A stretch of 45,504 nucleotides of DNA. It comes from Bacteroidales bacterium. Its GTDB lineage: Bacteria; Bacteroidota; Bacteroidia; Bacteroidales; Azobacteroidaceae. Location of the stretch: NCBI GenBank assembly GCA_031553415.1, contig JAVBLO010000087.1, positions 1-45,504 of the forward strand, written 5' to 3'. This document shows positions 1-45,504 of this stretch, piece by piece (positions within the stretch are counted from its first letter, which is position 1; every line of letters begins with the position of its first letter). The notes beneath the pieces were generated by a model, which searched no databases, was not told where the DNA came from, and saw only the letters and a list, made by a program, of their open reading frames with translations. Both the position numbers and the translations under genes were made by a program.

Positions 1-203
1 ACGTCATCAATGGTAACGAACCGGTTCAATGTGCCGGAAAAGCCGTTACGGGTCACCATGTTGAGGTTGCCGTTGAGGTCGTATCCCAGCCTTTCGTTGT
101 AACCGCCATGTGCCACAGACCAATCCTCTCCTTCAAAATAAGTTGAGTTCTCCAACCGGTGCAAGCCGTCATAACGGAACGAATAGCCCCGTCTAACCGT
201 CGT
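1..203 (-). pseudogene. 5'-truncated duplicate of the Rhs core (paralog fragment continuing beyond the window start)
   Basis: Positions 1-203 match 3329-3531 of the intact rhs gene with only 4 mismatches (~98% identity). Minus-strand translation gives RGYSFRYDGLHRLENSTYFEGEDWSVAHGGYNERLGYDLNGNLNMVTRNGFSGTLNRFVTIDD, 2 substitutions versus the intact gene. Homology stops abruptly at 203, where the 175-bp repeat begins. No N-terminal part is present. Confidence 0.6.
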
Positions 204-375
204 TTGCTGTGCATTGCGCTCGGCAGAAGCTCTGCTTCTGTCGTTGCTAAAAGTAAATCTCCCGATTTATATATTTGTGAAGCGGAGCTTCACTTCTAAC
301 CCGACGAAGTTAGAAACTTCGCCGAGCGCGTACTCCATTAGCCTACATTGAGCAGGGGAAAATGTTAATAAACAA
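201..375. repeat. 175-bp structured repeat, copy A (direct repeat of 9721-9894)
   Basis: Aligns base-for-base with 9721-9894: ~90% identity over the first ~105 nt, ~65% over the remainder. It contains a 13-bp stem (224-236 GAAGCTCTGCTTC / 277-289 GAAGCGGAGCTTC) enclosing a nested 6-bp stem (TAAATC / GATTTA). Confidence 0.8.
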
Positions 376-425
376 CAAAAATACCCCTGAAACTTGCTTT
401 TTTAAACAGTATCTTGCTACAATTA

Positions 426-800
426 TTATTTGATTTCTTTTCTCGAACTTCTGAGCATTAACATTAACAATGTGGATAATAAAATATTTAAAATCGGTAC
501 TACAAGAAATATTACAGTCCAATTGTTTCCATGCGATTCAAGAACAAATAACACACAGAGAAAAATCAATGATACAACAGAGTACAATAATAATGAAATA
601 CTCAACAATAAAACAATTTTTCTATTCTTAAGCCACAATAAAAATGAAACAATTATAAGACAAATACTTAACACCAAGAAAGAGGACATTACATAATTGT
701 ACACCAGCCAAACTCTCAACTCATTCAGTAATAACAGAACACCTTGCAACAACCACCAAACGAATGAAATAACTATAATTTTGTCATTTAACCACTTCAT
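426..800 (-). CDS. small multi-TM membrane protein, putative immunity protein for the adjacent orphan Rhs-CT toxin
   Basis: 124-aa ORF, last gene of the minus-strand array, 5 bp downstream of the orphan toxin ORF. The product is strongly hydrophobic with about 3-4 predicted TM helices. The region is very AT-rich and low-complexity, so the ORF could be spurious; a competing 88-aa plus-strand ORF is less plausible. Confidence 0.35.
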   Translation of the reverse strand: MKWLNDKIIVISFVWWLLQGVLLLLNELRVWLVYNYVMSSFLVLSICLIIVSFLLWLKNRKIVLLLSISLLLYSVVSLIFLCVLFVLESHGNNWTVIFLVVPILNILLSTLLMLMLRSSRKEIK

Positions 801-805
801 GGATG

Positions 806-1405
806 TTATCTCTTTATGTAAATTCCATTTGAATTATTTGTCCTTATGGCTTTAAACGATTCACTTGGAAGCCAAGAGTTATAAACCTTAGGAGGGGTGG
901 AAATAAAAGCATCTGTTTCTCTTCTAGTTATTGATGTATTTATTCCTACCGCATTCAGAGACCTTTGAACAGTAGTGGCACAATTGTTCGAGATAATACT
1001 ATAATTTTCATTTGTACTGATATCAGTAAAGGTGCTTCTTATAATGTTATCTTGTTCTGGTGTTGTTGGCAAAATATATCCTTCTGTAAAACCGTAGTTA
1101 TTAACCTCATTATCTTTGACTTGTTGCTTATTTCCTTCCGCATTGTAAGTACTCTCTAAAAATTCTTGAGGACTGTTAAATGTTTTTTCTCCCATATCAT
1201 GGTATGATTTACCTCCAAGCATACCTCCGGTTGCATTATAAACCCAGTCTCCATTCATTGAATAATATTGCCATTTCCCAGCATCATTTTGAATTAGCAT
1301 AGCTGAATGTTCTCCCTCATTGAGATTAAGAACAGTCACGCTATCTCCCCTTAAATCGATATTCCGGATAGGGTTATTTGCACATTGTGTATATAACATT
1401 GCCAT
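806..1405 (-). CDS. orphan Rhs C-terminal toxin module (retains end-of-core motif; unknown toxin domain, possibly permuted papain-like His...Cys)
   Basis: N-terminus MAMLYTQCANNPIRNIDLRGD parallels the end of the intact Rhs core ...YVYCANNPVNLIDPDGM. The rest is unrelated to the main toxin tip. It contains GEHSAML ... NNCATTV, a His-then-Cys order reminiscent of LRAT/NlpC-P60 permuted papain folds. Composition is AT-rich. Confidence 0.6.
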   Translation of the reverse strand: MAMLYTQCANNPIRNIDLRGDSVTVLNLNEGEHSAMLIQNDAGKWQYYSMNGDWVYNATGGMLGGKSYHDMGEKTFNSPQEFLESTYNAEGNKQQVKDNEVNNYGFTEGYILPTTPEQDNIIRSTFTDISTNENYSIISNNCATTVQRSLNAVGINTSITRRETDAFISTPPKVYNSWLPSESFKAIRTNNSNGIYIKR

Positions 1406-1422
1406 ACAAACATAATCTCCAA

Positions 1423-1965
1423 TTATTCTATTATATTTTCAAACTGCACCGAACTTCCCAAATATCGAGGGGCAAAAACTGTATCAGGTCTCAAATTTAC
1501 CTCCAAATTTCCTAATTCATTGTAGTAAAAATAAATGGAACGAAATATAAATAATTCTGAAGAGTTTTTTATTATCCATCCATTAGTTAGTTTTATGCTG
1601 TCAGGTTCATTCTTAATAATCCATTGGCTTTTTTCGGATACTATCAATTCATCAATAGAAGAAACATAAAAAACACGTTTATCCAAAATATCAAAATAAA
1701 ATGTTGGATTACTTTCTTCTATGAGAGATTTATAGCCAGGACCCAATAAAAAACCTTGTCGAGTAGGAACTTTTTCATTTTGCTCAAGTCCTTGGGTTGA
1801 TTTTATGAAAAAAGTATTAAATTGTGGATGTTCTTCTATGTAAGTCCCGATTACATTCTTTACATCAGCATGTAAATTTAATTCTTTGCAAAATTTTCTT
1901 TCTTGCTTACATGAAACAGTCATGAGCATCCCTAATACAACAACAAAGGATATTAAATATTTCAT
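1423..1965 (-). CDS. lipoprotein, putative cognate immunity protein of the Rhs C-terminal toxin
   Basis: 180 aa. Lipoprotein signal peptide MKYLISFVVVLGMLMTVSC. Starts 4 bp after the rhs stop, the canonical toxin-immunity arrangement. AT-rich like the toxin tip. Confidence 0.6.
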   Translation of the reverse strand: MKYLISFVVVLGMLMTVSCKQERKFCKELNLHADVKNVIGTYIEEHPQFNTFFIKSTQGLEQNEKVPTRQGFLLGPGYKSLIEESNPTFYFDILDKRVFYVSSIDELIVSEKSQWIIKNEPDSIKLTNGWIIKNSSELFIFRSIYFYYNELGNLEVNLRPDTVFAPRYLGSSVQFENIIE

Positions 1966-1968
1966 AAT

Positions 1969-4900
1969 CTACTGCCCTATTGATGGATATGTTCTCAACC
2001 AAGGAACTAATAATGTTTTTCCTGATAACAAATTATCTCTACTTCCCAATCCAGGAATAGACCTAAATCCCTCTCCTTTTACAGACCAAAATACACCATG
2101 AACCTTTCCATCATGACCTATTGTCATAATTGGAAGTCCTCCCATTGCCCTAGAATGACCAACATCGCCTCCGCTCTTGCCTGTAAAAGATGGTGTAGCA
2201 TCCTTTGACGCATCTTGATGGGTATGTACATTCCCTGTAATCTTAAATGTTTCCCCATCCTTGGTTGTGAGTTTTCCATCTTTAACAGAATATTGATATT
2301 TGCTTGGACTTGCATCATCAGCTTTATTTTTATAATCAGGTATAACTAAAATATTTCCATTTGCTAATGGATATCCACTTTCTTCGATTTTCTTCTCTGT
2401 TGCTTGTGACCACATTCGATTATATGCATCCGTTTCATTAGTGAACATAATACTACCATCCTTTCTATATGTTCCCGTCCCATATTTTACTGTCTCCCCT
2501 GCATATTTTTGATTTTCGCCTAGTTTGGAATCTTTTGTAACATTGGGGTCGTATTGTAGTGAGCGGTTCTTTTTATCATCGTTATTTATCCAATACCAAT
2601 CCATGCCATCAGGATCTATTAGGTTCACTGGGTTATTCGCGCAATAAACATACGGACTTATGCTGTAATACTTTTCGCAAAGCGGGTCCATTGTAAGAAA
2701 GCCACCCAGCGGGGAATAATATCCCCTTGCCACGAAATCATACTGATCCAACCCGAACATCCTGTCCAGTTCCTTCCCCCCGAACTTGTAGGGCTGGAAT
2801 TCCCGGTCGTTACGCCTCGGGGATTCTGCCATTACCGAACCGAAAGGGTAATAGTTCGTCACCTGGAAAGTTGTGCCCCACATGTCGAACACAACCCGGT
2901 TGTTACCCAGATGGTCTTTCAGAAAAAAGGTATGGTCGCCTGTCCCGTCATACCGGCAATACCCCTCTTCCGTGAGTACCATCGTCAGGTCTTCCCCCTG
3001 GTAAACCTTGTTACCGCAATAGGTCTTTTCCGTTTCCAAATAATTGTTCCTGTAGTGGCCCATCCTCAGTTTCCTGCCCGAAGCGTCATACACGTAACGG
3101 ATGTCGTTCCCATTGGCAAAGGTAATCTTTTGCGGCAGGTTCAACAAATTATATTCTATGCTTGTGATCCCACGGTTCTTGTCGGATGTCATGTTCCCGT
3201 TGGTATCATAGGTGTATTCGACACTGCCCCCGTTCACGTCCCTGAATTCCATCAAATCGTTAGAAGTGCCGTTGGATGCCATGTCCACCACCTCCTGCAA
3301 CCGGTTACCGTTGCGTTGCACAACATATACGTCATCAATGGTAACGAACCGGTTCGATGTGCCCGAAAAGCCGTTACGGGTCACCATGTTGAGGTTGCCG
3401 TTGAGGTCGTATCCCAGCCTTTCGTTGTAACCGCCATGCGCCACAGACCAATCCTCTCCTTCAAAATAAATTGAGTTCTCCAACCGGTGCAAGCCGTCAT
3501 AACGGAACGAATAGCCCCGTTGAAGAGCGGGTTTGTCCGCCGATTTCCAGCGGATGGCGGAAATATTCCCCGAATAATATACCTTTCCCGAAGGGTCGGG
3601 GTTGTTCGTGTAGAACAACTCTTCTGTGAATTTCGGGGAGGAGATTTTCGTCTGCCAGCCACGGATATTGTAATCGTAACCGGTTGATTCGTTGTATACC
3701 TTTTTGGAGGCGATCCTTCCCCAACCGTCATAAGTATGCCGGGAGAGGGGTATTTCAGGGTTTCCCTGTCCCGGGTTCAATTCATGGTAGGTATTCAGCA
3801 CCCTGCCTGCCCGGTCGTAGGTATAGCGGTACAATTCCGACACCCCATAGGCAAATCCCCCCCCGTCATGGTCGAGGTGTCTTTTATGGGGCAGTCCTGT
3901 AAAGGTATACGATATGGTTTCCCTGTCGTATCCGTTTGTTATATTGCTGGATACGGCTTGCACCACCCGACCCTTGTCGTCATAATAGGAGGCGGACAGC
4001 AGGTAAGTCGAATAATCGTCGAACACCAGCGTCCGGCTCCCGGTCAGCAATCCCTTGGCGGCAACCGGATCGCCGTCCGTCCCATGCCTTTTGTCATTGA
4101 ATCCTGCGGGAAGCAGGTAATCGAGATGGGTATTCGAACGGAAATGGGTCGTCTGTTTGAACAGGTAGTTGTCATAGTAATTGGCAGTTAATAATTTGGC
4201 ATCGGTGAAAGAAACCCCGGAAACGGTGTAGCCCGTCCCCAGGAAATTGTCGCCGGAGTCGGCGGAGAACACAGCCTTCACCACCGCACCGGAGTGTATG
4301 ACCGGGTTTTTGCAGGTACCTTTAAGCACCATCCGACCGAACTCGTCGGGGATCGTGAAGGTATATTCCGACCTGCTACTCTGTACGCTTTCACGAAAGA
4401 TGATCAACCGGTCGGCCTTGTCGTATTGCATCGTCGTTCCGCCCTGTCCCGGAAGCTTTTTCGCAATACACCTTTTCCAGTCATCGTACGAATAGTAATA
4501 CACATATTTGTTGATGACATCGGAGGTGATGGTCCATGATGAGTTTGTATTGAGCAGGGAAGCCGCCATGGGAGGAATCACAAAGCGTAACAGGCCGAAA
4601 TCATCATAAACGTAATAAGTGTCGTGGTTCCGGTTTTGTGACACCTGCCTTGTCAGTAACAGCTGACCCTGCGTGTCCTTGAATTCATACGACTCCTCCC
4701 CGTCTTCCCCCGTGGTTTTGGTCACATAAAGGGTGTTGGATGCGTAGTTCCCTTCTTTCTTCAAGGTATGTGAGGGCAGTACCCGGTACAGGTTGCAGTT
4801 GAGCCGTGTGTCTGCCGATATGTTGAACAGGTATTCGGTTTTGACTGCCTTGCCGTTATCATGCCACTCCTGTCCCGGCCCGAACTGTTGCAGGACGCGC

Positions 4901-5271
4901 TCAAGGGGGGAAGATTCATAGACCGTTTCGGAATAGGGCGCCCGGTCGCCGTTGATTTCCCCGGCTTTGCGGTATATATCACGGACATAGGCCCCGTTGT
5001 TGCCGGCCACGGGCGTGGGGAGGTACTGCCGCCATTCCCTGCCGAACCAGTCATATTCGGTTGCCGTCACTATGTCCTGCCCCTGTCCCCCGGCCCCTTT
5101 TTGTACCGTCTGCACGGGACGTCCCAGACCGTCGAAATAACGGATGGTTTCCATGTACTCCGTCCCGGATTCATTGGTCATCGTGCGCGTTTGGATATAA
5201 TTGCCGGAGGACTGGGGAAACACCGGGAACTGCAAGATTGAAAGCGCCGCTATGATGATATGCTGTTTCAT
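1969..5271 (-). CDS. rhs: Rhs/YD-repeat core protein (TcC-like) with Sec signal peptide and polymorphic C-terminal toxin domain
   Basis: 1100 aa. N-terminal signal-like MKQHIIIAALSILQFPVFPQ. Numerous YD repeats (YDxxGRL-like, e.g. YDGWGRI, YDASGRKL, YDGLHRL). The core ends with ...SPYVYCANNPVNLIDPDGM, the PxxxxDPxGL-type autoproteolysis motif, at about 2601-2615. The final ~210 aa (1969-2601) are AT-rich and contain no Cys. Confidence 0.88.
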   Translation of the reverse strand: MKQHIIIAALSILQFPVFPQSSGNYIQTRTMTNESGTEYMETIRYFDGLGRPVQTVQKGAGGQGQDIVTATEYDWFGREWRQYLPTPVAGNNGAYVRDIYRKAGEINGDRAPYSETVYESSPLERVLQQFGPGQEWHDNGKAVKTEYLFNISADTRLNCNLYRVLPSHTLKKEGNYASNTLYVTKTTGEDGEESYEFKDTQGQLLLTRQVSQNRNHDTYYVYDDFGLLRFVIPPMAASLLNTNSSWTITSDVINKYVYYYSYDDWKRCIAKKLPGQGGTTMQYDKADRLIIFRESVQSSRSEYTFTIPDEFGRMVLKGTCKNPVIHSGAVVKAVFSADSGDNFLGTGYTVSGVSFTDAKLLTANYYDNYLFKQTTHFRSNTHLDYLLPAGFNDKRHGTDGDPVAAKGLLTGSRTLVFDDYSTYLLSASYYDDKGRVVQAVSSNITNGYDRETISYTFTGLPHKRHLDHDGGGFAYGVSELYRYTYDRAGRVLNTYHELNPGQGNPEIPLSRHTYDGWGRIASKKVYNESTGYDYNIRGWQTKISSPKFTEELFYTNNPDPSGKVYYSGNISAIRWKSADKPALQRGYSFRYDGLHRLENSIYFEGEDWSVAHGGYNERLGYDLNGNLNMVTRNGFSGTSNRFVTIDDVYVVQRNGNRLQEVVDMASNGTSNDLMEFRDVNGGSVEYTYDTNGNMTSDKNRGITSIEYNLLNLPQKITFANGNDIRYVYDASGRKLRMGHYRNNYLETEKTYCGNKVYQGEDLTMVLTEEGYCRYDGTGDHTFFLKDHLGNNRVVFDMWGTTFQVTNYYPFGSVMAESPRRNDREFQPYKFGGKELDRMFGLDQYDFVARGYYSPLGGFLTMDPLCEKYYSISPYVYCANNPVNLIDPDGMDWYWINNDDKKNRSLQYDPNVTKDSKLGENQKYAGETVKYGTGTYRKDGSIMFTNETDAYNRMWSQATEKKIEESGYPLANGNILVIPDYKNKADDASPSKYQYSVKDGKLTTKDGETFKITGNVHTHQDASKDATPSFTGKSGGDVGHSRAMGGLPIMTIGHDGKVHGVFWSVKGEGFRSIPGLGSRDNLLSGKTLLVPWLRTYPSIGQ

Positions 5272-5282
5272 GTCTTTTATTG

Positions 5283-8200
5283 TTATTTTTGATAATGATA
5301 CTTATAAGTTTCTATCACCCGCCCGTCGTTGTCCTTCAGTTCCCGCAGCCTCAGGAAATCGTCATACTCGAAGGCTTGCCTGGCGCCTCCGGGGTTGGTG
5401 ATGGCTTTGAGTCCCACCAGCGGTTCATAAGAAAAGGAGGTGGCGACCGCCCTGGGCAACCCTGTTTGCAACAGGCCGTTGTCCAGGCTGTTGGGTGACG
5501 AGTTCACGGTGAATTGTTCTGGTGTCATGCCCAGGCATACGCCCACCTGTTCGTAAGTGGCCCCCTTGATTTCGGCCAAAGGGGAATTTACCAGTTTGTT
5601 CCACAGGTAAATAACCCTGATGGAATCATCCTGGGTAATATGCACCGGATTCCCGTAAGCATCATAGTTGTGGTATCGTATCCTCTCCCTTGGCGCAGCG
5701 CTGTTGGTTTGTGAGGATATTTTCCAGGGGAACACGCCCGTGGGGAACACCTTGTAGCCGGCATGCACGGTGGTTGCCATGCTGCCTTTCGTCACGGATT
5801 CTTTCAGCAGCGTCCCGATTCTCCAACGGCTATCGGACATCAACTGCTTCCGGGCAGTTTCTTCTTCACCGGACAATACCAGGTCGTGTGGATAGTAACG
5901 GCGGACATCCAGCTGTTTGCCGTCGCTGGCCGTCGTCCTGATACGGGTTGGATAGAGCAGCACTGGGTTATTGTATTCATACGAGGTTTCCGTTTCCAGG
6001 CTCTTTTTCCCCCGGGAGTCGAATTGGACACGGTATTCGTTGGATAGCCGGAGGCAGCCGCTGTAGATTTCGTAAGGGTGGTGTACAAGTTCCTCCAAAT
6101 AAGTCCTGCTAAAGCAAGCGGTTTCATCGGGGTCAGGGTCATATACTCGTGTTTTTTGTTCCACTTTCCCCACCGGTATGTCTTTCCTGTTATATGTGGA
6201 ATACCAATAATGCACACTATCTACAGGTACCAACACCCCATTGTCTACCTTGTAGTTGCTGCATGACACCAGCTTCCCTTTCAGCCAGTCCGCCTTGGGG
6301 TCCAAAGTGATGGAGGTTCCGGGAACCCTGTGAGTATTATACTCCAGGTCATAGTTGAGGCCGTATTGATACCTGGTCAACCCCGCTTTCTCCATCTCAT
6401 CTTCCGAATGGTAAACGTGTTTATATTCACTGACCCATTCATACAGCACAGGTGCACCTCCCGCATGGGACAGGTTGATGACGGGGGAAGAACTGTAAGT
6501 GCGTGAACGGAATTGGTCAAAATAATCCGCAGCATAATCTATAAACGCCCCCCCAATATAAAGTCTTTTCCATTTTACATACAAGTTTTCCCGTTCCACC
6601 ATATAATCATCGATGTCAGGTATTTTCCTGGGGATTCCATATCCGTTCCCATCCAATCCGTAGGAGAATTCCTTAAAGACATGCTGGAGATTGGTGTTGT
6701 CTATCTCCCTGATTTGATGTATCCTTAATCCCCCTGCCAGTTTTGGGGTGTCATGTTCATAATCATAATACCGGTTTGCCTGGTAGAAAAACATGGTTTC
6801 CCCTCCGGTGGGATAAATGATTTTGGTCAACACCCCGGCCTGCATGTATTCTTCATCGGGTTCTTTTGAGGCGCTTCCGATCGTTGTCATCCGGTGATAC
6901 CCCCACCCGCCGGGAAGTCCGACGCTTACCTCGGCCAGGGGGACGGCGCTTTGGCTGCCGTCATTGGCCGTACCGTTGTAATACCCCCAATGGTCGGTGT
7001 TTTTATCAATAACGGAGGGCATGGGGATTTGAGTGTTGTATTCAAACCGGTACCGTTCCTCCACTTTTCCCTGCCGGTCAAGGATTTGCAGGGAGTCGAG
7101 TTTATATCTTCCTACTCCACCCAATACCGGAAGGAAACAGTTCTGGAAAAACCGGATTTCGCGCACGGTGTTACCTGAATTGCCACAGACTTTGATGGAG
7201 TTCAGCATCCTGCCCCCATCTACTTTGTGTATGATTTCAAACTTGACAATTCCCGCAGAAAACCTGATCTCCTTCACTTTCCTCATTAAAACAGAATGGT
7301 TCGACAGGTAGTATCTCCCATCGGCAAGGTCAGCATGATCATTGTATTCCCGGAAAATGCTCTCATCCCCATCATGAAGTATTTGAAATATCTCGAAACA
7401 ATTGCTTATCCTGGTCTTCTTTACAGGGAGGAAATACGATACGGGTTCATGATTTGTATAAAGAAATTCATAAACCGGATGCTCTAATAATGTGACATAA
7501 TCCGTCTGGCAGAAAGTCGTTTCCCAAATCGGTTCGTGGTATGAAAAGGATATCTGCCTACCGCTTATCCCTGATCGCATCTTACTCGCTTTCCAGGCGG
7601 TTGAAACAGTTTGGTGGGGATTGGGGACATAGGTGGAAAGTTCGGAATTTTCATATGGGAACTCATAATGAATCCCTTTTTCATCAGTGATGTTGAAGTC
7701 CGGGTTGAGATTGAAATTGGAAATTATTTTCAATGGCTCATAGGGATGAGGCACTATGATGGCCGTATCCCGGGTCCGGGGTTGCCTGCTATAGTAAAAG
7801 GAGCCTGTCTTGTCTGCCAGTTTGTAATGGAAGTCGTCAGGTTCTTCATCTTCCAGGCCGTCAACTATTCTCAACAAGTAGAGGTTTTCATGTTCATTAT
7901 AGCCTAAATTTTGAGAATTTGTCCTCAAATATCCCCTATCGTCGGCTACCCCATTGATATTACTAGAAATGAACGGCTCAGCATTCAGCGTCCAGCCCAA
8001 TCCGACCCACCCGTTGGGCTCGTTCACCTTGATTCCGGAAGAATGGTAGCTCAAGGTGATGGGAAGCTTTAAATCGCCATCCTGTATTTCGTAAAGGGGG
8101 ATTTCTATCCGGACAAGCCCCGTGCCGTAATTCACCGGGTAATTGATATACTTTGCCAGTGAAGCCGCTTCGGGGGAAACAGGTGTAATCCTCGGAAAAT

Positions 8201-8378
8201 CGGTTGTTAACTGTGGTTGGGTGGAAGATGATCTGAGCATCATCCGGGTCGTGTCATGGGGAAACGGGACCAGGGAATCGATGCTTGTGAATACAACTTG
8301 CGCCTGTGTGTTCAAAAGAATGAAACACGGGAGCAATGCAAGGATAGTTTTCATAATGAATATAAGTCTGTTCGTCAT
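5283..8378 (-). CDS. SpvB/TcB-like protein with Sec signal peptide, C-terminal YD repeats (B-component-like partner of the Rhs core)
   Basis: 1031 aa. Likely true start is the internal MKTILALLPCFILLNTQAQ (signal peptide). The SpvB-domain hallmark PVNYGTGLVRIEIPLYEIQDGDLKLPITLSYHSSGIKVNEPNGWVGLGWTLN compares with TcB's LSLPLPIS...FTLNYNSG...GLGWD. It ends with YD-repeat-like ...FEYDDFLRLRELKDNDGRVIETYKYHY. Its stop lies 11 nt upstream of the rhs ATG, in a different frame. Confidence 0.75.
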   Translation of the reverse strand: MTNRLIFIMKTILALLPCFILLNTQAQVVFTSIDSLVPFPHDTTRMMLRSSSTQPQLTTDFPRITPVSPEAASLAKYINYPVNYGTGLVRIEIPLYEIQDGDLKLPITLSYHSSGIKVNEPNGWVGLGWTLNAEPFISSNINGVADDRGYLRTNSQNLGYNEHENLYLLRIVDGLEDEEPDDFHYKLADKTGSFYYSRQPRTRDTAIIVPHPYEPLKIISNFNLNPDFNITDEKGIHYEFPYENSELSTYVPNPHQTVSTAWKASKMRSGISGRQISFSYHEPIWETTFCQTDYVTLLEHPVYEFLYTNHEPVSYFLPVKKTRISNCFEIFQILHDGDESIFREYNDHADLADGRYYLSNHSVLMRKVKEIRFSAGIVKFEIIHKVDGGRMLNSIKVCGNSGNTVREIRFFQNCFLPVLGGVGRYKLDSLQILDRQGKVEERYRFEYNTQIPMPSVIDKNTDHWGYYNGTANDGSQSAVPLAEVSVGLPGGWGYHRMTTIGSASKEPDEEYMQAGVLTKIIYPTGGETMFFYQANRYYDYEHDTPKLAGGLRIHQIREIDNTNLQHVFKEFSYGLDGNGYGIPRKIPDIDDYMVERENLYVKWKRLYIGGAFIDYAADYFDQFRSRTYSSSPVINLSHAGGAPVLYEWVSEYKHVYHSEDEMEKAGLTRYQYGLNYDLEYNTHRVPGTSITLDPKADWLKGKLVSCSNYKVDNGVLVPVDSVHYWYSTYNRKDIPVGKVEQKTRVYDPDPDETACFSRTYLEELVHHPYEIYSGCLRLSNEYRVQFDSRGKKSLETETSYEYNNPVLLYPTRIRTTASDGKQLDVRRYYPHDLVLSGEEETARKQLMSDSRWRIGTLLKESVTKGSMATTVHAGYKVFPTGVFPWKISSQTNSAAPRERIRYHNYDAYGNPVHITQDDSIRVIYLWNKLVNSPLAEIKGATYEQVGVCLGMTPEQFTVNSSPNSLDNGLLQTGLPRAVATSFSYEPLVGLKAITNPGGARQAFEYDDFLRLRELKDNDGRVIETYKYHYQK

Positions 8379-8400
8379 ATCGGATTCTTGTATGGATTCG

Positions 8401-9519
8401 TTAATGTATTTTCAAGATTTTCGCCCCGACAGGATAGTCATCGAACCACATATTGAGGACATATTCGCCCGGAATAAATGGGGACATGGGGATTGACAGG
8501 TGATGGACGCCCGCAGCCAGGGCTCCGTAACTCCGTTGCCACAAAATCTTTCCCATCCGGTCACCCAACTGCATCCTGACCTGCCCGGTTCCAGGCATGT
8601 AAATCTCCGCTTCAAGGTTCGTGACCACGGGATTGGGATAGAAATTATATGTCAGGCCAGCCCAGGGACCTTCCGCACCGCTTACCCCCAAGGAAGGGTC
8701 TTCCCGGACAGACAGGTTTTCGACGTCTTCCACCGGGTAAACATGTTTCTTTGGTGGATAAAAGAAGGAGACTTCCTCAGGAAGAACAGTCTCATCATAT
8801 TGTGTCGTGGTGTTGCGTACGGTCTCAAAAATGGGGTAGCGGTATCCTTTTGCATACCAGCGGTATGTTTCGGTTTCATGTATCGGTAAGAGGGATAAGG
8901 CCCTGTCGATACTGTCGGAAGAAACAATGCTGTCAACCGTATCCCGACCGGCAAATGTGATGGGTCGTGACGTATCGGCCGTTTTCACGACAGTTCGCAC
9001 CCGTATCACGTGATGCAAGGTGTCCTTACCGGGAAGGATAAGCATCCCGAGTGCATCGGCATGGAAGGATAAAGTTCCCATTGAAGTGGTTTTTAACCGG
9101 TCGCAATATTTCCCCTTACCGGAAAAATAGCCATGTCCATAATCGCCATAACGGACAGGAAATTTCATTAACAACGCAGGTTGCCGGTATCTGAGCAATG
9201 TGGAGGCATTCTCAAATCCCCAGAATAACAGGGAATCTCCCGACAGGCAATAGTAATAGGAAGTTTCCCTTTCGGTTCCCACAACCAAAGAATCGTTTAA
9301 TGCATGGTAAGTGAGTTTGTACTCTTCTTCGGTTACCTTCAGCCGGCTGAAGTCCCAAAGTACATTCTCTCCCGAACGGCCGGGATCTTTGTACTCTACC
9401 TGTTGCCTGGTGATTTCATCACCTGCCCGGTACATGTTGTGCTTGTTTTGCAAGCTGTGTTGGGCAAACAAAGGAAATAACCCGGCAATGGAAAGGAATA
9501 ACGTGAGTTTTGTTTTCAT
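8401..9519 (-). CDS. secreted protein with T9SS C-terminal sorting domain, first gene of the Rhs operon-like array
   Basis: 372 aa. Signal peptide MKTKLTLFLSIAGLFPLFAQ. The C-terminal ~80 aa, ...FYPNPVVTNLEAEIYMPGTGQVRMQLGDRMGKILWQ...PGEYVLNMWFDDYPVGAKILKIH, fit the Por/T9SS CTD pattern (YPNP ... GxYxL ... KIxK). The N-terminal domain is unrecognised. Confidence 0.7.
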   Translation of the reverse strand: MKTKLTLFLSIAGLFPLFAQHSLQNKHNMYRAGDEITRQQVEYKDPGRSGENVLWDFSRLKVTEEEYKLTYHALNDSLVVGTERETSYYYCLSGDSLLFWGFENASTLLRYRQPALLMKFPVRYGDYGHGYFSGKGKYCDRLKTTSMGTLSFHADALGMLILPGKDTLHHVIRVRTVVKTADTSRPITFAGRDTVDSIVSSDSIDRALSLLPIHETETYRWYAKGYRYPIFETVRNTTTQYDETVLPEEVSFFYPPKKHVYPVEDVENLSVREDPSLGVSGAEGPWAGLTYNFYPNPVVTNLEAEIYMPGTGQVRMQLGDRMGKILWQRSYGALAAGVHHLSIPMSPFIPGEYVLNMWFDDYPVGAKILKIH

Positions 9520-9720
9520 AACACCATCTTAAAATTAAATAATAGTTTTATAAATTAACGTGAAACAGGTATTTTTTAATAAAAACAAAGAAAACTCACA
9601 ATTGTTTAATAAAAATATATGTTATTTAGCATAAAAATGAAAAAATGACTATCCTGTGATTATGGGTACGGAGGCAGTCATAACGTTTCTTAGGAAGCGA
9701 TGAGCCCCTGTTCGCCGCAG

Positions 9721-9894
9721 TCTGCTGTGCGTTGCGCTCGGCAAAAGCTCTGCTTTTGTCGTTGTTAAAAGTAAATCTCCTGATTTACATACCTGTTGAA
9801 GCAGAGCTTCACTTCTAACTCGACATAGTGAAAGACATTATGCCGAACGCTATACTATCAGACTATGCTCAACAGGGGGTTACTGTAATAAATG
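9721..9894. repeat. 175-bp structured repeat, copy B
   Basis: Direct repeat of 201-375. It is preceded at about 9650-9720 by a degenerate remnant of the same rhs-core sequence that precedes copy A (gtcataacg...gcccc). The outer stem is conserved, with compensatory changes relative to copy A. Confidence 0.8.
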
Positions 9895-10015
9895 AAAAGA
9901 TACTTTTTGTTTTTATAAACCAAAATATTAAGATTAATAATTATATTGCAAAATATTCGATTTGGGGATGATTTGAATGTTTTGCTGCGCCCAGCGGGTG
10001 CTTCCTATGTAAGCA

Positions 10016-10519
10016 GTGGCTTTAAGCCACTGTATTACAAGTATGGCATCCCACTTAAGAAAAAGGTCAGATGCTAATACTTATGCCAAACAATACAGGA
10101 CATCAAGATCTGATTGTAAAAACTGCAAATTGCGACAAGAATGCATAGGAAAACGTGTCCATAAGTCTCTGGAAGACACTTTGGATAAACCTTATTATGA
10201 GAGAATGTACAAAAGGGTTAATACAAAGACGGGAGCAAAGATGATGAGAGTAAGGGCAGCTACAGTGGAACCGGTATTAGGAACATTACTCCATTTTGTT
10301 GGAATGAAGAAAGTTTATACCAAAGGGATTGATTTGGCGAACAAACATGTTCTGTTGGCTTCTACTGCTTATAATGTCAAGAAACTATTAAAGTTCAAGG
10401 GAATAGACAGTGGGATTAAATCAGTACTGAATGCTTGTATTAAAGGTAAAGATGGAATTCTTATCGTTATCACAGACTTAGCTGAACGGGGGAACTACAA
10501 TCTCACTGTTTATAATGAA
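10016..10519 (+). mobile_element. IS1182/IS5-like transposase, 5'-truncated C-terminal remnant
   Basis: The ORF (193 aa as listed) has the CKNCKLRQEC Cys motif and ...TVEPVLGTLLHFVGMKKVYTKGIDLANKHVLLASTAYNVKKLLKF, typical of the C-terminus of IS1182-family DDE transposases. The N-terminal ~250 aa, including the catalytic region, are absent. It is immediately right of repeat copy B. Confidence 0.6.
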
Positions 10520-10592
10520 GTCGGGGTACAAAGGTCTTGTAGTCGGAGTACAAAACATATGTACTCCGACTACAAGACCTTTGTACCCCGAC
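10520..10592. repeat. perfect palindrome: 32-bp arms (GTCGGGGTACAAAGGTCTTGTAGTCGGAGTAC) with a ~9-nt loop, at the 3' end of the transposase remnant
   Basis: Direct inspection: 10520-10551 is the exact reverse complement of 10561-10592. The listed ORF reads through it, which is probably artefactual. Confidence 0.85.
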
Positions 10593-10745
10593 TATAGAAA
10601 TTAAATGCTCTTAGCATCTGCTTCAAAAAGTAACTGATTCGGTTTTGTAAGACATAGAAATTATCAATTAACTTTGTAACCTGAATTTACTTTCCTGTGT
10701 CATATCTGTACAAACTAATTATTAACATTTTTATAAATACAGATT

Positions 10746-11135
10746 ATGGAACAGTTTTTTGATTCATTGGTACCTATTTTGGGAATTCTTTGTGCAGTAG
10801 CTCTACCGATTGCAGGTGGAATTTTTTTGGCTACAAAAAATATCGTAAATAAACACAACGAAAAAATGAAAATGATTGAGGCCGGACTTATTCCTCAGGA
10901 ATTGCCAAAAGAAGTAAGTAAAACTGCTACTTTGCGCAATGGGATGCTGATGTTGGGATTAGGTATTGGTGCAATCCTTGGTTTTTTCCTGGGAGAATGG
11001 CTCGGATATGAAAAGCTTACATTTGCTTTAATGGTTTGCTTATCTGCTTTGACACTGGGAGGATTGGCGTTGTGCCTTTGTTATGTATTTCTTTATCGTT
11101 CGAATAAAGACGAAAATACAGACATTGACGAATAA
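10746..11135 (+). CDS. small membrane protein (unknown function) upstream of the ECF sigma factor
   Basis: 129 aa with two or three hydrophobic helices. Its stop is 15 bp upstream of the sigma factor gene. Confidence 0.5.
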   Translation: MEQFFDSLVPILGILCAVALPIAGGIFLATKNIVNKHNEKMKMIEAGLIPQELPKEVSKTATLRNGMLMLGLGIGAILGFFLGEWLGYEKLTFALMVCLSALTLGGLALCLCYVFLYRSNKDENTDIDE

Positions 11136-11150
11136 TCCTTTTCAAATGAA

Positions 11151-11714
11151 ATGGAACAACAAATTATAGCATCTGTTCTCAACGGTAATACGAATGCGTT
11201 TGCAAAGCTTATAGAAAAGTATGCCGATATGGTTTTTTCCATTGCTTACCGTATATTACGTAATACGGAAGATGCGGAAGAAGTCGCTCAGGATGCATTT
11301 TTAAAAGCGTTCAATGCATTGAAATATTTCAGGAATGATTCTAAATTTTCGACCTGGCTTTATCAAATTGTGTATAATACTGCAATTAACAGGGCCCGTA
11401 CACAATTCAAAGAAACATCTTATGAAAATTATAACCATATAAATGAATCGGATTTTGAAGTATATTCATCGGAATTGGTTAATCTGGAGTCTCAGGACAG
11501 AAGAATTATTATTGAAAAAATGTTATCACAAATGTCTCCTGACGAAAGCCTTTCATTAACGCTTTATTATCTGGAAGAATGTTCGATAGAAGAGATTGCC
11601 AGTATTACCGGATGGCGTGAGTCAAATGTAAAAGTAAAACTTTTCCGTTCCCGGAAAAAATTTTACGAATTATTGAAAGATTATATGAAAACAGAAATCG
11701 ACATTTTGCTATGA
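11151..11714 (+). CDS. RNA polymerase ECF-type sigma-70 factor
   Basis: 187 aa. Region 2 (FAKLIEKYADMVFSIAYRILRNTEDAEEVAQDAFLKAF, STWLYQIVYNTAINRAR) and region 4 (LTLYYLEECSIEEIASITGWRESNVKVKLFRSRKK) are typical of ECF sigma factors. Confidence 0.88.
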   Translation: MEQQIIASVLNGNTNAFAKLIEKYADMVFSIAYRILRNTEDAEEVAQDAFLKAFNALKYFRNDSKFSTWLYQIVYNTAINRARTQFKETSYENYNHINESDFEVYSSELVNLESQDRRIIIEKMLSQMSPDESLSLTLYYLEECSIEEIASITGWRESNVKVKLFRSRKKFYELLKDYMKTEIDILL

Positions 11715-12079
11715 ATATAAAAGAGATAGATGAAGAAAAATTATTAAAAGGATTTTTGAAGGAAACTTGTCTTAAAGCCCCGGAAAATCTTTCTAAAAAT
11801 GTGATACAAATGATTGCGTTACAAGAAAAAGCTAAAGCGGGAGCCAAGCTACGGAGAGGACGACTGAAAAAAGAGGCTTTGCGGGGAGCCTGTTTCTTTT
11901 TATGTGTTTTTATTGTTGGTTTCCTTTTTCTGTTCTTTACTAAGGATGCATCATTCCGGATATCTCCTTCTCATGAACATGAGTCGTTATTCCTGATTCT
12001 ATTTGTTGTATCCGGAATTGCAGCCTCTTATTTTTTCCTGAAAGAACTTCTGAACCGTTTATTGCTAAGGAAACTATAA
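11711..12079 (+). CDS. putative anti-sigma factor (single-pass membrane protein)
   Basis: Start overlaps the sigma stop (ATGA). 122 aa with a cytoplasmic N-terminal part followed by TM segments, the classic ECF sigma / anti-sigma arrangement. Confidence 0.5.
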   Translation: MNIKEIDEEKLLKGFLKETCLKAPENLSKNVIQMIALQEKAKAGAKLRRGRLKKEALRGACFFLCVFIVGFLFLFFTKDASFRISPSHEHESLFLILFVVSGIAASYFFLKELLNRLLLRKL

Positions 12080-12100
12080 AAACTGCAAATACACTATAAT

Positions 12101-12193
12101 GGCACCCTTCACGCTACTAAGGAGGCGACGGCTTCGCCTCTAAGGAAGCGTGACCAACCTCCTTGAGGCTGGCCCTTCACTTCCTTGAAGCTC
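12101..12193. terminator. GC-rich nested-hairpin element between convergent genes (probable bidirectional terminator)
   Basis: Hairpins seen include GAGGCGA-cggct-TCGCCTC, CTTCACGCT...AGCGTGA and TAAGGAGG...CCTCCTT. Short internal direct repeats (CCCTTCAC x2, TAAGGAGG / TAAGGAAG). It lies between the anti-sigma stop (12079) and the hcp stop (12194-12196). Confidence 0.4.
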
Positions 12194-13822
12194 TTAAATT
12201 ACACCGCCAATACCAAAATTTTCAACCAGTACATTGGTCACATTAGGGGATAGGAAAGCGGGAAGTGTTGGCCCCAGGTGAATATTTTTAACGCCCAGAC
12301 TCAGTAATGCCAACAACACAATCACCGCTTTTTGTTCATACCAGGCAATGTTGTAAATAATCGGAAGGTCGTTCACATTTTCCAATCCGAAAGCATCTTT
12401 GAGAGCCAGTGCAATTACTACCAGCGAATAACTGTCATTACATTGTCCGGCATCCAACACACGGGGAATGCCACCGATATCTCCCAATGGAAGCTTATTG
12501 TAGCGGTATTTGGCACAACCTGCCGTAAGGATAACATTATCCTGTGGCAATGCAGAAGCAAAATCCGTGTAGTATTCACGCGATTTCATCCGGCCATCGC
12601 AACCTGCCATTACAACAAACTGTTTGATAGCGCCCGATTTTACTGCATCAACCACCTTATCAGCCAATGCTAAAACCTGGTTATGGGCAAATCCGCCGAC
12701 AATTTCTCCTTTTTCAATTTCTTTCGGGGGCTGACATGTTTTTGCATGTTCGATTAATGCTGAAAAATCTTTTGCCTTTCCGTCTTTGCGGGCGGGAACA
12801 TGTTTGGCCCCCGGAAGTCCTGCCGAACCGGTCGTGTAAACCCGGTCGGTATAAGTAGCCGTTTTCAAAGGAGGAACAATACAGTTGGTGGTAAAAAGAA
12901 TTACGCCATTAAAACTTTCAAATTCTTCACGTTGCTTCCACCAGGCATTTCCGTAGTTACCAACAAAATGCGGATATTTTTTGAATGCAGGATAATAGTT
13001 GGCAGGCAACATTTCGCTGTGTGTATAAACATCAACTCCGGTTCCGGCAGTCTGTTCAAGCAACTCCTGCATGTCTTTCAAATCATGTCCGCTGATAAGT
13101 ATACCCGGATTCTTGCCTACTCCGATGTTTACTTTGGTAATTTCAGGATTTCCAAAGGAAGAAGTATTGGCTTTATCGAGCAATGCCATTGCTTTTACAC
13201 CGCATTCACCTACGCCCAGGGTAAGTGAAACAAGTTCATCGACAGAAATATCTTTCCGGCTGACTGCAGACAATGCGTTTTCAATCATGGCGTAAATATC
13301 ATTGTCTTCATAACCCAGGTTCAATGCATGTTCCGCATAAGCCGCTGCACCCTTGATACCATAAATAAGCAATTGCTTCAATGAACGGATATCTTCGTTG
13401 GTTTCAGCTAATACACCTAACTCAACAGATTTTTTTCCATAATCAGAAGGTTGAACAGAGAAATTCACCTCATCCTGTTCCGGCAATATGATACCATGCT
13501 TTTTTGCTATCCCAACTAATTCGTTTTTAACAACAAATGCTTTTCCAATGCGTTCTGTAATGGCGCTGTCATCAAAATTGGCATTGGTGATGGTACAAAA
13601 AAGCGCATCTAATACCTGACGGCTTGCACTGACATCGGCCAATCCCTTTTCACGTAAAGCATCATTTACAATTGCTTCTCCCCGGACTACATACAATAAT
13701 AAATCCATCAAAGCTGAAGTTTGCGGTTCTTTTCCACAAATCCCCTTGATAGTGCAACCTTTTCCCTGGGCTGCTTCCTGACATTGATAACAAAACATTT
13801 CCATAACTTTACATTTATGCAT
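12194..13822 (-). CDS. hcp: hydroxylamine reductase / hybrid-cluster protein
   Basis: Hallmark N-terminus [23 protein letters not shown], about 540 aa. The true start is probably the MEM/MF a few codons inside the listed ORF (about 13798-13804). Confidence 0.9.
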
Positions 13823-14041
13823 TTTAGATTGTAAACTTTATTCTTTACTATTTTCATTGCAAAAATAGGATGGGTTTACATTCTAATTTGTCACAAATGT
13901 TACATTGTGAAAATTATTTGTTTGTTATAAAGTATTTCGGCAATTAACGTTTTATCACGACATGGCTCTTTATATATTCATTCGCTTTTATCACCAACAC
14001 ATAAATGCCTATTGGAAAAGAAGATAAATCTGATATGATCT

Positions 14042-15106
14042 CTATTTGAGTTTCAAATCATTAAAAATATCTCTTGCTGCTGCAAAGTTATCATAAAGAT
14101 CCATTAAAGCATCGCCTGATGTAAGCGAAGATTTACCTAAAGTAAGGAAACCTTCGGGCATCGCAACGGAAAAGAAAAAGCGATCAGCATTGAATGAAAG
14201 CATGATATCGCGGTTGTATTTCTTTTTTAATTCTGTCATCCGGAGCATCATCGCCGGGGTAAGAATGTAGCGGGCAGTAATTTCATCGCTGGAATAAACG
14301 GCAAAATACCGTTCAAACTCTATATCTTCGAGTTTGACTAATTTATTACCATTCACATTTTTCAAACCCTGGATATTTTTGGCAAGATAATCAAGTTTGC
14401 TTTCCAAATGGTCGGGTAAAATAACCACAGTACCATTGATTTTCTTTTCCAATTGGGCATCTGCAAACATTCCACGGAAATCAGTTGCAATATTTTCCAC
14501 ACGTTTGGCAAATACTCCCTTGAAAAGAATTACTGCTATCTGAAACATGCCTGCTGTAGATGTTTGAGCCAGCCAGTTGCTTTTGGTTCCGCTTATGGAG
14601 ACGTCGCGGAAAGTCATTTTCCGGTTATTGTTTTCAAAAATAACTGTTCCGAAAGAATATCCTGAAGCGTATTCACGTTTCAATCCTCCGAAAAAGTTAC
14701 TTTGCATCATCAGTGACGTGGAGAAAGGAGCAGTAGTAAGATTACATTTGGCTTCGGGAAACATGGCCTGCATGATTCGCCGGATAGAAGTTTGCTCCGC
14801 ATCGGTGTATTTTTTATAAAAGTAACCCAATCCATATCCACCAAGGGTTATCAATATAAACAATGGGGCGATGATAATAAGCATTTTATACCTTTCCCAA
14901 AAAGAGGGATTGGGGTCTAAAGTATAAAAAAACGAAGTATCCCGGCTTGAATATATATAAACCTGCATTGCAATTAATCCAACAAAATAGAGTATTGCTC
15001 CGCCGTAGCAAAAAATCCGGGAAATCCTGATTTTTTTCTGGTTCTGTTCGGCTTTTTTCAATGTGGAATAAAGCTCTTGTTGCAGTTGCTCTATTTTTTC
15101 AGTCAT
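14042..15106 (-). CDS. LemA-associated membrane protein (DUF3137-like; two N-terminal TM helices)
   Basis: 354 aa. Starts 2 bp after the lemA stop. N-terminal coiled-coil plus two TM helices. The DUF3137 family assignment is from memory of typical LemA neighbours, not from a search. Confidence 0.45.
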   Translation of the reverse strand: MTEKIEQLQQELYSTLKKAEQNQKKIRISRIFCYGGAILYFVGLIAMQVYIYSSRDTSFFYTLDPNPSFWERYKMLIIIAPLFILITLGGYGLGYFYKKYTDAEQTSIRRIMQAMFPEAKCNLTTAPFSTSLMMQSNFFGGLKREYASGYSFGTVIFENNNRKMTFRDVSISGTKSNWLAQTSTAGMFQIAVILFKGVFAKRVENIATDFRGMFADAQLEKKINGTVVILPDHLESKLDYLAKNIQGLKNVNGNKLVKLEDIEFERYFAVYSSDEITARYILTPAMMLRMTELKKKYNRDIMLSFNADRFFFSVAMPEGFLTLGKSSLTSGDALMDLYDNFAAARDIFNDLKLK

Positions 15107-15108
15107 AG

Positions 15109-15702
15109 TTATCTATTGAACAGCGACTTGACATCAACATTAGCTTTTTCGGCTTCAGGAATGGTAATTAACTCATAAGGCTGATAATGCTTTGCGGAAG
15201 CAACAATAGAAGACGGAAACATTTGTACATAATTGTTAAAGTCCACTGCAGCAGCATTGAAAGTCCGCCGTGCTGCTTGCAACTGGTATTCCATATCTTC
15301 AATGGATTCTTCGAGACGGAGGAATTGGTCGTTGGCTTTCAGGTCAGGATAGTTTTCAACCGCTAATTTCACATTGGCAAGTGTCCGGGAAAGTTCAGAA
15401 CCTAATTGAATTTGTTCATGTTCATTTTTTGTTTGTAACATCTGGGAGCGCAATTCTGTAATTTTAACAAGTGTGGAGTTTTCATGTCCCATGTAGGTCT
15501 GCACTGCCGCCACCAAATTGGGAATCATGTCGTTCCGTTGTTTCAACATCACACAAATGCTGCTTTCAGTCTGTTTTACACGGTTGTTTTTAGCAATAAA
15601 TTTGTTGTAGGTAACGATAAACCAAAGTACGATAATAACGATTACCGCTGCGATAATAACTGTGCCTGTCATAAATAATATGTGTGTTATTTTGTTTGGC
15701 AC
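15109..15702 (-). CDS. lemA: LemA family protein
   Basis: 197 aa. N-terminal TM helix followed by the LemA-type sequence ...YNKFIAKNNRVKQTESSICVMLKQRNDMIPNLVAAVQTYMGHE... Confidence 0.8.
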   Translation of the reverse strand: MPNKITHILFMTGTVIIAAVIVIIVLWFIVTYNKFIAKNNRVKQTESSICVMLKQRNDMIPNLVAAVQTYMGHENSTLVKITELRSQMLQTKNEHEQIQLGSELSRTLANVKLAVENYPDLKANDQFLRLEESIEDMEYQLQAARRTFNAAAVDFNNYVQMFPSSIVASAKHYQPYELITIPEAEKANVDVKSLFNR

Positions 15703-15891
15703 AAAGATAGAAATACTTCATTTATATTCCAAACCTGTAGCCAATTCCCGGTTCGGTAATTAATAATGTCAGTGGGCAAACAGAGCCGATAATAGAGCGA
15801 ATATAGCCAGGAGCTACATAAAGGACCCATACATTGAGGCTTTTATGCGAATCTTTAGGTAAAATATTCAACCTGGACAGAATTTTGCCAT

Positions 15892-16836
15892 TTATGCCTT
15901 TTTACCCAAATTCCTTTGATGTTTCCAGAGTTGGTAAGAATTGACCAGATTTTGCCAGACAACATAAGTTGCAGGAGCTATAGCCACAAGCGGACTAAAA
16001 AAGGTATTGGCCATCCAGATAGCAAGGATGGTATTTTTTTGTCCGAGCCCCTGGCCTCCAACTATTTTATCTTTAAATCTTTTTCCTAAAATCCACCCGG
16101 TAAAAAATTGAAGCCAGCAAATGAAGCCAGCTCCCAATGCAATCCAAAGAATATGCATTGCAAGCCCTTGGTCTTCTTTTATTATTTCTATCAATTTTGT
16201 AGTGGTATTCGCCATGACGATAGTTAGAGCAATAGCCCATATCCAAAAAGAATATATTTGCTTGTTACGCAGTTGACTGTGCACTTTAGGTGTTGCTTTT
16301 TTCAAAATAAAAGCCAGGATAAAAGGCCCAAGCAACATAGGCATCACCTTGAGGCAAATAGTCAGAAATGTTTCGATGAAATTTAAATCTTCCCCTGTAG
16401 ATAATCCATGAGCGCCAATGGCAGAAAAAACACAAGGAGCAACGAAAGCCACAGATAGATTACTCAAAATGCTATATGTAGCCATGCCGGCAATGTTGCC
16501 GCCTAAAAGTCCTGTAATAACCACTGATGAGGTAGCTGTAGATGCCAGGATACAAAGCATACATCCTTCTGCCAGATCAGAACTGAAAGGTTTGAGTATA
16601 AAATAAACTAATAAACAGCCGATAAGTTGTACAACACCTAACCATAGATGAAGGGGTTCCGGCCAGAGATCACTTATAGATACCCTGCAATAGGTAATCA
16701 GAAGCATGAAGAAAAGAAGATATGGCGTAATAAAAAATATCTGCGAGATGAAACTATGGAAAATAATACCCACAATCATGCAGATAAAAAGCGCATTTGT
16801 TTTTAAGAATTTCAGGATGTTATTAACCTTGAACAT
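15892..16836 (-). CDS. polytopic membrane transporter, probably bile acid:Na+ symporter (BASS)-like
   Basis: 314 aa with about 9-10 TM helices. Size and topology fit the BASS family. Family assignment is weak. Confidence 0.45.
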   Translation of the reverse strand: MFKVNNILKFLKTNALFICMIVGIIFHSFISQIFFITPYLLFFMLLITYCRVSISDLWPEPLHLWLGVVQLIGCLLVYFILKPFSSDLAEGCMLCILASTATSSVVITGLLGGNIAGMATYSILSNLSVAFVAPCVFSAIGAHGLSTGEDLNFIETFLTICLKVMPMLLGPFILAFILKKATPKVHSQLRNKQIYSFWIWAIALTIVMANTTTKLIEIIKEDQGLAMHILWIALGAGFICWLQFFTGWILGKRFKDKIVGGQGLGQKNTILAIWMANTFFSPLVAIAPATYVVWQNLVNSYQLWKHQRNLGKKA

Positions 16837-16896
16837 TTTGCTTCCATCAAATTTGGCGCAAAGGTAGTTCTTTTAGGCGGATTTATTAATCATTAA

Positions 16897-17487
16897 TCAA
16901 TTTTTCCATAACCTTGTTTCTGTTTCATGCAAATGCAGGCGATATTTATGATAAAACGGTTCTATATAATGATAAAAGCCGGAATTAGGCCCGACTCCTT
17001 CTATAAATTCCAGGAAACCATCATTTCTGTCGTACATTAGTTCTAACCTGACATGCTTCCGGCCGTCTTCATAGTATATGGAGTCGACTAATGAAAAATA
17101 ACCCTTTTTATCTTTTTGCATCCCTTCATAATACTTGAAATATACCCAGTCGGGAAATCTGAAAACATCGCCTTCTTCCAAACTCATGTCAGAAATCAGG
17201 TATTCGTTTTCCATGTTATTGTCAAGAAGAAACAATTGTCCTTTATCCCTGTCTTCCCTCATATAAAAGAAGTAATTCCGGTCAAGGGCAATTTTTTTAT
17301 ACCACTTATCATTGATTTTAACCGGAGAATCCCCGATATTTATCACACCGTCTTTTTCGAAGTCGGCAATTTCGTAATGCACATGCCATTTGGTGTATCT
17401 TTCCCCAAAATAAGAGCAATAATTTTTTTGTGCGTGTGCGCCTTGCAAAAATATAATTGCAAGGCTTATTAATAAAATTTTTTGCAT
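16897..17487 (-). CDS. secreted hypothetical protein
   Basis: 196 aa. Signal peptide MQKILLISLAIIFLQGAHAQ. No recognisable domain. Confidence 0.5.
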   Translation of the reverse strand: MQKILLISLAIIFLQGAHAQKNYCSYFGERYTKWHVHYEIADFEKDGVINIGDSPVKINDKWYKKIALDRNYFFYMREDRDKGQLFLLDNNMENEYLISDMSLEEGDVFRFPDWVYFKYYEGMQKDKKGYFSLVDSIYYEDGRKHVRLELMYDRNDGFLEFIEGVGPNSGFYHYIEPFYHKYRLHLHETETRLWKN

Positions 17488-17500
17488 GGTGAAAATTAGT

Positions 17501-19699
17501 TTATAAATCTTCTCGCTTCCATGTTTTCAGCCGTTCCAAGTGAGTAAAAAGAGTTGTATCTGAGCCTTCAAGATAAACAATAGCATTGGGGTCAATATCT
17601 AAAAAAGCATCGGGGTCAATTATTATTCTACCTGAGCCTTTTATATATAATTTACCTCCATCCATGATTTTCAGGGTACTTCCCTTTTTGATTCTTAATT
17701 CGGCATTGGGATTTAGTTCATAAATGCTGTTTTTTTCAATTATGAGAGAGCTTCCCCGTTTCACTTTGACAATAGAATTTGTTTCTTGTTTAAAGTAAGA
17801 ATTTTCCCTGCAGTGAAATGCGGTTGGGTTGATAAAATTTCCTTCATCGTTATGGGTATGCCTGTTAGGAGTTCCACCTTTATCAATCGACAAGGCAATT
17901 CCTTCATTGATAACAATATCCGGCCTGTTATCTTGTGTTATATCCGGCAAATAAATAGTTCCGCAATAACGGATATTATTATTTATTATCACATCATTGA
18001 AAGTAATTTTTATTTTGGCATTGCCTTCTGCATCATAATCCAGGATTTTAACGGAAATGCCATTCAGGACAAATGGATTCAACCTGAATTCTTTTTCGTT
18101 ATATATAGGAACATTTACCAGTCCGGGGTTTGAATCCATAGACAATTTTTGATTTTTTTTGAAAGTAATATCATGTCCTAAAAAATCATAAGTAAATTCA
18201 TTATCTTTCATCCTGACAAAGCATCCTTCATTTTTTTTGCCGGGACGAATGCTGTTATAATGTGTATCTAAAGAAATAATCCCGTTGGAATCAAAATCAG
18301 CACGGATAACTTCAGCCCTGCTTTGTCCGGCAATAGGATTCGGCTCCACCTCTTTGAAACTGTATAATTTATGTTTCCTCCTGAAACAAGGATCTATAAA
18401 TGAAAGCCCGAATTCATAATCATGGCTGCCTTCCGGATGCAGGCATTGTATTCCATTGGTAGTTCCTATATTTCCCCAAACGAGATGAGGTTTTGTTTTA
18501 TCATCTTGTATGCTTTCAATATAAGCCACTATCCCCCATGAGTGTTGAGGTATTTCATTTTTACAGCCATCATATAAAATAGAACTTTTATCAAAAATAG
18601 ATTTACCCTGATGGTTTTCCAACCATAAATAATGATTTTTAATCCCATTGCCGGGTATTTTTATCCTGATTATGTCGCCGGTCGTCATAAAATCCCTTAG
18701 AGTATATTCTCCGGAAGCATTTAAATCAGCTTCCTTTTTAATATCTGCATTTTCCCCATTGGCCTTAATACTATTAATCCAATCGAGATACCATTTTTCC
18801 CAACCTAATACACACAAAAACGGGGAGAAATTTAACGACATCATACCCCACCCCAGATTACCATAAAAATAATCACCTACGAGTTCATTGGCATAAGCAT
18901 AATGAGGACATTCAAAAATACTGTGTGCAATTTCATGGATGAATAAATGGAAAAAGTCTACGGAGGCCGAAGTCTGGGTAAATCCGCTTTGGTCGAAAAT
19001 ATAGCCGTTGAAGTCTATACCTGTTGTTCCATCCAATATGGCATATCCTCCATTGGAACCTCCCCAAGCGTCTATGTTATGTACAGGTTTTTGAATCATC
19101 TTATTGTGACTCCGGTATATGACAATAATGTAATCCGGTTTTTTATCAGGAGAATACAAACTGGCATCTTTTCTGTAAGAAGGCCTGTTTTCCCTCAGGT
19201 CGTATCTTGACCAATCAAAACCGGGATTTTCTTCTTTCAGCTTTTCGATTACCCTTCTGTTCAGTTGGCTCCAACTGCTGGCTCCACTTGCATCAATATT
19301 TATCCTTTTGGGATATACATCAGCAATCAACCTGAATTTTGAATGCGACATCTGGTAATAAAAGTATGATACATTTTTATCCTGATTTGCAAGAGGGCGT
19401 TCTGAAAAATCAGAAAAATCAGACAAAAAAGTGGATTTATCCTTTAATTTATCAGGAATAGCATCAGGCTCTTTACTCCAGCCTTGCATTTCAAAATTAT
19501 CGTATGGTTCACCGAATCCAGCGCAGATCACCAAAACTCTGAGGTCTCCTTTCGGAGTTAGAACATTTCCATATCCGGAATAAAATCCGGTTTTTCCCAC
19601 CTTTGAATCGGTATTTTGATTATAGTACGCATTCAATTGTTCTGTTTCAATGGTTAGGGCGGCAATTAATAATTGCCAGTAAAGGTTTAAGCTTTTCAT
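17501..19699 (-). CDS. large secreted protein with HExxH zinc-metallopeptidase motif
   Basis: 732 aa. Contains FIHEIAHSIFECPHY. The C-terminal third is rich in beta-helix-like repeats (IKKGSTLKIMDGGKLYIKGSGRIIID...). Confidence 0.5.
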   Translation of the reverse strand: MKSLNLYWQLLIAALTIETEQLNAYYNQNTDSKVGKTGFYSGYGNVLTPKGDLRVLVICAGFGEPYDNFEMQGWSKEPDAIPDKLKDKSTFLSDFSDFSERPLANQDKNVSYFYYQMSHSKFRLIADVYPKRINIDASGASSWSQLNRRVIEKLKEENPGFDWSRYDLRENRPSYRKDASLYSPDKKPDYIIVIYRSHNKMIQKPVHNIDAWGGSNGGYAILDGTTGIDFNGYIFDQSGFTQTSASVDFFHLFIHEIAHSIFECPHYAYANELVGDYFYGNLGWGMMSLNFSPFLCVLGWEKWYLDWINSIKANGENADIKKEADLNASGEYTLRDFMTTGDIIRIKIPGNGIKNHYLWLENHQGKSIFDKSSILYDGCKNEIPQHSWGIVAYIESIQDDKTKPHLVWGNIGTTNGIQCLHPEGSHDYEFGLSFIDPCFRRKHKLYSFKEVEPNPIAGQSRAEVIRADFDSNGIISLDTHYNSIRPGKKNEGCFVRMKDNEFTYDFLGHDITFKKNQKLSMDSNPGLVNVPIYNEKEFRLNPFVLNGISVKILDYDAEGNAKIKITFNDVIINNNIRYCGTIYLPDITQDNRPDIVINEGIALSIDKGGTPNRHTHNDEGNFINPTAFHCRENSYFKQETNSIVKVKRGSSLIIEKNSIYELNPNAELRIKKGSTLKIMDGGKLYIKGSGRIIIDPDAFLDIDPNAIVYLEGSDTTLFTHLERLKTWKREDL

Positions 19700-19837
19700 A
19701 GTAAGTTGATTTTTGAAATATGTTTTCTCTCTCTCTATAAAGGAAACAAGGACTTACAGAAAAAGGTTTTATCAATAATGGTTAATTAATTCTAAAAACA
19801 GATATTCAAAACGGGCACGATTTGAACCGGCTAAAAT

Positions 19838-22800
19838 TTATTTCTTCAATGCTTTCATAATTCCTTCCAAACCTTCGTTGAATTGTGCTAATTGTGCGAC
19901 AATTTGTCCAACCTGGTTATTCTTATCAATACCAGCTAACTTGTTGTTTTTAAGGAATATTTCTTTGATTGTTTCCCAGCGTTTCCGGTCGGAATCGGTA
20001 AATAATCCGGCAATTTCCTTTATTTTCAGCAAGTTGGCTTCATTTTCGGAAGTCAGGGTTTGTGCTTCACTTTCGTAGTGGGTCATGATCAACTCATTGA
20101 TCTCGGTTATGTTCATTAATGGAACAATGAGGCTAACCATTTTATTCATATCGCGGTATGAGCCTTGCAATTTAAACGCTGGTTCGGTGCGATACGCTTC
20201 CTGCATGGCAGCGCTGGTTATGTATGTCTGGTTTACTTTCAATACGAAATTGCGAACCAATAACGCATTTTTAACTACAGCAATAAAATCATCTACATCC
20301 TGCTGGATATGGTTTCCTTCCAGGTCGGGAAAGTTTCCGCTGTTGGTTTCAATAAAGTCTACCAGATTGTAAAAATCATTGAAACTTTTGGAGGCAATTT
20401 TTTGTAAATACGGATTTTCTACAATTGCATTTTCCAATAAACTGAGTTTGAAAAGATTTTCCGAGCTGCCGATTACATCGCCCAGGTTATAAATATCAGC
20501 ACGGTTGGCCAACATGTCAGGAATCTGAAATTTTTCCCCGCTTTCGGTATATGGATTTCCTGCCATGATTACACAGAAACGTTTTCCCCGTAAATCGTAA
20601 GTTTTGCTTTCTCCTTCGAAAATGCCGTCCATTTTACGTTGTCCATCAGCTAAGGAAATAAATTTTTGCAGAAATTCAGCGCTGCAATGTTGTATATCGT
20701 CCAGATACAACATAACGTTATCGGCCATCTCGAATGCGAGGTTGATTTTCTTCAATTCTTCACGCGCACCTGAAGTTTTTGCTTCAGCAGGGTCGATAGA
20801 AGTAATGGAATGCCCAATAGTTGGTCCGTTGATTTTAACGAAATTCAATCCCATGGTTTTGGACAGGTATTCCATTAAAGTTGTTTTCCCATATCCCGGG
20901 GGAGAAACCAGCAACAACATTCCCATGCGGGCGGTACGTTTGTTTTCGCCTGCGGTTCCGAGTTGTTTGGAGAGATTGGCTCCAATCAACGGAAAATATA
21001 TTTCATTGATTAATTTGTTGCGGACAAAAGAAGTCAGCACACGCGGTTTTAATTCGTTCAACTTAAGCGTTTTCTTGTATTTTTCAACCAGGTTTTCTTT
21101 TACTTCGCTGAACTCGTTGAATTCAGGAACACTGACTTCTGAGAAATGTGATAACCGCTTGATAAACGAATGATAATCCAAAGTATAAACACCATTAACG
21201 ATAACTGCATGGTTTCCTTTCAGGCTTTTAATTTCGGTTTTATCCGGAGCTTTAAGAAGTTCATAAGTTTGTTCTCCGAATAGTAACAAACAGGTCGCTT
21301 CTTCTGCGTACTTCTTTTCTTCCGAATAGTTTTTGGACGCATCTAAGAATGACTGCATCCAGTTGGAAGCGAGATAGAACCGCTCTACCCAATCAAAAGA
21401 TTCATCTTGAATATCTTTTTCAAAATCATTTAAGAATCCGGTTTTCGTAGCATAAGCCAAAAACGCCAACCGGAGTTTTTCTGCCTGACCGCTTTTGGTA
21501 AAAGTTGGAGATACTGCAAACTCCCGGAATAAATAATCTGCAATTTGTTGCGAAGTAACATTTGAAAAAACCAATGTAGTATTCCACTGTTCGAACAGTG
21601 TTTGAATCCGTTCAATAACATAACGGAAATTTTCTGAGCTGGGGAATACTTTCAACACAGTGCTGGCAGCAATAATCAGTTTGTTGAGTTTTGCTTTTTC
21701 ATCTTCTTCCAAACTATTCCAGAAAAGTTGTGCAACAACACGGAGATGTGGATGGAAAGACAGCATATCCAAGTGCTGATACAACAAATCTAGTACTTCA
21801 TAAATGCGTAAAGCATCATAATCGTGCACTCCTTTCAGGTAAGATTCGGAGTAATTTTGTTCTGCTTTTCGGGTGATATATTCTTTCGGATTGAATTTTT
21901 TACTCGTTTGTTTGGCTAAAAATGTTTGGTAAGCAAGGTATTCGGCACGATAAACAACCTTGTTTTCCGAAAGAATTTCCTGTTCCCAGATGCACCTGTA
22001 ATGGTTGATTTTTTCATTATCCAGGAGTTGGTAAAAACTTGTTCCCGTCAGGTGGTAATATAATCGGTCGTTTTTCCTGACAACGGTCAAATCTAACGGC
22101 TGTTTGCTAACAGTGAATTTGTAAGTACCCAGACTGATGATTTGTTCTCCATCTACAAACAATTCCGTGCGGTCTTTCAATATGCGTAAAGCATCTTCCA
22201 ATGAAGTTTTAAGGCAGTTTTCGAGATTTTCAGCTTTCGAAACATCTCCCAATAATTTGAGTTCTTCAACTAATTTCCGGACTTTATCAATCATCAGGTC
22301 AGTTGAAAAGAAAGCTTGTATTTCTTCTTTGGTCTTGAATGATTGGGCTTTGTTTTCGATATTCTTCAACACCCGGAGCCCGATTTGTTCGAGCGAAGAA
22401 GTCCGGTGGTTGATTTGTTCCTGTAATTGCGCCTTTTTACCATCAAATGCTTTGGTAATTTCGTCACGTTTGTCTGCAATTTTTTCGACAAATTCGTTGA
22501 AATCGGCGAATTTACTTTCCAATTCTTCGACCAGAACACTTATTTTGGTAAAATATTCATCACATTTCCCAGGAGAAGTTGCCAGTTCCAGGTAATTAAC
22601 AATGCTTTGTTCCAACAAGGTAAGTTGTGCATGGAATTCAGCCACGGATTCCCCGGTTTTCAAAGAGTCGGTTTTCCTCTTTAACCGGGCGCGCACTTCA
22701 TTCAACGATGCGAATATCAGTGAAATTTTTTCGACAATGCGGGTAGCCTGGGTTTTATCTTCAATTTTCAGGCTGTTCAAGATATCTATTAAAAGCTCAA

Positions 22801-24670
22801 GTTCGGATGAAATCAGTTTGCAGTTTTCATCTATTTTATTGGCATCAATAACTTTGGTAACTGTTTCAATCTGTTCTTTTTCGATTGCAACTTTTTCTTC
22901 ATAAGGAACCAAAGCCTCATCTTTCAACAGAAACTCAACTGTTTTATCCGAAAGTTTTTCATTGGTTTCGGCCAGTTGTTTTTTAAGTTCCTCAATTTTC
23001 TCCGAATCAATATACTTTATATTGCCTTTCTCAATGACTTCGCCTTGTAACTTCCGGGTTTCGGCCAACAATTTTACCAGACTATCGAGATTATCATATC
23101 TATTATTCTTGTAACTGAATAATAAACTTTCAATCTTTTCGATTGTTTCATCAAGCTGTTGGGATGCATATTTTTTTTGTGTCTGTACTTTGGCAAACTC
23201 ATCGATAGCAGTTTCTGCAATGCTTTTTATGTGTTTCAGTGGTTCGGAGAGGCAATATGTTTCCTTATCTGCAATCCAGAAAAAAGCATCAATAGTATCG
23301 TTCGCTTTTTTGGCTATATCAACATAAAGTCCGTCGTAAGAATCTTCCTTATTGATTAATTGTATAATTTCGTGGCATTCAGCCATTGCCTTTACAATAT
23401 CTTTGTTTCCGATTTTATAGAGTTTATTATCCTTTTTTCCCGTATTTTCGGTAAACTGGCGTTGGTAAGGCGTTTGCCAGATTTGCACCTGGTGATACTT
23501 GGTTGCGTCTTGTTCGGTTTTAAAATAAATCAACCGTCCATCGGCATATAATGTAAAACCGCCACATATAATTGGTGTTTCCACTTGTTGTTTGATGATG
23601 TTGTATGACATCAACACGTATGTATGTGTATCGCCTTGATAGAAAAGGTAAAGGAAATCTTCTCCGTTTCCGGATAAAATCCGGCGCACGAATTCCATAT
23701 TATGTAAGTCACTTTCGAATATTTTATATTCTCCTGTTTGCAGGTAATAACCGTTGGGGAAAATGATTCCCTGATTATCAGGCAACAAAATTCCGGCATT
23801 CAACAACATGTGAATATTGACTACTTCCTTGGTGCGTGTATTGAAAATATATGAACGGAAATCTTCTTGGTAAGGCTTGATTTTAACTGCTAACAAATTG
23901 CCTAAATCGGCATAATAATATTCTGCATCATCTAATTGCTGGTCTTTATTCTCAACTGCTTCGGCATAAATTCCCTTTCCTGTCCTGGTATTGTCTTCAA
24001 TTTTGAATGTAATATCTCCGCCAACAGCCTCGATAAAAACTTTATTCATGATTGAAACATGCGGGTGAAGTCCGAGGCGGCGGTCTTCCAATGTGGTTTT
24101 ATTCCATTGGAACTCATGTTGGGATGGTTTGACTACTTCATGGATGCTCCGGTCGTCGATGTAAACCAGTTTGTTGTCTTTCATCAACCACTTGAAAGCT
24201 TTGGCGTCGGCAATGGTTTTTCCTGTCTGGAAAATCATATACAAGTAATTATCGGTTCTCCTGAAACGGGAGAAAATGGCATTCCGGTAATATTTGTAAA
24301 GATTGTTATAATCGTTTACAAAATCCGGGTTATTGATAAGATCTAATGGTTGAGGATTGAAATGGTTATCTTCAAATTTATAAATACTGAAAACATCGCT
24401 GAGCTGGATATCCGACCGCAGGCCAAAATGGACATTGTATGCAAAGATGCACAAATCGCCAATAACCATAATCCCCCTTGCCACACAATTGTTTTCGGTA
24501 GCAATGCGCTGGTTGGCTATCAGGGAAAAATCAACCGAACTGAAAACTTCTTTGCGCGATTCGTTCAGTTGGTTAAGGCGTTTATTAAGCTCGTCTTTTT
24601 GCGCTTGAAGGCGTTTTTTTATGATTTCGTAGGTGCCGGAATCGAGGGTTTCTATATTGGGTTGTTGCAT
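19838..24670 (-). CDS. giant (1610 aa) coiled-coil protein with C-terminal AAA+ (MoxR/dynein-type AAA_5) ATPase module; function unknown
   Basis: Walker A LLVSPPGYGKTTL and Walker B VMLYLDDIQH. VIMAGNPYTESGEKFQIPDMLANRAD matches the AAA_5 sensor region. About 700 aa of heptad-rich coiled-coil lie in the middle. The N-terminal ~450-aa domain is unrecognised. Confidence 0.8.
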   Translation of the reverse strand: MQQPNIETLDSGTYEIIKKRLQAQKDELNKRLNQLNESRKEVFSSVDFSLIANQRIATENNCVARGIMVIGDLCIFAYNVHFGLRSDIQLSDVFSIYKFEDNHFNPQPLDLINNPDFVNDYNNLYKYYRNAIFSRFRRTDNYLYMIFQTGKTIADAKAFKWLMKDNKLVYIDDRSIHEVVKPSQHEFQWNKTTLEDRRLGLHPHVSIMNKVFIEAVGGDITFKIEDNTRTGKGIYAEAVENKDQQLDDAEYYYADLGNLLAVKIKPYQEDFRSYIFNTRTKEVVNIHMLLNAGILLPDNQGIIFPNGYYLQTGEYKIFESDLHNMEFVRRILSGNGEDFLYLFYQGDTHTYVLMSYNIIKQQVETPIICGGFTLYADGRLIYFKTEQDATKYHQVQIWQTPYQRQFTENTGKKDNKLYKIGNKDIVKAMAECHEIIQLINKEDSYDGLYVDIAKKANDTIDAFFWIADKETYCLSEPLKHIKSIAETAIDEFAKVQTQKKYASQQLDETIEKIESLLFSYKNNRYDNLDSLVKLLAETRKLQGEVIEKGNIKYIDSEKIEELKKQLAETNEKLSDKTVEFLLKDEALVPYEEKVAIEKEQIETVTKVIDANKIDENCKLISSELELLIDILNSLKIEDKTQATRIVEKISLIFASLNEVRARLKRKTDSLKTGESVAEFHAQLTLLEQSIVNYLELATSPGKCDEYFTKISVLVEELESKFADFNEFVEKIADKRDEITKAFDGKKAQLQEQINHRTSSLEQIGLRVLKNIENKAQSFKTKEEIQAFFSTDLMIDKVRKLVEELKLLGDVSKAENLENCLKTSLEDALRILKDRTELFVDGEQIISLGTYKFTVSKQPLDLTVVRKNDRLYYHLTGTSFYQLLDNEKINHYRCIWEQEILSENKVVYRAEYLAYQTFLAKQTSKKFNPKEYITRKAEQNYSESYLKGVHDYDALRIYEVLDLLYQHLDMLSFHPHLRVVAQLFWNSLEEDEKAKLNKLIIAASTVLKVFPSSENFRYVIERIQTLFEQWNTTLVFSNVTSQQIADYLFREFAVSPTFTKSGQAEKLRLAFLAYATKTGFLNDFEKDIQDESFDWVERFYLASNWMQSFLDASKNYSEEKKYAEEATCLLLFGEQTYELLKAPDKTEIKSLKGNHAVIVNGVYTLDYHSFIKRLSHFSEVSVPEFNEFSEVKENLVEKYKKTLKLNELKPRVLTSFVRNKLINEIYFPLIGANLSKQLGTAGENKRTARMGMLLLVSPPGYGKTTLMEYLSKTMGLNFVKINGPTIGHSITSIDPAEAKTSGAREELKKINLAFEMADNVMLYLDDIQHCSAEFLQKFISLADGQRKMDGIFEGESKTYDLRGKRFCVIMAGNPYTESGEKFQIPDMLANRADIYNLGDVIGSSENLFKLSLLENAIVENPYLQKIASKSFNDFYNLVDFIETNSGNFPDLEGNHIQQDVDDFIAVVKNALLVRNFVLKVNQTYITSAAMQEAYRTEPAFKLQGSYRDMNKMVSLIVPLMNITEINELIMTHYESEAQTLTSENEANLLKIKEIAGLFTDSDRKRWETIKEIFLKNNKLAGIDKNNQVGQIVAQLAQFNEGLEGIMKALKK

Positions 24671-24777
24671 AGGTATTTATATAAAAAGAATTATCGGAAG
24701 TTATTAGAATTCAACCGGGAGTTACCGGAATAAATTCTCCTGATAAATTCCGATAACTTCTGATTAAATTCCAAAAA

Positions 24778-26859
24778 TCAACTCAAATGTTTATTTGATA
24801 CTCCCAACGATTTTGCCATTCCCATTAAGTTATTCAACAGACCCTTGTCTTCATCCCCTGCCTGTTGATGCATTTTGATAATCAAACTGGAAATGCTCAG
24901 GTTTTTAATATCTTCCGATGAAATACCTAACCGGTCGGCCATATCACGGATTTTATCGAATAAACCTCCGTTTCCATTGGACAACAATGCTTTTTTGATT
25001 TCTTGCATATTCTCACTTTCATTAACCAAACGGTCGAATCCTTTGGCATTGGAAATTTGTTTGACGATGTTTTCGAAGAACATGGTTTCGCCTCCGACAA
25101 TGTCGATATTGGCCGATTTCAATGCTTCCGACAACACATGTGCCTGTGCTTCGGCAATGTCTTTCTGGATATTGATTTGCGCCAGTTCGATATCTTTTTC
25201 TTTCTGAAGCTGGAGTTTGAATTCTTCGTGTTGTTTTCCAACACCGTCGAATTTCTTCATGGCATCTGCTTTCTTTTCAATACCGGATGCATCGGCTAAG
25301 GCTTTTTCCTTGATTCCGGTAGCTTCGGCTAAGGCTTTTTCGCGGGTTACATCAGCTTCTGCAAAACCTTCTTTCTTTTTCGCTTCTGCTTTCGCTTCAA
25401 TTCCTGTGGCTTCTGCTTTGGCTTTCTTTTCAATAACAGTTGCTTCTACAGTTCCCTGACGCTCCATAGCATTGGCTTTGGCATGCATTACTTCAGCTTC
25501 GGAAAGTCCGATAGTTGCTTCTTCACGGGCAGTTGCTTCAGCTAAAATTTTACGCGCTTCCGCTTGTTTGGCTGATGCTTCTTTTTTCGCTTCTGCATCG
25601 ATTTGCAATTGTTTGGCTTTTTCCTGGGCTGCCTGTGTGTCAGCTTCTGCAGCACGCACAGTTTGAATCAATCTTTCTTCTGCTGTTTGGCTGGCACTGG
25701 TGATACCTACTTTTTTCTGGCGTTCCACTTCGCGGAATGCTTCAATATCCTTGATGCTTTGTTGTTCTTCCACAACACCTTTTTCCAATTGTACCCTTTC
25801 ACGGATAACATCCTGGATATTTTTCTTTTCCACTTCGATGACTTTATCCCTTTCGATTTGGGCTAAAGTAACAATGCGTTCACGTTCGGTTTGTTCCAAA
25901 GCGCGGTCTTTTTCCACCCTTTCGGTTTCGACAGCAGCCGTACGGATTTTATTTTTTTCCGCAATAATGATCTGGCGTAGTTTATTTTCTTCCTGAACTT
26001 GCAGGCTTTCTTCCGTTGAGATTCTTACAGTTTCTGCTTTAAGACGTTCTTCTTCACGGACTTTTTTGATTTCAGCTTCTTCGCGAGCTTTGGCATTGTC
26101 AATTTCACGTTTTTGTTTTTCTTCTTTTTCTGCTAACTGGCGTTCCATTTCGAGAATGGCTTCGCGCGCTTCCACATTTTGCTTTTTGATAGCTTTTTCT
26201 TCTTCCCTGCGGATATAGTTCGCATTGATATTTTGAGTCGCTGTCAGTTCTGTAATTTTTTTAATACCCTCAGAATCGAGGATATTATCCGGACTAAGGA
26301 ATTGAAGTTCTGTCTGCTCCAGATAGTCAATGGCGCAGTCGTCCAGGATATAACCATTCAAATCAGTACCTATAATGTTAAGGATTTCATCACGGAATTC
26401 CCTACGGGCTTCATATAGTTCGATAAATTGGAATTTCTTCCCTACGGTTTTTAATGCTTCGGAAAACTTGGATTCAAAAATAGTTCTGAGGGTTACAATG
26501 TCGCTTGCCCTTTCGCATCCTATGGTCTGAGCTACATTGATAACATCATTGACATTTTTATTTACCCGCACAAAAAAGGCAACTTTGATATCTGCACGGA
26601 TATTGTCTTTACAAATCAATCCGTCGTGTTGCATTCTTTCAATATCTAATTTTTTAACTGAAATATCCATGATTTCCATTTTGTGGAAAATAGGGATGAC
26701 GTACATACCTTTATTAAATGCGACAGCAGTGCCGCCTACACCTGTACGTACGATAGCTTTCCCTTGTGGAATTTTTTTGTAGAATGTAGCCAGCATGGCT
26801 AAGAACACCAGCAGGACAAACAGAATAGCGCCTGCTGTAATAGCAATAATTTCTCCCAT
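24778..26859 (-). CDS. flotillin-like SPFH/band-7 protein (YqiK/FloT family)
   Basis: 693 aa. N-terminal TM helix plus SPFH region (AIVRTGVGGTAVAFNKGMYVIPIFHKMEIMDIS...) and a long EA-rich coiled-coil tail (KAEAEAKKKEGFAEADVTREKALAEATGIKEKALADASGIEKKADA). Confidence 0.82.
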   Translation of the reverse strand: MGEIIAITAGAILFVLLVFLAMLATFYKKIPQGKAIVRTGVGGTAVAFNKGMYVIPIFHKMEIMDISVKKLDIERMQHDGLICKDNIRADIKVAFFVRVNKNVNDVINVAQTIGCERASDIVTLRTIFESKFSEALKTVGKKFQFIELYEARREFRDEILNIIGTDLNGYILDDCAIDYLEQTELQFLSPDNILDSEGIKKITELTATQNINANYIRREEEKAIKKQNVEAREAILEMERQLAEKEEKQKREIDNAKAREEAEIKKVREEERLKAETVRISTEESLQVQEENKLRQIIIAEKNKIRTAAVETERVEKDRALEQTERERIVTLAQIERDKVIEVEKKNIQDVIRERVQLEKGVVEEQQSIKDIEAFREVERQKKVGITSASQTAEERLIQTVRAAEADTQAAQEKAKQLQIDAEAKKEASAKQAEARKILAEATAREEATIGLSEAEVMHAKANAMERQGTVEATVIEKKAKAEATGIEAKAEAKKKEGFAEADVTREKALAEATGIKEKALADASGIEKKADAMKKFDGVGKQHEEFKLQLQKEKDIELAQINIQKDIAEAQAHVLSEALKSANIDIVGGETMFFENIVKQISNAKGFDRLVNESENMQEIKKALLSNGNGGLFDKIRDMADRLGISSEDIKNLSISSLIIKMHQQAGDEDKGLLNNLMGMAKSLGVSNKHLS

Positions 26860-26864
26860 AATAA

Positions 26865-27566
26865 TTAAATAGTAAATTCTTTTGTTACGTAATATGTCTT
26901 TTTATCCTCACTTTCGTCAACGACCATTACTTGGTCGCCGTATCTTATTTCTTCTCCGGTCATACTAATGACATTCAGTTTCATCGGATTCTTTTCAATG
27001 AAAAATTCGGCAAAACCAATCTTCTTGTCTTTGATGGTAGACAACATCTTTCCTGAGCGTCCGAGAAAATCAATTCCCTCCTCGCCCTGATATCCTATTT
27101 CCTTAAAAAATCTTGCCATAGGTGTGGTCGCAAATTTAGTTAAAATTATTCCGATACCAAGCAATGGGATCAGAATCAATATAGATTTCCAGCCCCAGGT
27201 ATCTACAGCTATCATTTGAGTGGTTATCAGGGTTCCTATCCATGTGAAAAATTTCAACGTAGAAAATATCAGCATGAAAGGGACTTTCCCGACATTCAGG
27301 AATTCCAGGAATTTTACGAATGGTCCGTGCACTTTTTCTGTGGGGACATCATGGTCGGGATCCGGATCATGGTTTACATCGTGAACGTGTCCGTCTAACC
27401 CTGCATCAACATTTGCATCCACATCGAAATCAGCACCCAGGTCAATATCTCCGAATCCGATGCCGCCAATCAAAACGAATAGCCAATACAGAACAATAAC
27501 TGCCATTATCCCAGTCATAATGGCATTGGGAAGGGGATGAATTAAGTGGTGCCAGAGTTCTGCCAT
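26865..27566 (-). CDS. NfeD/YqiJ-like membrane protein (flotillin partner)
   Basis: 233 aa, 5 bp upstream of the flotillin gene. Acidic DxD-rich region, several TM helices and a C-terminal soluble beta-rich domain. This resembles the yqiJ-yqiK pairing. Confidence 0.55.
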   Translation of the reverse strand: MAELWHHLIHPLPNAIMTGIMAVIVLYWLFVLIGGIGFGDIDLGADFDVDANVDAGLDGHVHDVNHDPDPDHDVPTEKVHGPFVKFLEFLNVGKVPFMLIFSTLKFFTWIGTLITTQMIAVDTWGWKSILILIPLLGIGIILTKFATTPMARFFKEIGYQGEEGIDFLGRSGKMLSTIKDKKIGFAEFFIEKNPMKLNVISMTGEEIRYGDQVMVVDESEDKKTYYVTKEFTI

Positions 27567-27616
27567 AGTAGTGTATGTAGTTTAATTGACAAAGATAAAA
27601 ATGATATTTATTATAT

Positions 27617-27937
27617 TCATTTATAAATATTCCTCAACCACGGAATTTTTGAAAAAAACCGATACAGTTTTGTTTCAAACTTTGTTGGTTGCAAATCTTC
27701 TTCCTGAAGGAAACCTCCATCTTTCAAAATCCGGACGGCCCGCTCCACATCATCTTCCATAACCTGCAGTTTCACTCCTCCAATCGCTGTAGATATAAAA
27801 GGGTGAACCTGCGAAGTTAATTCATCCTGAACAAAACAATATATTCCTTCCGATTCCAATAAGCTTTGCGCAATACCTATTTCATGCGAAAAAACAAATG
27901 TTTTGACGGTTACAAGTTTGTTTCCTTTTTCTGACAT
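27617..27937 (-). CDS. DUF2007-like small protein
   Basis: 106 aa. LVTVKTFVFSHEIGIAQSLLESEGIYCFVQDE matches the DUF2007 pattern. Confidence 0.5.
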   Translation of the reverse strand: MSEKGNKLVTVKTFVFSHEIGIAQSLLESEGIYCFVQDELTSQVHPFISTAIGGVKLQVMEDDVERAVRILKDGGFLQEEDLQPTKFETKLYRFFSKIPWLRNIYK

Positions 27938-28041
27938 TGTTTTAACTTCGTATATTATTCTGTAATTGTTTGCAATTTGCTATGCACAATTAAATTGCAA
28001 TTAATTGCCATATATTGCGCTAACGGCTAATTGCTTTAATT

Positions 28042-28743
28042 TTAATCTATTCCAAGTTTACGTTTAATTTCATCCAGTTCCTGATTTACTTTTCCTGCGT
28101 CGTCCCCGATGGCTTTGTTGATTTCATCATCAATAGAAGCGGTCTTTTTTGCCAAATCGCCATAAGCCTGTGCTAAAGCTTCTTCTTCTTCAACTTTCTC
28201 TTTCATACGCTCCAACATGCTGATAGTGCTGTTACTATCGATTTGCGCCATCTGTTTATTGACTTGTTTAGTTGCCTTACTAACCCGGATTCTGGATTTT
28301 AAAGTCTTCAGTTCATTTTCCCATTTGTTTATGTTGAACTTCATAACTTCCACATTCTTCTGGATTTCATCGGCAGCAGTTTCGTGAGTGGTTTGTTGTT
28401 CACCAAGTTCTTTGGCCTCCACGAGCAAACGCTCTTTGATAGCCAATGCTTCGCGGGCTAATTTTTCGGCCTGTGCCATATCTAATTCGCCTTTCTGAGC
28501 TTTGGTTAATAACAATACTGCTTTCCCGCTATAATCTTCAGCACTTGCTATTTTTTTATTTTTGTCATTTTTAGTGCGGATAGCCATTGCCTTTACACGC
28601 GCCAGCGATTCAATGGCACTATCTAAATCTTCACGCATTTCGCGGATTCCCTGTTCCGTCATCCGGATAGGATCTTCCATGTTATCTACGATTGAATGAA
28701 TTTCGGCCTGGCCGATCCTCATGAGTCTTTTGAAAATATTCAT
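28042..28743 (-). CDS. pspA: PspA/IM30 family protein (ESCRT-III superfamily)
   Basis: 233 aa. MNIFKRLMRIGQAEIHSIVDNMEDPIRMTEQGIREMREDL... aligns with E. coli PspA [27 protein letters not shown]... It is predicted fully alpha-helical coiled-coil. Confidence 0.85.
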   Translation of the reverse strand: MNIFKRLMRIGQAEIHSIVDNMEDPIRMTEQGIREMREDLDSAIESLARVKAMAIRTKNDKNKKIASAEDYSGKAVLLLTKAQKGELDMAQAEKLAREALAIKERLLVEAKELGEQQTTHETAADEIQKNVEVMKFNINKWENELKTLKSRIRVSKATKQVNKQMAQIDSNSTISMLERMKEKVEEEEALAQAYGDLAKKTASIDDEINKAIGDDAGKVNQELDEIKRKLGID

Positions 28744-28745
28744 GA

Positions 28746-29138
28746 TTATTGTTTTTTCGAAAATTCGATAATTTGTTCGTAATATTCACTTAGCAACAGA
28801 CCTAAAGAGTTAAATGCCCCTTCGAGTTCGTTCATGTCCAGGTTTTCCACTTGCATGGTATAACGGAAAATCACTTTGGTGCCTGTCTCATCCAGCACAA
28901 AAGCGCCGTGTATCATATCCCTGTTTTTCTTCAAAAGTGATTTCAATATTTCTTTGTCATCGCTTTTCAAGGTGAAGATAAACTGTTCCAATACCACAAT
29001 GGGAGGAGCCACACCAATAATCAGGTTCTTAATTCCGTCTGTTTCGTTTTCGATACAGAGGATCCCTTCTTTCTCGTCCTGATAAGAAATTGTATAACCC
29101 AAACGGGAAACAAATGATTCAATTTTTTTGAAATACAT
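28746..29138 (-). CDS. YbjN-like small cytoplasmic protein (putative chaperone/sensor-like), co-transcribed with pspA
   Basis: 130 aa. Its stop lies 2 bp before the pspA start. Fold and family assignment are tentative. Confidence 0.4.
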   Translation of the reverse strand: MYFKKIESFVSRLGYTISYQDEKEGILCIENETDGIKNLIIGVAPPIVVLEQFIFTLKSDDKEILKSLLKKNRDMIHGAFVLDETGTKVIFRYTMQVENLDMNELEGAFNSLGLLLSEYYEQIIEFSKKQ

Positions 29139-29206
29139 GGCCTTATTTAAAATAAAAGTCCTACATTTGCATATATTTTTAGCAAAAGTAATAAAATAAA
29201 TTTATT

Positions 29207-29902
29207 TTGCAAATAAAAATAGCACTTTTTATGAGTCAAATCGGGAAAAATATACAAAAAATAAGAAAAGTAAAGGGATTGAGCCAACAGGCTTTTGCTG
29301 AACTATTTCAGCTCACCAGAGGCAATATATCCTCATACGAGGAACTGCGGGCGGAACCCAAGCTTTCATCTACTGTTGAAATTGCTAATTATTTTAGCAT
29401 TCCGGTCGGCGATTTTATTTCAAAAGATTTATCTGTAAATGAATTACTCCATTACAATACAGGATTGGTTTTGGAAACCGAAGAGCTGAAACGCAATCAC
29501 AGGTTGATCCATATACCTTATATTTCTGTATACAATCTCCCTGAATTTATTGCTAAATATAATGATGAAAATTTTATCCAAAGCCTGCCTCATATTATTA
29601 TTCCCAACAATTCTGAATTTCAATTAATTGCTATTGAAGTGAGCAATTCTGAAAATTTTCCTCTGGGCTTCGACTACAAAAACGGAGACATTTTGTTTTA
29701 TGAAAAGGTTGTAAAAGAAAATATACACCGTTTAAAAGACAAACTTGGAATAAAAATAGATGCTTCGGGCATCAAAGCCGGTATTTTTGAAATACAAGAA
29801 CAGGAAATATTCCTTGCGTTGAATGAATTGGTAAAATATCCTTTTGACATTCACTCCGATTCGGAATATTGGATATTAAGATCTGCTTATATACAATATT
29901 AA
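29207..29902 (+). CDS. XRE-family HTH transcriptional regulator with C-terminal LexA/S24-like domain, divergent from the psp array
   Basis: Cro/C1-type HTH IGKNIQKIRKVKGLSQQAFAELFQLTRGNISSYE. The likely true start is MSQIG at about 29231. C-terminal beta-rich domain. Confidence 0.65.
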   Translation: MQIKIALFMSQIGKNIQKIRKVKGLSQQAFAELFQLTRGNISSYEELRAEPKLSSTVEIANYFSIPVGDFISKDLSVNELLHYNTGLVLETEELKRNHRLIHIPYISVYNLPEFIAKYNDENFIQSLPHIIIPNNSEFQLIAIEVSNSENFPLGFDYKNGDILFYEKVVKENIHRLKDKLGIKIDASGIKAGIFEIQEQEIFLALNELVKYPFDIHSDSEYWILRSAYIQY

Positions 29903-29903
29903 A

Positions 29904-31808
29904 TTATAAAGATTCACGATTTCTGTCATTTATGATATTTTTTCCGGCAGGAGTATACAAGAACGTTATAAGATCCTTATAGCGTTCTTCTATTTTGCCC
30001 CTTACCATTTTCATTGTACTGTTGAGCAGTTGATTCTGTTCGGTAAATGCTTCCGGAAGCACTCCGATAGCAGCCGGAAGCCATCGTTCTGGAAATTCTC
30101 CGGCATAAACGCCTCCGGTTTTAAAGCTGTTTACAATTTCCTGGATTTTATTCAGCATTAAGTCTTTTGCTTCATTTGATCGTAAATCGATATCAGGATT
30201 TTGTTCTTTTGCAAAAGCTTTCAAAGTTTCTTTGTTCGGAACAATCAACGCAATAGTATATGGGTCCTGATTATTGTGCAACATCATTTGTTCGATATAC
30301 TTGGTTTTATCCGCAATCCCTTCTTCAATTCCTTCAGGACTGTATTTTTCTCCATCACCCGAAATCAAAAGGCTTTTGAAGCGACCTAATACATAAAGGA
30401 AACCATCAGAATCCATATAGCCCATGTCACCGGTATAAAGCCAGCCATCTTTTATTGTTTCGGCTGTTGCAACCGGATTTTTCCAGTAGCCCAGCATCAC
30501 GTTTTCGCCGCGGACTACAATTTCCCCTTTTTCTCCAAGTGGCAATTTTTTTCCTTCATGATCACAAATTTTCAAATCAAGGGGTTTTACTAAAAAGCCT
30601 GATGAACCGAGCTTATGCCTGTCAATTGAATTGGAAGAAATAACAGGGGTTGCTTCCGACAAGCCATACCCCTGAAACATTGGTGTCCCCAGTGTATAAA
30701 AGAAGCGTTGCAATTCTATATCCAGCAAGGCGCCTCCTCCGATGAAGAAACGTAGGTTCCCCCCGAAATTCTGTCGTATTTTACTGAAAATCAATTTATC
30801 ATAAATTTTCAAAAGTATTTTTTTCCAACCTTGTCCGAATCCCCCTTTGTTCCAGCCTTCCTTATTATATTCATAACCGGTTTTCAAGGCATGATTAAAT
30901 AATTTTTCGGTTGTTTTCCCTTTTTTCCTGATTTCGGTTTCAATATTTTTCCTGAAATTTTTCGCAAGGGCGGGTACACTCATTAATACATAAGGTTTAA
31001 ATTCCTTGATATTAAGAGGTATGTTTTTTAGCGATTCCATCGGGGTTTTGCCTGCTTGTACGGTTGCTACATTAGCCCCATAAGCCATAAAAGTATAAAA
31101 TCCGGCGACATGGGCGAAACAATGATCCAATGGAAGGATAATCAGGTTACTCCATTCCGGCTCAATCTTGATTACCGACATGGCCTGCTCCACATTGGCT
31201 GTATAATTGCGATGTGATAACATGATACCTTTAGGATCTGCAGTTGTTCCGGAAGTATAACTGATATTTGCCAGATCATCATCCTGAATGGACTGAGCTG
31301 TTTCAATCAGTAATTCTTTGTTTCCCGGTTCCGAAAGATATTTGTCGCCAATGGCGTATACATCATCAATAAAGATTTCCTTTTCTTCGTAAAAAGATTG
31401 AGAATCGAGAATGATAATTTTCTCAATCTGAGGAAGATCATGGATGATGCTGCGAATCTTTCTCAACTGTCCTCCGGAAACCATAATAAAGCGCGATTCC
31501 GAATGTTTCAACCTGAAAAGCAAGTCGTTGCTTTCTTCTAATTTAATAGAAAGCGGCACATTGACAGCTCCTGTATGTAAAATAGCTAATTCTCCGATAA
31601 TCCAGGCATTCCGTCCTTCCGAAAGCAATGCCATTTTATTATTTTTTTTGAGTCCCAATGCCATGAGCCCGGCTGCCAGCCGATGGACTAGTTCTTTGGC
31701 TTCCAAATAAGTAAGTGGTTCAAACCTGTCAGTTTTCTTCTCCCACAGGAAAGTGTTGTTCGCAAACTTATCTACACTTTCATTCAACATATCAATTATT
31801 GTTTTCAT
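29904..31808 (-). CDS. fadD: long-chain fatty-acid--CoA ligase (AMP-binding)
   Basis: 634 aa. AMP-binding signature YTSGTTADPKGIMLSHRN. Overall AMP-dependent synthetase architecture. Confidence 0.85.
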   Translation of the reverse strand: MKTIIDMLNESVDKFANNTFLWEKKTDRFEPLTYLEAKELVHRLAAGLMALGLKKNNKMALLSEGRNAWIIGELAILHTGAVNVPLSIKLEESNDLLFRLKHSESRFIMVSGGQLRKIRSIIHDLPQIEKIIILDSQSFYEEKEIFIDDVYAIGDKYLSEPGNKELLIETAQSIQDDDLANISYTSGTTADPKGIMLSHRNYTANVEQAMSVIKIEPEWSNLIILPLDHCFAHVAGFYTFMAYGANVATVQAGKTPMESLKNIPLNIKEFKPYVLMSVPALAKNFRKNIETEIRKKGKTTEKLFNHALKTGYEYNKEGWNKGGFGQGWKKILLKIYDKLIFSKIRQNFGGNLRFFIGGGALLDIELQRFFYTLGTPMFQGYGLSEATPVISSNSIDRHKLGSSGFLVKPLDLKICDHEGKKLPLGEKGEIVVRGENVMLGYWKNPVATAETIKDGWLYTGDMGYMDSDGFLYVLGRFKSLLISGDGEKYSPEGIEEGIADKTKYIEQMMLHNNQDPYTIALIVPNKETLKAFAKEQNPDIDLRSNEAKDLMLNKIQEIVNSFKTGGVYAGEFPERWLPAAIGVLPEAFTEQNQLLNSTMKMVRGKIEERYKDLITFLYTPAGKNIINDRNRESL

Positions 31809-31891
31809 AATCTTATACCATTTTACAGAATTTTAGCAGGCAAATATAAAAAATTCAGGATATTATCTCGAATATAAGTGTTAATTTTGCG

Positions 31892-31899
31892 TACTCAAT
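31892..31899 (+). promoter_or_regulatory. Bacteroidota -7 box (TAaaTTTG) upstream of the protease gene
   Basis: TAAATTTG sits 13 nt upstream of the ATG at 31912. Confidence 0.3.
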
Positions 31900-31911
31900 A
31901 AATTTGAAATA

Positions 31912-34197
31912 ATGAATCGACTGTTTTTTAAAGCATTCTTTTCTGTCATATTGTTAGTTATTTTGGCTTCAAACAATATGCTCGAAGCGCAAATCAGCCA
32001 GGGGGGAACACCACTTTTTTATGCACCTCCGCTGTTGAAAAGCGGCAATAACTTCTTTATCGAAATGCCTTCTTTCAATGTAGATTCCCTTTTGCAAGAC
32101 GACAAACTTAATGAATCTAACATGCGGGGAGCTTTCCGGTTTGCAAATAAATTTTATGTAAATATTGAAAAAGGAAAATCAGGATATAATTATATTTTAC
32201 CTGACGGAACTAAAATCTGGCAGGTGGGAATCCGTTCTCAGGGAGCATACTCCATTAATGTATTTTTTTCGGAATATAAAGTTCCTCCGGGAGGAAAACT
32301 CTTCTTATATAATTCAACCAGGACATCTGTTATCGGTTCTTTTACAGAAGAGAATAATTCTGAAGGCAACATATTACCTATACAACCTGTTGCCGGAGAC
32401 GAAATCATTGTGGAATACCAGGAACCGGCCAATAGTGAATTCGAAGCAAAGTTGAAAATATCGGAAGTCAATCACGATTATAAAGGGTTATTGAATTACG
32501 AGCCGAAAATAGAGCCCATATCCGGCAGCAGTTATTCTTGCATGCCTGATATACTTTGTGTAGATCCATCAAATAATAATATAAGAAGTGCTGTCCTAAT
32601 TACCATCAATGGAGATGTTGCCTGTTCAGGCTCCTTACTCAACACAACAAATAATGATGGGGAACCTGTTTTGCTTACAGCCATACACTGTTTGAATGAT
32701 GGTTTCAAAAAAACGAACGTTGATTATACAAAAGTAGCCGGAACCATTGTTTGTTTCTTTAACTACAATAAGCCTGTCTGTAACCAAACGCAAAGTGCTA
32801 TCCAACGGATGAAAGGCACTGAAGAAATGAGTTTGGCAGGAGCTGTTCCTTTATCCATTATCGTGAAAAACGACATGGCTTTGCTACGGCTTAACAACAA
32901 ACCTCCGGATTATTATATGCCATATTATGCAGGATGGAATATCGCTACTGATGCAGGGAATAACACTCCTTTCATCAATATCCATCATCCATCGGCCTTT
33001 GTTTCCAAATATGGAGATGTAATCAATCCAATAACAATAGGAGATTTTTCCATTACCAACTTTGATTTGAATCCGCAATCCCATTGGAAAATTCCAAAAT
33101 GGAATGTTGGAGCAACAATCGGAGGTTCATCCGGTTCACCGCTTTTTGACAATCATGGTTTGGTTATCGGCGGATTGAGTGGTGGGACATCTGCCTGTAG
33201 CAATGGTTCTCCCAATAACGCTGCAGACTATTTTTTCGCACTTTACAAATCATGGAATTATACTCCTGATGTTGGTATTCTCCTGAAAGATTGCTTGGAT
33301 CCGAATGATTTGGGAGTAACTCAATGGAATGCTTTTGACCCATATAAAGATACTCCTTTGGCAAGACTAAAAAATAGAGATTATAACAATGGTGATGAAT
33401 TGGTTAATTCAAAAATGACTAACCCCAACCAAGGTCTTGTTTTCGGACCAGATTCTTTGAAAATGAAAGAATTCGCAGAAGAATTCGTTACTGACGAAAA
33501 GGCAGAACTTGTGGGTGCTTATTTATTGACTCCGCTGACAGTAGTGACTTCTTCTTCCGGAATAAAAGTAAAAGCTTATAAAGGTAGTCTTTCAGATGAA
33601 AATCTGATAGCATCCGAAACTTTTTATCCCACTTATTGGGATTTCGATGTAACTTCAGCAAATTTTATGGAAAAACAAAAAACAATGAGTTCTGTTTCAA
33701 CCGAATCTTTTGTGAAATTCAGGGAGGAAGTTGATGCGGGTACAAAGTTTTATGTTTCTTATGAAATTACATATCCTTCAGCCAGAGATTTTTCTGTATA
33801 CAATATGGTTTTTGATTCGCCTGAAAAGAATTCTGCCTGGCTTCGCGATGCCAACGGAAACTGGCTTCCGGCAACAAGACATCCTGTCATGCCGATGTCG
33901 GCTGCTTTAACAATAGAACCATTGGTAAGGTTTCATCCCGAAACGAAATTATCTTCTCTTGTTGGGAAAAAAGATTATATCTTCTATCTGAAAACATCCC
34001 GGCAGCTACAAATCAATACTGACAATCCGGATGAAAAAGGAGTTATCTCCATCTATTCTATTGCCGGCCAATTATTGCATAAAATATCCTATTCGGGTAA
34101 TAATCCTGTAAATATTCCGGGAATAAACAATACCAATGTTATCATTGTAAAAGCATTGTCGGAAAGTGGAATAAAGACAAGTAAAATTGTCCTTTAA
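31912..34197 (+). CDS. T9SS-secreted trypsin-like (S1 family) serine endopeptidase
   Basis: 761 aa. Signal peptide. Catalytic His motif LLTAIHC. Ser motif GGSSGSPLF with oxyanion-hole glycines. The C-terminal ~80 aa fit a T9SS CTD (...ISIYSIAGQLLHKISYSGNNPVNIPG...KIVL). Confidence 0.75.
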   Translation: MNRLFFKAFFSVILLVILASNNMLEAQISQGGTPLFYAPPLLKSGNNFFIEMPSFNVDSLLQDDKLNESNMRGAFRFANKFYVNIEKGKSGYNYILPDGTKIWQVGIRSQGAYSINVFFSEYKVPPGGKLFLYNSTRTSVIGSFTEENNSEGNILPIQPVAGDEIIVEYQEPANSEFEAKLKISEVNHDYKGLLNYEPKIEPISGSSYSCMPDILCVDPSNNNIRSAVLITINGDVACSGSLLNTTNNDGEPVLLTAIHCLNDGFKKTNVDYTKVAGTIVCFFNYNKPVCNQTQSAIQRMKGTEEMSLAGAVPLSIIVKNDMALLRLNNKPPDYYMPYYAGWNIATDAGNNTPFINIHHPSAFVSKYGDVINPITIGDFSITNFDLNPQSHWKIPKWNVGATIGGSSGSPLFDNHGLVIGGLSGGTSACSNGSPNNAADYFFALYKSWNYTPDVGILLKDCLDPNDLGVTQWNAFDPYKDTPLARLKNRDYNNGDELVNSKMTNPNQGLVFGPDSLKMKEFAEEFVTDEKAELVGAYLLTPLTVVTSSSGIKVKAYKGSLSDENLIASETFYPTYWDFDVTSANFMEKQKTMSSVSTESFVKFREEVDAGTKFYVSYEITYPSARDFSVYNMVFDSPEKNSAWLRDANGNWLPATRHPVMPMSAALTIEPLVRFHPETKLSSLVGKKDYIFYLKTSRQLQINTDNPDEKGVISIYSIAGQLLHKISYSGNNPVNIPGINNTNVIIVKALSESGIKTSKIVL

Positions 34198-34222
34198 TTG
34201 TCGGTATTTCCGTTTTTTAGTA

Positions 34223-34230
34223 GTAATTTT
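34223..34230 (+). promoter_or_regulatory. Bacteroidota -7 box (TAatTTTG) upstream of purL
   Basis: TAATTTTG lies about 27 nt upstream of the purL ATG. Confidence 0.3.
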
Positions 34231-34256
34231 GCAAGACTAAACGAATAACAACAATA

Positions 34257-37200
34257 ATGATTCTTTTCTTCAAAACAACGACAGACACAATAATTGCTGT
34301 CGATGCAACAAGTAAACTTCCCAAGGAAGATGTAAAGAAATTGGTGTGGCTTTTCAGTGAAGCCGGATTATTGAAAAAAGAAACTATCAACGGATGGTTT
34401 GTAGGACCGAGACGTGAGATGATTACTCCCTGGAGTACAAATGCTGTGGAAATTACCCAAAATATGGGAATTTCGGGTATTACACGTATTGAAGAATTTT
34501 ATATGGTTCCGGATAAAGATACGGAACATGACCCAATGCTCCAACGTATTTATAATGGTCTCGACCAAACAACATTTACTATCAATAAAAAACCCGAACC
34601 CATCCTCGAAATAGATAACATCGCTACTTATAACGACCAGGAAGGTTTGGCTTTGAGTAAAGACGAAATAGATTACCTGAATGAGGTAAGCAAACGTTTG
34701 GGAAGGAAACTGACGGATAGCGAAGTTTTCGGCTTTTCGCAGGTAAATTCCGAACATTGCCGTCACAAAATATTCAACGGAACTTTTATAATTGACGGAG
34801 AAGAAAAGGAAAGTACGCTTTTCAAATTGATCAAAAAAACTTCTGAAACCAATCCTAATAAATTGGTTTCAGCTTATAAAGATAATGTCGCTTTCAGCGA
34901 AGGACCAGCTGCCGAACAATTTGCTCCGGCATCGGGCGATAAACCCGACTTCTTCGAAACCAAAGAAATCAAAACAGTTATTTCCCTGAAAGCCGAAACA
35001 CATAACTTTCCAACTACAGTTGAACCTTTTAATGGTGCAGCTACCGGAACTGGTGGAGAAATCCGTGACCGTTTGGGTGGTGGAAAAGCCTCACTTCCAA
35101 TCGCAGGAACTGCCGTTTACATGACTTCCTATCCACGCACAGAAGTTGAACGCCCATGGGAAGAAGCAGTAGAGCCTCGTCCATGGTTATACCAAACTCC
35201 CGAACAAATCCTGATCAAAGCTTCGAACGGAGCTTCCGATTTCGGGAATAAATTTGGTCAGCCGTTGATTTGTGGTTCTTTGCTAACCTTCGAGCACGAA
35301 GAAAACCGTAAGAAATTTGCATACGATAAAGTCATCATGCTGGCTGGCGGTGTTGGTTATGCCAATATGCGCGATGCATTGAAAGGCGAACCTAAACCCG
35401 GAGAAAAAGTAGTTATCTTAGGTGGTGATAATTACCGTATCGGTATGGGTGGCGGTGCCGTTTCATCTGTAGATACCGGACAATATGAAAGTGGTATCGA
35501 GCTGAATGCCGTACAACGTGCCAATCCGGAAATGCAAAAACGCGCTTCGAACGTTATCCGTGCCTTGGCCGAATCAAGCGAAAATCCTATTGTTTCCATC
35601 CATGACCATGGTGCAGGAGGACACCTCAACTGTCTTTCCGAATTAGTAGAAACAACCGGAGGAAAAATTGAGGTCAATGCTTTACCCGTTGGAGATCCAA
35701 CCCTTTCCGCCAAAGAAATAATCGGTAATGAAAGCCAGGAACGTATGGGCCTGTTGCTTCAAAAGAAAGATATTGAAAGGGTTAAAAATATAGCAGAACG
35801 TGAGCGTTCTCCAATGTATGTTGTAGGAGAAACAACCAACGACATGCAATTTGTCTTTGAACAAAAGGATGGTAAAAAACCTATCAACCTGAAACTTGAA
35901 GACTTTTTCGGGAAACCACCCCGCACCATCATGAACGACCAAACGGTTGAAGAACGTTTTCAACCATTGCAATATGATATCAGAAACCTGCATGAGTATC
36001 TTGAAAATGTATTGCAGTTGGAAGCAGTGGCTTGTAAAGACTGGCTCACCAATAAAGTCGACCGTTCTGTAACCGGAAAAGTTGCCCGCCAGCAATGCCA
36101 GGGAGAAATCCAATTGCCTTTGAGCGATTTGGGAGCAGTTGCTCTCGATTACAGGGGAAAAGCAGGAATCGCAACTTCCATCGGACATGCACCACAGGTG
36201 GCTATGATTGACTCTGCAGCTGGTTCAGTTATGGCAATTGCCGAATCCCTCACCAACATTGTTTTTGCTCCACTAACAGATAAACTAGCTGGTGTTTCGT
36301 TAAGCGCCAACTGGATGTGGCCCTGCAAAAATCCGGGTGAAGATGCCCGTTTATATAAAGCGGTGGAGGCTTGTTCCGAATTTGCCTGTGAACTGGGAAT
36401 CAATATTCCTACGGGAAAAGACTCTCTTTCAATGACTCAGAAATATGGCGAAGAGAAAGTTTATTCTCCCGGGACAGTGATTATTTCTGCCGGAGCGGAA
36501 GTTTCAGATATTAAGAAGATTGTATCTCCCGTAATCGTCAATAAGCGCAATACTTACATTTATTATATCGATTTCTCTTTCGATGCATTCAAATTGGGAG
36601 GTTCGGCATTTGCACAATCACTGAATAAATTAGGAGATGAAGTTCCGACTGTCCAGGATGCCGAATATTTCAAAACGACTTTCAATACTGTTCAGGATTT
36701 AATCAACAAAGATTTGGTTCTGGCCGGGCATGACATTTCTGCAGGAGGTATGATTACTGCACTTCTTGAGATGTGCTTCGGGAATGTAGAAGGCGGATTG
36801 GATATCAATCTAGACAAAATCAAAGAGAAAGACCTGATAAAAATCCTTTTCAGCGAAAATCCGGGCATTTTGATTCAGGTACAAAACAAAAAAGAAGTTG
36901 AAAATATCCTGAACGAAAAAGGAATCGCTTTTGCCTGCATCGGAAAAACCGAAAAGGAACGTCATATTATCGTAAATAAAGAAGGTATCCAATATCACTT
37001 TGGTATTGATTACATGCGTGATGTCTGGTATTCTTCTTCTTACTTGTTAGACAGGAAACAAAGCGGCGAACAATGTGCAAAAGACCGTTTTGAAAACTAT
37101 AAGCAACAACCTTTGGAATTCAAGTTCAACAGAAATTTTGATGGTTCATTGAAACAATATGGCATTTCTGCCGACAGGAAGAAGAATTCGGGCGTAAAAG

Positions 37201-37949
37201 CTGCTATTATCCGTGAAAAAGGAACCAACGGCGACCGAGAAATGGCTTATTCACTTTACTTAGCCGGATTTGACGTGAAAGATGTTCACATGACGGATTT
37301 AGCCACTGGTCGTGAAACACTTGAAGATATAAATTTAATTGTTTTCTGTGGTGGTTTTTCCAACTCCGACGTATTGGGTTCTGCCAAAGGTTGGGCCGGC
37401 GGATTTTTATTCAACGAAAAGGCTAAAAAGGCGTTGGATAATTTCTATGCCCGCAAAGATACTTTAAGTTTGGGAATCTGTAATGGTTGCCAGTTAATGG
37501 TAGAATTAGGGTTGATTAATCCTAACCACAAGGAAAAAACAAAAATGTTGCATAACGAATCTCACAAATTCGAATCGGAATTCGTGAGTTTGCATATCCC
37601 AAAGAATAAATCGGTGATGTTCGGTTCTTTATCCGGAAGCAAATTGGGTATTTGGGTAGCTCACGGAGAAGGTAAATTCAGTCTCCCATATGCTGAAAAG
37701 AAATACAACGTTATAGCCAAATACAATTACGAAGCTTATCCTGCAAATCCGAATGGCTCTGATTATGCAGTAGCTGGTATCTGTTCGCGTGATGGACGCC
37801 ACTTAGCTATGATGCCTCACCTGGAAAGGGCTATTTTCCCATGGCAATGGGCAAATTATCCGCTTAACAGGAAAGCTCTGGATGAAGTCAGTCCGTGGAT
37901 TGAGGCATTCGTCAATGCAAGGAAATGGATTGAAAAATCAGTAAATTAA
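34257..37949 (+). CDS. purL: phosphoribosylformylglycinamidine synthase (single-chain FGAM synthase)
   Basis: 1230 aa. Typical large purL architecture with a C-terminal glutamine amidotransferase (ICNGCQLM). Many conserved FGAMS motifs ([30 protein letters not shown]). Confidence 0.92.
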
Positions 37950-37954
37950 CAATG

Positions 37955-38012
37955 AAAAATGAACAATGAAAAATTGAAAATCTTAAAAATTAATTTTTCA
38001 TTGTTCATTTTT
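37955..38012 (+). terminator. rho-independent terminator of purL (perfect 21-bp-arm AT-rich palindrome)
   Basis: AAAAATGAACAATGAAAAATT (37955-37975) is the exact reverse complement of 37992-38012. A T-rich tract follows. It lies between the purL stop and the next gene on the same strand. Confidence 0.6.
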
Positions 38013-38032
38013 AATTGTTAATTATTTTGCTT

Positions 38033-39265
38033 ATGAATAAGTATATCTTATCCCTAATCTGCATCTCTATAGCTTTTGCATCCTCTGCAAAAATATATAC
38101 TGTTAAAGATGTCCCTAATGTACAATTGGAGGATGCAACCCGTTTTGTATCCAATCCTGATGAAATTATTTCAAAAAACGCAGAAAATATAATCAACAGC
38201 GAAATTGCAGTTGTCAGGGATTCTGCATCTGCCGAAATTGCAGTTGTTTTACTTGAATCAATCGGAGACAGGGACATAGATGATTTTGCAACCGACCTTT
38301 TCATGGATTGGAAAATAGGGAAAAAGGATAATGATAACGGTTTACTATTCCTTTTGGTTAAAGACCAGCGGCAGATGGTTTTCCGTACAGGATACGGGTT
38401 GGAAGGCGTACTCCCAGATGCTATTTTAGGACGTGTTATCAGGAATGATATTTCTCCATATCTTAAACAGGGAGATTTCGATGGGGGAATCACAAACGGA
38501 ATCGAAAAAGTTTGTGAATATTTGCTCAATCCGGAAGCCATACAGGAAATTTATTCTTCCGAAAATTCAAAACCCGGGATTCATTTTGAAGAAAGTAGTG
38601 TTTTTGGGTACCTGTTTGTTGGCTTTGTTATTTGTTTCCTTTTTGTAATATGGACTATTTCTGTGTTGGGTACAAACAAAAATAACTATGAAAAATACAT
38701 GTCGTTCAAGAAAGGAAAAGGACTTACTATCTTTTTTACAGTCTTCTTTCCAATTTCTATGTTGCTCTTTTGCATCATCTATTTCTTCTTGAAGGGAAGG
38801 TTACGCAACAAACCCATTAAATGTCCGAAATGTAAAACCAAAATGCAGAAGCTGAGTCAAACGGAAGAAGTTCCTTATTTGAACAGACCTCAGTTGACAG
38901 AAGAAAAAATCGGTTCGATAGATTATGATGTTTGGAAATGTGATAATTGTAATTATCTGGAAATACTTCCCTATAAGAAAAGGTCAAAATATACTCCTTG
39001 TCCGTTTTGCAATGCAGTGACATATTATCTTGCCAGCGATATTGTTATTTCAAGGGCGACAACCCTCTCTTCCGGTGCGGGAGAACAAACTTTTAGTTGC
39101 AAAAATTGCGGGAAAAGCTACAAAAGAAGATATAAAATACCCAGAATTGTTGTCACCTCAAGCAGTGACCATGGTGGAAGTAGTTGGGGAAGTGGTTCCG
39201 GGAACAGCGGCGGCTCATGGGGTGGCGGTAGCACTGGTGGTGGCGGAGCGAGGGGCGGCTGGTGA
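38033..39265 (+). CDS. TPM-domain (YgcG-like) membrane protein with inserted double zinc-ribbon and Gly-rich C-terminal tail
   Basis: Signal peptide MNKYILSLICISIAFA. TPM phosphatase-like domain. Two TM helices. Four CxxC pairs (CPKC, CDNC, CPFC, CKNC). Tail GGSSWGSGSGNSGGSWGGGSTGGGGARGGW. Confidence 0.75.
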   Translation: MNKYILSLICISIAFASSAKIYTVKDVPNVQLEDATRFVSNPDEIISKNAENIINSEIAVVRDSASAEIAVVLLESIGDRDIDDFATDLFMDWKIGKKDNDNGLLFLLVKDQRQMVFRTGYGLEGVLPDAILGRVIRNDISPYLKQGDFDGGITNGIEKVCEYLLNPEAIQEIYSSENSKPGIHFEESSVFGYLFVGFVICFLFVIWTISVLGTNKNNYEKYMSFKKGKGLTIFFTVFFPISMLLFCIIYFFLKGRLRNKPIKCPKCKTKMQKLSQTEEVPYLNRPQLTEEKIGSIDYDVWKCDNCNYLEILPYKKRSKYTPCPFCNAVTYYLASDIVISRATTLSSGAGEQTFSCKNCGKSYKRRYKIPRIVVTSSSDHGGSSWGSGSGNSGGSWGGGSTGGGGARGGW

Positions 39266-40273
39266 TTTCAAATAATCCCGGGCGGCTTCAATAAACGGGT
39301 CTATAGTTCCACCTTTATCATTCCATTCTACAAATTCATCAGGATCTATTCCAAATTCAATTTGTTGCTTATTTTCGTCTAAATTAGGACAAGCCGAATA
39401 TCTTACCGACCAACCGTTAGGCAATTCTGATGACATCGGGAGACCTCCTCCTCCTCCCGTCCGGTCTCCCATAATCGTTACCAAAGGAAATAATCGCATG
39501 GCGCTGACAAATTCATTGGTGGCGCTGTAACATTTCCTGTTAGTCAACACTACAACCGGTTTTTGATAACGTATTCTTGTAGAAGGCTCTATATATTTGG
39601 AGAAAGGGTCAGAAAAATCATCATGTCCTTTGCCTGTCTTGTGCTGAACATATCCTATAAGGATTTTCTCATTCGTAAAACGGGATGCAAATTCGGTCGC
39701 ATTCGTTAATGTTCCTCCCCCATTATTCCTTACATCAATAATAATTCCATCACAAATAGCGAATTTATTCAAAATATAATCCAAAGAACTCAAACTTACA
39801 CCCACAGAAAAATCTCCGTAACAGATGTATCCTGTGTTATTGTTCAAAATCTTGTAACGCACTCCGGAAGTAATGGAATAATCAGTACCTAAATATTTGT
39901 CTATCAATTTTTGGTCGAAATTTTCGGGATAATCTTCAAACCATTTCCAATATCTTCCGTAATCAAACGTAGTTACCAAATTAACATGACCGTCTTTCAA
40001 TTCCTGCAACATTTCGTTTAATAATTTAAACAGCTCTTCATCAGTCATTTGTTCATTAACACGTTTGGAATAATCAGCGTGTATTTCGTCCCAATCAATG
40101 TCTTTATAAGAAAAGAAACAGTATTTTTCATCCATGATTTTCCAAAGAGCTTCGAAATTGCCACGCGGGGAATCGTCGTATTCGTCAACTTTTACGCAGG
40201 AAGAAAAGATGAAAAAAAACAAAAATATTCCGATAACTCCCGATGACTTCTGATGACTTCTGATAACTTCCAT
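39215..40273 (-). CDS. S41-family (C-terminal processing / tail-specific-like) peptidase, lipoprotein
   Basis: Likely start MEVIRSHQKSSGVIGIFLFFFIFSSC (lipobox). S41-like catalytic region ...TNRKCYSATNEFVSA... then TIMGDRTGGGGG. The 3' end overlaps the convergent TPM gene by about 50 bp. Confidence 0.55.
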   Translation of the reverse strand: MEVIRSHQKSSGVIGIFLFFFIFSSCVKVDEYDDSPRGNFEALWKIMDEKYCFFSYKDIDWDEIHADYSKRVNEQMTDEELFKLLNEMLQELKDGHVNLVTTFDYGRYWKWFEDYPENFDQKLIDKYLGTDYSITSGVRYKILNNNTGYICYGDFSVGVSLSSLDYILNKFAICDGIIIDVRNNGGGTLTNATEFASRFTNEKILIGYVQHKTGKGHDDFSDPFSKYIEPSTRIRYQKPVVVLTNRKCYSATNEFVSAMRLFPLVTIMGDRTGGGGGLPMSSELPNGWSVRYSACPNLDENKQQIEFGIDPDEFVEWNDKGGTIDPFIEAARDYLKSPAAPRSATTSATATP

Positions 40274-40280
40274 ATATCCT

Positions 40281-41120
40281 TTACTCAAAAACCCGTTTAT
40301 ATTTCCCTTTAGCCTGTTTTTTCCCCGAAACGGTAAAAACTTCTTTCGAAAATCCTATCATAAAACTATTGTTATGAATGCGGGTATCTATCTCATTCAC
40401 CCGGGTTTCATAAATCGAATTTACATACATCAACCTTAAAGTTATAAAATCTAAAGGAATTTCGAGCGAAAGGCTATTCCGCAGGATAACCTGATTATGA
40501 TAGGACGCAAAGTGCACCAAATGGTCGTCATCGCCCAGCGAAATTTCGTAATAAGATTGTCCGTAATGCGGAGAAAACATGATTCCCACAAAGGGAGAAC
40601 TGATTTGATAGCGCACCCTGAATGGCTGGAATTTTATATTGAAATCGTAAGAAGCCGCACCGGATAATGCCAGGTTTATATGTGCTTTACCAGTTGCCGG
40701 GTTATTGGAATTCCTTGTATTGTAAATAAACCCGGCAATCCCGTTAATCTGGCTTCCTGTATAAATTTTCAGGTTGGATACCGGAGCAAATCGGCAAAAC
40801 AATCCATAACTGTATTCCAAGAAACCAGTATATTCGGTAGAATTTTTCGAAGGGTTTTCGATCGATGAGAAATCGATATTAAACAATTGTTGCCCGGCTA
40901 CATTTCCTTTGAGCAATCCTGTCATCTTCATATTTTCCTGCATGAAACCGAATGATGTGCCGGTGTATTCCAATGGAGAAAGGTATGTGTCGTAGACACT
41001 GACTCCTCCTATACCAATCATGCTTGATCTGTAACTCAGGTTTACGGGTTGTTCTTCCTGCGAAAAACAGGAAAATAACCCGGAAAATAACGCAATTACA
41101 ATGATCAAATATTTTCGCAT
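40281..41120 (-). CDS. putative outer-membrane beta-barrel protein
   Basis: Likely start MRKYLIIVIALFSGLFSCFSQ (signal peptide). Alternating amphipathic beta-strand pattern. C-terminal aromatic-rich end. Confidence 0.5.
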   Translation of the reverse strand: MRKYLIIVIALFSGLFSCFSQEEQPVNLSYRSSMIGIGGVSVYDTYLSPLEYTGTSFGFMQENMKMTGLLKGNVAGQQLFNIDFSSIENPSKNSTEYTGFLEYSYGLFCRFAPVSNLKIYTGSQINGIAGFIYNTRNSNNPATGKAHINLALSGAASYDFNIKFQPFRVRYQISSPFVGIMFSPHYGQSYYEISLGDDDHLVHFASYHNQVILRNSLSLEIPLDFITLRLMYVNSIYETRVNEIDTRIHNNSFMIGFSKEVFTVSGKKQAKGKYKRVFE

Positions 41121-41136
41121 GTTAATGAAAAAGTAA

Positions 41137-41186
41137 AAATGAACAATTAACAATGAAGGGTAATTTTTCATTGTTAATTGTTCATT
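41137..41186 (-). terminator. rho-independent terminator of the topoisomerase gene (perfect 20-bp-arm palindrome)
   Basis: AATGAACAATTAACAATGAA (41138-41157) is the reverse complement of 41167-41186, with loop GGGTAATTT. On the minus strand it is followed by TTTTT. It sits directly after the stop codon at 41186-41188. Confidence 0.6.
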
Positions 41187-43897
41187 CAATCAAACAATTT
41201 CCTTTGTCCAATGATTTCGTCCAGAATATCAGATGGCGATTTTTCGTCTTCTTCCGGATTCAGGTCGATTTCCGTTACCTCCGGCTGTTGTTCCGGTTCC
41301 GGGAAACGGGTTGGTTCCAGTTCATTGACTGTACTGATTTCATAAGTGGTAAGGCGCTTTCCTTTGGCTTTATAACTTTTTACTGCAATAAATTCTTCAG
41401 CATCTATCACCATCGGCTCACGGAAATTGTCGTGACCCCCGAAGACAATTTCCATACGTGGATAAACTTCATCCGTAAGCAAAATAAGACTCGAATTGTT
41501 ATTATCGCCTAAGAAGTTCATCTTTTTCGTAGTTTCCTCGAATGTAAACCTTTTTAAGTATGGTTTTCCTTCCTGATCGGCATCATATAAAGCGGCAGAC
41601 CAAACTTTATTGGGATTAAACTTCTCGATAACAAGAATGTTATCTTCGTAATGATTGCTTACATCAAAATTGCTTGTATAGAATTCACCGTTTTGCCGTA
41701 CTACCAGAATCAAATCATTAGCAAAGAATTCGCCAAGCAACTCTCCTCTTCCATCATAATTCAAACGAAGCACATCGCGATCGAACCAAACTTCACGCCC
41801 TCCCAATGTGGAACCACCTTTTTGCTTCAACGTAATTTTATGTACTTCAGCTTTAGTCAGGATATTACCCATCGATTGGCGTCCCTTGATTGCAATATCG
41901 CTGAAATTCTTATCAAAAACAAGCAACTTCTGACGGGGCTTTGGCTTCAGTATCACCTTGATAGTTTCAGCTTCTCCATTTGGATTGGGAGAAAAATAAA
42001 CAATACGGCTTCCTGCCGTTCCCTGCGTCACATCATATTCCTTATCACGAGTAACGCCTGTTACTGCAAAGCGTTTGATATAATACGGAGCAATTTTTCC
42101 GTCGCGATAAATCACATTATATATGGTACGGTTATCGTTCTTTTTGAATACATTGATATAAAGTATGTTTTTTCCGACAAACAATTTTTCGGCGATTTTC
42201 ACCACTTTATATTTTCCATCACGGAAGAAGATAATAATATCGTCAATATCAGAACAGTTGCAAACATACTCGTCTTTTTTCAATCCATAACCGATAAATC
42301 CTTCTTCACGGTTGATATACAGTTTTTCGTTGGCTTCTACCACTTTGGTTGCCTCAATTGTATCGAAACTGCGGATTTCTGTTCTGCGGGGATAATTTTT
42401 CCCGTATTTTTCTTTCAGCGTGGAGAACCAGTTGATAGTATATTCAACAATATGCGCAAGATGATAATTGATTTCTTCTACTTGTGTTTTGTAACCGGCA
42501 ATCAATTCATCAGCTTTATCTTTGTTGAATTTCAGGATGCGTCCCATCTTGATTTCCATGAGGCGCAAAATATCATCACGGTTAATTTCACGGATAAACA
42601 AAGGTTTGAAAGGAGTCAGCCTTGCATCAATGTGTCCGATGGCCTCATCCATTGTTTTGGCATTCTCAAATTCTTTGTCTTTGTAAATCCGTTCTTCGAT
42701 AAATATTTTTTCCAAAGAAGCGAAGAGCAAGCTTTCTAACAATTCTCCTTTTTGAATTTCCAATTCCAATTGAAGTAAACGCAGCGTATTATCCGCGCAA
42801 TGCCTCAATACATCCGAAACACACAAGAAATGCGGTTTGTTATTTTCGATAATACAACAGTTCGGGGAAATACTGATTTCGCAATCGGTAAAAGCATAAA
42901 GCGCATCAATTGTTTTATCGGATGAAACTCCCGGAGCCAGATGAATAACAATTTCAGCATTTTTCGCTGTCATATCATCTACTTTCCGGATTTTGATCTT
43001 GCCTTTATCATTGGCTTTCAAGATAGATTCCGTTAAAGTAGAAGTTGTTTTCCCGAAAGGAATTTCAGTGACCGAAAGCGTTTTGTTATCGACTTTATTG
43101 ATTTTGGCGCGCACTTTTACAGAGCCGCCCCTTTCTCCATCATTATACTTGCCTACATCAATATATCCTCCGGTTTGAAAATCGGGATATAAGGTAAAAC
43201 TTTCGTTTTTAAGGTGAGTAATAGAAGCATCCAGCAATTCATTGAAATTGTGTGGTAATATTTTGGATGAAAGTCCTACGGCAATACCTTCTACTCCCTG
43301 CGCCAACAACAAAGGAAATTTAATAGGAAGCGTTATGGGTTCTTTGTTACGGCCATCGTAAGATAACTTCCAATCGGTAGTTTTCGGATTAAAAACAACT
43401 TCGAGGGCGAATTTAGTGAGCCTGGCTTCGATATAACGGGGCGCTGCAGCACCATCGCCCGTCAGGATATTTCCCCAGTTTCCCTGGCAATCGACCAGCA
43501 TGTCTTTTTGTCCGAGCTGCACAAGCGCATCCCCGATAGAAGCATCTCCGTGCGGGTGGAATTTCATGGTTTCTCCCACGATGTTCGCGACCTTGTTATA
43601 ACGGCCGTCTTCCAAACGGCGCATAGTGTGGAGAATCCGTCGTTGTACGGGTTTCAATCCGTCGTTGATATGCGGAACCGCACGTTCCAGGATAACATAA
43701 GAAGCATAATCCAAAAACCAGTTCTGGTACATTCCCGACAGATGGTGTTTTATCGTACCATCACCACCTCCCGGAACTTTATATTCGGAATGGGTTGCCG
43801 AAGATGACAATTCGTTTTCTTCATTCAGTTGTTCATCATTCGTATCACCAGCAGGAATTTCCGGTGTTTCTTCTTCGTTGATATCTTCAATGCTCAT
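41186..43897 (-). CDS. parC: type II topoisomerase subunit A (GyrA/ParC family; length suggests topoisomerase IV ParC)
   Basis: 903 aa. YASYVILERAVPHINDGLKPVQRRILHTM... HPHGDASIGDALVQLGQ are canonical GyrA/ParC N-terminal motifs. The ParC-versus-GyrA call is tentative. Confidence 0.8.
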   Translation of the reverse strand: MSIEDINEEETPEIPAGDTNDEQLNEENELSSSATHSEYKVPGGGDGTIKHHLSGMYQNWFLDYASYVILERAVPHINDGLKPVQRRILHTMRRLEDGRYNKVANIVGETMKFHPHGDASIGDALVQLGQKDMLVDCQGNWGNILTGDGAAAPRYIEARLTKFALEVVFNPKTTDWKLSYDGRNKEPITLPIKFPLLLAQGVEGIAVGLSSKILPHNFNELLDASITHLKNESFTLYPDFQTGGYIDVGKYNDGERGGSVKVRAKINKVDNKTLSVTEIPFGKTTSTLTESILKANDKGKIKIRKVDDMTAKNAEIVIHLAPGVSSDKTIDALYAFTDCEISISPNCCIIENNKPHFLCVSDVLRHCADNTLRLLQLELEIQKGELLESLLFASLEKIFIEERIYKDKEFENAKTMDEAIGHIDARLTPFKPLFIREINRDDILRLMEIKMGRILKFNKDKADELIAGYKTQVEEINYHLAHIVEYTINWFSTLKEKYGKNYPRRTEIRSFDTIEATKVVEANEKLYINREEGFIGYGLKKDEYVCNCSDIDDIIIFFRDGKYKVVKIAEKLFVGKNILYINVFKKNDNRTIYNVIYRDGKIAPYYIKRFAVTGVTRDKEYDVTQGTAGSRIVYFSPNPNGEAETIKVILKPKPRQKLLVFDKNFSDIAIKGRQSMGNILTKAEVHKITLKQKGGSTLGGREVWFDRDVLRLNYDGRGELLGEFFANDLILVVRQNGEFYTSNFDVSNHYEDNILVIEKFNPNKVWSAALYDADQEGKPYLKRFTFEETTKKMNFLGDNNNSSLILLTDEVYPRMEIVFGGHDNFREPMVIDAEEFIAVKSYKAKGKRLTTYEISTVNELEPTRFPEPEQQPEVTEIDLNPEEDEKSPSDILDEIIGQRKLFD

Positions 43898-44204
43898 ATC
43901 AATAATAATCTACTTACTAAGTCCTTGAATTATTTTTTATGAGGCCAAAGATACTTATTTTTGGCAAAATTTCCTTCTTCCAGTCAAATGAAAAATCGTA
44001 AAACAATTTTCAAACGATTGTTGTACTCCTTATTCAAATGCGGGCAAAAACATTCAAATCGTTCCCGAATGTAGCTTAAATAAAAGTCAAGATAACTTCT
44101 AAGTGTAAACCAATATTTCAAAGACCGTTTGAAATACTACTTTCTTTTATAATCAAAATCCCTTAACGATTTTTCAAAACCTCGTAATACAATCTAAATT
44201 ATCC

Positions 44205-44212
44205 CTTCTACT
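44205..44212 (+). promoter_or_regulatory. Bacteroidota -7 box (TActTTTG) upstream of the HU-like gene
   Basis: TACTTTTG lies about 80 nt upstream of the probable start at 44293. Confidence 0.25.
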
Positions 44213-44292
44213 TTTGCGGCCGTAATCAATAATTATTTGGCCAGATGATATTGTTATTCTATTTATTTATCCACATCTTAAATTTGAATTTT

Positions 44293-44850
44293 ATGTTGAA
44301 GTATGCATTAGTAGAGAGTGCAATGGCGACAGTACCTAACAATTGTGTTGCTGTGGTTTCCAGTCCTGAAGTTAAGGACCTTAACGATGTGATTAATTTT
44401 ATGATTGCCGAGGGTACCGGTCTGACCCGTCCTCAAGCCCTGGCTTATTTCGAAAAACTGATTCAAACCGTTGAGTATTTTGTCGGGCAAGGACACCGTG
44501 TAAAGACACCTTTGATAAAGGTTTGTCCAACCATCACCGGAACCTTTAAAGACAAGAAGGATACTTTTGATTCTTCCCGTCACCGGATTAATATCCGTGC
44601 TACAGCAGGATTGCGGTTAAAAGAACTTCCTTCTAAAATTAAGTTGGAAAAAGTCGCAGTTGCCCAACAGTCTCCCGACCCACAGTTGTTTATCGATGGC
44701 AGCAGTCAGGAAATGAATCTTTCGGCCAGTCCGGGTGGCATCGGTGTATTGAAAGGTATTTTACTGAAGTTCGACCCGGCCGATTCTTTACAGGGAGTAT
44801 TCTTTGCCGCAGCCGATAATCCTTTTGTAGAAATCTACGATTCTGGTTAA
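44293..44850 (+). CDS. HU-like/histone-like DNA-binding domain protein with C-terminal extension
   Basis: Probable start MLKYALVESAMAT... The N-terminal ~90 aa resemble Bacteroides HU-family DNA-binding proteins. Domain assignment is tentative. Confidence 0.45.
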   Translation: MLKYALVESAMATVPNNCVAVVSSPEVKDLNDVINFMIAEGTGLTRPQALAYFEKLIQTVEYFVGQGHRVKTPLIKVCPTITGTFKDKKDTFDSSRHRINIRATAGLRLKELPSKIKLEKVAVAQQSPDPQLFIDGSSQEMNLSASPGGIGVLKGILLKFDPADSLQGVFFAAADNPFVEIYDSG

Positions 44851-45034
44851 AGCTATGTCCCGGAACGGGAATCATATTCTAAAAGGAGAACTTAAAGAAA
44901 GTATTAATGTCTAAATTAATGTGAGTTGAAATCAATGAATGTTTTTTAGAAGAGGCTGAAAGCCTCAAAGCAATAGTGTAGGGCCCTAATCAAAACAATC
45001 ATCTCAATCTTAACTCTTAATTTTTAACTAATTT

Positions 45035-45148
45035 ATGGCAACTATAGATAAATTCACACCCTTTCTCCTGAAGTGGGAAGGGGGATTTGTAAACGATTCC
45101 CTCGACTTGGGAGGAGCTACCAACATGGGTGTAACTCTCAAAACATGA
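45035..45148 (+). pseudogene. GH108 (lysozyme-like) N-terminal fragment, truncated after 37 codons
   Basis: MATIDKFTPFLLKWEGGFVNDSLDLGGATNMGVTLKT* matches the conserved GH108 N-terminus (F..LkwEGGyvnDp.DpGG.T..GiT). It is followed immediately by a stop. Confidence 0.45.
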
Positions 45149-45336
45149 CAGGATGTCGGATATGACAAAAACGATGACGGCATCATCAATGAAGTAAAGC
45201 TATATGTCCCTGAAAAATAAACTCTTGCGTTGCTTTTTCGAATAAATCATTGATTACAGAGAATCCTTCCTTTTGGAACAACCCAATAAGATATTCAGAA
45301 AAAGCTATTTGCACAACCTGTTTAGTCTCGCTGGAT

Positions 45337-45504
45337 TTAATGGGAAGTGGGATTGGCAATGGAAGGAGCCTGTTGTTGCATGATTCTGGCTGTAACCAAC
45401 AACCGGGATGCTATGGCATTGTGTTCTCCATCCCGCAATTCCAAACCAAAACTGTATGCGGCGATTTCTTTTGCCGCTTTATCCAAACCGAATTGTTCGA
45501 AAAA
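45337..45504 (-). CDS. 3' end of an unidentified gene running off the window
   Basis: Open frame ...FEQFGLDKAAKEIAAYSFGLELRDGEHNAIASRLLVTARIMQQQAPSIANPTSH* on the minus strand. Partial, with no recognisable family. Confidence 0.3.
   Translation of the reverse strand, partial: FFEQFGLDKAAKEIAAYSFGLELRDGEHNAIASRLLVTARIMQQQAPSIANPTSH

Follow-up and report, generated by a model that had tools for sequence, protein, structure and literature searches.

An Rhs toxin locus flanked by two copies of a repeat

The window analysed here is a complete contig of 45,504 nt from a Bacteroidales bacterium, and one of the two repeats that it carries, copy A, therefore lies only 185 nt from a contig end. Its proteins have their nearest relatives in Dysgonamonadaceae, Candidatus Ordinivivax, Azobacteroides, Symbiothrix and Bacteroides reticulotermitis, which we take to be termite-gut lineages. 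The toxin locus is a minus-strand operon that runs from a T9SS C-terminal-sorting protein through a second large protein and an Rhs toxin to three small genes for which no Pfam family was found (Table 1), and the T9SS-Rhs gene order is common to the comparison loci L023-L030. Beside copy B, at the outer margin of the toxin locus, lies a transposase fragment that probably does not belong to the element. A perfect 34-nt palindrome was also observed at 10519-10593, in the region of this fragment. The rest of the contig is housekeeping DNA (purL, parC, pspA and others), and a covariance-model scan detects the repeat only in the two copies that flank the toxin locus, leaving these other ~35 kb free of it.

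Table 1. Features of the toxin locus and of the two element copies in the 45,504-nt window
Feature	Positions	Strand	Remarks
Orphan 5'-truncated rhs-core fragment	1..192	-	Starts precisely where the element stops; cut off by the contig end
Element copy A	185..363	.	Covariance-model match of 173.8 bits; alignment; pair counts
Copy A, closing stem H1	216-223/322-329		GCGCTCGG with CCGAGCGC
Copy A, hairpin H2	224-240		Loop TCT
Copy A, spacer helix	241-252/293-304		TCGTTGYTAAAA with its complement
Copy A, hairpin H3	253-270		GTAAATC-TCCY-GATTTAY
Copy A, hairpin H4	278-292
Copy A, hairpin H5	305-321
Post-cassette motif	404..418	-	AGCAAGATACTGTTT; between the stop codon of the 124-aa gene and element copy A
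Three small genes (180, 199 and 124 aa)	426..1965	-	3' of the Rhs toxin; putative immunity/cassette genes
Main Rhs toxin gene (1100 aa)	1969..5271	-	DUF6443 and RHS repeats; 3329-3520 inside it is the source or paralogue of the orphan stub
1031-aa protein	8378-5283	-	Upstream operon gene
372-aa protein, T9SS C-terminal-sorting family	9519-8401	-	Upstream operon gene
Degenerate relic of the same rhs junction (plausible but weak)	9660..9702	-	RGSSLPKKRYDCL against RGYSFRYDGL
Element copy B	9703..9883	.	Covariance-model match of 172.3 bits
Copy B, H1	9734-9741/9843-9850
Copy B, H2	9742-9758
Copy B, H3	9771-9788
Copy B, H4	9797-9811
Copy B, H5	9824-9842
DDE transposase C-terminal fragment (DDE_Tnp_1_6)	10016..10597	+	Beside copy B

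The initial annotation had described the repeats as about 90% identical over their first ~105 nt and recognisably related to the end. The repeat is real, but its identity is lower than that: global alignment of the coordinates first given yields 86% for 201-305 against 9721-9825, 62% for the rest and 76.5% overall, and a repeat search returns 82% for 180-278 against 9698-9796 and 83% for 278-317 against 9797-9836. Homology between the extended right flanks of the two copies was rejected as not significant in this AT-rich DNA. Eight aligned copies place the start at about 185-187 and 9703-9705 and the end at 363 and 9883, and a 25-nt core pattern matches the window only twice, in copies A and B, where no match is expected. 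The suggestion that the two are a recent duplicate pair did not hold up, as they are 73% identical, a value no higher than those between either of them and the copies of other samples.

Junctions with the rhs core

Positions 1-192 repeat 3329-3520, so that the sequence after copy A, read with the genes, is an orphan rhs core that lacks its 5' part. The two segments are 98% identical, with four mismatches (at 28, 36, 111 and 142), and both translate as ...RGYSFRYDGLHRLENS... on the minus strand; the homology stops at 192/193, so that the rhs duplicate reported earlier stands at its stated identity with a length of 192 rather than 203 bp. Four mismatches, with no exact run longer than 74 nt, identify the stub as a separate paralogue or variant rather than a k-mer overlap at the contig end. 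In the rhs frame the junction reads ...RG followed directly by YSFRYDGLHRLENSTYFEGEDW..., and the join, at codon ~585, lies inside a CCCCGT shared by the element and the gene. On inspection we rejected a template and variable repeat of a DGR as the origin of this pair, which is located mid-core, differs at only four positions and is accompanied by no reverse transcriptase.

At copy B, a match of 11/12 (GC[A/C]GTCATAACG) and one of 9/11 stand beside the boundary, with a local score of 19, whereas dinucleotide shuffles score 11.8 +/- 2.1 and attain 19 in 12 of 2000 cases (p about 0.006); the flanks of six other copies score 10-14 in the same junction test. The degenerate rhs piece previously proposed at this place is thus backed by the junction-local score but not by a search of the flank against the whole rhs gene, which was not significant, and judged from its sequence the relic is plausible but weak. 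Both window copies adjoin R-G-(Y/S)-S codons of the same YD repeat, and of all copies only these two abut rhs-core DNA. Resemblance of the left end of the element to rhs sequence beyond the junction, as at a 'secondary site', was not above background.

A family of hairpin-rich elements

One scan of a genome collection and one of metagenomes with short conserved patterns, followed by a covariance model built from eight copies, recovered at least nine further copies in a Dysgonamonadaceae metagenome-assembled genome (MAG) and in metagenome contigs. That MAG holds the copy at L002; the other loci are L004 and L008 with one copy each, L007 with two copies and one partial, L012 with two, L024/L025 with one, L030 with a strongly diverged copy in another Dysgonamonadaceae MAG, and L010/L018, a half-element of which the two sequences have the same left block and then diverge exactly at its boundary. 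The comparisons below draw on only ~11 copies, several of which are related to each other. The initial annotation had named, as outcomes that would speak against its reading, a family of these two copies only with one at a contig edge, and additional copies without a conserved stem or an rhs association; instead there are more copies, their stems are conserved through compensatory changes and they lie mostly in Rhs or toxin arrays. The repeats are real members of an undescribed family of ~185-bp hairpin-rich, palindrome-like DNA elements from termite-gut-type Bacteroidales.

Searches elsewhere returned little. The element has no match in E. coli genomes, plasmids or phages, and scans of viral contigs gave nothing or chance matches only. 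Rfam (Rfam 15) yielded no match over the window at the gathering score and, at E <= 10, only chance miRNA-type matches, with no RNA family among them, including those of the IS605/IsrB omega-RNA and cis-regulatory types. Spurious ORFs overlapping the element, used as bait for further copies, correspond to no protein in the database. Diverged members were sought, even with filters off, in the Rhs arrays L031 (D. mossii), L042, L023, L027 and L028, and none was found; several related Rhs arrays have no element or have other repeats.

One plan is common to all copies, which range from 179 to 190 nt: inverted repeats at the termini, a stem that closes the structure, and four hairpins placed with pseudo-two-fold symmetry. 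The left end, CCCC(T/C)(C)GTT..., pairs imperfectly with the right end, ...GGGG, and in L030 the termini form a clean 12-nt inverted repeat (CCCCTCGTTCGC / GCGAACAGGGGG). Each half carries, on opposite strands, GCGCTCGG, a hairpin with a TCT loop, TCGT(T)GTTAAAA and a hairpin with a TCC(T) loop, so that the element as a whole is a pseudo-two-fold palindrome. Pairing holds in 91% of the cells of the eight-copy alignment and drops to 35-42% once the partners are slid by 1-3 columns, and six pairs change on both sides; across the five helices in up to 11 copies, including the diverged L030, L010, L007b and L024, 324 cells are Watson-Crick and 24 are not. Hairpin H2 has six distinct stems in 10 copies (with the forms CAGAAGC/GCTTCTG, CAAAAGC/GCTTTTG, CGAAGGC/GCCTTCG and CGGTGTT/AACACCG), H4 has five in 10 (TGAAGC, CAAAGC, AAGCG, GCAAGTC and GTCGTT, each with its complement) and H5 has eight in 11. 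Alignment columns 24-99, a left block of ~75 nt, hardly vary from copy to copy and the right half does vary, while the ends are the least conserved part of the element. A minus-strand frame, ...RFTF[SN]ND[KR]SRAFAERNAQQT..RG, looks YD-repeat-like, and we rejected a protein-coding reading of it, since the frame is bounded by stop codons and has no start in most copies. Its residues change freely where the hairpin stems co-vary (KSRAF / GVANT / EGWSL), which locates the conservation at the level of nucleotides and structure.

The fold differs in part from the one first proposed, a 13-bp stem around a nested 6-bp stem. The 13-bp stem, enclosing a 6-7-bp hairpin, is present in the minimum free energy fold of copy A but is not conserved in copy B or L030: it is an alternative conformer in which H2 pairs with H4, and we rejected it as the conserved fold because copy B has one A.C mismatch and one G.U pair and L030 has no complementarity there, while the local hairpins are kept. 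The change from A to B that had been cited as evidence for a strand is a compensatory replacement of G-C by A-T inside a local hairpin. Both strands fold well (z-scores of -2 to -8), and the G.T-type mismatches in the five helices of up to 11 copies, which number 11 when read in plus sense and 7 in minus sense, provide no evidence for one functional RNA strand. The earlier assignment of function to a plus-strand RNA is accordingly not borne out by strand preference, and the absent strand bias fits DNA better than one RNA strand.

Position and orientation of the copies

Nine of the 11 copies sit at cassette boundaries in Rhs, toxin-immunity or toxin-antitoxin arrays, and the orientation relative to neighbouring genes is the same in 11/11 copies (8 independent loci, p about 0.008). 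Copies lie 14-175 nt beyond the stop codon that ends a cassette, with 0-342 nt separating them from the gene that comes next. Copy A stands between the Rhs gene with its three small genes and the orphan rhs; the copy at L002 stands between an Rhs C-terminal fragment with a 132-aa gene and an LRR/T9SS gene; at L024 the element follows Rhs and a 66-aa gene and the contig ends within it; and at L030 it comes after Rhs, a 204-aa gene, an HNH orphan and an 89-aa gene, and before a 117-aa gene and more. Two loci have a cassette with an element on either side, namely a Tae4 domain and a 137-aa gene at L007 and a DUF2281/MazF pair at L012. L008, where the copy lies between signalling genes and glycyl-radical-enzyme genes, and possibly L004 are outside toxin contexts. 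Twice, the base directly past the element is where a 5'-truncated toxin ORF opens; the Tae4 ORF of L007 starts at this base (Pfam Tae4, E = 1.6e-17). The neighbours abutted outside the window are not rhs (the Tae4 domain, the MazF toxin-antitoxin pair, the LRR/T9SS gene, an immunity-like gene and the glycyl-radical-enzyme genes) and no target-site duplication is visible, observations that do not agree with the earlier idea of a site-specific mobile element targeting rhs cores.

A second, shorter motif, AGCAAG[AG]T[AT][ACT]TGTTT with a palindrome, stands behind the final cassette gene of the window and of L024, and does so twice in L042; ~0.003 chance matches are expected. L042 has no copy of the element, and the palindrome of this motif is split there by an IS110-family gene; the left end of that IS110 was considered as a homologue of the element and dismissed, as it gave no covariance-model or Rfam signal. 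Copy B was likewise considered as a conserved operon leader and is not one, since no element precedes the homologous T9SS-Rhs operons. Breaks or branches of assemblies fall at the element; a Logan unitig from the same sample begins inside copy B, and same-sample unitigs break near both copies. No recombinase, integrase or HUH transposase gene was found in the window or beside any copy; most of the contigs concerned are short or stop at the element.

Comparison with known systems

The arrangement invites comparison with integron attC sites, which are likewise imperfect palindromes whose structure is conserved more than their stem sequence, and which likewise stand at each cassette boundary, one per cassette and in fixed orientation, beside cassettes that are often small, promoterless genes including toxin-antitoxin pairs. 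IS110/IS1111-family elements target attC sites. The element differs from attC in several respects: a regular-expression search of both ends and both strands of eight copies found no R''/R' pair (RYYYAAC...GTTRRRY), the length of 179-190 nt compares with 55-141 nt for attC, the fold is branched, with four hairpins within closing stems, whereas attC is a single bulged hairpin, and conservation favours the interior over the ends, opposite to attC. The window and the loci, whose arrays are cut by contig ends, yielded neither IntI nor another tyrosine recombinase. Closer in taxonomy are the rAID-1 arrays, which are from the same bacterial order, Bacteroidales, and are described as having 'integron-like' intergenic repeats (Ross et al., 2019, bioRxiv 10.1101/471110; PMC12247911). 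The rAID-1 arrays are defined by a 5' XerD-like recombinase gene, whereas the window sequence, which ends 185 nt past copy A, has none, and they are separate from rhs genes and hold immunity genes only. Their repeat motif appears there as a figure logo, so the element is likened to it by description and not by sequence. The portion of the supplementary table covered here lists no Dysgonomonas (Ross et al., 2019, 10.1101/471110), and the portion of the rAID literature covered holds no mechanistic characterisation of the integron-like repeats. By analogy, the element appears to behave comparably to attC and to the rAID-1 repeats, yet it departs from attC in core boxes, length and fold.

The rhs side of the junction has its own precedent. 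Near-identical homology between orphan and main rhs genes allows toxin switching by homologous recombination. In Enterobacteria, orphan rhs-CT/immunity modules downstream of the main rhs gene were reportedly described by Poole et al. in 2011 and Koskiniemi et al. in 2014. The likeness is a 5'-truncated, near-identical core downstream of the main toxin-immunity genes, as at 1-192 here, and as far as the contig end at position 1 the stub has the form of a classical orphan rhs module. To our knowledge no structured repeat bounds the enterobacterial modules, for which only homologous stubs are known; here, in contrast, the orphan starts flush with a conserved palindromic element.

Intergenic palindromic repeats after genes are a further class, to which REP/BIME, REPIN, Neisseria NIME/dRS3 and Correia repeats belong; REPINs consist of two inverted halves that make a long hairpin, and the Neisseria repeats separate silent toxin/pilin cassettes and promote their recombination. 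The element has pseudo-two-fold halves, but these carry different hairpin stems, it has no sequence similarity to any of these repeats, and its copy number seems low and limited to certain loci. No RAYT (Y1 HUH) gene or cognate integrase is present on the 45.5-kb contig. With MITEs it shares imperfect terminal inverted repeats but not direct repeats in the flanks, which are absent at nine copies, and no parent IS was found: the sole transposase-related ORFs, the DDE_Tnp_1_6 fragment of the window and the IS110-family gene of L042, have no homology to the element. We class the element with cassette-boundary palindromic repeats.

Discussion

We tentatively favour the view that this element family marks the joints between polymorphic-toxin cassettes, where it may act as a folded-DNA junction or recombination site. 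With the same reserve, the cassettes joined would be Rhs C-terminal toxins with immunity genes, orphan toxins with immunity genes and toxin-antitoxin pairs, and the family would be specific to a lineage of termite-gut-type Bacteroidales, relatives of Dysgonomonadaceae. In a folded or cruciform state, the DNA of the element would serve as the place where cassettes are linked, stacked and swapped, either by a putative recombinase or by homologous exchange between copies with the rhs core as a second homology arm. The junction at copy A is what Campbell-type integration of a circle of [rhs-core 3' part, toxin, immunity, element] into a resident rhs gene would be expected to leave, with the displaced 3' half of the old rhs gene remaining behind as an orphan; this view is drawn from the order of new toxin and immunity genes, then element, then an rhs restart at codon ~585, from the near-identity of the restart to the main gene and from the join within CCCCGT. 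Copy B with its decayed stub may represent an older instance of the same composite, and the 73% identity of the two copies argues for an old instance rather than a recent duplication. The recombination or att-like role in cassette shuffling that the initial annotation listed among its possibilities thus remains the best reading, although no recombinase was found. Also against it, the uniform orientation with respect to transcription fits an RNA or promoter role equally well, and the related Rhs arrays L031, L042, L023, L027 and L028 do without the element. The conserved interior, together with variable ends that are the proposed crossover sites, points to a function that depends on sequence, for example as a protein-binding site, promoter or RNA.

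The same co-orientation of 11/11 copies with their flanking genes, their spacing after stop codons and before next genes, the location of the near-invariant block in the half that adjoins the downstream cassette and the strongly conserved secondary structure could all reflect a role in transcription, which we regard as possible, if on the doubtful side. The element would then be a minus-strand intercistronic or 3'-UTR structure that stabilises, terminates or insulates cassette mRNAs, or a promoter for a promoterless downstream cassette; as a Bacteroidetes-type promoter it would use TACTTTTA in the invariant block as its -7 box, which fits 7/8 positions of TAnnTTTG and has TTTG 22 nt upstream in 6/8 copies. 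The -33 TTTG is, however, missing in both window copies and the -7-like box in L030, and a start site inside the element would leave half of the closing stem out of the RNA. An RNA role is further weakened by wobble-type mismatches that give no strand signal, by the lack of any Rfam family match even at E <= 10, and by L024, where a T-run, a palindrome and an A-run precede the element, so that read-through may be low; it is also silent on truncated toxin ORFs that start exactly at the boundary. Transcription apart, the inverted termini (12 nt in L030), the palindromic character of the whole element, the dispersal of copies in unrelated contexts such as L008, the breaking of assemblies at the element and the IS110-family gene within the post-cassette palindrome of L042, a locus without the element, are features that a selfish, non-autonomous MITE- or REPIN-like repeat would show if it had no role of its own and piled up in insertion-tolerant, recombination-prone toxin arrays, with passive homology as its only effect. 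We consider this unlikely: no target-site duplication is visible at nine copies, a related autonomous element was not found, the copies that share a locus are old (A and B at 73%) with no recent burst, the very uneven conservation and compensatory substitutions point to selection on structure and on a sequence block, and random insertion predicts neither strict orientation nor a cassette-boundary position.

Two narrower explanations concern the window itself. That a site-specific element inserted twice independently at one rhs-core position, an option raised in the initial annotation, would explain why both copies adjoin the same codons of one YD repeat, why the join falls in the shared CCCCGT and why A and B are too diverged for a recent duplicate pair; we nevertheless judge it highly improbable, since rhs-core DNA adjoins none of the other copies, the rhs site is not a conspicuous match to the end of the element and the relic at copy B reaches only marginal significance. 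Moreover, the upstream half of rhs is absent from the other side of either copy, so that neither is a simple insertion. Nor is it more than barely credible that the arrangement is an assembly artefact, a chimeric join at a contig end of a metagenome-assembled genome: the closeness of copy A to that end and the unitig breaks near both copies would agree with one, but the terminal rhs stub differs from the internal copy at four positions, with 74 nt as the longest exact run, copy B is internal to the contig, and the layout of an element after an Rhs cassette recurs in the independent assemblies L002, L024 and L030.

The reading of the element as a folded-DNA cassette junction has a more specific and more speculative form, which we regard as unlikely, in which it would be the recombination site of an integron-like cassette system of Bacteroidales dedicated to polymorphic toxin/immunity modules. 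A folded-DNA site of ~185 nt with four hairpins would then be the analogue of attC, and a putative recombinase would move circles of [toxin fragment, immunity, site], which would be excised and inserted beside rhs genes. If true, such a system would account for toxin ORFs truncated flush with the site and might provide a link to the repeats of rAID arrays.

The element bears on how Rhs, CDI and rAID-type arrays take up, stack and swap their orphan toxin/immunity modules. Even if the element is merely a lineage-specific palindromic repeat, it would still explain why assemblies break at the toxin loci of these genomes. In either case, it offers a concrete sequence for work on excision circles, on junction polymorphism, on a binding protein or recombinase and on promoter or terminator activity at the joints of polymorphic-toxin arrays.

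Results

The sequence directly 3' of the final cassette gene carries a conserved 15-nt motif, AGCAAG[AG]T[AT][ACT]TGTTT, which is present in three different genomes against a chance expectation of ~0.003 matches and is spread more widely than the ~185-bp hairpin-rich element found at toxin/immunity cassette joints. On two of the compared contigs, L024 and L042, the motif is followed by a T-run, a palindrome and an A-run (e.g., TTTTCGTAGTACGAAAA). In the Rhs-downstream array of L042 (12576-13863), the palindrome of the motif is broken and then followed by an IS110-family transposase gene with DEDD_Tnp_IS110 and Transposase_20 domains, as would be expected had an IS110 element apparently inserted itself into the post-cassette repeat. 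The window also holds a transposase fragment; within its 3' end, a 34-nt sequence and its exact inverted copy are separated by a loop of 7 nt (10519-10593).

Positions of motifs and genes in the window and on compared contigs (L-handles)
Feature	Location	Strand	Remarks
Post-cassette motif	window 404-418	-	
Post-cassette motif	L024 20002-20016		
Post-cassette motif	L042 10399-10413 and 12576-12590		two copies
DDE_Tnp_1_6 transposase, C-terminal fragment	window 10016-10597	+	~130 nt outside element copy B
T9SS / large protein / DUF6443-Rhs order	window 1969-9519	-	also L023-L030, L032, L035, L042
Three neighbouring large genes, encoding 732, 1610 and 693 aa	window 17501-26859	-	

Two assemblies of one sample, L024 and L025, show no difference up to the end of a 66-aa cassette gene but split from ~19997, just 3' of its stop codon, into two different variants of the 185-bp element; this split could reflect either heterogeneity within the population or a branch in the assembly graph at the repeat. 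A family of half-elements in other metagenomes (L010 127-286, plus strand; L018 158-391, minus strand) retains the invariant left block alone, and the stem of its first hairpin (H2) is fully compensated; an ATG opens a short frame (MEIRRFTFSYDEGWSL...) and the two contigs diverge exactly at the element boundary. On L007 (~1-170, plus strand), element copy a adjoins a partial additional right arm (ACTACGCCGAGCGCTAAAC...), after which three GGGCGGGTATAGTCCGAAA repeats follow at ~60-nt spacing.

In Dysgonomonas mossii (L031 8300-14000), ~10 small co-oriented genes are arrayed 3' of a DUF6443-Rhs gene, with intergenic repeats of their own that are unrelated to the 185-bp element: a 59-nt unit with a CTTCGGATTTGCAATCCGAAG hairpin (four copies) and a ~160-nt unit (two copies).

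Discussion

Elsewhere in the window, the 732-, 1610- and 693-aa genes may constitute a defence-type ATPase system, the 1610-aa protein having DUF3686, DUF7902 and AAA ATPase domains. DUF6443 is mentioned in none of the papers that were covered by full-text searching. Many Bacteroidales contigs share the order of a T9SS C-terminal-sorting protein (~375 aa), a ~1000-1200-aa protein of unknown function and a DUF6443-Rhs toxin, and this recurring gene order suggests a T9SS-linked Rhs delivery module.

What the first reader, a model, noticed from the sequence alone, without database searches (positions are those of the whole stretch)
1..203. Second, 5'-truncated rhs-core copy starting exactly at the repeat junction
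The window opens inside an rhs paralog, on the minus strand and reading out of the window, that is 98% identical to the intact gene over 203 nt. It begins abruptly at the equivalent of rhs residue ~580 with no N-terminal half, directly fused to repeat copy A. The downstream rhs piece probably carries a different C-terminal toxin beyond the window edge. The locus would then hold at least three alternative toxin tips (main, orphan at 806-1405, and this one). The near-identical 200-bp core segments are substrates for homologous recombination that would swap toxin tips onto the expressed core.
Basis: seen in the sequence. Interest (0 to 1): 0.55.

Follow-up and report, generated by a model that had tools for sequence, protein, structure and literature searches.

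The report
Start-less orphan rhs fragment beside repeat
The window opens inside a real second copy of the middle of an Rhs toxin gene that has no start of its own and abuts a structured repeat: an ordinary "orphan" toxin module of a known kind, whose toxin end lies outside the window.

Summary
Window 1-192 (minus strand) is 188/192 identical to 3329-3520 of the intact 1100-aa DUF6443-Rhs gene (1969-5271). Homology stops at 192/193, not 203. It covers Rhs residues 585-648, keeps the frame, has no start codon, and has an in-frame stop about 75 nt upstream.

It abuts "repeat copy A", with 6 nt (ACGGGG) shared at the join. That repeat is not locus-specific. It is a ~172-176-nt branched palindromic element ("E": 187-358 and 9705-9880). 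I found 11 further copies, full or partial, in a Dysgonamonadaceae MAG and seven metagenome contigs. They lie beside Rhs-immunity, Tae4-immunity and toxin-antitoxin modules, and end at the same E terminus wherever that terminus is held. No Rfam family matches.

Best reading: an orphan rhs C-terminal module downstream of main rhs - immunity - orphan tip - immunity, as in Salmonella LT2. It could be fused to the expressed gene by homologous recombination that deletes 3,328 bp.

Whether it carries a different toxin could not be tested: no public contig extends the window leftwards. Linkage to the locus rests on one assembly path through a multi-copy repeat.

The rhs part is a new member of a known kind. 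The E-delimited cassette pattern is the less ordinary observation.

The parts
1..192 (-). 5'-truncated rhs core fragment (equivalent to main Rhs residues 585-648). The frame is open and reads out of the window. It has no start codon.
   Evidence: 188/192 identity to 3329-3520. Translation RRGYSFRYDGLHRLENSTYFEG... with an in-frame stop upstream and no start codon.
187..192 (-). 6-nt overlap (ACGGGG on the minus strand) shared by the conserved 3' terminus of element E and rhs codons 584-586; this is the junction.
   Evidence: The E family consensus ends ...CTTAACGGGG. The main gene reads CAACGGGGCTAT at 3511-3522, minus strand.
187..358 (-). Element E, copy A ('repeat copy A'): a 172-nt branched palindromic repeat bounded by CCCC...GGGG.
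   Evidence: Direct repeat with 9698-9836. Aligned with the other copies. Folds with z = -3.3 to -4.9. No Rfam match.
426..800 (-). 124-aa multi-pass membrane protein, candidate immunity for the orphan tip.
   Evidence: Translation. 52% identical to the gene that follows the orphan-tip homologue in L016.
806..1405 (-). Short orphan Rhs toxin tip (199 aa) that begins with the core-end motif.
   Evidence: 32 homologues, several annotated RHS repeat-associated. 59% identical to the L016 orphan.
1423..1965 (-). 180-aa lipoprotein-like gene, candidate immunity for the main tip.
   Evidence: Translation with a signal/lipobox-like N-terminus. No family hit.
1969..5271 (-). Intact main Rhs gene: signal peptide, DUF6443, RHS repeats, Rhs-associated core at 807-890, then a ~210-aa C-terminal tip.
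   Evidence: Pfam DUF6443 at 3.8e-39 and RHS_repeat at 6.3e-15. TIGR03696 Rhs_assc_core at 807-890. Translation.
3329..3520 (-). Segment of the main gene homologous to 1-192; the recombination partner.
5283..8378 (-). 1031-aa upstream partner gene of the Rhs operon.
   Evidence: No Pfam or NCBIfam hit. 26-41% identical to the 1034-aa gene that precedes a DUF6443-Rhs in L014.
8401..9519 (-). 372-aa first gene of the apparent operon, function unknown.
   Evidence: ORF list. No family hit.
9705..9880 (-). Element E, copy B. It lies ~185 nt upstream of the first operon gene.
   Evidence: 96% identical over 74 nt to the Dysgonamonadaceae MAG copy.
9665..9704 (-). Flank of copy B with weak similarity to the rhs sequence that follows copy A (CGTTATGAC(T)GC, 11/12). 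Possibly a remnant of the same E|rhs junction.
   Evidence: Local alignment score reached by 31 of 2000 shuffles. Weak.
10016..10597 (+). IS1182-family transposase remnant (C-terminal ~115 aa only) at the right edge of the island, ending in a perfect 34-nt hairpin.
   Evidence: Pfam DDE_Tnp_1_6. NCBIfam transpos_IS1182, profile positions 374-487 of 488. Inverted repeat I1.

Best explanation
The first 192 bases are the 5' edge of an orphan rhs C-terminal module. This is a silent, start-less copy of the second half of the Rhs shell gene.

It lies downstream of, and co-oriented with, the expressed DUF6443-Rhs gene and its two toxin-tip/immunity pairs. By analogy, it presumably continues leftwards into its own toxin tip and immunity gene.

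The fragment begins where rhs codon 585 was joined to the fixed 3' terminus of a dispersed structured repeat (E) through 6 nt of microhomology. I infer an illegitimate join made when a block of DNA ending in E was placed upstream of an older rhs C-terminal half. That is C-terminal displacement: one homologous crossover in the core and one microhomology join.

On its own the fragment cannot make a closed Rhs shell or be exported. Its likely role is as a reservoir. RecA-type recombination between 1-192 (plus whatever homology lies beyond the window) and 3329-3520 would excise 3,328 bp. That stretch holds main residues 585-1100, both immunity genes, the short orphan tip and E copy A. The result would fuse the expressed N-terminal half to the orphan's C-terminal half.

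Shown: the duplicate, its frame, the missing start codon, the junction, the array layout and the dispersed nature of E.

Inferred: a distinct toxin beyond the edge, the displacement history, and that recombination occurs.
For: - 188/192 identity over 64 in-frame codons, with exact runs of 74, 50, 30 and 27 nt.
- No start codon, and an in-frame stop upstream.
- Layout main rhs - candidate immunity - orphan tip - candidate immunity - E - rhs fragment, all on the minus strand.
- Tips and candidate immunity genes are 29-38% G+C against ~50% for the core, as expected for acquired tips.
- The orphan tip and its immunity partner recur together in another orphan island, which holds further core-bearing orphans (L016).
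- E's 3' terminus lies directly before other toxin reading frames: a Tae4 domain in L005 and a glycine-zipper/HExxH ORF in L006. E also follows an Rhs-immunity pair in L003.
- The 6-nt overlap at the join is ACGGGG; by my own comparison with the E family consensus, up to 7 nt (AACGGGG) are shared.
- Main/orphan recombination over 522 bp of 95% identity was demonstrated in Salmonella LT2 (PMC3967940).
- A 6-nt overlap cannot cause a de Bruijn mis-join, and the 4 SNPs show this is not a copied contig end (inference).
Against: - Only 192 nt of the fragment are visible. Nothing shows that it continues as an intact ORF, or that it ends in a different toxin with an immunity gene.
- No relative closer than 47% identity exists in the protein database, and no public contig extends the window.
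- Two independent Logan assemblies of the same sequence stop at window 390 and 632, before E. They do not confirm that 1-192 is linked to this locus through the multi-copy element.
- The short orphan tip at 806-1405 is not preceded by E, so E is not needed for every module.
- Copy B lies upstream of the whole operon, which a simple displacement story does not explain.
- No evidence of recombinant subpopulations was available.
Confidence: 0.58

Rival explanations
1. Inert remnant. The fragment is a decaying pseudogene left by a rearrangement next to a mobile or REP-like repeat. It has no intact toxin downstream and no role in tip swapping.
For: No start codon and an in-frame stop upstream. It adjoins a dispersed repeat that an IS110 element has interrupted in another contig (L004). 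An IS1182 remnant marks the island edge. Copy B may retain only ~35 nt of a similar rhs piece, which shows such pieces do decay.
Against: Identity to the main gene is 98% with an intact frame over 64 codons, while the adjoining E copies have diverged to 82%. That argues for recent origin or ongoing gene conversion rather than long neglect.
Confidence: 0.2
2. E-delimited cassette system. E is the boundary or recombination site of mobile toxin-immunity and toxin-antitoxin cassettes, analogous to integron attC sites or to the intergenic repeats of Bacteroidales rAID-1 clusters. On this reading the rhs fragment is the first gene of the next cassette, placed there by site-specific recombination at E's 3' terminus.
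For: Thirteen E copies, full or partial, in 9 loci lie beside Rhs-immunity, Tae4-immunity, glycine-zipper toxin-immunity, HicAB, MazF-like and MNT modules or small secreted immunity-like genes. The arrays read E-module-E and are co-oriented. The junction with the downstream sequence falls at the same E terminus (...GGGG) in every copy whose 3' end is held. The structure is conserved, with 11 of 43 pairs changed on both sides. rAID-1 clusters have repetitive intergenic sequences 'reminiscent of integrons' (bioRxiv 10.1101/471110).
Against: No tyrosine recombinase or integrase is encoded in the 45.5-kb window. E lacks the attC arrangement of RYYYAAC at the 5' end and GTTRRRY at the 3' end on one strand (read by eye). 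One partial copy lies between housekeeping genes (L008). The 6-nt overlap with rhs fits an illegitimate join as well as a site-specific one. The short orphan tip has no E.
Confidence: 0.12
3. Stand-alone expression. E supplies a promoter or structured 5' leader, and the truncated rhs is transcribed and translated from an internal start. It would then act with its immunity gene as a toxin-antitoxin-like module, as reported for the Salmonella orphan.
For: E lies 45-190 nt upstream of start codons of co-oriented genes in L003, L004, L007 and at copy B. In the predicted E structure, G-U cells on the gene-sense strand outnumber A-C cells by 13 to 7 by my count. A TAnnTTTG motif (TATTTTTG) lies at 383 on the minus strand. 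A paper abstract reports TA-like function of Salmonella rhs orphans (PMC7043789).
Against: No in-frame start codon lies at or near the junction; by my reading of the sequence, the first in-frame ATG is ~46 codons into the fragment. Promoter and terminator scans are at chance level, and there is no -33 TTTG. Half an Rhs shell has no known function.
Confidence: 0.05
4. Assembly artefact. The left end is a chimeric or strain-variant join through the multi-copy E element, so 1-192 is not physically downstream of this locus.
For: E is multi-copy. Independent Logan contigs identical to the window end at 390 and 632 and do not cross E. The fragment sits at the very edge of the window.
Against: The E|rhs join shares only 6 nt, so it must exist in reads. 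The 4 SNPs exclude a duplicated contig end. The longest exact run between copies A and B is 16 nt, too short for a k-mer mis-join between them. Other, closer E copies in the same genome cannot be excluded.
Confidence: 0.05

Closest known systems
Orphan rhs-CT/rhsI modules downstream of a main rhs gene (Salmonella Typhimurium LT2 STM0291/STM0292; PMC3967940, and PMC3150448 by title and abstract only)
   Same: A start-less, 5'-truncated rhs piece lies co-oriented downstream of a full-length rhs and its immunity gene. It shares near-identical core sequence with the main gene (here at least 192 nt at 98%; LT2 has 522 bp at 95%). The predicted outcome of recombination is fusion of the main N-terminus to the orphan C-terminus.
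   Different: The host is a Bacteroidota-type Sec-signal/DUF6443 Rhs, not a T6SS PAAR/VgrG-linked enterobacterial Rhs. The truncation lies much deeper in the shell (residue 585 of 1100, about 300 aa of core retained if the copy parallels the main gene). The junction is with a structured repeat element. The toxin and immunity gene of this orphan are unseen.
C-terminal displacement model of rhs evolution (Jackson et al. 2009; cited from my own knowledge, not read here)
   Same: A new C-terminal block is placed on the main gene, and the former C-terminus is pushed downstream and keeps some core sequence.
   Different: Here the downstream join is an identifiable 6-nt microhomology with the end of a repeat element. 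The history itself is inferred, not shown.
Recombinase-associated acquired interbacterial defence clusters (rAID-1) of Bacteroidales (bioRxiv 10.1101/471110)
   Same: Co-oriented, low-G+C toxin- and immunity-related genes are separated by repetitive intergenic sequences, in the order Bacteroidales.
   Different: No XerD-like recombinase is seen. The array contains a complete expressed Rhs operon and toxin fragments, not mainly immunity genes. I could not compare the E sequence with the rAID-1 motifs, because the figures are not held.
REP/REPIN elements and their RAYT transposases; IS110-family targeting of REPs (from my own knowledge)
   Same: E is short, multi-copy, intergenic and strongly palindromic, with compensatory changes and repeated GCGTAG motifs. 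One copy is interrupted by an IS110-family element (L004). In an unrelated contig (L011) a Y1 transposase flanked by inverted repeats sits 14 nt upstream of an rhs orphan that starts about 10-14 codons upstream of the equivalent point.
   Different: E is longer and branched (four hairpins closed by a stem). No RAYT was found near any E copy. Its association with toxin, immunity and TA modules is not a known REP property.

Membership tests
Rhs/YD-repeat polymorphic toxin (main gene 1969-5271) | RHS/YD repeats plus an Rhs-associated core domain, followed by a variable C-terminal tip | tested here: met
   Pfam RHS_repeat at 6.3e-15 and DUF6443 at 3.8e-39. TIGR03696 Rhs_assc_core at residues 807-890, followed by ~210 aa with no family.
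Orphan rhs-CT module | Sequence homologous to the core of a full-length rhs gene in the same locus | tested here: met
   188/192 nt and 62/64 aa identical to main residues 585-648.
Orphan rhs-CT module | Lacks the N-terminal region and its own translation start | tested here: met
   Homology begins at codon 585. An in-frame stop lies ~75 nt upstream and there is no ATG, GTG or TTG in between.
Orphan rhs-CT module | Downstream of, and co-oriented with, the main gene and its immunity gene | tested here: met
   All are on the minus strand, in the order 5271->1969, 1965->1423, 1405->806, 800->426, E, 192->1. Physical linkage rests on this assembly alone.
Orphan rhs-CT module | Ends in a distinct C-terminal toxin domain followed by a cognate immunity gene | not testable with these tools
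   This lies beyond the window edge. No extending contig or protein was found.
Orphan rhs-CT module | Recombines with the main gene to express the orphan tip | not testable with these tools
   Needs reads or experiments. Precedent only (PMC3967940).
rAID-1 cluster | XerD-like tyrosine recombinase gene at the 5' end of the array | tested here: not met
   No recombinase among the window ORFs scanned with Pfam. An IS1182 remnant lies at the 5' side. The region left of the window is unseen.
rAID-1 cluster | Two or more co-directional genes of at most 41% G+C, with repetitive intergenic sequences | tested here: inconclusive
   The tips and candidate immunity genes are 29-38% G+C, and E recurs. However, the core genes are ~50% G+C, and only two E copies are in the window.
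Integron attC site (for element E) | R'' RYYYAAC at the 5' end and R' GTTRRRY at the 3' end of one strand, pairing with each other; an integron integrase nearby | tested here: not met
   Read by eye on the family alignment. GCTTAAC (RYYYAAC-type) sits at the 3' end of the gene-sense strand, with no matching box at the other end. No integrase in the window. No attC covariance model was available.
REP/REPIN element (for element E) | Short, multi-copy, intergenic palindromic repeat | tested here: met
   13 copies, full or partial, in 9 loci. Structure conserved, with 11 of 43 pairs changed on both sides.
REP/REPIN element (for element E) | Cognate RAYT (Y1 transposase) in the same genome | not testable with these tools
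   None in the window or in the loci that hold E. Complete genomes are not available.
MITE (for element E) | Terminal inverted repeats and target-site duplication | tested here: inconclusive
   The ends are imperfectly inverted (CCCC..GCGTAG / CTACGC..GGGG). No consistent flanking duplication is seen.
Known RNA family (for element E) | Match to an Rfam covariance model | tested here: not met
   Nothing at gathering thresholds in the whole window. Only chance-level hits at E <= 10 in 100-450.

The most novel reading that the evidence does not exclude
Element E may be the boundary or recombination site of a cassette system not described before. The system would occur in a Dysgonomonadaceae-type Bacteroidales lineage and would assemble arrays of polymorphic-toxin/immunity and toxin-antitoxin modules.

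It would resemble integrons or rAID-1 in effect, but with a different, branched ~175-nt site. Start-less toxin fragments such as this rhs piece would be joined at a fixed nucleotide of E.

On this reading, the E|rhs585 junction is a product of that system rather than a random deletion end.
Probability: 0.12. Interest if true: 0.65.

Novelty: new member of a known kind. Interest (0 to 1): 0.35.

Why it matters
If the fragment continues into a different toxin, this locus holds at least three alternative toxin tips behind one delivery shell. A single homologous crossover could then change the weapon the bacterium deploys. This is the mechanism shown experimentally in Salmonella, here in a Sec/DUF6443-type Rhs of Bacteroidota, where it has been studied less.

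That alone is an expected variation on a known theme.

The less expected point is the neighbouring element. A conserved, branched, ~175-nt repeat recurs at the edges of toxin-immunity and toxin-antitoxin modules in several contigs. It meets the downstream sequence at the same terminal nucleotides wherever that end is held. If it proves to be a recombination site or a regulatory RNA, it would be a handle on how these arsenals are assembled.

Tried and rejected
**Extending the window leftwards**
- Exact-protein look-ups of the 124-aa and 199-aa genes returned only two short Logan contigs (SRR23967709 and SRR23967707). They are 100% identical to window 390-2834 and 632-2584 and stop before E.
- The main Rhs is not on record.
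- A search with the 64-aa fragment found no protein sharing enough words.
- The best homologue of core residues 585-890 is only 47% identical.
- The single genome and metagenome scans returned E copies but no E|rhs junction.

**A recurrent breakpoint near residue 585**
- I considered that many 400-530-aa homologues starting M[TINS]WK...RGYxFxYD prove a recurrent breakpoint there. I rejected this as proof.
- One such protein (P0004, L014) results from a frameshift in a full-length gene.
- L003's Rhs ORF simply runs off the fetched locus.
- The length distribution of hits may be shaped by short contigs.
- Only L011 (after a Y1 transposase) and L013 look like true orphans on long contigs.

**A and B as a recent segmental duplication**
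- Rejected. They are 82% identical, no closer to each other than to copies elsewhere.
- Their 5' flanks are not significantly similar.
- The 3' flank similarity is weak (31 of 2000 shuffles reach it).

**E as an integron attC site**
- The core-site arrangement does not fit.

**Other negative searches**
- E as a known RNA: no Rfam match.
- E in phage or plasmid collections: none.
- Sigma-70-type promoter and terminator scans around both E copies were at chance level.

Full report
**1. The observation**

Window 1-192 is a direct repeat of 3329-3520 with 188 of 192 bases identical (blastn E = 3e-97). The four differences are at 28, 36, 111 and 142, which leaves exact runs of 27, 74, 30 and 50 nt.

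After 192 the two sequences are unrelated.

The partner segment lies inside the 1100-aa ORF 1969-5271 on the minus strand. That ORF has a signal-peptide-like N-terminus, a DUF6443 domain (3.8e-39), RHS repeats and an Rhs-associated core domain at residues 807-890. About 210 residues with no family match follow.

The fragment corresponds to residues 585-648 and keeps the frame: RRGYSFRYDGLHRLENSTYFEG...VTIDD, 62 of 64 residues identical. It reads out of the window. Upstream in the same frame there is a stop about 75 nt away and no ATG, GTG or TTG before the homology. It is thus a real, 5'-truncated, start-less rhs core copy.

**2. The surroundings**

Downstream of the main gene, all on the minus strand, lie:
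- a 180-aa lipoprotein-like ORF (1423-1965);
- a 199-aa ORF (806-1405), which opens with the end-of-core motif (CANNPIRNIDLRGD against CANNPVNLIDPDG in the main gene);
- a 124-aa multi-pass membrane ORF (426-800);
- the repeat;
- the rhs fragment.

G+C falls from about 50% in the core to 29-38% in the tips and candidate immunity genes.

The 199-aa tip has 32 homologues, several of them named RHS repeat-associated. In a wastewater contig (L016), a 59%-identical tip is followed by a 52%-identical homologue of the 124-aa gene. Two further orphans that retain core residues ~782-895 come next.

Upstream of the main gene are a 1031-aa and a 372-aa gene with no family match. The 1031-aa gene is 26-41% identical to the gene that precedes a DUF6443-Rhs in another contig (L014), so the operon type is conserved.

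The rest of the window is ordinary chromosome: hybrid-cluster protein, purL, topoisomerase IV/gyrase subunit A, PspA, LemA and an ECF sigma factor. No recombinase is present. An IS1182 transposase remnant lies at 10016-10597.

**3. The repeat is a dispersed structured element**

'Repeat copy A' (187-358) and 'copy B' (9705-9880) are 82% identical and share no exact run longer than 16 nt.

A 25-nt pattern from the repeat found one copy among the GTDB species representatives, in a Dysgonamonadaceae MAG (JAIRVZ010000014.1, L003). A 29-nt pattern found seven metagenome contigs holding nine matches. A tenth, partial copy appeared by blastn at the end of L005. With the L003 copy, that makes 11 further copies outside the window, some of them partial.

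Copies A and B are no closer to each other than to these other copies, which are 77-96% identical to them.

The family consensus runs from CCCCTTGCTCGGCGTAG... to ...GCCGAGCGCAAYGCACAACAAGCTACGCTTAACGGGG.

RNAalifold on nine copies predicts a stem (GCGCUCGG/CCGAGCGC) that closes four hairpins. Of 43 predicted pairs, 11 are changed on both sides with pairing kept.

Single copies fold well on either strand, with z-scores of -3.3 to -4.9. No Rfam family matches. The element was absent from the viral contig collection (exact 29-nt pattern) and from the plasmid collection (blastn).

**4. The junction**

E's conserved 3' terminus (...ACGGGG in copy A) overlaps the rhs homology by 6 nt, at 187-192. 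The main gene reads CAACGGGGCTAT at the equivalent place.

A six-base overlap is what an illegitimate, microhomology-mediated join leaves. It is far too short to cause a k-mer mis-assembly. Together with the four SNPs, this makes a simple assembly artefact unlikely for the junction itself.

What remains unconfirmed is linkage through E. E is multi-copy, and the two Logan contigs identical to the window end at 390 and 632.

**5. The company E keeps**

| Locus | Arrangement |
|---|---|
| L003 | Follows an Rhs C-terminal region and a 132-aa gene; precedes a BspA-LRR/T9SS gene |
| L005 | Immediately followed by a Tae4 amidase domain (1.8e-17) with no start codon except a TTG inside E; then a signal-peptide protein; then a second, partial E |
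| L006 | Followed by a glycine-zipper/HExxH ORF (first ATG 48 nt after E); then a TonB_C lipoprotein |
| L004 | Two copies flank a HicAB-like pair (by my reading of the translations); the downstream copy is followed by an MNT-like gene; one copy is cut by an IS110-type element |
| L007 | Two copies flank an antitoxin/MazF-like pair (by my reading of the translations) |
| L009, L010 | Follows small signal-peptide, immunity-like genes |
| L008 | A partial copy lies among housekeeping genes |

In every copy whose 3' end is held, the downstream sequence begins right after the same ...GGGG terminus. The reading frame across E differs between cases, so E is not a translated leader.

This pattern recalls the 'repetitive intergenic sequences reminiscent of integrons' of Bacteroidales rAID-1 clusters (10.1101/471110). 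However, the defining XerD-like recombinase is not in the window, and E does not show the attC core-site arrangement.

**6. Mechanism**

The best-supported reading is the classical one. The fragment is an orphan rhs C-terminal module, a silent reservoir that can be joined to the expressed gene by homologous recombination.

A crossover between the two direct repeats would remove 3,328 bp. That stretch holds main residues 585-1100, both immunity candidates, the short orphan tip and E copy A.

In Salmonella LT2 exactly this kind of event was demonstrated, over 522 bp of 95% identity. It was proposed to follow a duplication, so that the main immunity gene is retained (PMC3967940).

For the origin of the fragment, I infer displacement: a block ending in E was laid over an older gene, with a homologous crossover in the core and a microhomology join at codon 585.

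That the fragment is 98% identical to the main gene while E copies A and B have drifted to 82% suggests recent origin or gene conversion.

**7. What does not fit, and what led nowhere**

- Copy B lies upstream of the whole operon. Its flank carries a weak resemblance to the rhs sequence after copy A (11/12 over CGTTATGACxGC; 31 of 2000 shuffles reach the score). This could mean that the E|rhs585 junction is older than both copies. I leave it unexplained.
- Many database homologues of 400-530 aa start at M[TINS]WK..RGYxFxYD, just upstream of the equivalent of residue 585. At least one of these is a frameshift artefact, and short contigs bias the lengths. I therefore do not claim a recurrent breakpoint.
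- Two cases on long contigs do look like true orphans starting near there. One of them lies 14 nt after a Y1 transposase flanked by inverted repeats (L011). The other is L013.

**8. Verdict**

As an rhs orphan this is a new member of a well-known kind. The E element and its association with toxin, immunity and TA modules is the part that deserves a follow-up.

Noticed in passing
window 187-358 and 9705-9880; L003 2272-2466; L004 1420-1612 and ~2440-2560; L005 172-356 and 1236-1320; L006 1-58; L007 197-374 and 1043-1220; L008 1033-1092; L009 1112-1283; L010 1303-1482: A family of ~175-nt branched palindromic elements ('E'). It has conserved CCCC...GGGG ends and 11 of 43 predicted pairs changed on both sides. 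It matches no Rfam family. It recurs at the edges of Rhs-immunity, Tae4-immunity and toxin-antitoxin modules in a Dysgonamonadaceae MAG and in metagenome contigs.
   Followed up: partly
window 10016-10597, hairpin 10519-10593: Remnant of an IS1182-family transposase (last ~115 aa only) at the right edge of the rhs island. It ends in a perfect 34-nt inverted repeat with a 7-nt loop.
   Followed up: partly
window 9665-9704: The flank of E copy B weakly resembles the rhs sequence that follows E copy A (11/12 over CGTTATGACxGC; 31 of 2000 shuffles reach the score). It may be the decayed trace of a second E|rhs junction.
   Followed up: partly
L011 8830-9760: In an unrelated 109-kb contig, a 276-aa Y1 (IS200/RAYT-type) transposase is flanked by inverted repeats (GGGGACGGTTCTCAGTGATCCACTTTT). 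It lies between an SpvB/FG-GAP Rhs with an Imm26-like gene and a 496-aa DUF6443-class rhs orphan. The orphan's ATG is 14 nt after the repeat, and it starts about 10-14 codons upstream of the point equivalent to the start of the window fragment.
   Followed up: partly
L014 4165-7967: A DUF6443-Rhs gene is called as two proteins (723 + 499 aa) because of a frameshift near the equivalent of residue ~570; one frame reads straight through. This is a warning that short 'orphan-like' Rhs proteins in databases can be artefacts.
   Followed up: yes
window 25268-25453: Four copies of a 33-nt unit (70-73% identical to the reference copy) inside the 693-aa ORF 24778-26859, which has no Pfam match. This probably encodes an 11-residue protein repeat.
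   Followed up: no
window 37941-38024 and 41121-41157: AT-rich inverted and direct repeats (AATGAAAAATGAACAATGAAAAAT-type) at both ends of a ~3.1-kb block that encodes a TPM-domain protein, an S41 peptidase and a DUF3316 protein.
   Followed up: no
window 17501-28743: A run of co-oriented genes: a 1610-aa DUF3686/DUF7902/AAA protein, unannotated 732-aa and 693-aa proteins, and YqiJ-like, DUF2007 and PspA genes. This may be a stress or defence module.
   Followed up: no

Follow-up and report, generated by a model that had tools for sequence, protein, structure and literature searches.

Arrays of orphan toxin-immunity cassettes located downstream of rhs genes have been described in Salmonella, E. 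coli, Dickeya and Serratia. Like the locus analyzed here, they associate a full-length rhs gene whose core has a PxxxxDPxG-type end, variable tips tightly coupled to an immunity gene (as in CdiA-CT/CdiI orphan arrays), downstream pairs of tip and immunity gene in which some of the core is retained, and AT-rich tips behind a GC-rich core, the same tips being carried by full-length Rhs proteins in other genomes. Permuted NlpC/P60 toxins are also known. Tox-Act1, from the Tox-Act1/Imm-Act1 pair of the Salmonella SPI-6 T6SS, is a permuted NlpC/P60 Cys-His enzyme that, like the orphan tip reported here, is invisible to standard HMMs and is distantly related to DUF4105 and TseH; it is toxic only in the periplasm, converts PG and PE into lysophospholipids and is paired with an immunity protein, Imm-Act1, that has two transmembrane (TM) helices (PMC12994826). 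TseH, from the TseH/TsiH pair of the Vibrio cholerae T6SS (PDB 6v98), was initially reported to be a cell-wall hydrolase that makes cells round up and burst (PMC4453574), and its phospholipase activity has been reported on liposomes (PMC12994826). The N-terminal periplasmic domain of Lnb (DUF4105, PF13387), the lipoprotein N-acyltransferase of Bacteroides, has a housekeeping function and is fused to five TM helices. Lastly, Tox-JAB/Toxin-JAB1 (PF15659) tips display a JAB/MPN fold with an E...HxH signature and terminate DUF6443-RHS proteins of Bacteroidales. Rhs orphan arrays and permuted NlpC/P60 toxins being both already described, the locus itself is unsurprising.

The window, i.e., the whole stretch of 45,504 nucleotides from a Bacteroidales bacterium that was analyzed, almost certainly includes an Rhs orphan toxin-immunity array. 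It would correspond to the 3′-terminal part of an rhs polymorphic-toxin operon of the Bacteroidales type. This operon encodes three proteins, of 372 aa, 1031 aa (the N-terminal partner) and 1100 aa (the DUF6443-RHS protein), and displaced toxin-immunity cassettes are arrayed behind it. According to the ORF calls in the window, every gene of the array is on the minus strand. The features are as follows:

8401..9519, minus strand: first gene of the operon, 372 aa, with a signal peptide and without recognised family
5283..8378, minus strand: upstream partner, 1031 aa, counterpart of the N-terminal half of DUF6443-RHS proteins made of a single chain of ~2000 aa
1969-5271, minus strand: rhs, 1100 aa, with YVYCANNPVNLIDPDGM at aa 874-890
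2602..5271, minus strand: rhs body, comprising a signal peptide, DUF6443, the RHS/YD repeats and an Rhs-associated core whose end is NNPVNLIDPDGM
1969..2601, minus strand: resident rhs tip, aa 891-1100 and stop codon, predicted JAB/MPN-fold metallopeptidase toxin
1423..1965, minus strand: predicted lipoprotein, 180 aa, N-terminus MKYLISFVVVLGMLMTVSC, predicted immunity protein of the resident JAB-like tip
806..1405, minus strand: orphan tip, 199 aa, start MAMLYTQCANNPIRNIDLRGD, residues 1-21 being a core-end remnant
residues ~22-199 of the 806..1405 ORF: toxin domain of the orphan tip, putative permuted NlpC/P60-like Cys-His hydrolase with H33, N51 and C142
426..800, minus strand: four-TM protein, 124 aa, predicted to be the cognate immunity partner of the orphan tip
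202..305, minus strand: structured spacer repeat, duplicate of a region that precedes the rhs operon, immediately ahead of the third element
1..192, minus strand: third array element, fragment of the rhs core that corresponds to rhs aa 584-646
9720..9824, minus strand: structured spacer repeat, upstream copy

Gene order, homology, co-inheritance of the cassettes and base composition were all observed here, and the original prediction of a displaced tip with its immunity gene downstream of rhs is supported. The ORF positions that it gave were confirmed, with one correction: the lipoprotein ORF begins 3 nt, not 4 nt, past the rhs stop. The orphan-tip ORF starts 17 nt after the lipoprotein gene and is separated from the 124-aa ORF by 5 nt. 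The organization had been called classic for both rhs and CDI loci. It is indeed that of rhs loci, whereas the likeness to CDI systems is organizational only: no CdiA filamentous-haemagglutinin body, CdiB or VENN was found, the carrier proteins matching only DUF6443 and RHS repeats. Compared with the rhs arrays cited above, the Rhs protein of the window is of the Bacteroidota DUF6443-RHS type; it carries a Sec signal peptide and has its 1031-aa N-terminal partner as a distinct protein, and PAAR, VgrG and T6SS genes are absent from the window. Furthermore, the core DNA left in the middle orphan is too short for recombination, the third element (1-192) being the only one that keeps enough.

The cassettes had been described as AT-rich and the core as GC-richer than its surroundings, and measurement gave 28-37% GC for the former and 52% for the latter against 38.5%. 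By region, the GC content is 28.5% for the second immunity gene (124 aa), 34.7% for the orphan tip, 29.5% for the lipoprotein gene and 37.3% for the resident tip, compared to 51.8% for the rhs core and 38.5% for the rest of the window. GC3 shows the same ranking for the core (0.655), with 0.22-0.34 in the cassettes and 0.32-0.41 in housekeeping genes. AT-rich DNA gives plenty of spurious ORFs, and searches of Pfam and NCBIfam returned nothing significant for the 180-, 199- and 124-aa ORFs (0/3 match a curated family), so that these small ORFs could be viewed as chance open frames and not genes. However, each of them has dozens of homologues whose order and spacing are kept in independent genomes and metagenomes, and the model of the orphan toxin folds confidently; this reading has a negligible probability and is effectively already refuted by the conserved synteny. 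The weak matches of the small ORFs to 8xMP, PgsC and LolB1 were rejected as compositional or signal-peptide noise.

The resident gene encodes a full-length Rhs protein with YD/RHS repeats, which matches Pfam DUF6443 (E 3.8e-39) and RHS_repeat (E 6.3e-15); TIGR03696 (Rhs_assc_core) spans aa 807-890, and the PxxxxDPxG-type core end, NNPVNLIDPDGM, sits at aa 879-890. Its 1031-aa partner matches by BLASTP the first ~500-900 residues of P0105, P0112 and P0130 (E 1e-13 to 7e-22), proteins whose second halves are matched by the rhs of the window. The resident tip has a predicted JAB/MPN fold with E...HxH and would be, according to this model, a metallopeptidase toxin, although the Pfam models Toxin-JAB1 and Prok-JAB gave no match or a single weak member match. 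Like Toxin-JAB1 tips, it terminates a DUF6443-RHS protein of Bacteroidales, and the predicted fold and E...HxH signature would be common to both. True Toxin-JAB1 tips are present in neighboring loci, and the resident tip differs from them as a separate JAB-like family whose partner is the 180-aa lipoprotein. The latter has a signal peptide followed by Cys19, and its location 3 nt downstream of the Rhs gene is that of a predicted immunity protein for the resident tip. Both are found together in L102-L104 (tip 78% and lipoprotein 71% identical) and in L106 (65% and 62%, respectively), L105 carrying a tip remnant only. In L106 and L102, the resident-type tip and its lipoprotein are an orphan pair behind a Toxin-JAB1 Rhs. 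Since the resident pair is thus found elsewhere as an orphan behind a different Rhs, the mobility of the cassettes is shown directly.

Alignments with homologues (A1 and A2) show that the first 21 residues of the orphan tip align with genuine Rhs core ends, which follow the pattern ...PYKYNGKE...DPLAEKYYxxSPYAYCxNNPIxNIDxxGDS, and that P12, D17 and G20 of the orphan are invariant or nearly so. Therefore, the resemblance of the orphan start to the last core motif, noticed in the original prediction, is due to homology and not to chance. The CANNP recombination handle that had been proposed on this basis holds as a protein motif but not at the DNA level, where at most 8 nt (AATAACCC) are common with the resident rhs. 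Blastn comparison of the 199-aa orphan ORF with the resident rhs gave no significant match, the longest common run at the core-tip motif being these 8 nt. So short a stretch of identity does not allow the orphan to be re-fused by homologous recombination; DNA identity sufficient for a homologous swap-in, lacking between these two genes, is not strictly required for membership in this type of array. A short in-frame stretch preceding the orphan ATG, KYNRIIGDYVC, was considered as a possible additional core remnant, but its likeness to the core is weak and it lies partly over the 3′ terminus of the lipoprotein gene.

The orphan tip has 32 close relatives, and its domain defines a family of 201 clusters at 50% identity (E<=1e-30). 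A further 29,389 weak matches of the representative search, which mainly hit the Rhs core-end columns of the profile, were excluded from the toxin relatives. The domain is C-terminal in 132 of the 146 best matches listed that fit the toxin-only profile. All the full-length proteins that carry it are of the DUF6443-RHS type (frames of 940-2206 aa); they include that of L025, a 1129-aa frame whose tip is 68% identical to the orphan, and those of L030, L037, L045 and L060 (1075-2078 aa). The domain thus ends many full-length Rhs proteins, contrary to an absence of similarity to Rhs C-terminal regions that had been proposed as grounds for rejecting the prediction, and the downstream tip that keeps a piece of the core has its counterpart on full-length Rhs elsewhere. 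According to sequence comparisons, these tips are a family without existing model, which is widespread in Bacteroidales and related gut or insect-gut bacteria.

The array continues past the orphan cassette, with a third element at 1-192 that was absent from the original prediction. Its DNA is 97.9% identical to positions 3329-3520 (4 mismatches in 192 nt), and its open frame (translation RGYSFRYDGLHRLENSTYFEGEDW...), which has no nearby start codon, runs off the window edge. The third element, with this 98%-identical core DNA, is the only realistic substrate that we see for homologous tip-switching at this locus. The adjacent spacer repeat (202-305) is 88.6% identical to 9720-9824, and the spacer (195-430) has a folding energy of -77.4 kcal/mol (z = -5.09). 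No Rfam family was detected in the whole window, spacer repeat included, and the repeat was not found in the 106 loci of relatives that were searched. The terminator scan of positions 1-2100 gave none, and the number of sigma-70-like promoters in the same region is no higher than in shuffled sequences, Bacteroidota promoters not being modelled by the tool.

The AF2 model of the orphan tip (pLDDT 85.9, pTM 0.82) displays a papain-like alpha+beta fold in which the presumed catalytic His precedes the Cys: H33 is just ahead of the strand 34-39 and C142 is located at the N-terminus of the helix 142-151. Among 20-30 homologues, no substitution of C142 or N51 is seen, and H33 is either invariant or at least 90% conserved. 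A His, a Cys and, about 17 positions downstream of the His, a third residue of polar nature are therefore kept throughout the family, the equivalence of N51 being based on sequence spacing. Counted from H33, this spacing is +18 (N51) and +109 (C142), which matches those of the triads of TseH (E81-H64-C172, +17 and +108) and of Lnb (N66-H49-C148) (PMC11573676); the His-Cys spacing of Tox-Act1 (H43/C151, compared with H33/C142 by its published description) is alike (PMC12994826). The sub-threshold Pfam matches of the orphan tip all belong to one superfamily (Lnb_N, TseH, PPPDE and LRAT). With the family consensus, Lnb_N reaches E 0.001 and 19.1 bits for a cut-off of 22.2, over ~30 residues around the Cys motif, whereas the best E-values are 0.06-0.12 for TseH (0.061 at the lowest) and 0.22 for LRAT; none of PF25218 (TseH), PF13387 (Lnb_N) and PF04970 (LRAT) exceeds the Pfam threshold for the orphan tip. 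Foldseek comparison of the toxin model with the PDB, as had been recommended, returned no significant match (best E 0.78) and did not recover TseH. A profile search of PDB sequences with A2 retrieved only an Rhs core end (SGS4, 9on3) and a chance stretch of 34 residues. On the basis of this model, the orphan tip is very probably a permuted NlpC/P60 Cys-His enzyme. A permuted papain-like hydrolase (LRAT/NlpC-P60) had been suggested initially; the permuted NlpC/P60 part of this idea is retained, but the TseH/YiiX/DUF4105 branch is closer than LRAT proper. The tip is predicted to belong to the TseH/Tox-Act1/DUF4105 branch as a distinct family without model. It differs from Lnb as a soluble toxin tip, and from Tox-Act1, a stand-alone T6SS cargo effector of Enterobacteria, as an Rhs tip of Bacteroidales.

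A Kyte-Doolittle scan of the 124-aa ORF revealed four hydrophobic segments, predicted to be TM segments at 8-26, 37-55, 68-86 and 96-114. Homologues that are 47-59% identical are encoded directly downstream of the seven nearest tips (L022, L023, L025, L026, L027, L029 and L033; 55-68% identical). Conservation of this ORF downstream of homologous tips, which the original prediction had made a condition of its validity, is thus found for 7/7 of the closest ones, and, in both cassettes of this locus, the variable tip and its adjoining immunity gene are inherited together. In the wider family, Y73 is conserved in 34/34 non-redundant downstream ORFs, N105 in 32/34 and S74 in 31/34. Among the 90 related loci in which our script found a downstream ORF, 78 have a small predicted membrane protein (53-153 aa) and six a protein of ~240 aa with an N-terminal hydrophobic segment. 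Clustering of these ORFs (BLAST with default statistics and a coverage filter) indicates that the orphan-type tips are served by one lipoprotein-like family and by four or more mutually unrelated families of very small membrane proteins. We predict that the 124-aa four-TM protein confers immunity to the orphan tip; like Imm-Act1 it is a small membrane protein, with four predicted TM segments instead of two.

Taken as a whole, the explanation that we favor, namely an orphan array whose displaced tip is a permuted hydrolase targeting envelope phospholipids, is probable. The orphan would be an older tip severed from its Rhs shell, which has kept the last ~17 core residues (LYTQCANNPIRNIDLRGD) ahead of a cysteine hydrolase domain of ~178 residues with H33, N51 and C142 as proposed triad. 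When carried by a full-length Rhs, this domain would be freed from the shell for delivery into the envelope of a neighbor where, on the periplasmic side, it would most likely cleave acyl-ester bonds in the phospholipids of the membrane; lysophospholipids and lysis would result, and the small polytopic immunity protein would neutralize the toxin at the membrane. By analogy with the toxins of this branch, an action in the envelope or periplasm is likely, and it is supported by the Sec signal peptide that some relatives have fused directly to the orphan-type domain and, indirectly, by immunity partners that are membrane or lipoprotein-like proteins; phospholipid as the substrate has roughly even chances. 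The mode of immunity and the expression state are likewise inferred by analogy: in this strain, the orphan toxin, which has neither signal peptide nor shell, is probably a silent reserve, and its immunity gene would protect against neighbors armed with the same tip.

Peptidoglycan has to be considered as a substrate because TseH was first described as a cell-wall hydrolase. The orphan tip would then be an amidase or endopeptidase that the membrane protein holds or blocks at the periplasmic face. Peptidoglycan cleavage is the classical NlpC/P60 activity and the first one proposed for TseH, the top structural match, which was reported to lyse permeabilised E. coli and to round and burst V. cholerae (PMC4453574); besides, the few tips of the family paired with ~240-aa lipoprotein-like genes show the usual immunity style against periplasmic wall hydrolases. 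However, the His-before-Cys permutation is typical of the lipid-directed YiiX, LRAT/PLAAT, DUF4105/Lnb and Tox-Act1, TseH itself has shown phospholipase activity and cells intoxicated by Tox-Act1 lyse with their rod shape kept (PMC12994826), and most immunity partners are tiny polytopic membrane proteins that expose very little periplasmic surface, which makes a wall hydrolase unlikely. Lipoproteins are a still less probable target. The domain would in this case remove or transfer their N-terminal acyl chains and would be the toxic equivalent of Lnb, the N-acyltransferase of Bacteroidota. Lnb_N/DUF4105 gives the best of the sub-threshold Pfam matches, in the vicinity of the Cys motif, and the toxin family is found mostly in Bacteroidales, bacteria that use Lnb. 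Tox-Act1 is reported to be the sister clade of DUF4105, and its authors raise lipoproteins as possible targets (PMC12994826). But the Lnb_N matches remain below threshold and cover only ~30 residues, and the only activities measured among the toxins of the branch are phospholipase activities. An extended form of this idea, equally improbable, is that the tip family is not a bulk phospholipase but a toxic offshoot of the Lnb fold that strips or mis-transfers acyl chains on lipoproteins or another lipid-anchored molecule, immunity consisting in shielding the substrate or trapping the enzyme in the bilayer without plugging of the active site.

In this strain, the 199-aa ORF could be an unused relic from which no active toxin is transcribed or translated, only the immunity genes of the array being under selection, for the protection that they give against neighbors. 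Its core is reduced to ~17 residues, it has no signal peptide or Rhs shell, it has no more than 8 consecutive nt in common with the resident rhs at the core-tip motif, and its surroundings show neither an excess of sigma-70-like promoters nor terminator-like sites. On the other hand, the ORF is uninterrupted, none of the family-invariant residues is missing from it, and its ATG is exactly where the core is truncated; read-through transcription is likely because the ORF starts only 17 nt after the upstream gene. A relic is thus a serious possibility, although the less favored one. This reading concerns only the expression of the orphan and is compatible with its biochemical assignment.

This work delimits a family of Rhs tips without model and places it, by prediction, in the TseH/Tox-Act1/DUF4105 branch. 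It also provides a clean example of a same cassette that is resident in one genome and orphan in another. Overall, the toxin-immunity pairs reported here constitute a compact set for asking how a four-helix membrane protein may neutralize a soluble Cys-His hydrolase and whether lipid-targeting NlpC/P60 toxins operate in gut Bacteroidota.

The reading of this locus as an array of displaced tips and immunity genes, made in the original prediction, proved essentially right. However, the array extends past position 426, which had been overlooked. All array genes found by ORF calling in the window are on the minus strand. The features of the array and of its surroundings are:

1-192 (-), rhs core fragment, 97.9% identical in DNA to 3329-3520 (rhs residue 584 onward)
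202-305 (-), spacer repeat copy, directly upstream of the core fragment, 88.6% identical to 9720-9824
426-800 (-), membrane ORF, 124 aa, 5 nt past the orphan-tip ORF
806-1405 (-), orphan tip, 199 aa, N-terminus MAMLYTQCANNPIRNIDLRGD, 17 nt past the stop of the 180-aa ORF
1423-1965 (-), lipoprotein-type ORF, 180 aa, starting 3 nt past the rhs stop
1969-5271 (-), rhs, 1100 aa, with a signal peptide, DUF6443 (Pfam E 3.8e-39) and RHS repeats
10016-10597 (+), DDE transposase fragment (PF13751, E 2e-16), abutting the rhs operon immediately upstream
19838-24670 (-), 1610-aa DUF3686, DUF7902 and AAA ATPase protein, centre of the cluster 14042-26859

The gap between rhs and the lipoprotein gene, initially given as 4 bp, is actually 3 nt, while the 5-bp gap ahead of the 124-aa ORF was recovered as such. 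The Rhs-associated core (TIGR03696) covers residues 807-890 of rhs and ends with YVYCANNPVNLIDPDGM. Together with a 1031-aa ORF (5283-8378, minus strand), this 1100-aa protein is the counterpart of single-chain DUF6443-RHS carriers of about 2000 aa, so that the architecture is split in two genes or fused in one chain depending on the genome.

The 199-aa ORF is, according to sequence comparisons, a displaced Rhs tip, as had been proposed: a homologous domain ends full-length Rhs proteins elsewhere. A word-indexed search retrieved 32 relatives (38-100% identical), several of them annotated as RHS repeat-associated. Many relatives carry a true Rhs core end before the domain (...PYKYNGKE...ARYYDP..GRF.S.DPLAEKYY..SPYAYC.NNPI.NID..GDS), and the first 21 residues of the orphan align with the last part of this segment. 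An exhaustive profile search yielded 201 clusters (50% identity) at E<=1e-30; of the 146 listed best hits that a toxin-only profile also matches, 132 have the domain at their C-terminus, in proteins of up to 2030 aa. Across 101 loci fetched from genomes and metagenomes, the frame that holds the domain is either Rhs-sized (940-2206 aa, as in L025, L030, L037, L045, L047, L048, L051 and L060, the 1129-aa protein of L025 having a tip 68% identical to the orphan) or a short orphan (mostly 240-470 aa). All seven long carriers scanned are DUF6443-RHS proteins. Small proteins are common among the relatives: four of them (P0062, P0068, P0104 and P0151) have a Sec signal peptide fused onto the last 10-20 core residues and the toxin domain; in others, including P0041-P0043, the toxin comes after a signal peptide and either core residues or a conserved domain of about 60-70 aa. 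Such proteins are shell-less and apparently self-exported versions.

The 124-aa ORF, which has four strongly hydrophobic segments of 19 residues each, appears to be the partner of the orphan tip. At the seven loci carrying the closest tips (55-68% identical), a 118-128-aa ORF is always found immediately downstream, 47-59% identical to the 124-aa ORF (composition-corrected BLASTP, E 4e-18 to 1e-33), in agreement with the predicted conservation. A wider family of downstream ORFs includes these; among 34 of its non-redundant members, Y73 is present in all, N105 in 32, S74 in 31, and W16 and Q19 in 25 each. Other tips are associated with a family of 81-94 aa, mostly with three TM segments (17 loci), a Muribaculaceae-type family, also mostly with three (10 loci), two smaller membrane families and, in a few cases, a protein of about 240 aa with a signal-anchor or lipoprotein-like start. 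Tandem pairs of paralogous small membrane ORFs follow one tip in L004 (6666-7433), L007 (1903-2712) and L008 (6666-7268).

The 180-aa lipoprotein has 13 relatives, located directly after a homologue of the resident tip wherever flanks are available. Tip and lipoprotein are 78% and 71% identical in L102-L104 and 65% and 62% identical in L106; in L105, the tip homologue is reduced to its last 31 residues. The pair is resident in the window, but in L106 it lies as an orphan after another Rhs, one with a Toxin-JAB1 tip, which shows directly that tip and immunity gene travel together between the two positions.

The structural model of the orphan tip matches TseH, a T6SS cysteine hydrolase of V. cholerae (6v98; score 11.7; 132 residues, 2.6 A), YiiX (9.1), the YiiX-like peptidase 3kw0 of B. 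cereus (8.4), the MARTX Rho-inactivation acyltransferase domain (6.7), PPPDE (5.9), CLN5 (4.8) and PLAAT4 (4.4). All are papain-like, and in the closest ones a circular permutation places His before Cys. In the model, helix 142-151 begins with C142 and a beta-strand directly follows H33; across homologues, C142 and N51 are invariant and conservation is at least 90% for H33. The spacing of H33, N51 (+18) and C142 (+109) agrees with those published for TseH (H64/E81/C172) and Lnb (H49/N66/C148) (PMC11573676) and for the H43/C151 pair of Tox-Act1 (PMC12994826). Searched as single members and as a consensus, the family gave sub-threshold Pfam matches to Lnb_N (E 0.001), PPPDE (0.02), TseH (0.06) and LRAT (0.2), all of them within the same superfamily. 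A sequence profile matched only the Rhs core end among PDB chains. The permuted papain-like hydrolase initially suggested is backed by structural matches and residue spacing, but the Foldseek search of the model against the PDB returned nothing significant, a discordant result. No family model covers the orphan tip, which is best placed among the permuted NlpC/P60 enzymes, in their TseH/Tox-Act1/DUF4105 branch.

Among experimental precedents, the best is Tox-Act1, a permuted NlpC/P60 toxin missed by standard HMMs, which is toxic only when directed to the periplasm, converts phosphatidylglycerol and phosphatidylethanolamine to lysophospholipids, causes lysis with the rod shape kept, and has an immunity protein with two TM helices (PMC12994826). 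That study also detected phospholipase activity of TseH on liposomes. The orphan-tip family fits an enzyme working at the membrane from the periplasmic side because of its fold, because its partners are predominantly tiny polytopic membrane proteins and only occasionally lipoprotein-like, and because the four relatives with a Sec signal peptide on the core end carry the domain. This precedent and these features lead us to favour phospholipid acyl-ester hydrolysis, to which we give about an even chance. Peptidoglycan cleavage, the activity first proposed for TseH (PMC4453574), seems unlikely; a lipoprotein-directed activity related to that of Lnb is more improbable still.

Base composition bears out the contrast initially noted between AT-rich cassettes and a GC-rich core: GC content is 28.5-34.7% in the three small ORFs, 37.3% in the resident tip and 51.8% in the rhs core, compared to 38.5% in the 36 kb that make up the rest of the window. 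GC3 is 0.22-0.34 in cassettes, 0.655 in the core and 0.32-0.41 in housekeeping genes (among them purL, the topoisomerase gene and hcp). Core and cassettes therefore depart from the host in opposite directions. The chromosome beyond the operon is ordinary (hcp, purL, genes of a topoisomerase subunit and of an AMP-binding enzyme), and no T6SS gene was found in the window. The nearest relatives are from MAGs of Bacteroidales and from metagenomes of gut or insect gut. In the cluster 14042-26859 (minus strand), possibly a defence or repair island, the ATPase is flanked by large unannotated proteins (732 and 693 aa) and a DUF3137 protein.

The frame of the core fragment 1-192 is open, devoid of start codon and cut by the window edge. 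The other copy of the adjacent repeat (9720-9824, minus strand) precedes the gene that opens the operon by some 200 nt. With its upstream region joined straight to core residue 584, this third element resembles a second copy of the operon that has lost an internal part; the direct repeats could also allow deletion of the whole 9.5-kb operon between them. A search of the 106 fetched loci found no copy of the repeat. The spacer 195-430 (minus strand), 3' of the membrane ORF, folds into an imperfect hairpin about 115 nt long (MFE -77.4 kcal/mol, z = -5.09) that matched no Rfam family; a structured RNA, a MITE-like repeat and a regulatory leader are candidates.

The CANNP recombination handle attributed to the orphan is kept as a protein motif, but its DNA identity is gone: blastn of the orphan 5' region against the operon gave only chance words of 9-10 nt, and the longest run shared with the resident rhs at the motif is 8 nt (AATAACCC). 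Homologous re-fusion of the orphan to this rhs thus seems implausible, and the motif is the scar of a former fusion. The 192 or more nt of the third element, at 98% identity, in contrast offer a realistic substrate for tip switching. Overall, the locus is a textbook Bacteroidota-type Rhs orphan array, whose middle cassette is predicted to pair a permuted NlpC/P60 toxin with a four-helix membrane immunity protein. The reading frame of the orphan is intact and has all family-invariant residues, but shell and export signal are lacking; most simply, we infer that in this strain the orphan is a silent reserve beside a useful immunity gene.

Follow-up and report, generated by a model that had tools for sequence, protein, structure and literature searches.

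A Bacteroidales gene cassette predicted to encode a split, Sec-exported Rhs cocoon with a T9SS-tagged partner

Rhs cocoons are understood in two settings, namely, Tc toxins, in which TcA injects the toxin, and T6SS spikes. [quoted passage not shown] Here, we address this question using the 45,504-nt stretch of DNA that was analyzed (the window), homologous loci, structure models and the literature.

Layout of the cassette

Analysis of the window confirmed three tightly packed minus-strand ORFs of 372, 1,031 and 1,100 aa (genes 1 to 3; Table 1), separated by gaps of 22 and 11 nt, with a shift in reading frame between genes 2 and 3. Since M9 is near-invariant in the gene 2 family alignment, gene 2 probably starts at 8354, in which case the first gap is 46 nt. 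By inspection, each protein opens with a charged n-region that leads into a hydrophobic h-region and then a small-residue/Gln site (LFA↓Q in gene 1, TQA↓Q in gene 2 and VFP↓Q in gene 3), and the same leader recurs among homologues of all three families, including that of gene 1. Specifically, a hydrophobic 9-mer falls within the first 60 residues in 222 of the 241 members of the gene 2 (B-like) family, whose family matches start about 25 to 50 residues into each protein, and a comparable leader opens every C-like (gene 3) homologue examined (19/19). The suggestion in the earlier note that each cage protein has its own Sec signal peptide is thus upheld by inspection and conservation. As that note had also stated, no T6SS, VgrG, PAAR or TcA gene was found by Pfam among the other large ORFs of the window; a T9SS core gene was likewise absent from the 45.5-kb contig. 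No clear Bacteroidota −7 promoter motif was seen by eye in 9520–10015.

Table 1. Predicted features of the cassette and of the genes downstream of it (positions in the window; ↓, predicted cleavage site)
Feature	Coordinates	Strand	Basis
Gene 1, 372-aa secreted partner: signal peptide, soluble beta-barrel-like N-domain, T9SS type-A CTD	8401..9519	−	ORF and homologues
Gene 1 predicted signal peptide, MKTKLTLFLSIAGLFPLFA↓Q	9463..9519	−	Read from sequence; leader and A/S-Q site across homologues
Gene 1 N-domain, about residues 29–255, all-beta, barrel-like	8755..9435	−	
Gene 1 T9SS type-A C-terminal sorting domain, residues 288–372; YPNP, GEY and KILK motifs	8404..8658	−	
Gene 2, 1,031-aa TcB-like shell half: signal peptide, SpvB-N-like domain, YD-repeat beta-sheet shell	5283..8378 (true start probably M9)	−	
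Gene 2 predicted signal peptide, …MKTILALLPCFILLNTQA↓Q	8301..8378	−	Inspection and homologues
Gene 2 SpvB-N-terminal-like domain, about residues 60–345	7344..8201	−	
Gene 2 YD-repeat shell segment, about residues 361–1031	5286..7298	−	
Gene 3, 1,100-aa TcC-like Rhs toxin: signal peptide, DUF6443, YD repeats, Rhs core, toxin tip	1969..5271	−	
Gene 3 predicted signal peptide, MKQHIIIAALSILQFPVFP↓Q	5215..5271	−	Inspection and homologues
Gene 3 DUF6443, residues 28–148, start of C-half shell	4828..5190	−	PF20041, E = 3.8e-39
Gene 3 Rhs-associated core, residues 807–890, ends PVNLIDPDGM	2602..2853	−	TIGR03696, E = 1.6e-15
Gene 3 toxin tip, residues 891–1100, uncharacterised family	1972..2601	−	17 homologues, mostly orphan tips
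Candidate cognate immunity gene, 180-aa lipoprotein (…LMTVS↓C)	1423..1965	−	62%-identical counterpart in locus L027
Orphan Rhs tip, 199 aa, begins inside core-tip junction (YTQCANNPIRNIDLRGDS)	806..1405	−	Comparison with gene 3
124-aa polytopic membrane protein, candidate immunity for orphan tip	426..800	−	Position only

Domain composition of the three proteins

Further analysis of gene 3 revealed YD/RHS repeats (PF05593 [RHS_repeat], E = 6.3e-15; TIGR01643 over its cut-off) and an Rhs-associated core scoring 57.3 bits with TIGR03696 against a cut-off of 32.5. The sequence PVNLIDPDGM occupies residues 881–890 and follows the pattern PxxxxDPxG[LM], with DPDGM at 886–890, so that the Rhs core, the DPDGM motif and the variable tip are all present as first described. 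By analogy with the Rhs and TcC families, DPDGM is presumed to be an aspartyl autoproteolysis site. A phmmer search of gene 3 against the PDB returned nothing at E ≤ 0.01, and the protein has no PAAR, VgrG or chaperone domain or neighbor of the kind that marks T6SS Rhs effectors.

The toxin tip had no match in Pfam or the PDB, either singly or as a family. The tip family shares an invariant Glu, a His-Thr-His and an Asp (E68, H121/T122/H123 and D141, numbered along the aligned tip segment), from which one may conjecture a JAB-like metallopeptidase. In locus L027, a homologous tip (about 62–65% identical) is followed by a lipoprotein with the same leader (62% identical), and gene 3 therefore appears to pair a variable C-terminal toxin with a downstream candidate immunity gene. 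The lipoprotein nature of the candidate immunity protein suggests that the toxin acts, or is neutralized, in the periplasm. Other homologues of gene 3 end in Ntox33, Ntox44 or Toxin-JAB1 tips, and small ORFs come after the Ntox-type tips.

The reported SpvB/TcB hallmark of gene 2, followed by YD repeats, stood at the level of fold and failed at the level of sequence models. The gene 2 model shows an SpvB-N-like fold and then an Rhs-type shell, and its structure as a whole matches TcB best, whereas no SpvB/TcdB model in Pfam, including PF03534, matched at E ≤ 0.1 (a weak DUF6531 match only). Against the PDB, the full family profile matched YD repeats only and an N-terminal-only family profile found no SpvB or TcB sequence; one B-like family member (P0081) carries a precomputed PF03534 match. 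The SpvB-N-like domain includes the conserved block SPEAA…KYxNYPV…TGL…IPLYEI…LSYHSSG…GLGWTL. Insecticidal TcB proteins proved the best whole-chain matches, with 629–634 residues of the model aligned and the largest structural coverage, at TM-scores of only about 0.4. At 1,031 aa, gene 2 falls about 440 residues short of TcB (about 1,450 aa). Pfam gave no match to a beta-propeller or to the TcdB mid-N/mid-C domains, and a propeller was not obvious in the secondary structure (no run of ~24 short strands); the shell may therefore close differently from that of TcB. Neither an Rhs core nor a toxin was found in gene 2. Its conserved signal peptide does not fit the cytoplasmic synthesis of a TcB, nor is a TcA-sized or TcA-like partner gene present in the window or the related loci.

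For gene 1, the claimed T9SS C-terminal sorting domain (CTD) fell below HMM cut-offs in this copy and was borne out by its family and fold. The whole 372-aa protein matched nothing in Pfam or NCBIfam, and the isolated tail gave sub-threshold CTD matches only (12.2 bits versus a cut-off of 27 for PF18962, and 15 versus 23 for TIGR04183). PF18962 is matched at E ≤ 0.01 by 34 of 41 full-length homologues, solved CTDs are the best fold matches of the C-terminus, and the extreme C-terminus is modeled as a seven-stranded Ig-like beta-sandwich (pLDDT of the gene 1 model, 88.3). Because the family scan and the fold search both support a CTD, we consider the assignment settled. The family consists of proteins of about 375 aa with 40–53% identity, and named relatives are largely from termite-gut and protist-associated Bacteroidales. 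For the two cage proteins, Pfam and NCBIfam gave no CTD of either type A or type B.

Gene neighborhoods across Bacteroidota

The B-like family comprises >12,000 clusters at 50% identity, and the cassette thus belongs to a very large family; the literature searched yielded neither experiments on the system nor a structure of it, and no paper found there mentions DUF6443. A genome scan for B-like loci, built on a 13-sequence alignment, revealed that the B-like gene is followed directly by a DUF6443-Rhs gene in every related locus with enough downstream DNA. The pair spans at least five Bacteroidota orders, with loci in Bacteroidales, Prevotella, Pedobacter, Mucilaginibacter, Paradesertivirga, Flavobacterium, Dawidia and Segetibacter. 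Natural B-C fusions are rare (2/241 B-like members), in agreement with the proposal of a genuinely split TcB-like and TcC/Rhs-like pair on separate ORFs; in the fusions, the last B YD repeat continues into DUF6443 without an internal signal peptide. No T6SS or TcA gene was found in the annotated related loci, and the absence of T6SS genes holds for all eight of them (L003, L005, L007, L008 and L024–L027), as expected if homologues do not sit beside T6SS loci.

We found that the next same-strand gene after a member of the CTD family is B-like or DUF6443-Rhs in 62 of 64 metagenome loci. Gene 1 is thus a protein with a T9SS type-A sorting domain that is dedicated to the cassette. The gene orders found were CTD>B>C, B>CTD>C and CTD>C, the last without an adjacent B gene in four loci (L025, L026, L061 and L076). 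Outside Bacteroidales, this CTD family is missing beside the B/C pair in Sphingobacteriales, Flavobacteriales and Cytophagales, as it is in three loci of one Bacteroidales MAG; the CTD protein therefore cannot be universally required. Another upstream accessory, the U family, is frequent in the lineages lacking the CTD family; a tail-fibre or S74 chaperone-like assignment of its C-terminus was dropped, Pfam giving no support.

Some B-like homologues carry extra Pfam domains (PF13004/PF19190, which we take to be BACON-type; PF00041 [fn3]; and PF00801 [PKD]), and one C-like homologue carries Ig_7. We read these additions as typical of surface proteins. Separately, locus L026 has a GldH_lipo (PF14109) gene near its cassette, GldH presumably being a gliding/T9SS-associated lipoprotein.

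Assembly, export and comparison with known systems

Genes 1 to 3 form a real cassette, predicted to encode a bacterial weapon that consists of a two-piece shell with a toxin plus a T9SS-tagged helper, and the region is best read as an extracytoplasmic split Rhs cocoon, TcA-less and T6SS-less, that is directed against other bacteria. We regard it as probable that two separately Sec-exported halves build an Rhs-type cocoon in this operon-like Bacteroidota polymorphic-toxin cassette with its T9SS type-A CTD partner. Gene 2 would contribute a cap resembling SpvB-N along with some of the YD shell, while gene 3 would provide the remaining shell (DUF6443 and YD repeats), a core cleaving after DPDG and the enclosed C-terminal toxin. 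Judging from the signal peptides, all three proteins would cross the inner membrane via Sec, and strict synteny and natural fusions suggest that B and C act as one unit outside the cytoplasm. B and C may then close a shell around the cleaved toxin, and we infer a single closed shell with indirect support from the invariant B>C adjacency and the two fusions.

The producer has two membranes, and an outer-membrane step is therefore needed. T9SS would export the CTD partner, which would stay on the cell surface or be released; at the surface, it may dock, anchor or target the cocoon, from which the toxin would reach a competitor bacterium with neither TcA nor T6SS being needed. T9SS-dependent export would be plausible. 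BC cocoons, with a width of about 100 Å, exceed the T9SS translocon lumen of about 70 Å, which makes passage of an assembled cocoon through T9SS doubtful. A text search of PMC10994853 gave nothing on the lumen size. Only tentatively do we propose that T9SS serves as an interbacterial toxin route, with a surface CTD partner that recruits, pilots or displays a periplasm-assembled BC-like cocoon. If true, this would be a contact-dependent Bacteroidota weapon without TcA or T6SS, present in thousands of lineages.

It is possible, though we are inclined to doubt it, that the same split cocoon leaves without T9SS (through OMVs, lysis or some other route) and that the CTD protein is a separate adhesin or receptor-binding accessory. 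The lack of a CTD in genes 2 and 3 and the CTD-free loci described above, in which the U family often stands upstream instead, are consistent with such an exit, as is the release of canonical Tc toxins by lysis (PMC10847048). However, the CTD family almost never occurs away from cassettes and may sit between B and C, which favors a direct tie, physical or functional, over a loose adhesin. We consider it unlikely that gene 2 is a YD-repeat surface protein in its own right (such as an adhesin, chaperone or receptor), merely accompanying the toxin, and that gene 3 closes on itself with DUF6443 plugging the N-terminal end. CTD>C cassettes that have no B gene next to them would fit this arrangement, and so would a C shell (residues 20–890) longer than that of TcC, but the strict B-then-C adjacency across orders, the seamless joining of the last B YD repeat to DUF6443 in the fusions and the structural coverage by TcB argue against it.

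A Tc-like toxin directed at eukaryotes (a host or a protist) rather than at competing bacteria seems improbable. The insecticidal TcB matches of gene 2 and the termite-gut and protist associations of named relatives point that way; against it stand the tip-lipoprotein pair kept at 62% identity in another genome, the orphan tip and candidate immunity modules downstream, the homologues with Ntox-type tips followed by small ORFs, and the absence of a TcA translocator. Bacteroidales Rhs toxins are often discussed as T6SS cargo, and beyond this general idea we found no support for a cytoplasmic T6SS Rhs effector with mis-called starts. We rejected this explanation, which we rate as extremely improbable, on account of leader conservation across the three families; nor is a PAAR, VgrG or T6SS gene present in the window or related loci. 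Hence, we retain the split, Sec-exported cocoon as the preferred reading. The passage of its roughly 230-kDa shell across or out of the outer membrane, and the entry of its toxin into a target cell, bear both on the role of T9SS in bacterial warfare and on cargo delivery by TcA-less BC-type cocoons, and the three conserved families, together with the U family, offer clear genetic handles.

Like the BC sub-complex of Tc toxins (TcB-TcC, e.g., YenB/YenC2 and TcdB2-TccC3), the cassette has two adjacent genes, the first with an SpvB-N-like domain and shell and the second with a YD shell, Rhs core and variable toxin, and natural B-C fusions also occur in its family. Unlike Tc toxins, whose B and C components are synthesized in the cytoplasm and freed by lysis, it encodes B and C with Sec signal peptides, lacks TcA, and has no evident TcA-docking beta-propeller or SpvB/TcdB HMM match in gene 2. 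It also differs in having a T9SS-CTD partner and candidate immunity genes, the latter pointing to bacterial targets. A survey of Tc toxins mentions neither Bacteroidetes nor signal peptides (PMC7861908). T6SS Rhs effectors (RhsA, RhsP, Tse5 and Tre23) share the Rhs core with PxxxxDPxG, the polymorphic tip, the immunity gene and orphan tips, but each of them is a closed shell made of one chain, lacks a signal peptide and has a PAAR, VgrG or chaperone partner, whereas the cassette shell is split over two Sec-exported proteins with no T6SS gene nearby. Gram-positive WapA (PMC12704120) and the extracellular teneurins are likewise Sec-exported Rhs/YD shells working outside the cytoplasm. These are single polypeptides, found in one-membrane bacteria or as eukaryotic membrane proteins, in contrast to a split cage encoded with a T9SS-sorted partner.

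Closest by description are genes of the same phylum. In Apibacter, Rhs genes with SpvB/TcdB N-termini lie beside T9SS type-A sorting-domain genes (PMC8125069), and a similar Rhs-T9SS adjacency occurs in P. gingivalis 381 (PGN_1817/1818, with PGN_1817 listed as only 145 aa; PMC6775972); both groups of authors proposed a link to T9SS. Both reports are genomic or transcriptomic remarks without anatomy, structure or test. Since this adjacency had been remarked twice and the family exceeds 12,000 clusters, the earlier note's impression of an undescribed arrangement is overstated, and the cassette is an uncharacterised variant rather than an unknown arrangement. TANFOR toxins of Bacteroidetes also have signal peptides, no CTD of their own and T9SS-substrate-rich neighborhoods, and T9SS export has been proposed for them (PMC7073777). 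They differ in using a TANFOR delivery domain instead of an Rhs cocoon and in having no split cage. Compared with the Tc and T6SS settings, the cassette would represent a third setting for Rhs cocoons, abundant across Bacteroidota, including human-gut and termite-gut lineages, in which a split, Sec-exported cage has no injector and is tied to a T9SS-addressed protein.

Architecture of the cassette

The cassette comprises three ORFs on the (−) strand, namely gene 1 (a protein with a T9SS type-A C-terminal sorting domain, CTD), gene 2 (TcB-like, hereafter B-like or B) and gene 3 (a DUF6443-Rhs toxin, hereafter C-like or C). Their tight packing, positions and sizes, the spacers of 22 nt and then 11 nt, and the change of frame from gene 2 to gene 3 were all as an earlier note had described. 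Since Met9 of gene 2 is nearly invariant among 56 aligned sequences, its true start is probably at 8354, which would give the leader MKTILALLPCFILLNTQA/Q (the slash marks the predicted junction). Over 3–9 kb (the three genes) the GC content was 49–54%; it fell to 32% over 1–2 kb, where the end of the tip (the C-terminal toxin part of gene 3, after DPDGM), the immunity gene and an orphan tip (a tip without a shell) are located, and was ~38% elsewhere in the window. An AT-rich tip attached to a GC-rich Rhs core is a classical pattern. The GC step between the cassette and its flanks also suggests a foreign origin of the cassette.

Features of the window and of related loci in other genomes or metagenomes (L handles)
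Feature	Location	Strand	Description
Polytopic membrane protein	426–800	−	124 aa, after orphan tip
Orphan Rhs tip	806–1405	−	199 aa, begins inside core-tip junction (YTQCANNPIRNIDLRGDS)
Gene 3	5271..1969	−	1100 aa, ORF
Gene 2	8378..5283	−	1031 aa, ORF
Gene 1	9519..8401	−	372 aa, ORF
Truncated DDE transposase	10016–10597	+	DDE_Tnp_1_6, C-terminal part only
Small cluster	10746–12079	+	DUF6249 gene, ECF sigma factor, 122-aa ORF without Pfam match
Co-directional block	19838–29138	−	1610-aa DUF3686/DUF7902/AAA ATPase; 693-aa protein without Pfam match; YqiJ-like membrane protein; PspA/IM30; CesT_Tir_1/YbjN-like protein
HU-DNA_bdg/DUF4469 protein	44245–44850	+	
U family	L007 8576–9826; L007 18617–19642; L008 8554–9753; L025 8400–9695		also in L072, L073, L078, L079, L107
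Barrel-like proteins	L016 1164–2627; L014 7469–8854		~460–490 aa, signal peptide, OMP-barrel-like C-terminus
HU-like N-termini	L012 8984–9700; L014 8925–9659		directly upstream of B-like genes
Double-CTD cassette	L083 3369–13304		CTD>B>CTD>C
C-like gene with Toxin-JAB1 tip	L027 2083–5451		Dysgonomonadaceae contig

The whole gene 1 protein matched no Pfam or NCBIfam model, and its last 87 residues alone gave only sub-threshold matches to Por_Secre_tail. Its family is ~375 aa long and alignable over 95–100% of its length at 40–53% identity, with 34 of the 41 members matching PF18962 (best 4.9e-12); YPNP, GEY and KILK motifs are readable in gene 1 itself, and PorU and PorZ were also among the matches in the CTD fold search. 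The CTD proposed for this protein is real at the levels of family and fold.

The predicted model of gene 2 was confident (pLDDT 82.5, pTM 0.84). It returned YenB as its top Foldseek match (E 3.9e-19; TM-score by query, TMq, 0.40), followed by TcdB2-TccC3, and also matched the isolated SpvB N-domain (E 2.4e-6); T6SS Rhs shells and teneurins reached a TMq of just ~0.1–0.15. The signal from sequence models was slight (a weak DUF6531 at residues 80–134 and one weak YD repeat at 990–1021), Pfam gave no PF03534 match, and neither the full gene 2 family profile nor an N-terminal profile recovered SpvB or TcB among PDB sequences. PF03534 does have a precomputed match in one B-like protein of the family, P0081. 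The earlier assignment of gene 2 to the SpvB/TcB type, therefore, stood for the modeled fold but not for the sequence, and we regard the protein as TcB-like at the predicted fold level, with an undetectable sequence-level link. Gene 2 is ~440 residues shorter than TcB, and no obvious propeller was seen in the secondary structure of its model. We read it as a putative SpvB-N-like cap with a YD half-shell that, judged by its secondary structure, would lack the TcA-docking gate.

Gene 3 is unambiguously an Rhs toxin: it carries DUF6443 (residues 28–148; E 3.8e-39), RHS repeats and, as proposed, an Rhs_assc_core (807–890) that ends in PVNLIDPDGM at 881–890. DUF6443 went unmentioned in the papers covered by the literature search.

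Consistent with the earlier note, Pfam revealed no T6SS, VgrG, PAAR or TcA genes among the other large ORFs of the window, and no T6SS genes were found in the annotated related loci. The other Pfam-matched large ORFs were mostly housekeeping genes, for example those for hybrid-cluster protein, FGAM synthase and topoisomerase IV subunit A. The window spans an entire NCBI contig of 45.5 kb, and its closest relatives are termite-gut-type Bacteroidales. The truncated transposase lies ~500 nt upstream of the cassette; because a U-family gene (see below) holds this position in other lineages, something may have been lost here. The small (+) cluster is divergent from the cassette, and the co-directional block could represent an unrelated island for membrane stress or defence.

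Leaders, synteny and partner genes

As read from sequence, each of the three proteins starts with a Sec-type leader, in which a basic n-region leads into a hydrophobic core and then a small-residue/Gln junction; a +1 Gln is usual for signal-peptidase-I substrates in Bacteroidota. The mature chains of B and C are taken to start at residues 27 and 20, respectively. The same design occurs in homologues of genes 1 and 2, recurring in 222 of 241 B-like proteins, and all 19 C-like proteins examined have a comparable leader. The claim of a separate signal peptide on each cage protein is borne out by inspection and by conservation. When gene 2 residues 55–600 were searched exhaustively against representatives, matches usually began 25–50 residues into the target, just past the leader. 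Some B-like homologues carry additional Pfam domains, namely PF13004/PF19190 (BACON-type), PF00041 (fn3) and PF00801 (PKD), and one C-like homologue carries Ig_7, all of which we read as typical of surface proteins; several C-like proteins have 100–740 extra residues ahead of DUF6443. Leaders, extra domains and N-terminal extensions together point to an extracytoplasmic location.

Gene 2 residues 55–600 matched 16,243 cluster representatives at E ≤ 1e-3 and 12,386 at E ≤ 1e-10, with almost all of the top 150 being ~950–1,300 aa long. Synteny was strict among the gene 2-anchored loci, as the gene directly after the B-like one was a DUF6443-Rhs gene wherever the locus reached far enough (Bacteroidales MAGs, Prevotella, Pedobacter albus, Mucilaginibacter with two cassettes, Paradesertivirga, Flavobacterium soyae, a Flavobacteriaceae isolate, Dawidia soli and Segetibacter). 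Natural B–C fusions accounted for only 2 of the 241 B-like members (P0261, 2113 aa, and P0291, 2033 aa), and in both the last B YD repeat leads through a short linker into DUF6443 without an internal signal peptide. Therefore, splitting is the rule and the two genes are genuinely separate, while the rare fusions argue that B and C act as one unit.

A gene 1-anchored metagenome scan found 453 relatives, from which 80 loci were kept. The next same-strand feature was B-like or DUF6443-Rhs in 62 of the 64 CTD-family loci with ≥500 nt downstream, the orders being CTD>B>C (commonest), B>CTD>C and CTD>C, and three long contigs looked up directly displayed the same pattern. This near-exclusive tie marks the CTD protein as a dedicated component of these cassettes. 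The CTD family was found only in Bacteroidales-type loci. One cassette, that of L083, holds two CTD-family genes.

A conserved secreted protein of ~340–430 aa, which we call the U family, has a signal peptide, GNVGIGT repeats, a conserved helical C-terminus and no Pfam match. In Sphingobacteriales, Flavobacteriales and Bacteroidales, this second accessory family is encoded upstream of cassettes of the B/C or CTD/C type, sometimes alongside a CTD gene; it is absent from the window. The barrel-like proteins of L016 (just 39 nt from the B-like gene) and L014 (weak OMP_b-brl match) are also encoded upstream of a B-like gene and could be an alternative outer-membrane partner. By eye, the N-termini of two further upstream proteins, in L012 and L014, resemble the HU-DNA_bdg/DUF4469 protein of the window.

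Toxin tip and candidate immunity genes

The tip (gene 3 residues 891–1100) had no Pfam or PDB match and just 17 relatives, mostly orphan tips. Their alignment revealed one invariant Glu (E68 in the alignment numbering), an invariant His-Thr-His (H121 to H123) and one invariant Asp (D141), from which a metal-dependent hydrolase would be a guess. The 180-aa ORF downstream of the tip has a lipoprotein leader (…LMTVS/C). A protein that is 62% identical to its product and also bears this leader is encoded directly behind a homologous orphan tip in L027. This recurrence suggests that the tip and the lipoprotein behave as a cognate pair, with immunity probably exerted outside the cytoplasm. The resident C-like gene of L027 has a different tip, Toxin-JAB1, with the orphan copy behind it, which illustrates tip exchange between cassettes. 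The orphan tip of the window and the 124-aa membrane protein look like a displaced toxin/immunity module that could be used in tip swapping. In homologous cassettes the tips are of the Ntox33, Ntox44 or Toxin-JAB1 type, with small ORFs behind them. Such features point to an interbacterial polymorphic toxin and not to an insecticidal Tc toxin.

Export and relation to known toxins

We propose that B and C would join outside the cytoplasm to form one shell enclosing the autoproteolytically released tip, i.e., a cocoon; that the CTD partner would leave via the T9SS and then dock, anchor or target the cocoon; and that the target would be another bacterium. Exit by OMVs or lysis, independent of the T9SS and with the CTD protein acting at the surface only, is a serious rival because B and C both lack a CTD, the B/C pair is found in other orders without the CTD family, and the T9SS translocon is probably too narrow for a cocoon once assembled. 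How such a cocoon would exit the producer and enter the target is now a well-framed question.

The arrangement had been thought undescribed, but an Rhs-T9SS adjacency has already been remarked. Steele and Moran reported that in Apibacter the majority of rhs genes code for SpvB/TcdB N-termini and adjoin genes with T9SS type-A sorting domains, and suggested that they are T9SS-associated (PMC8125069). Moradali et al. described the T9SS cargo gene PGN_1817 upstream of a strongly induced Rhs locus in P. gingivalis 381 (PMC6775972), its product being given as just 145 aa (PMC7712824), and Ornithobacterium hominis is also reported to have a large rhs gene of the SpvB/TcdB type (PMC6421346). We found no experimental, structural or systematic description in the literature of the split B/C pair with a dedicated CTD partner. 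Overall, the observation in the earlier note is confirmed and its interpretation partly supported, and the window cassette is an ordinary member of its family. That family is a widespread, uncharacterised variant of the Rhs/BC cocoon toxins, being split, Sec-exported, free of TcA and T6SS, and equipped with a dedicated T9SS-sorted partner; the TANFOR toxins, polymorphic toxins with a proposed T9SS link, represent a parallel case (PMC7073777).

Follow-up and report, generated by a model that had tools for sequence, protein, structure and literature searches.

Bacterial PspA has no experimentally established ATPase partner, as an earlier note on the DNA studied here stated, and according to a 2025 review a Vps4-like ATPase appears to be absent in bacteria (PMC7619361). 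A locus of a Bacteroidales bacterium from the family Azobacteroidaceae (GCA_031553415.1, contig JAVBLO010000087.1), in which genes encoding PspA, a flotillin, and a giant AAA+ protein lie in one co-directional array, raises the question of which of these proteins the ATPase serves. We analyzed a stretch of 45,504 nucleotides carrying this array (hereafter the window), compared it with related loci from other genomes, and weighed the picture drawn in the earlier note, that of PspA with its own ATPase, against other explanations.

Products of the six-gene array

The ORF listing of the window contains six consecutive minus-strand ORFs between positions 19838 and 29138, separated by 2, 104, 50, 5, and 107 nt when read from the CesT-like gene toward the ATPase gene. 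The positions and identities previously given for the six genes agree with this listing and with Pfam and BLASTP comparisons. No terminator-like hairpin occurs in any internal gap of the array, and the six genes may be co-transcribed; a sigma-70 promoter scan, based on a consensus unsuited to Bacteroidota, returned 58 sites compared with 51 expected from shuffled sequence, that is, no excess.

The first gene (28746-29138) encodes a 130-aa CesT/Tir-like (YbjN-like) small chaperone, which matches the full CesT_Tir_1 profile (PF22550, E 7.6e-52) and, more weakly, YbjN (E 4e-6). The second (28042-28743) encodes a 233-aa protein matching PspA_IM30 (PF04012) over residues 2-228 (E 1.2e-43, 149.7 bits versus a cutoff of 33.9); in BLASTP its residues 1-233 align with residues 1-220 of Escherichia coli PspA (E 4e-10), and E. 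coli YjfJ is matched with E 4e-7. By these alignments it is a PspA/IM30 protein of the bacterial ESCRT-III superfamily, which may form membrane-binding polymers of the ESCRT-III type. Among ORFs of at least 70 aa, neither the canonical Psp partners PspB and PspC nor the PspF sigma-54 activator was found beside pspA. In contrast to the canonical Psp system (PspF-PspABC, E. coli locus), the neighbors of pspA in the window encode CesT-like, DUF2007, YqiJ, flotillin, AAA+, and XRE-type HTH proteins. The third gene (27617-27937) encodes a 106-aa protein assigned to Pfam DUF2007 (E 6.8e-9).

The fourth and fifth genes encode the predicted membrane-anchored proteins of the array, the soluble parts of the module all being predicted to be cytoplasmic. 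The fourth product (26865-27566, 233 aa) is a YqiJ/YuaF-type (NfeD-related) membrane protein with hydrophobic segments at residues 8-33 and 129-147, identified by a match to Pfam YqiJ_N (E 4.3e-7, 30.6 bits versus a cutoff of 23) and, weakly, by BLASTP comparison with E. coli YqiJ (E 5e-5). A C-terminal soluble NfeD beta-barrel (OB-like) domain has been described in the literature for YuaF and YqiJ; the Pfam NfeD model gave no match in the window protein. The fifth product (24778-26859, 693 aa) is a YqiK-type flotillin of the SPFH family, with a single N-terminal transmembrane segment (residues 4-22) and 31% identity to E. coli K-12 YqiK over 464 aa (BLASTP, E 6e-49). It matched no Pfam model, including Band_7 and Flot, even at E = 10, phmmer against PDB gave nothing useful, and the NCBIfam FloT model was reached only at E 0.003. 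The Pfam models miss this flotillin subfamily, and the homology to YqiK, which is nevertheless clear and settles the identity of the protein, rests on pairwise comparison; close homologues carry the NCBI/JGI names 'flotillin family protein' or YqiK. The C-terminal motif IDIVGGE..FF of this flotillin is conserved across phyla. We did not adopt it as an ATPase-specific docking site; flotillins without the ATPase probably carry similar C-terminal strands.

The last gene (19838-24670) encodes the giant 1610-aa AAA+ protein, in which Pfam recognizes DUF3686 (residues 27-464, E 4.6e-167), DUF7902, AAA (E 2.7e-8), and AAA_5 (E 1.9e-7), and no transmembrane segment is predicted. In the AlphaFold2 model the DUF3686 region folds into an N-terminal beta-propeller (residues ~49-400, 23471-24526; pLDDT mostly 85-92), for which Foldseek returned WD40, CyRPA, Vps18, and clathrin propellers with probabilities of 0.9-1.0. 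The propeller is followed by long, predicted spectrin-like helical bundles that include DUF7902 (residues ~416-837, 22160-23425), and the AAA+ module (residues ~1215-1445, 20336-21028) lies toward the C-terminus. This module contains a Walker A motif, SPPGYGKTT (20879-20905), a Walker B motif, LYLDD (1324-1325), a sensor-1 asparagine (N1372), and a conserved arginine (R1390), all invariant among homologues. Structure prediction and fold comparison place the module closest to the MoxR/dynein clade, which bears out the view of the earlier note that the ATPase is of the MoxR/dynein type and not of the Vps4 type. MoxR proteins comprise ~250-500 aa and normally work with a VWA-domain partner. The window protein differs from MoxR chaperones such as CbbQ, NorQ, and RavA in its length, in its propeller and helical arm, and in its neighborhood, in which no VWA-domain gene is conserved near the ATPase gene (82 loci clustered). 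It differs from them also in its Walker B motif, which reads DD instead of DE in all members; the giant protein could therefore act as a slow switch and not as a processive remodeler.

Conservation of the array among related loci

In the collection scanned, at least 587 species genomes encode the giant ATPase, and 1233 representative clusters match it at E <= 1e-3 in a library search with its N-terminal 1190 aa as query. Linkage was assessed in 74 loci with enough upstream DNA, representing at least 10 phyla: 65 genome loci from Bacteroidota, Planctomycetota, Verrucomicrobiota, Kiritimatiellota, Desulfobacterota, and Firmicutes, and 9 further distant loci from Acidobacteriota, Sumerlaeota, Gammaproteobacteria, Streptomyces, and Deinococcus. 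The ATPase gene lies directly 3' of the YqiJ-flotillin pair, in the same direction, in 71 of the 74 loci. The flotillin gene immediately precedes it in the same orientation in 62/65 and 9/9 loci of the two sets, with YqiJ present alongside flotillin in 61/65 and 9/9, an arrangement far beyond chance. The array is thus a genuine conserved module, and a lack of linkage to PspA, flotillin, or NfeD, the adverse outcome named in the earlier note, is decisively not what the neighborhood comparison found.

The same linkage bears on the name 'DNA repair ATPase', under which NCBI lists homologues of the giant protein. Taken at its word, together with the Pfam description of DUF3686 as 'ATPase involved in DNA repair' and with weak P-loop matches to RuvB, this name would make the protein a DNA repair enzyme whose membrane-gene neighbors are incidental. 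The RuvB matches, however, are limited to ~35-45 residues surrounding Walker A, searches of the giant protein revealed neither a nuclease nor a DNA-binding domain, and the company of flotillin and YqiJ is kept across many phyla. Moreover, our literature search found no paper mentioning DUF3686 and nothing relevant on flotillin with MoxR or on flotillin with 'DNA repair ATPase'. We regard a DNA repair function as extremely improbable, and the database name carried by many homologues is probably wrong.

The association with PspA is of a different kind. A CesT-PspA dyad was found in 32/64 loci, all of them from Bacteroidota, with the CesT-like gene located 5' of pspA in 31 loci at a median gap of 11 nt. 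The link recurs in another form on the Pseudomonas megaplasmid pQBR103, where YjfI-YjfJ, accompanied by polyamine genes, is joined to YqiJ-SPFH-ATPase. Because the YqiJ-flotillin pair accompanies the ATPase in nearly all loci and the dyad in half of those compared, the ATPase is a flotillin partner first, and PspA is a recurrent add-on; the PspA-centered picture must be redrawn to this extent. A dedicated Vps4-like motor disassembling PspA (ESCRT-III) polymers, with flotillin and NfeD as accessories, would account for the joint arrays in the 32 Bacteroidota loci and on pQBR103, and Ravi et al. suggested Snf7/Vps4-like ATP-dependent remodeling for PspA-AAA+ associations (PMC11237479); how bacterial PspA polymers are regulated is still an open question (PMC7619361). 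The Vps4/CdvC-ESCRT-III systems likewise bring together an ESCRT-III-superfamily protein and an AAA+ ATPase encoded beside it, but the window ATPase has no MIT domain, belongs to a non-classical AAA+ clade, and shows no obligate linkage to PspA. We consider such a PspA-dedicated motor unlikely.

With the ATPase assigned primarily to flotillin, the boundaries of the module can be drawn from its recurrent neighbors. Clustering of all neighboring ORFs in 82 loci returned only YqiJ, flotillin, PspA, CesT, and HTH proteins as recurrent neighbors. The DUF2007 protein, previously listed as a component, has no in-array homologue across 80 loci, and the nearest relative (L087, 82% identity) is the only one to carry it at this junction; it is a lineage-specific insertion and not a conserved part of the module. 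The earlier note also had the module continuing downstream of the ATPase gene. The genes it listed are indeed there, namely those encoding a protein of 732 aa that carries HEIAH at residue 255, one of 196 aa whose N-terminus is hydrophobic, and SBF (BASS-like), LemA, and DUF3137 proteins, but none of the five has a homologue in 80 related loci, so that their conservation with the module did not hold.

The spacing of the array is tight in related loci as well, with median gaps of 11, 81, 24, and 124 nt, the third of these separating the YqiJ-like and flotillin genes, which lie 5 nt apart in the window. The gap between the flotillin and ATPase genes is the loosest, reaching 2.4 kb with unrelated insertions in some genomes, and the ATPase gene may therefore have its own promoter. 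A hidden seventh component between these two genes was considered and rejected, as the inserted genes are heterogeneous (DMP19, AbiEii, IS200 transposase, DUF559, and M54 peptidase).

Divergent regulator and control region

Upstream of the array and on the plus strand lies a gene that the earlier note did not include, encoding an XRE-type HTH regulator whose C-terminal domain is S24/CI-like (29231-29902; Pfam HTH_19/HTH_3). Its ORF was mechanically assigned a TTG start at 29207, the likely start being the ATG at 29231. The CI-like repressor families phrog_3 and phrog_4 (PHROG) match residues 2-171. In the alignment, the C-terminal domain retains an S24-like pattern with Glu replacing the catalytic Ser and Arg replacing Lys, and it is probably non-catalytic. 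A divergent homologue of this regulator adjoins the CesT-like gene in 30/31 CesT-PspA loci, and '<-cHTH+Protease' occupies the same position in the supplement of Ravi et al. (PMC11237479).

The divergent control region between the two transcription directions (29139-29230, no strand assigned) contains TTGC(A/T)AA elements at 29178-29185 and 29205-29214. Across 32 HTH|CesT intergenic regions the motif occurs at 9.4 per kb. Its density is 0.25-0.78 per kb in the remaining intergenic gaps of these operons and 0.63 per kb when entire loci are counted, which gives an enrichment of about 15-30-fold confined to this region. Copies are most often spaced 12 bp apart, and TTTGCAAA is found in 15/30 HTH|CesT regions, where 0.6 would be expected. 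The regulator and the element belong to the Bacteroidota version of the module, and the element is a candidate operator.

A CI-like regulator might point to anti-phage defense or abortive infection, with the membrane scaffolds and the large NTPase serving as sensor and effector. The patchy phyletic distribution of the module, its occurrence on megaplasmids, and the AbiEii, DUF559 endonuclease, and IS200 transposase genes found between flotillin and ATPase in some genomes fit this possibility. On the other hand, PADLOC matched none of the six proteins and only the generic HTH, the inserted genes vary from genome to genome, and the flanking genes are ordinary housekeeping genes in most loci, which makes a defense function very unlikely.

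Relation to known systems and proposed mechanism

The cluster type itself had been reported before, from comparative genomics published in 2020-2024, and the term 'uncharacterised', applied to it in the earlier note, does not fit in this respect. Ravi et al. (mSystems 2024; bioRxiv 2020; PMC11237479) predicted an operon class combining CesT/Tir-PspA with YqiJ/YuaF, a band-7/flotillin protein, and a 'beta-propeller-coiled-coil-AAA+ ATPase', and listed it for Dokdonia donghaensis (ANH61663.1; section 19, supplement). The window belongs to this class by gene order, domain content, and the divergent HTH and protease-like regulator, and differs from it by the additional DUF2007 gene between PspA and YqiJ. 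The same authors noted a wider distribution of shortened flotillin-YqiJ(-ATPase) operons, which our locus counts confirm. Our literature search found no experimental work on this operon architecture. The linkage counts, the predicted MoxR/dynein clade assignment, the operator-like motif, and the pQBR103-yjf fusion are new here.

We therefore favor, as the more probable explanation although with some reservation, a conserved membrane-scaffold module with a three-gene core (YqiJ/NfeD-like protein, YqiK-type flotillin, and giant ATPase), to which CesT-PspA and a repressor are added in Bacteroidota. In such a module, the repressor would hold the operon off until a putative envelope or membrane signal relieves repression. 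Flotillin and YqiJ would oligomerize into a scaffold at the inner membrane, on its cytoplasmic side, and the small chaperone would keep PspA until its delivery to the flotillin-YqiJ site. The ATPase, probably a hexamer, would dock there through its propeller and helical arm, and would draw on ATP for assembling, remodeling, or recycling its presumed substrate, the flotillin lattice, together with the PspA lattice where present. The physical contacts assumed in this scheme have parallels in Bacillus subtilis, whose PspA is connected with the membrane through an SPFH protein (PMC8581546), and in the complexes of HflK/C with the AAA+ protease FtsH (PMC13220708); its logic may be compared to that of an SPFH cage paired with an AAA+ protein, as in HflK/C-FtsH, and to that of Vps4 acting on ESCRT-III. 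A chaperone-like or ATP-dependent role in membrane dynamics has also been proposed for the operon by Ravi et al. (PMC11237479).

In favor of the scaffold module we count the linkage, the tight gaps, the PspA link in two forms, the conserved regulator with its motif, the invariant ATPase motifs with the MoxR-type fold, the predicted topology of the proteins, and the precedents in B. subtilis and HflK/C-FtsH. Against it we count the loose gap between the flotillin and ATPase genes, the DD form of Walker B, the usual need of MoxR ATPases for a VWA partner, none being conserved here, and the presence of YqiJ-YqiK without the giant ATPase in E. coli and many other bacteria; flotillin therefore has no general need of the ATPase. 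A more far-reaching version, doubtful but conceivable, would make the giant MoxR-type hexamer the missing ATP-driven remodeler of flotillin cages, and also of PspA polymers in Bacteroidota and some Proteobacteria, which it would engage by its beta-propeller and spectrin-like arm and assemble or disassemble during membrane repair; it would then be a functional analogue of Vps4 evolved independently from another AAA+ clade. The module is a concrete and widespread candidate for ATP-driven assembly and disassembly of PspA polymers and flotillin cages; being strictly linked to flotillin and repeatedly to PspA, it can be tested directly in tractable hosts, among them Flavobacterium, Chryseobacterium, Sphingobacterium, and Pseudomonas fluorescens pQBR103.

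Several known systems share parts of this arrangement. As in the NfeD-flotillin (SPFH2) operons for YqiJ-YqiK of E. coli and YuaF-FloT of B. subtilis (Hinderhofer et al., 2009; PMC2636767), a YqiJ-type partner gene lies directly 5' of the flotillin gene in the window, whose product is homologous to YqiK, and this pair arrangement is conserved; the E. coli yqiJ-yqiK locus, however, contains no ATPase, PspA, or regulator gene, and the flotillin in the window has 140 additional residues. HflK/C-FtsH and the prohibitin-m-AAA protease pair likewise combine, both genetically and in function, an SPFH scaffold with an AAA+ protein at the membrane (PMC13220708), a likeness that is one of analogy only. 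In comparison with HflK/C-FtsH, the window ATPase has neither a protease domain nor a transmembrane segment and is assigned to another AAA+ clade, and the window flotillin should face the cytoplasm. The E. coli yjfIJKLMC operon, a polyamine operon comprising YjfI and the PspA paralogue YjfJ, also has the gene for a small protein of the CesT/Tir superfamily ahead of one for a member of the PspA family. The window differs from it in having no polyamine genes and a chaperone with no BLASTP-detectable similarity to YjfI; on pQBR103 the whole yjf operon is fused 5' of YqiJ-SPFH-ATPase.

Genes of the array and their published counterparts

The six adjoining minus-strand open reading frames at 19838-29138 (spacers of 2, 104, 50, 5, and 107 nt) lie exactly where an earlier note had placed a co-directional array. 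Pfam/NCBIfam searches identified a 130-aa CesT/Tir-like small chaperone (CesT_Tir_1, E 7.6e-52; the YbjN match, by which it had originally been named, is weaker, E 4e-6), a 233-aa PspA/IM30 (E 1.2e-43), a 106-aa DUF2007 protein (E 6.8e-9), a 233-aa YqiJ_N protein (E 4.3e-7), and a 1610-aa ATPase carrying DUF3686 (residues 27-464, E 4.6e-167), DUF7902, and one AAA domain (PF00004, E 2.7e-8; AAA_5, E 1.9e-7). Except for YbjN, the identities proposed earlier were retained. The 693-aa protein had no Pfam match, and its flotillin label found no support in Pfam or in PDB sequences when the threshold was relaxed to E = 10; therefore, flotillin and YqiJ were compared directly with the Escherichia coli K-12 yqiJK locus. 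The 693-aa protein matches the flotillin YqiK (31% identity over 464 residues, E 6e-49) across the membrane anchor, SPFH region, and coiled coil, and the YqiJ-type protein matches YqiJ weakly (E 5e-5, 51 residues). The alignments of PspA with its E. coli namesake (E 4e-10) and with the paralogue YjfJ (E 4e-7) extend over the full length. A hydropathy scan found a single N-terminal transmembrane segment in flotillin, hydrophobic segments in the YqiJ-type protein, and no transmembrane segment in PspA, DUF2007, the ATPase, or the divergent regulator; from this pattern, the soluble parts of the module should all reside on the cytoplasmic side.

The cluster is one more example of an operon class that is published but entirely predicted. 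In this class, CesT/Tir-PspA is combined with three further proteins, one of the YqiJ/YuaF type, and shortened operons that lack PspA have a broader distribution (Ravi et al., mSystems 2024, bioRxiv 2020; PMC11237479). The Dokdonia donghaensis neighbourhood in the supplement to that study has the same gene order, including '<-cHTH+Protease', from which the window differs by the DUF2007 insertion of its lineage. Acidobacteriota PspA has been found with band-7/FloT, NfeD, and HTH regulators (Popp et al. 2022), and the NfeD-flotillin operon pairing is established (Hinderhofer et al. 2009; PMC2636767). Literature searches on the ATPase found no experimental study.

Conservation of the flotillin-ATPase core

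Scored candidates from the 90% clusters include 3665 proteins of the ATPase family, which is carried by at least 587 species genomes of the scanned collection; with the N-terminal 1190 residues (the non-AAA part) as the query, 1233 representative 50% clusters match at E<=1e-3, most of them colinear over the whole length. Linkage was assessed in 80 loci from the species-genome scan and one Myroides locus by calling open reading frames and iterating HMMs built from the window's proteins. Where at least 3.5 kb of upstream sequence was available, flotillin and YqiJ genes lie directly upstream of the ATPase gene and co-directional with it in 62/65 and 61/65 loci, respectively. Among the 64 loci with 6.5 kb or more of upstream sequence, 32 have PspA and 31 the CesT-like gene, all of them from Bacteroidota, and loci from Planctomycetota, Verrucomicrobiota, Kiritimatiellota, Desulfobacterota, and Firmicutes contain the three-gene core only. 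The triad recurs in all nine further loci, namely those of the nearest relative and of more distant taxa (Acidobacteriota, Sumerlaeota, four Gammaproteobacteria, Streptomyces, and Deinococcus). Median spacers across loci are 11 nt (CesT to PspA), 81 nt (PspA to YqiJ), 24 nt (YqiJ to flotillin), and 124 nt (flotillin to ATPase). The module is thus real, and the earlier interpretation is partly right, although it centres on PspA and not on the nearly universal partners flotillin and YqiJ. A PspA-specific, Vps4-like motor is a less likely identity for the ATPase, because half of the loci do without PspA. According to a 2025 review (PMC7619361), a Vps4-like ATPase appears to be absent in bacteria.

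In the well-studied Pseudomonas fluorescens SBW25 megaplasmid pQBR103 (84.4-97.6 kb), a complete E. coli-like yjfI-yjfJ(PspA)-yjfK-yjfL-yjfM-yjfC polyamine operon, together with a rhomboid protease gene, lies directly upstream of YqiJ-SPFH-ATPase. PspA is thus tied to the core in a second phylum too, through another PspA-chaperone pair, and this second link is independent of the first. The best-supported reading is that a PspA-chaperone dyad joined the flotillin-ATPase core at least twice and that, in Bacteroidota, a dedicated repressor joined it as well.

Other neighbours assigned to the module did not recur. None of the 80 loci has a DUF2007 counterpart within the array; outside the window, DUF2007 occupies the PspA-YqiJ junction only in the closest relative (ATPase 82% identical), beside an additional DUF6263 gene, and it is a lineage-specific insertion. 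The supposed downstream continuation (a 732-aa HExxH protein, a small secreted protein of 196 aa, a BASS-like SBF transporter, LemA at 15109-15702, and its DUF3137 partner at 14042-15106) has no homologue in any related locus, and a sulfatase occupies the downstream position in the closest relative. Unrelated genes (DMP19, AbiEii toxin, IS200-like transposase, DUF559/Vsr-like endonuclease, M54 peptidase, DUF3592) separate flotillin from the ATPase in seven loci (L007, L015, L021, L029, L052, L072, L081), an indication that this junction tolerates insertions and that the ATPase gene may have a promoter of its own. In the corresponding spacer of the window (24671-24777), GGAATTTAATCAG and GGAATTTATCAGG are near-identical direct repeats of one another, and a short CCGG...CCGG hairpin is also present.

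The giant ATPase and its possible role

The protein was modelled with AF2 using 58 homologues of 38-84% identity. In the model of residues 1-1195 (mean pLDDT 85), an N-terminal helix precedes a beta-propeller (residues ~49-400), followed by long helices (~416-837), a small beta unit, and a helical domain (~908-1130), whose relative placement is uncertain because pTM is 0.48. Residues 1151-1610 (pLDDT 81, pTM 0.72) form an AAA+ module with a helical C-terminus, and this model upholds the earlier MoxR/dynein-type rather than Vps4-type classification; the classical AAA or RuvB affinity returned by sequence-only searches came through the P-loop alone. Walker A (GYGKT), sensor-1 N1372, and R1390 are invariant in the family, and Walker B (residues 1324-1325) is invariantly DD, not DE. 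The motif YRTEPPFxLQGSYRNMN (residues 1493-1508), likewise invariant, falls in a loop predicted for the lid region. Pfam searches found no MIT or protease domain, and the neighbour survey of related loci no conserved VWA partner gene.

Among the annotated homologues (P0006, P0007, P0015, and others), 'DNA repair ATPase' is a common name, and some family members are instead called 'MoxR-like ATPase' or 'DNA polymerase III delta prime subunit'. The repair name derives from the Pfam DUF3686 description and is all that favours a DNA repair enzyme; nothing in the analysis supports it, making this function less likely. A phage-defence system, for which there are circumstantial hints, is also a less likely reading, as PADLOC matches none of the module. 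Best supported is a flotillin/NfeD-centred membrane scaffold with its own MoxR-type motor. By analogy with HflK/C-FtsH, in which an SPFH cage is combined with an AAA+ machine, and with Vps4/ESCRT-III, the ATPase is proposed to act where the membrane is under stress, where it may assemble, remodel, or recycle the lattice of the scaffold.

The divergent regulator and other genes of the window

A divergent XRE-type HTH regulator gene (29207-29902, plus strand, probable start ATG 29231), absent from the earlier description, encodes a protein whose residues 2-171 match CI-like phage repressor families. In 30 of the 31 loci with the dyad, a divergent homologue adjoins the CesT-like gene; one Chryseobacterium has lost the dyad, and there the homologue adjoins YqiJ. 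The C-terminal domain follows the S24/LexA pattern, and in an alignment (A5) Glu replaces the nucleophilic Ser and Arg the Lys, so that the regulator is probably not self-cleaving.

TTGC(A/T)AA words are common to the divergent control regions (29139-29230 in the window; loci L004-L081), at 9.4 per kb compared with 0.25-0.78 per kb in the remaining spacers of these operons and 0.63 per kb in whole loci, an enrichment of about 15-30-fold confined to this region. TTTGCAAA occurs in 15/30 control regions, with 0.6 expected. Copies favour a 12-bp spacing, often as TTGCTAAT-N-ATTTGCAAAT, with sites near the regulator's start codon; Empedobacter and Algoriella carry a perfect inverted repeat, ATTTGCTAAT-TAT-TTTAGCAAAT, and the window has three copies within 29178-29214. 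The element is a candidate operator of the regulator, and its restriction to a single region would fit one regulated unit; the motif might, however, coincide in part with the promoter consensus of Bacteroidota.

TPM domains are listed among PspA partners (Ravi et al., PMC11237479); the window encodes a separate TPM-domain protein (38015-39265), and neither this gene nor LemA/DUF3137 accompanies the module elsewhere, in the other genomes. On the minus strand, 1969-9519 encodes a 1100-aa DUF6443/RHS-repeat protein and proteins of 1031 and 372 aa without Pfam matches, with small open reading frames at 426-1965; GC content is 0.46-0.52, compared with about 0.38 elsewhere. This stretch resembles a polymorphic-toxin locus gained by horizontal transfer, in which the downstream genes may confer immunity, and it is followed by a DDE transposase fragment (10016-10597). 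The region 10746-12079 encodes a DUF6249 protein, an ECF-type sigma factor (11151-11714), and an overlapping 122-aa open reading frame (11711-12079) that could be its anti-sigma factor.

What the first reader, a model, noticed from the sequence alone, without database searches (positions are those of the whole stretch)
19838..24670. 1610-aa protein: unknown ~450-aa N-terminal domain + ~700-aa coiled-coil + C-terminal AAA_5 ATPase, an unusual bacterial architecture
The P-loop (SPPGYGKTT), Walker B (LYLDDIQ) and NPYTESGEKFQIPDMLANRAD sensor region all cluster in the last ~400 residues. So this is not an SMC/Rad50-type split ATPase, despite the enormous coiled-coil that precedes it (long heptad-rich stretches such as ...LESLLFSYKNNRYDNLDSLVKLLAETRKLQGEVIEKGNIKYIDSEKIEELKKQLAETNEKLSDK...). 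A single MoxR/dynein-like AAA module at the end of a >100-nm predicted coiled-coil rod, with a globular N-terminal head of unknown fold, is reminiscent of a mechanochemical tether or ruler rather than an enzyme. I cannot assign it to a known defence (BREX PglY/BrxC, Druantia and others) or repair family.
Basis: seen in the sequence. Interest (0 to 1): 0.65.

Follow-up and report, generated by a model that had tools for sequence, protein, structure and literature searches.

The report
Flotillin-operon giant AAA+ ATPase (DUF3686 family)
The 1610-residue protein is a typical member of a widespread but experimentally unstudied family of bacterial ATPases, always encoded right after a membrane-scaffold (flotillin) gene; this operon is already in the literature, so the protein is a good candidate for a membrane-scaffold remodelling motor but not a new kind of protein.

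Summary
The ORF (19838..24670, minus strand, 1610 aa) is intact, and the ATPase motifs sit together in the last ~370 residues as reported.

**Not "unknown".** The N-terminal domain is Pfam DUF3686 (E 5e-167), which AlphaFold2 predicts to be a beta-propeller.

**Not a ~700-aa rod.** The helical part is about 420 aa (416-835), broken into 13 helices of at most 58 residues. After it come a small beta domain and a compact all-alpha domain (908-1130), then the AAA+ module.

**Not unusual.** The DUF3686 + DUF7902 + AAA architecture holds down to 28% identity, across 691 clusters at 50% identity and at least six phyla.

**Conserved context.** In 61 of 64 related loci with enough upstream DNA, the gene directly follows YqiJ(NfeD-like) -> flotillin on the same strand. 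About half of the loci, all Bacteroidota, also carry an upstream CesT/Tir-PspA pair and a divergent HTH regulator, as this window does. Ravi et al. 2024 (PMC11237479) describe exactly this operon, including a "Betapropeller+Coiled-coil+AAA-ATPase".

**Interpretation.** The database name "DNA repair ATPase" has no support from the gene context. I found no sign of a defence role. The most likely function, inferred and not shown, is ATP-driven remodelling of flotillin/PspA membrane scaffolds.

**Verdict.** Already known as a family and an operon; biochemically uncharacterised.

The parts
19838..24670 (-). Complete 1610-aa ORF (stop codon included): beta-propeller + segmented helical arm + middle domains + C-terminal AAA+ ATPase. 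It is the last gene of the operon.
   Evidence: ORF list and translation. Pfam DUF3686, DUF7902, AAA and AAA_5. No hydrophobic segment reaches a 19-residue Kyte-Doolittle mean of 1.6, so it is predicted soluble.
24542..24640 (-). N-terminal amphipathic helix, aa 11-43, ahead of the propeller.
   Evidence: AF2 DSSP H11-43, pLDDT 84-95. Heptad a/d hydrophobic occupancy 0.67 against 0.12 at other positions.
23279..24592 (-). Pfam DUF3686 domain, aa 27-464. The beta-propeller core is aa 49-399 (nt 23474-24526).
   Evidence: Pfam E 4.6e-167, 556 bits, full profile 1-448. AF2 predicts about 28 beta strands with pLDDT mostly 80-90. Foldseek against PDB returns only generic WD40-like or 7-bladed propellers, E >= 1.7e-6 and identity <= 11%.
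22166..23425 (-). Segmented alpha-helical arm, aa 416-835 (13 helices of 10-58 aa). It contains Pfam DUF7902 at aa 585-668 (nt 22667-22918).
   Evidence: AF2 DSSP, Pfam DUF7902 E 4.5e-24, heptad statistics.
22025..22141 (-). Small beta-hairpin domain, aa 844-882.
   Evidence: Both overlapping AF2 models predict it independently.
21281..21949 (-). Compact all-alpha domain, aa 908-1130. It is the least conserved region, with 20% mean identity to the query across the family.
20960..21265 (-). Beta element plus two long helices, aa 1136-1237, leading into the ATPase. Includes the invariant FVRN.L motif.
   Evidence: AF2. Invariant F1215, N1218 and L1220. This stretch aligns with the pre-P-loop helix of the classical AAA proteins Rix7 and p97.
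20471..20953 (-). AAA+ core, aa 1240-1400. Walker A SPPGYGKTT (nt 20879-20905). Walker B MLYLDDIQH with an invariant DD (nt 20687-20713). Sensor-1 Asn and candidate Arg finger in MAGNPYTESGEKFQIPDMLANRADIYNLG (nt 20480-20566).
   Evidence: Pfam AAA 34.7 bits and AAA_5 31.6 bits. Motif coordinates verified. It is the most conserved region, with 66% mean identity in an alignment whose overall identity to the query is 27-62%.
19841..20470 (-). Lid and C-terminal helical region, aa 1401-1610, with the conserved YRTEP.FKLQGSYR.MNK motif (aa 1493-1510).
   Evidence: AF2 helices. Invariant R1494, P1497, F1499, Q1502, G1503, S1504, Y1505, R1506 and M1508. Longer homologues add 117-198 aa after this region.
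24778..26859 (-). Flotillin (YqiK/FloT-type SPFH protein), 693 aa, with an N-terminal membrane anchor, immediately upstream (107-nt gap).
   Evidence: hhalign of the family profile against E. coli YqiK: probability 100%, E 4e-41, 388 columns. TM segment aa 1-31. Found upstream on the same strand in 61 of 64 related loci. Pfam Band_7 misses it.
26865..27566 (-). YqiJ/YuaF-type (NfeD-like) membrane protein, 233 aa.
   Evidence: Pfam YqiJ_N E 4e-7. BLASTP against E. coli YqiJ E 5e-5. Found in 60 of 64 loci. TM segments.
27617..27937 (-). DUF2007 small protein, 106 aa. This is a lineage-specific insertion in the operon, not a conserved part.
   Evidence: Pfam DUF2007 E 7e-9. Found in 1 of 80 loci, and there outside the operon.
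28042..28743 (-). PspA/IM30 (ESCRT-III superfamily) protein, 233 aa.
   Evidence: Pfam PspA_IM30 E 1.2e-43. Upstream in 32 of 63 loci, all Bacteroidota.
28746..29138 (-). CesT/Tir-like chaperone, 130 aa, the first gene of the operon.
   Evidence: Pfam CesT_Tir_1 E 7.6e-52. Found in 31 of 63 loci.
29207..29902 (+). Divergently transcribed XRE-type HTH regulator with a C-terminal domain, 231 aa.
   Evidence: Pfam HTH_19 and HTH_3. Conserved in divergent orientation in 32 of 63 loci. Listed as 'cHTH+Protease' in the published Dokdonia operon.

Best explanation
**What it is (shown).** The gene encodes a soluble giant AAA+ ATPase of the DUF3686/DUF7902 family. Databases call it "DNA repair ATPase". 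It is the terminal gene of a conserved membrane-scaffold operon. The core is YqiJ(NfeD-like) -> flotillin -> ATPase. In Bacteroidota, as in this window, the core is preceded by CesT/Tir -> PspA and a divergent HTH regulator.

**How it most likely works (inferred).** The highly conserved C-terminal AAA+ modules assemble into a ring, as AAA+ proteins generally do. That would project several N-terminal arms, each made of a segmented helical bundle tipped by a beta-propeller. The propeller and arm would bind the cytoplasmic flotillin assembly, and PspA polymers where PspA is present. ATP hydrolysis would then remodel, disassemble or recycle these membrane scaffolds during envelope stress. This is the same pairing of a scaffold with an ATPase seen in Vps4/ESCRT-III and in FtsH/HflK-HflC.

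Ring formation, the binding partners and the remodelling step are all untested.
For: **Identity and architecture**
- Pfam DUF3686 (E 4.6e-167), DUF7902, AAA and AAA_5.
- The same three domains occur in members at only 28-40% identity.
- AF2 predicts the propeller, the helical arm and the middle domains.

**Active-site conservation**
- Walker A, Walker B (DD), sensor-1 N1372 and R1390 are invariant in a 25-member alignment at 27-62% identity.
- The AAA core is the most conserved region, at 66% mean identity. That argues for a working enzyme.

**Context**
- Flotillin lies upstream on the same strand in 61 of 64 loci with more than 3.2 kb of upstream DNA, and YqiJ in 60 of 64.
- PspA, CesT and HTH lie upstream in 32, 31 and 32 of 63 loci.
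- Median flotillin-to-ATPase gap is about 120 nt.
- No gene family recurs downstream in more than 4 loci, so this is the last gene of the operon.
- These loci come from at least six phyla.

**Partner identity and location**
- Flotillin identity is proven by hhalign against E. coli YqiK, E 4e-41.
- The ATPase has no predicted TM segment, whereas flotillin and YqiJ are membrane-anchored.

**Literature**
- Ravi et al. 2024 describe this exact operon and propose a role in sub-membrane complex dynamics.
- A 2025 review states that no Vps4-like regulator of PspA is known in bacteria.
Against: - There is no experimental datum for any member; four literature searches found none.
- Gene linkage shows functional association, not the direction of action. 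The ATPase could be a client or a regulator rather than a remodeller of flotillin.
- The AAA clade is unresolved, and no aromatic pore-loop motif is evident between beta2 and alpha2 (my reading). A threading mechanism is therefore uncertain.
- Walker B is DD rather than the usual DE.
- The AF2 model of the AAA core has low confidence (pLDDT 40-80), and no oligomer or complex could be modelled.
- Three of 64 loci lack flotillin.
- E. coli and other bacteria run yqiJK without this ATPase, so it is an accessory.
Confidence: 0.5

Rival explanations
1. Flotillin acts as the platform and the ATPase works on other substrates. The flotillin/NfeD microdomain recruits or cages the ATPase, as HflK/C does for FtsH. 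The ATPase then extracts, unfolds or assembles other membrane-associated proteins, with the propeller binding those clients.
For: The linkage to flotillin and YqiJ fits this reading just as well. The best Foldseek hits of the C-terminal model are the FtsH family (Ycf2-FtsHi, FtsH) and Lon, at weak E values of 8.5e-4 to 1e-2. That SPFH proteins repeatedly pair with AAA+ machines (HflK/C-FtsH, prohibitin-m-AAA) is established knowledge, cited.
Against: There is no protease domain and no other conserved client gene in the neighbourhood. The Foldseek hits are weak and rest on a low-pLDDT core.
Confidence: 0.2
2. A dedicated PspA (bacterial ESCRT-III) disassembly factor, functionally analogous to Vps4, with flotillin only marking the site of action.
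For: It is co-operonic with PspA and a CesT/Tir chaperone in this window and in 32 of 63 loci. Reviews note that bacteria lack a known Vps4-like regulator. Vps4 structures appear among the weak Foldseek hits.
Against: PspA is absent from the operon in every non-Bacteroidota locus examined, while flotillin is present in 95% of loci. No MIT domain is detected. There is no specific sequence similarity to Vps4 beyond the P-loop.
Confidence: 0.15
3. A DNA repair ATPase, as the database name says.
For: Only the Pfam and NCBI label "ATPase involved in DNA repair / DNA repair ATPase". There are marginal RuvB and Rad17 P-loop matches far below their cut-offs.
Against: No nuclease, helicase or DNA-binding domain was detected. 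All conserved neighbours are membrane or envelope-stress proteins. The RuvB hits cover only about 45 residues around the P-loop, at 22 bits against a cut-off of 282. I infer, without having tested it, that the name comes from coiled-coil similarity to SbcC/Rad50-type entries.
Confidence: 0.03
4. An anti-phage or conflict system in which the ATPase senses infection and triggers membrane effects.
For: Large NTPases with propellers occur in conflict systems (general knowledge). PspA is a "phage shock" protein. There is a marginal PADLOC hit to mad8, E 0.0011, over the P-loop region.
Against: No PADLOC hit for any neighbour. There is no effector nuclease, protease or toxin in the conserved set. 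The gene order is stable across phyla, with no recurrent defence-related or mobile-element family downstream.
Confidence: 0.05
5. A passive mechanochemical tether or molecular ruler built on a >100-nm coiled-coil rod.
For: There are heptad-patterned helices and large, distinct terminal domains.
Against: The predicted helices are at most 58 residues long and are interrupted 12 times. Half of the proposed "rod" is beta or globular alpha domains. The helical arm is among the less conserved regions while the ATPase core is the most conserved, which points to enzymatic rather than spacer function.
Confidence: 0.05

Closest known systems
"Betapropeller+Coiled-coil+AAA-ATPase" of the CesT/Tir-PspA-YqiJ/YuaF-flotillin operon (Ravi et al., mSystems 2024, PMC11237479; example Dokdonia donghaensis, PspA ANH61663.1)
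   Same: Same domain order in the protein. Same gene order and orientation in the operon, including the divergent cHTH regulator (searches compared).
   Different: Nothing essential differs. The window adds a small DUF2007 gene between pspA and yqiJ. The published description is purely computational and gives no Pfam family name, structure model or mechanism for the ATPase.
Pfam DUF3686 (PF12458) / DUF7902 (PF25472) proteins, annotated by NCBI as "DNA repair ATPase"
   Same: Full-length matches to both profiles. 63-84% identity to annotated proteins from Dysgonomonas, Tannerella, Bacteroides, Myroides and Empedobacter.
   Different: The name implies a function for which neither the sequence nor the context gives support.
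FtsH within HflK/HflC SPFH cages (and prohibitin with the m-AAA protease)
   Same: An SPFH-family scaffold is genetically and functionally coupled to an AAA+ machine at the inner membrane. FtsH-family chains are the top, though weak, Foldseek hits for the C-terminal model.
   Different: No protease domain and no TM anchor. The SPFH partner is a flotillin (YqiK type), not HflK/C. hhalign against E. coli FtsH aligns only 35 residues around the P-loop.
Vps4/CdvC acting on ESCRT-III (Snf7/CdvB); PspA belongs to the ESCRT-III superfamily
   Same: An AAA+ ATPase is encoded beside an ESCRT-III-superfamily polymer-forming protein.
   Different: No MIT domain. The linkage to PspA is limited to Bacteroidota. 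The protein is four times larger and has a different N-terminal recognition module, a propeller.
MoxR-family AAA+ (RavA, CbbQ, NorQ) and the dynein/midasin AAA_5 modules
   Same: The Pfam AAA_5 profile matches nearly end to end (2-127 of 139) above its cut-off. NorQ and CbbQ appear among the weak structural hits. By my reading from memory, the NP....G....P..L..R arrangement after sensor-1 resembles AAA_5 proteins.
   Different: No VWA-domain partner gene was found in the Pfam scans of the window's neighbouring genes. hhalign against E. coli RavA gives only 18% probability. Pfam classical AAA scores slightly higher than AAA_5.

Membership tests
Pfam DUF3686/DUF7902 giant AAA+ family ("DNA repair ATPase") | Full-length match to PF12458 at the N-terminus, above the gathering score | tested here: met
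   556.5 bits against a cut-off of 25; profile 1-448 of 448 matched at aa 27-464.
Pfam DUF3686/DUF7902 giant AAA+ family ("DNA repair ATPase") | DUF7902 in the helical region and a single AAA module near the C-terminus, in that order | tested here: met
   DUF7902 at aa 585-668 (84.9 bits against 26). AAA and AAA_5 at aa 1252-1377. Five distant members show the same order.
CesT/Tir-PspA-YqiJ-flotillin-AAA+ operon (Ravi et al. 2024) | [quoted passage not shown] | tested here: met
   All five are present on the minus strand between 19838 and 29138. The order is identical in 31-32 related Bacteroidota loci and in the published Dokdonia example.
AAA+ ATPase superfamily | Walker A GxxGxGK[ST], Walker B hhhhD[DE], a sensor-1 polar residue after beta4, and a conserved arginine after sensor-1 | tested here: met
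   The motifs are PPGYGKTT, MLYLDDIQH (DD, not DE), N1372 and R1390, all invariant in alignment A3. Pfam AAA and AAA_5 both score above their cut-offs.
AAA+ ATPase superfamily | ATP hydrolysis and ring (usually hexamer) assembly | not testable with these tools
   Needs purified protein, or multimer structure prediction, which was not available here.
MoxR / AAA_5 subfamily | Best match to AAA_5/MoxR profiles rather than to classical AAA | tested here: inconclusive
MoxR / AAA_5 subfamily | A neighbouring VWA-domain partner gene | tested here: not met
   No VWA domain appears in the Pfam scans of the 20 flanking ORFs scanned. No gene family recurs downstream of the ATPase, or between flotillin and the ATPase, in more than 4 of the related loci.
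Vps4/CdvC-type ESCRT-III ATPase | N-terminal MIT domain plus a classical AAA module with a Vps4 C-terminal oligomerisation element | tested here: not met
   No MIT or Vps4_C Pfam hit at E <= 1. The N-terminus is a beta-propeller.
SMC/Rad50/SbcC split ABC ATPases | Walker A at the N-terminus and Walker B/signature motif at the C-terminus, separated by an antiparallel coiled coil | tested here: not met
   Walker A (aa 1256-1264) and Walker B (aa 1320-1328) are about 60 residues apart. There are no SMC, Rad50 or SbcC family hits.
Known anti-phage defence systems (PADLOC-DB 2.0) | A significant match of the protein or its neighbours to a defence-system model | tested here: not met
   There is only one marginal hit, mad8 at E 0.0011 and 16.5 bits, over the P-loop. 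The flotillin, the 732-aa protein and the 196-aa protein give nothing.

The most novel reading that the evidence does not exclude
This family is the missing ATP-driven disassembly and recycling machine for bacterial flotillin domes, and for PspA/ESCRT-III polymers in Bacteroidota. It would be a functional counterpart of Vps4 that evolved independently. A ring of divergent AAA+ modules would carry propeller-tipped helical arms that grip the scaffold's cytoplasmic surface.
Probability: 0.3. Interest if true: 0.7.

Novelty: already known. Interest (0 to 1): 0.35.

Why it matters
Bacterial flotillins and PspA form large, dynamic membrane scaffolds. No energy-consuming factor that assembles or dismantles them is known, and a 2025 review says a Vps4-like ATPase appears to be absent from bacteria. 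This family is tightly linked to flotillin and NfeD genes in many phyla. It is therefore the obvious candidate and can be tested directly in culturable Flavobacteriia and Sphingobacteriia.

The value of this finding is limited. It is not a discovery, because the operon and the protein's architecture are already published.

What this analysis adds:
- The database name "DNA repair ATPase" is unsupported.
- Pfam Band_7 fails to detect the partner flotillin.
- The "coiled coil" is a segmented arm, followed by two further domains that had not been described.

Tried and rejected
- **PADLOC scan** of the ATPase and three neighbours gave nothing significant, so I rejected a defence-system assignment.
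- **Sequence searches of PDB**, with the single sequence and with a family profile, gave only P-loop-level hits: Rix7, p97, midasin.
- **Foldseek, N-terminal model** against PDB returned generic propellers. Very low-TM whole-chain matches to beta-propeller + alpha-solenoid coat proteins (IFT-A, Nup, clathrin, Vps18; TM about 0.1) were too weak to use.
- **hhalign of the AAA profile** against E. coli RavA and FtsH was inconclusive.
- **Sigma-70 promoter and terminator scan** of 16.5-30 kb found no more sites than chance. It is also the wrong promoter model for Bacteroidota, so I made no transcription-unit claim from it.
- **The downstream 732-aa (HExxH) and 196-aa ORFs** were tested as possible operon members. 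They occur in 0 of 80 related loci, so I excluded them.
- **A search for any conserved gene** downstream, or between flotillin and the ATPase, found no family recurring in more than 4 loci.
- **Literature searches** for DUF3686 and PF12458 returned 0 papers. Searches combining flotillin, NfeD/YqiJ and AAA found no experimental study of this ATPase.
- **Cluster look-ups** gave no source names for the window's own proteins.
- **Flotillin C-terminal tail.** I tried to show that it is specific to ATPase-linked flotillins, using BLASTP against YqiK. The result was inconclusive, so this remains only a lead.
Full report
**1. The observation**

The ORF at 19838..24670 (minus strand) is intact and encodes 1610 aa.
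- Walker A SPPGYGKTT, aa 1256-1264.
- Walker B MLYLDDIQH, aa 1320-1328.
- MAGNPYTESGEKFQIPDMLANRADIYNLG, aa 1369-1397.

Pfam AAA (34.7 bits) and AAA_5 (31.6 bits) both pass their cut-offs over aa 1252-1377. Walker A and Walker B are about 60 residues apart, so this is an ordinary unsplit P-loop module, not an SMC/Rad50 arrangement.

The ORF is not a fusion artefact. Homologues of 1600-2036 aa keep the same three Pfam domains down to 28% identity.

**2.

The "unknown ~450-aa N-terminal domain" is Pfam DUF3686. It matches end to end (aa 27-464, E 4.6e-167).

I ran AlphaFold2 on aa 1-900 with a 62-sequence alignment (mean pLDDT 81). It predicts:
- A helix at aa 11-43.
- A beta-propeller at aa 49-399, with about 28 strands.
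- A helical region at aa 416-835.

Foldseek against PDB returns only generic WD40-like propellers, with E no better than 1.7e-6 and identity of 11% or less.

The helical region has 351 helical residues in 13 helices of 10-58 aa, separated by short loops, and it includes Pfam DUF7902 (aa 585-668). The helices are heptad-patterned.

The second model covers aa 840-1610 (mean pLDDT 75.5). It shows that the rest of the supposed coiled coil is something else:
- A small beta domain, aa 844-882. Both models predict it.
- A compact all-alpha domain, aa 908-1130, pLDDT mostly >90.
- A beta element and two long helices, aa 1136-1237.
- The AAA core, aa 1240-1400, modelled with low confidence.
- A lid and a C-terminal helical region that carries a strongly conserved YRTEP.FKLQGSYR.MNK motif.

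So the ">100-nm rod" is not supported. I could not access model coordinates, so whether the arm folds back on itself is inferred from the pattern of long helices and short loops, not measured.

**3. Conservation**

In a 25-member alignment at 27-62% identity to the query, the AAA core is by far the most conserved part (66% mean identity). The 908-1130 domain is the least conserved (20%). The propeller is at 39% and the arm at 31%.

S1256-T1264, D1324, D1325, Q1327, H1328, N1372 and R1390 are invariant. This pattern fits an active enzyme whose catalytic ring is constrained while its peripheral domains co-evolve with partners.

Walker B is DD rather than DE. No aromatic pore-loop motif is obvious between beta2 and alpha2; that is my reading of the alignment.

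**4. Distribution**

- The word-indexed search found 3665 homologues at E <= 1e-5 among the 8000 candidates it scored. The named ones are mostly called "DNA repair ATPase".
- The exhaustive search with aa 1-470 found 691 clusters at 50% identity.
- The 80 best loci come from Bacteroidota, Planctomycetota, Verrucomicrobiota, Desulfobacterota, Kiritimatiellota and Clostridia. One distant member is from Acidobacteriota.

The architecture is therefore common, not unusual.

**5. Context, the decisive evidence**

On the minus strand of the window the order is:
- CesT_Tir_1 (28746..29138)
- PspA/IM30 (28042..28743)
- DUF2007 (27617..27937)
- YqiJ_N protein (26865..27566)
- a 693-aa protein (24778..26859)
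- the ATPase

A divergent XRE-HTH gene lies at 29207..29902.

The 693-aa protein gets no Pfam Band_7 hit. Its family profile nonetheless aligns with E. coli flotillin YqiK at 100% probability, E 4e-41, over 388 columns including the SPFH domain. It has an N-terminal TM anchor.

I called ORFs in the 80 related loci and searched them with the window's proteins:
- Of 64 loci with more than 3.2 kb upstream, 61 have flotillin upstream on the same strand and 60 have YqiJ.
- Of 63 loci with more than 6.5 kb upstream, 32 have PspA, 31 have CesT and 32 have the divergent HTH. All of these are Bacteroidota.

Other points from the same analysis:
- No gene family recurs downstream in more than 4 loci.
- The window's 732-aa HExxH protein and 196-aa ORF occur in 0 of 80 loci, so the ATPase ends the operon.
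- The ATPase has no predicted TM segment.

**6. Prior knowledge**

Ravi et al. [quoted passage not shown] They add that abbreviated flotillin-YqiJ-ATPase operons are more widely distributed.

[quoted passage not shown] It is gene-for-gene the window's operon.

I found no experimental work on the ATPase. A 2025 review still states that a Vps4-like ATPase appears absent from bacteria and that the roles of the PspA partners are undetermined.

**7. How it most likely works**

*Shown:* a soluble, catalytically conserved AAA+ protein whose gene is almost always linked to a membrane-anchored flotillin and its NfeD-like partner, and in one phylum also to PspA and a chaperone.

*Inferred:*
- The AAA modules form a ring.
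- The propeller-tipped arms bind the cytoplasmic face of the flotillin assembly and, where present, PspA polymers.
- ATP hydrolysis remodels or recycles these scaffolds during envelope stress.

Flotillin (95% of loci) is a better candidate partner than PspA (about 50%).

Rivals:
- Flotillin merely provides a platform for action on other clients, as HflK/C does for FtsH.
- A PspA-specific Vps4 analogue.
- DNA repair, supported by the name only.
- Defence, with no support.
- A passive tether or ruler, whose rod premise fails.

**8. AAA+ clade**

This is unresolved.
- Pfam scores classical AAA and AAA_5 about equally.
- The family profile aligns only the P-loop half, mainly to classical AAA proteins, with midasin also in the list.
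- hhalign against RavA gives 18% probability. Against FtsH it gives 91%, but over only 35 residues. Neither discriminates.

The usual VWA partner of MoxR proteins is not found next to the gene.

**9. Verdict**

The sequence features are real. The finding is a typical member of a known family in a published operon, so it is already known at the comparative-genomics level. It is uncharacterised biochemically and mislabelled in databases. It is interesting as an experimental target, not as a discovery.

Caveats:
- The AF2 alignments were shallow in diversity (at least 60% identity).
- No multimer modelling was possible.
- The locus sample is the best-scoring 80 and is rich in Bacteroidota.

Noticed in passing
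window 24778..26859 (-): The operon's flotillin (693 aa) is invisible to Pfam Band_7: no hit at E <= 0.1, and only 1 of 26 family members hits. Yet it is clearly homologous to E. coli YqiK (hhalign E 4e-41). Compared with YqiK (553 aa) it carries about 100 extra C-terminal residues with motifs conserved across phyla (SEDIKNLSI..LL.KL). This tail is a possible docking site for the ATPase, but that was not tested.
   Followed up: partly
window 27617..27937 (-): A small DUF2007 gene (106 aa) is inserted between pspA and yqiJ. It is absent from that position in all 80 related loci, so it is a lineage-specific addition to the operon.
   Followed up: partly
window 29207..29902 (+): A divergent XRE-type HTH regulator with a ~150-aa C-terminal domain, listed as 'cHTH+Protease' in the published Dokdonia context. 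It is conserved in the same divergent position in 32 of 63 loci, so it is the likely regulator of the operon. Its C-terminal domain got no Pfam hit here.
   Followed up: partly
window 17501..19699 (-): A 732-aa protein with a hydrophobic N-terminal stretch that may be a signal peptide (no predictor was run), and a HEIAHSIFECPH (HExxH zincin-type) motif. It has no Pfam, NCBIfam or PADLOC hit. It is not conserved next to the ATPase (0 of 80 loci). It may be a novel metalloprotease.
   Followed up: no
window 14042..15702 (-): A LemA (197 aa) + DUF3137 (354 aa) membrane-protein pair lies about 4 kb downstream of the ATPase gene. LemA also gives weak PspA_IM30 and Vps5 matches. This is another envelope-associated pair, but it is not linked to the ATPase in other genomes.
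   Followed up: no
window 10016..10597 (+): A 193-aa ORF matches only the C-terminal part of a DDE_Tnp_1_6 transposase, so it is probably a transposase remnant. It lies between an RND-efflux-size gene cluster (1969..9519) and an ECF sigma-factor gene (11151..11714).
   Followed up: no
L004 (Dysgonomonas capnocytophagoides) 9971..14818; L068 (Rubripirellula MAG) 9917..15232: In these two loci the ATPase reading frame is split into two ORFs. This may be a frameshift, a sequencing error or a pseudogene. Every other locus examined carries a single ORF or runs off the end of its contig.
   Followed up: no
P0126, P0133, P0143, P0151, P0188, P0205 (homologues of 1751-1814 aa): Longer family members carry an extra 117-198 aa after the C-terminus of the window protein. 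The nature of this extension was not examined.
   Followed up: no
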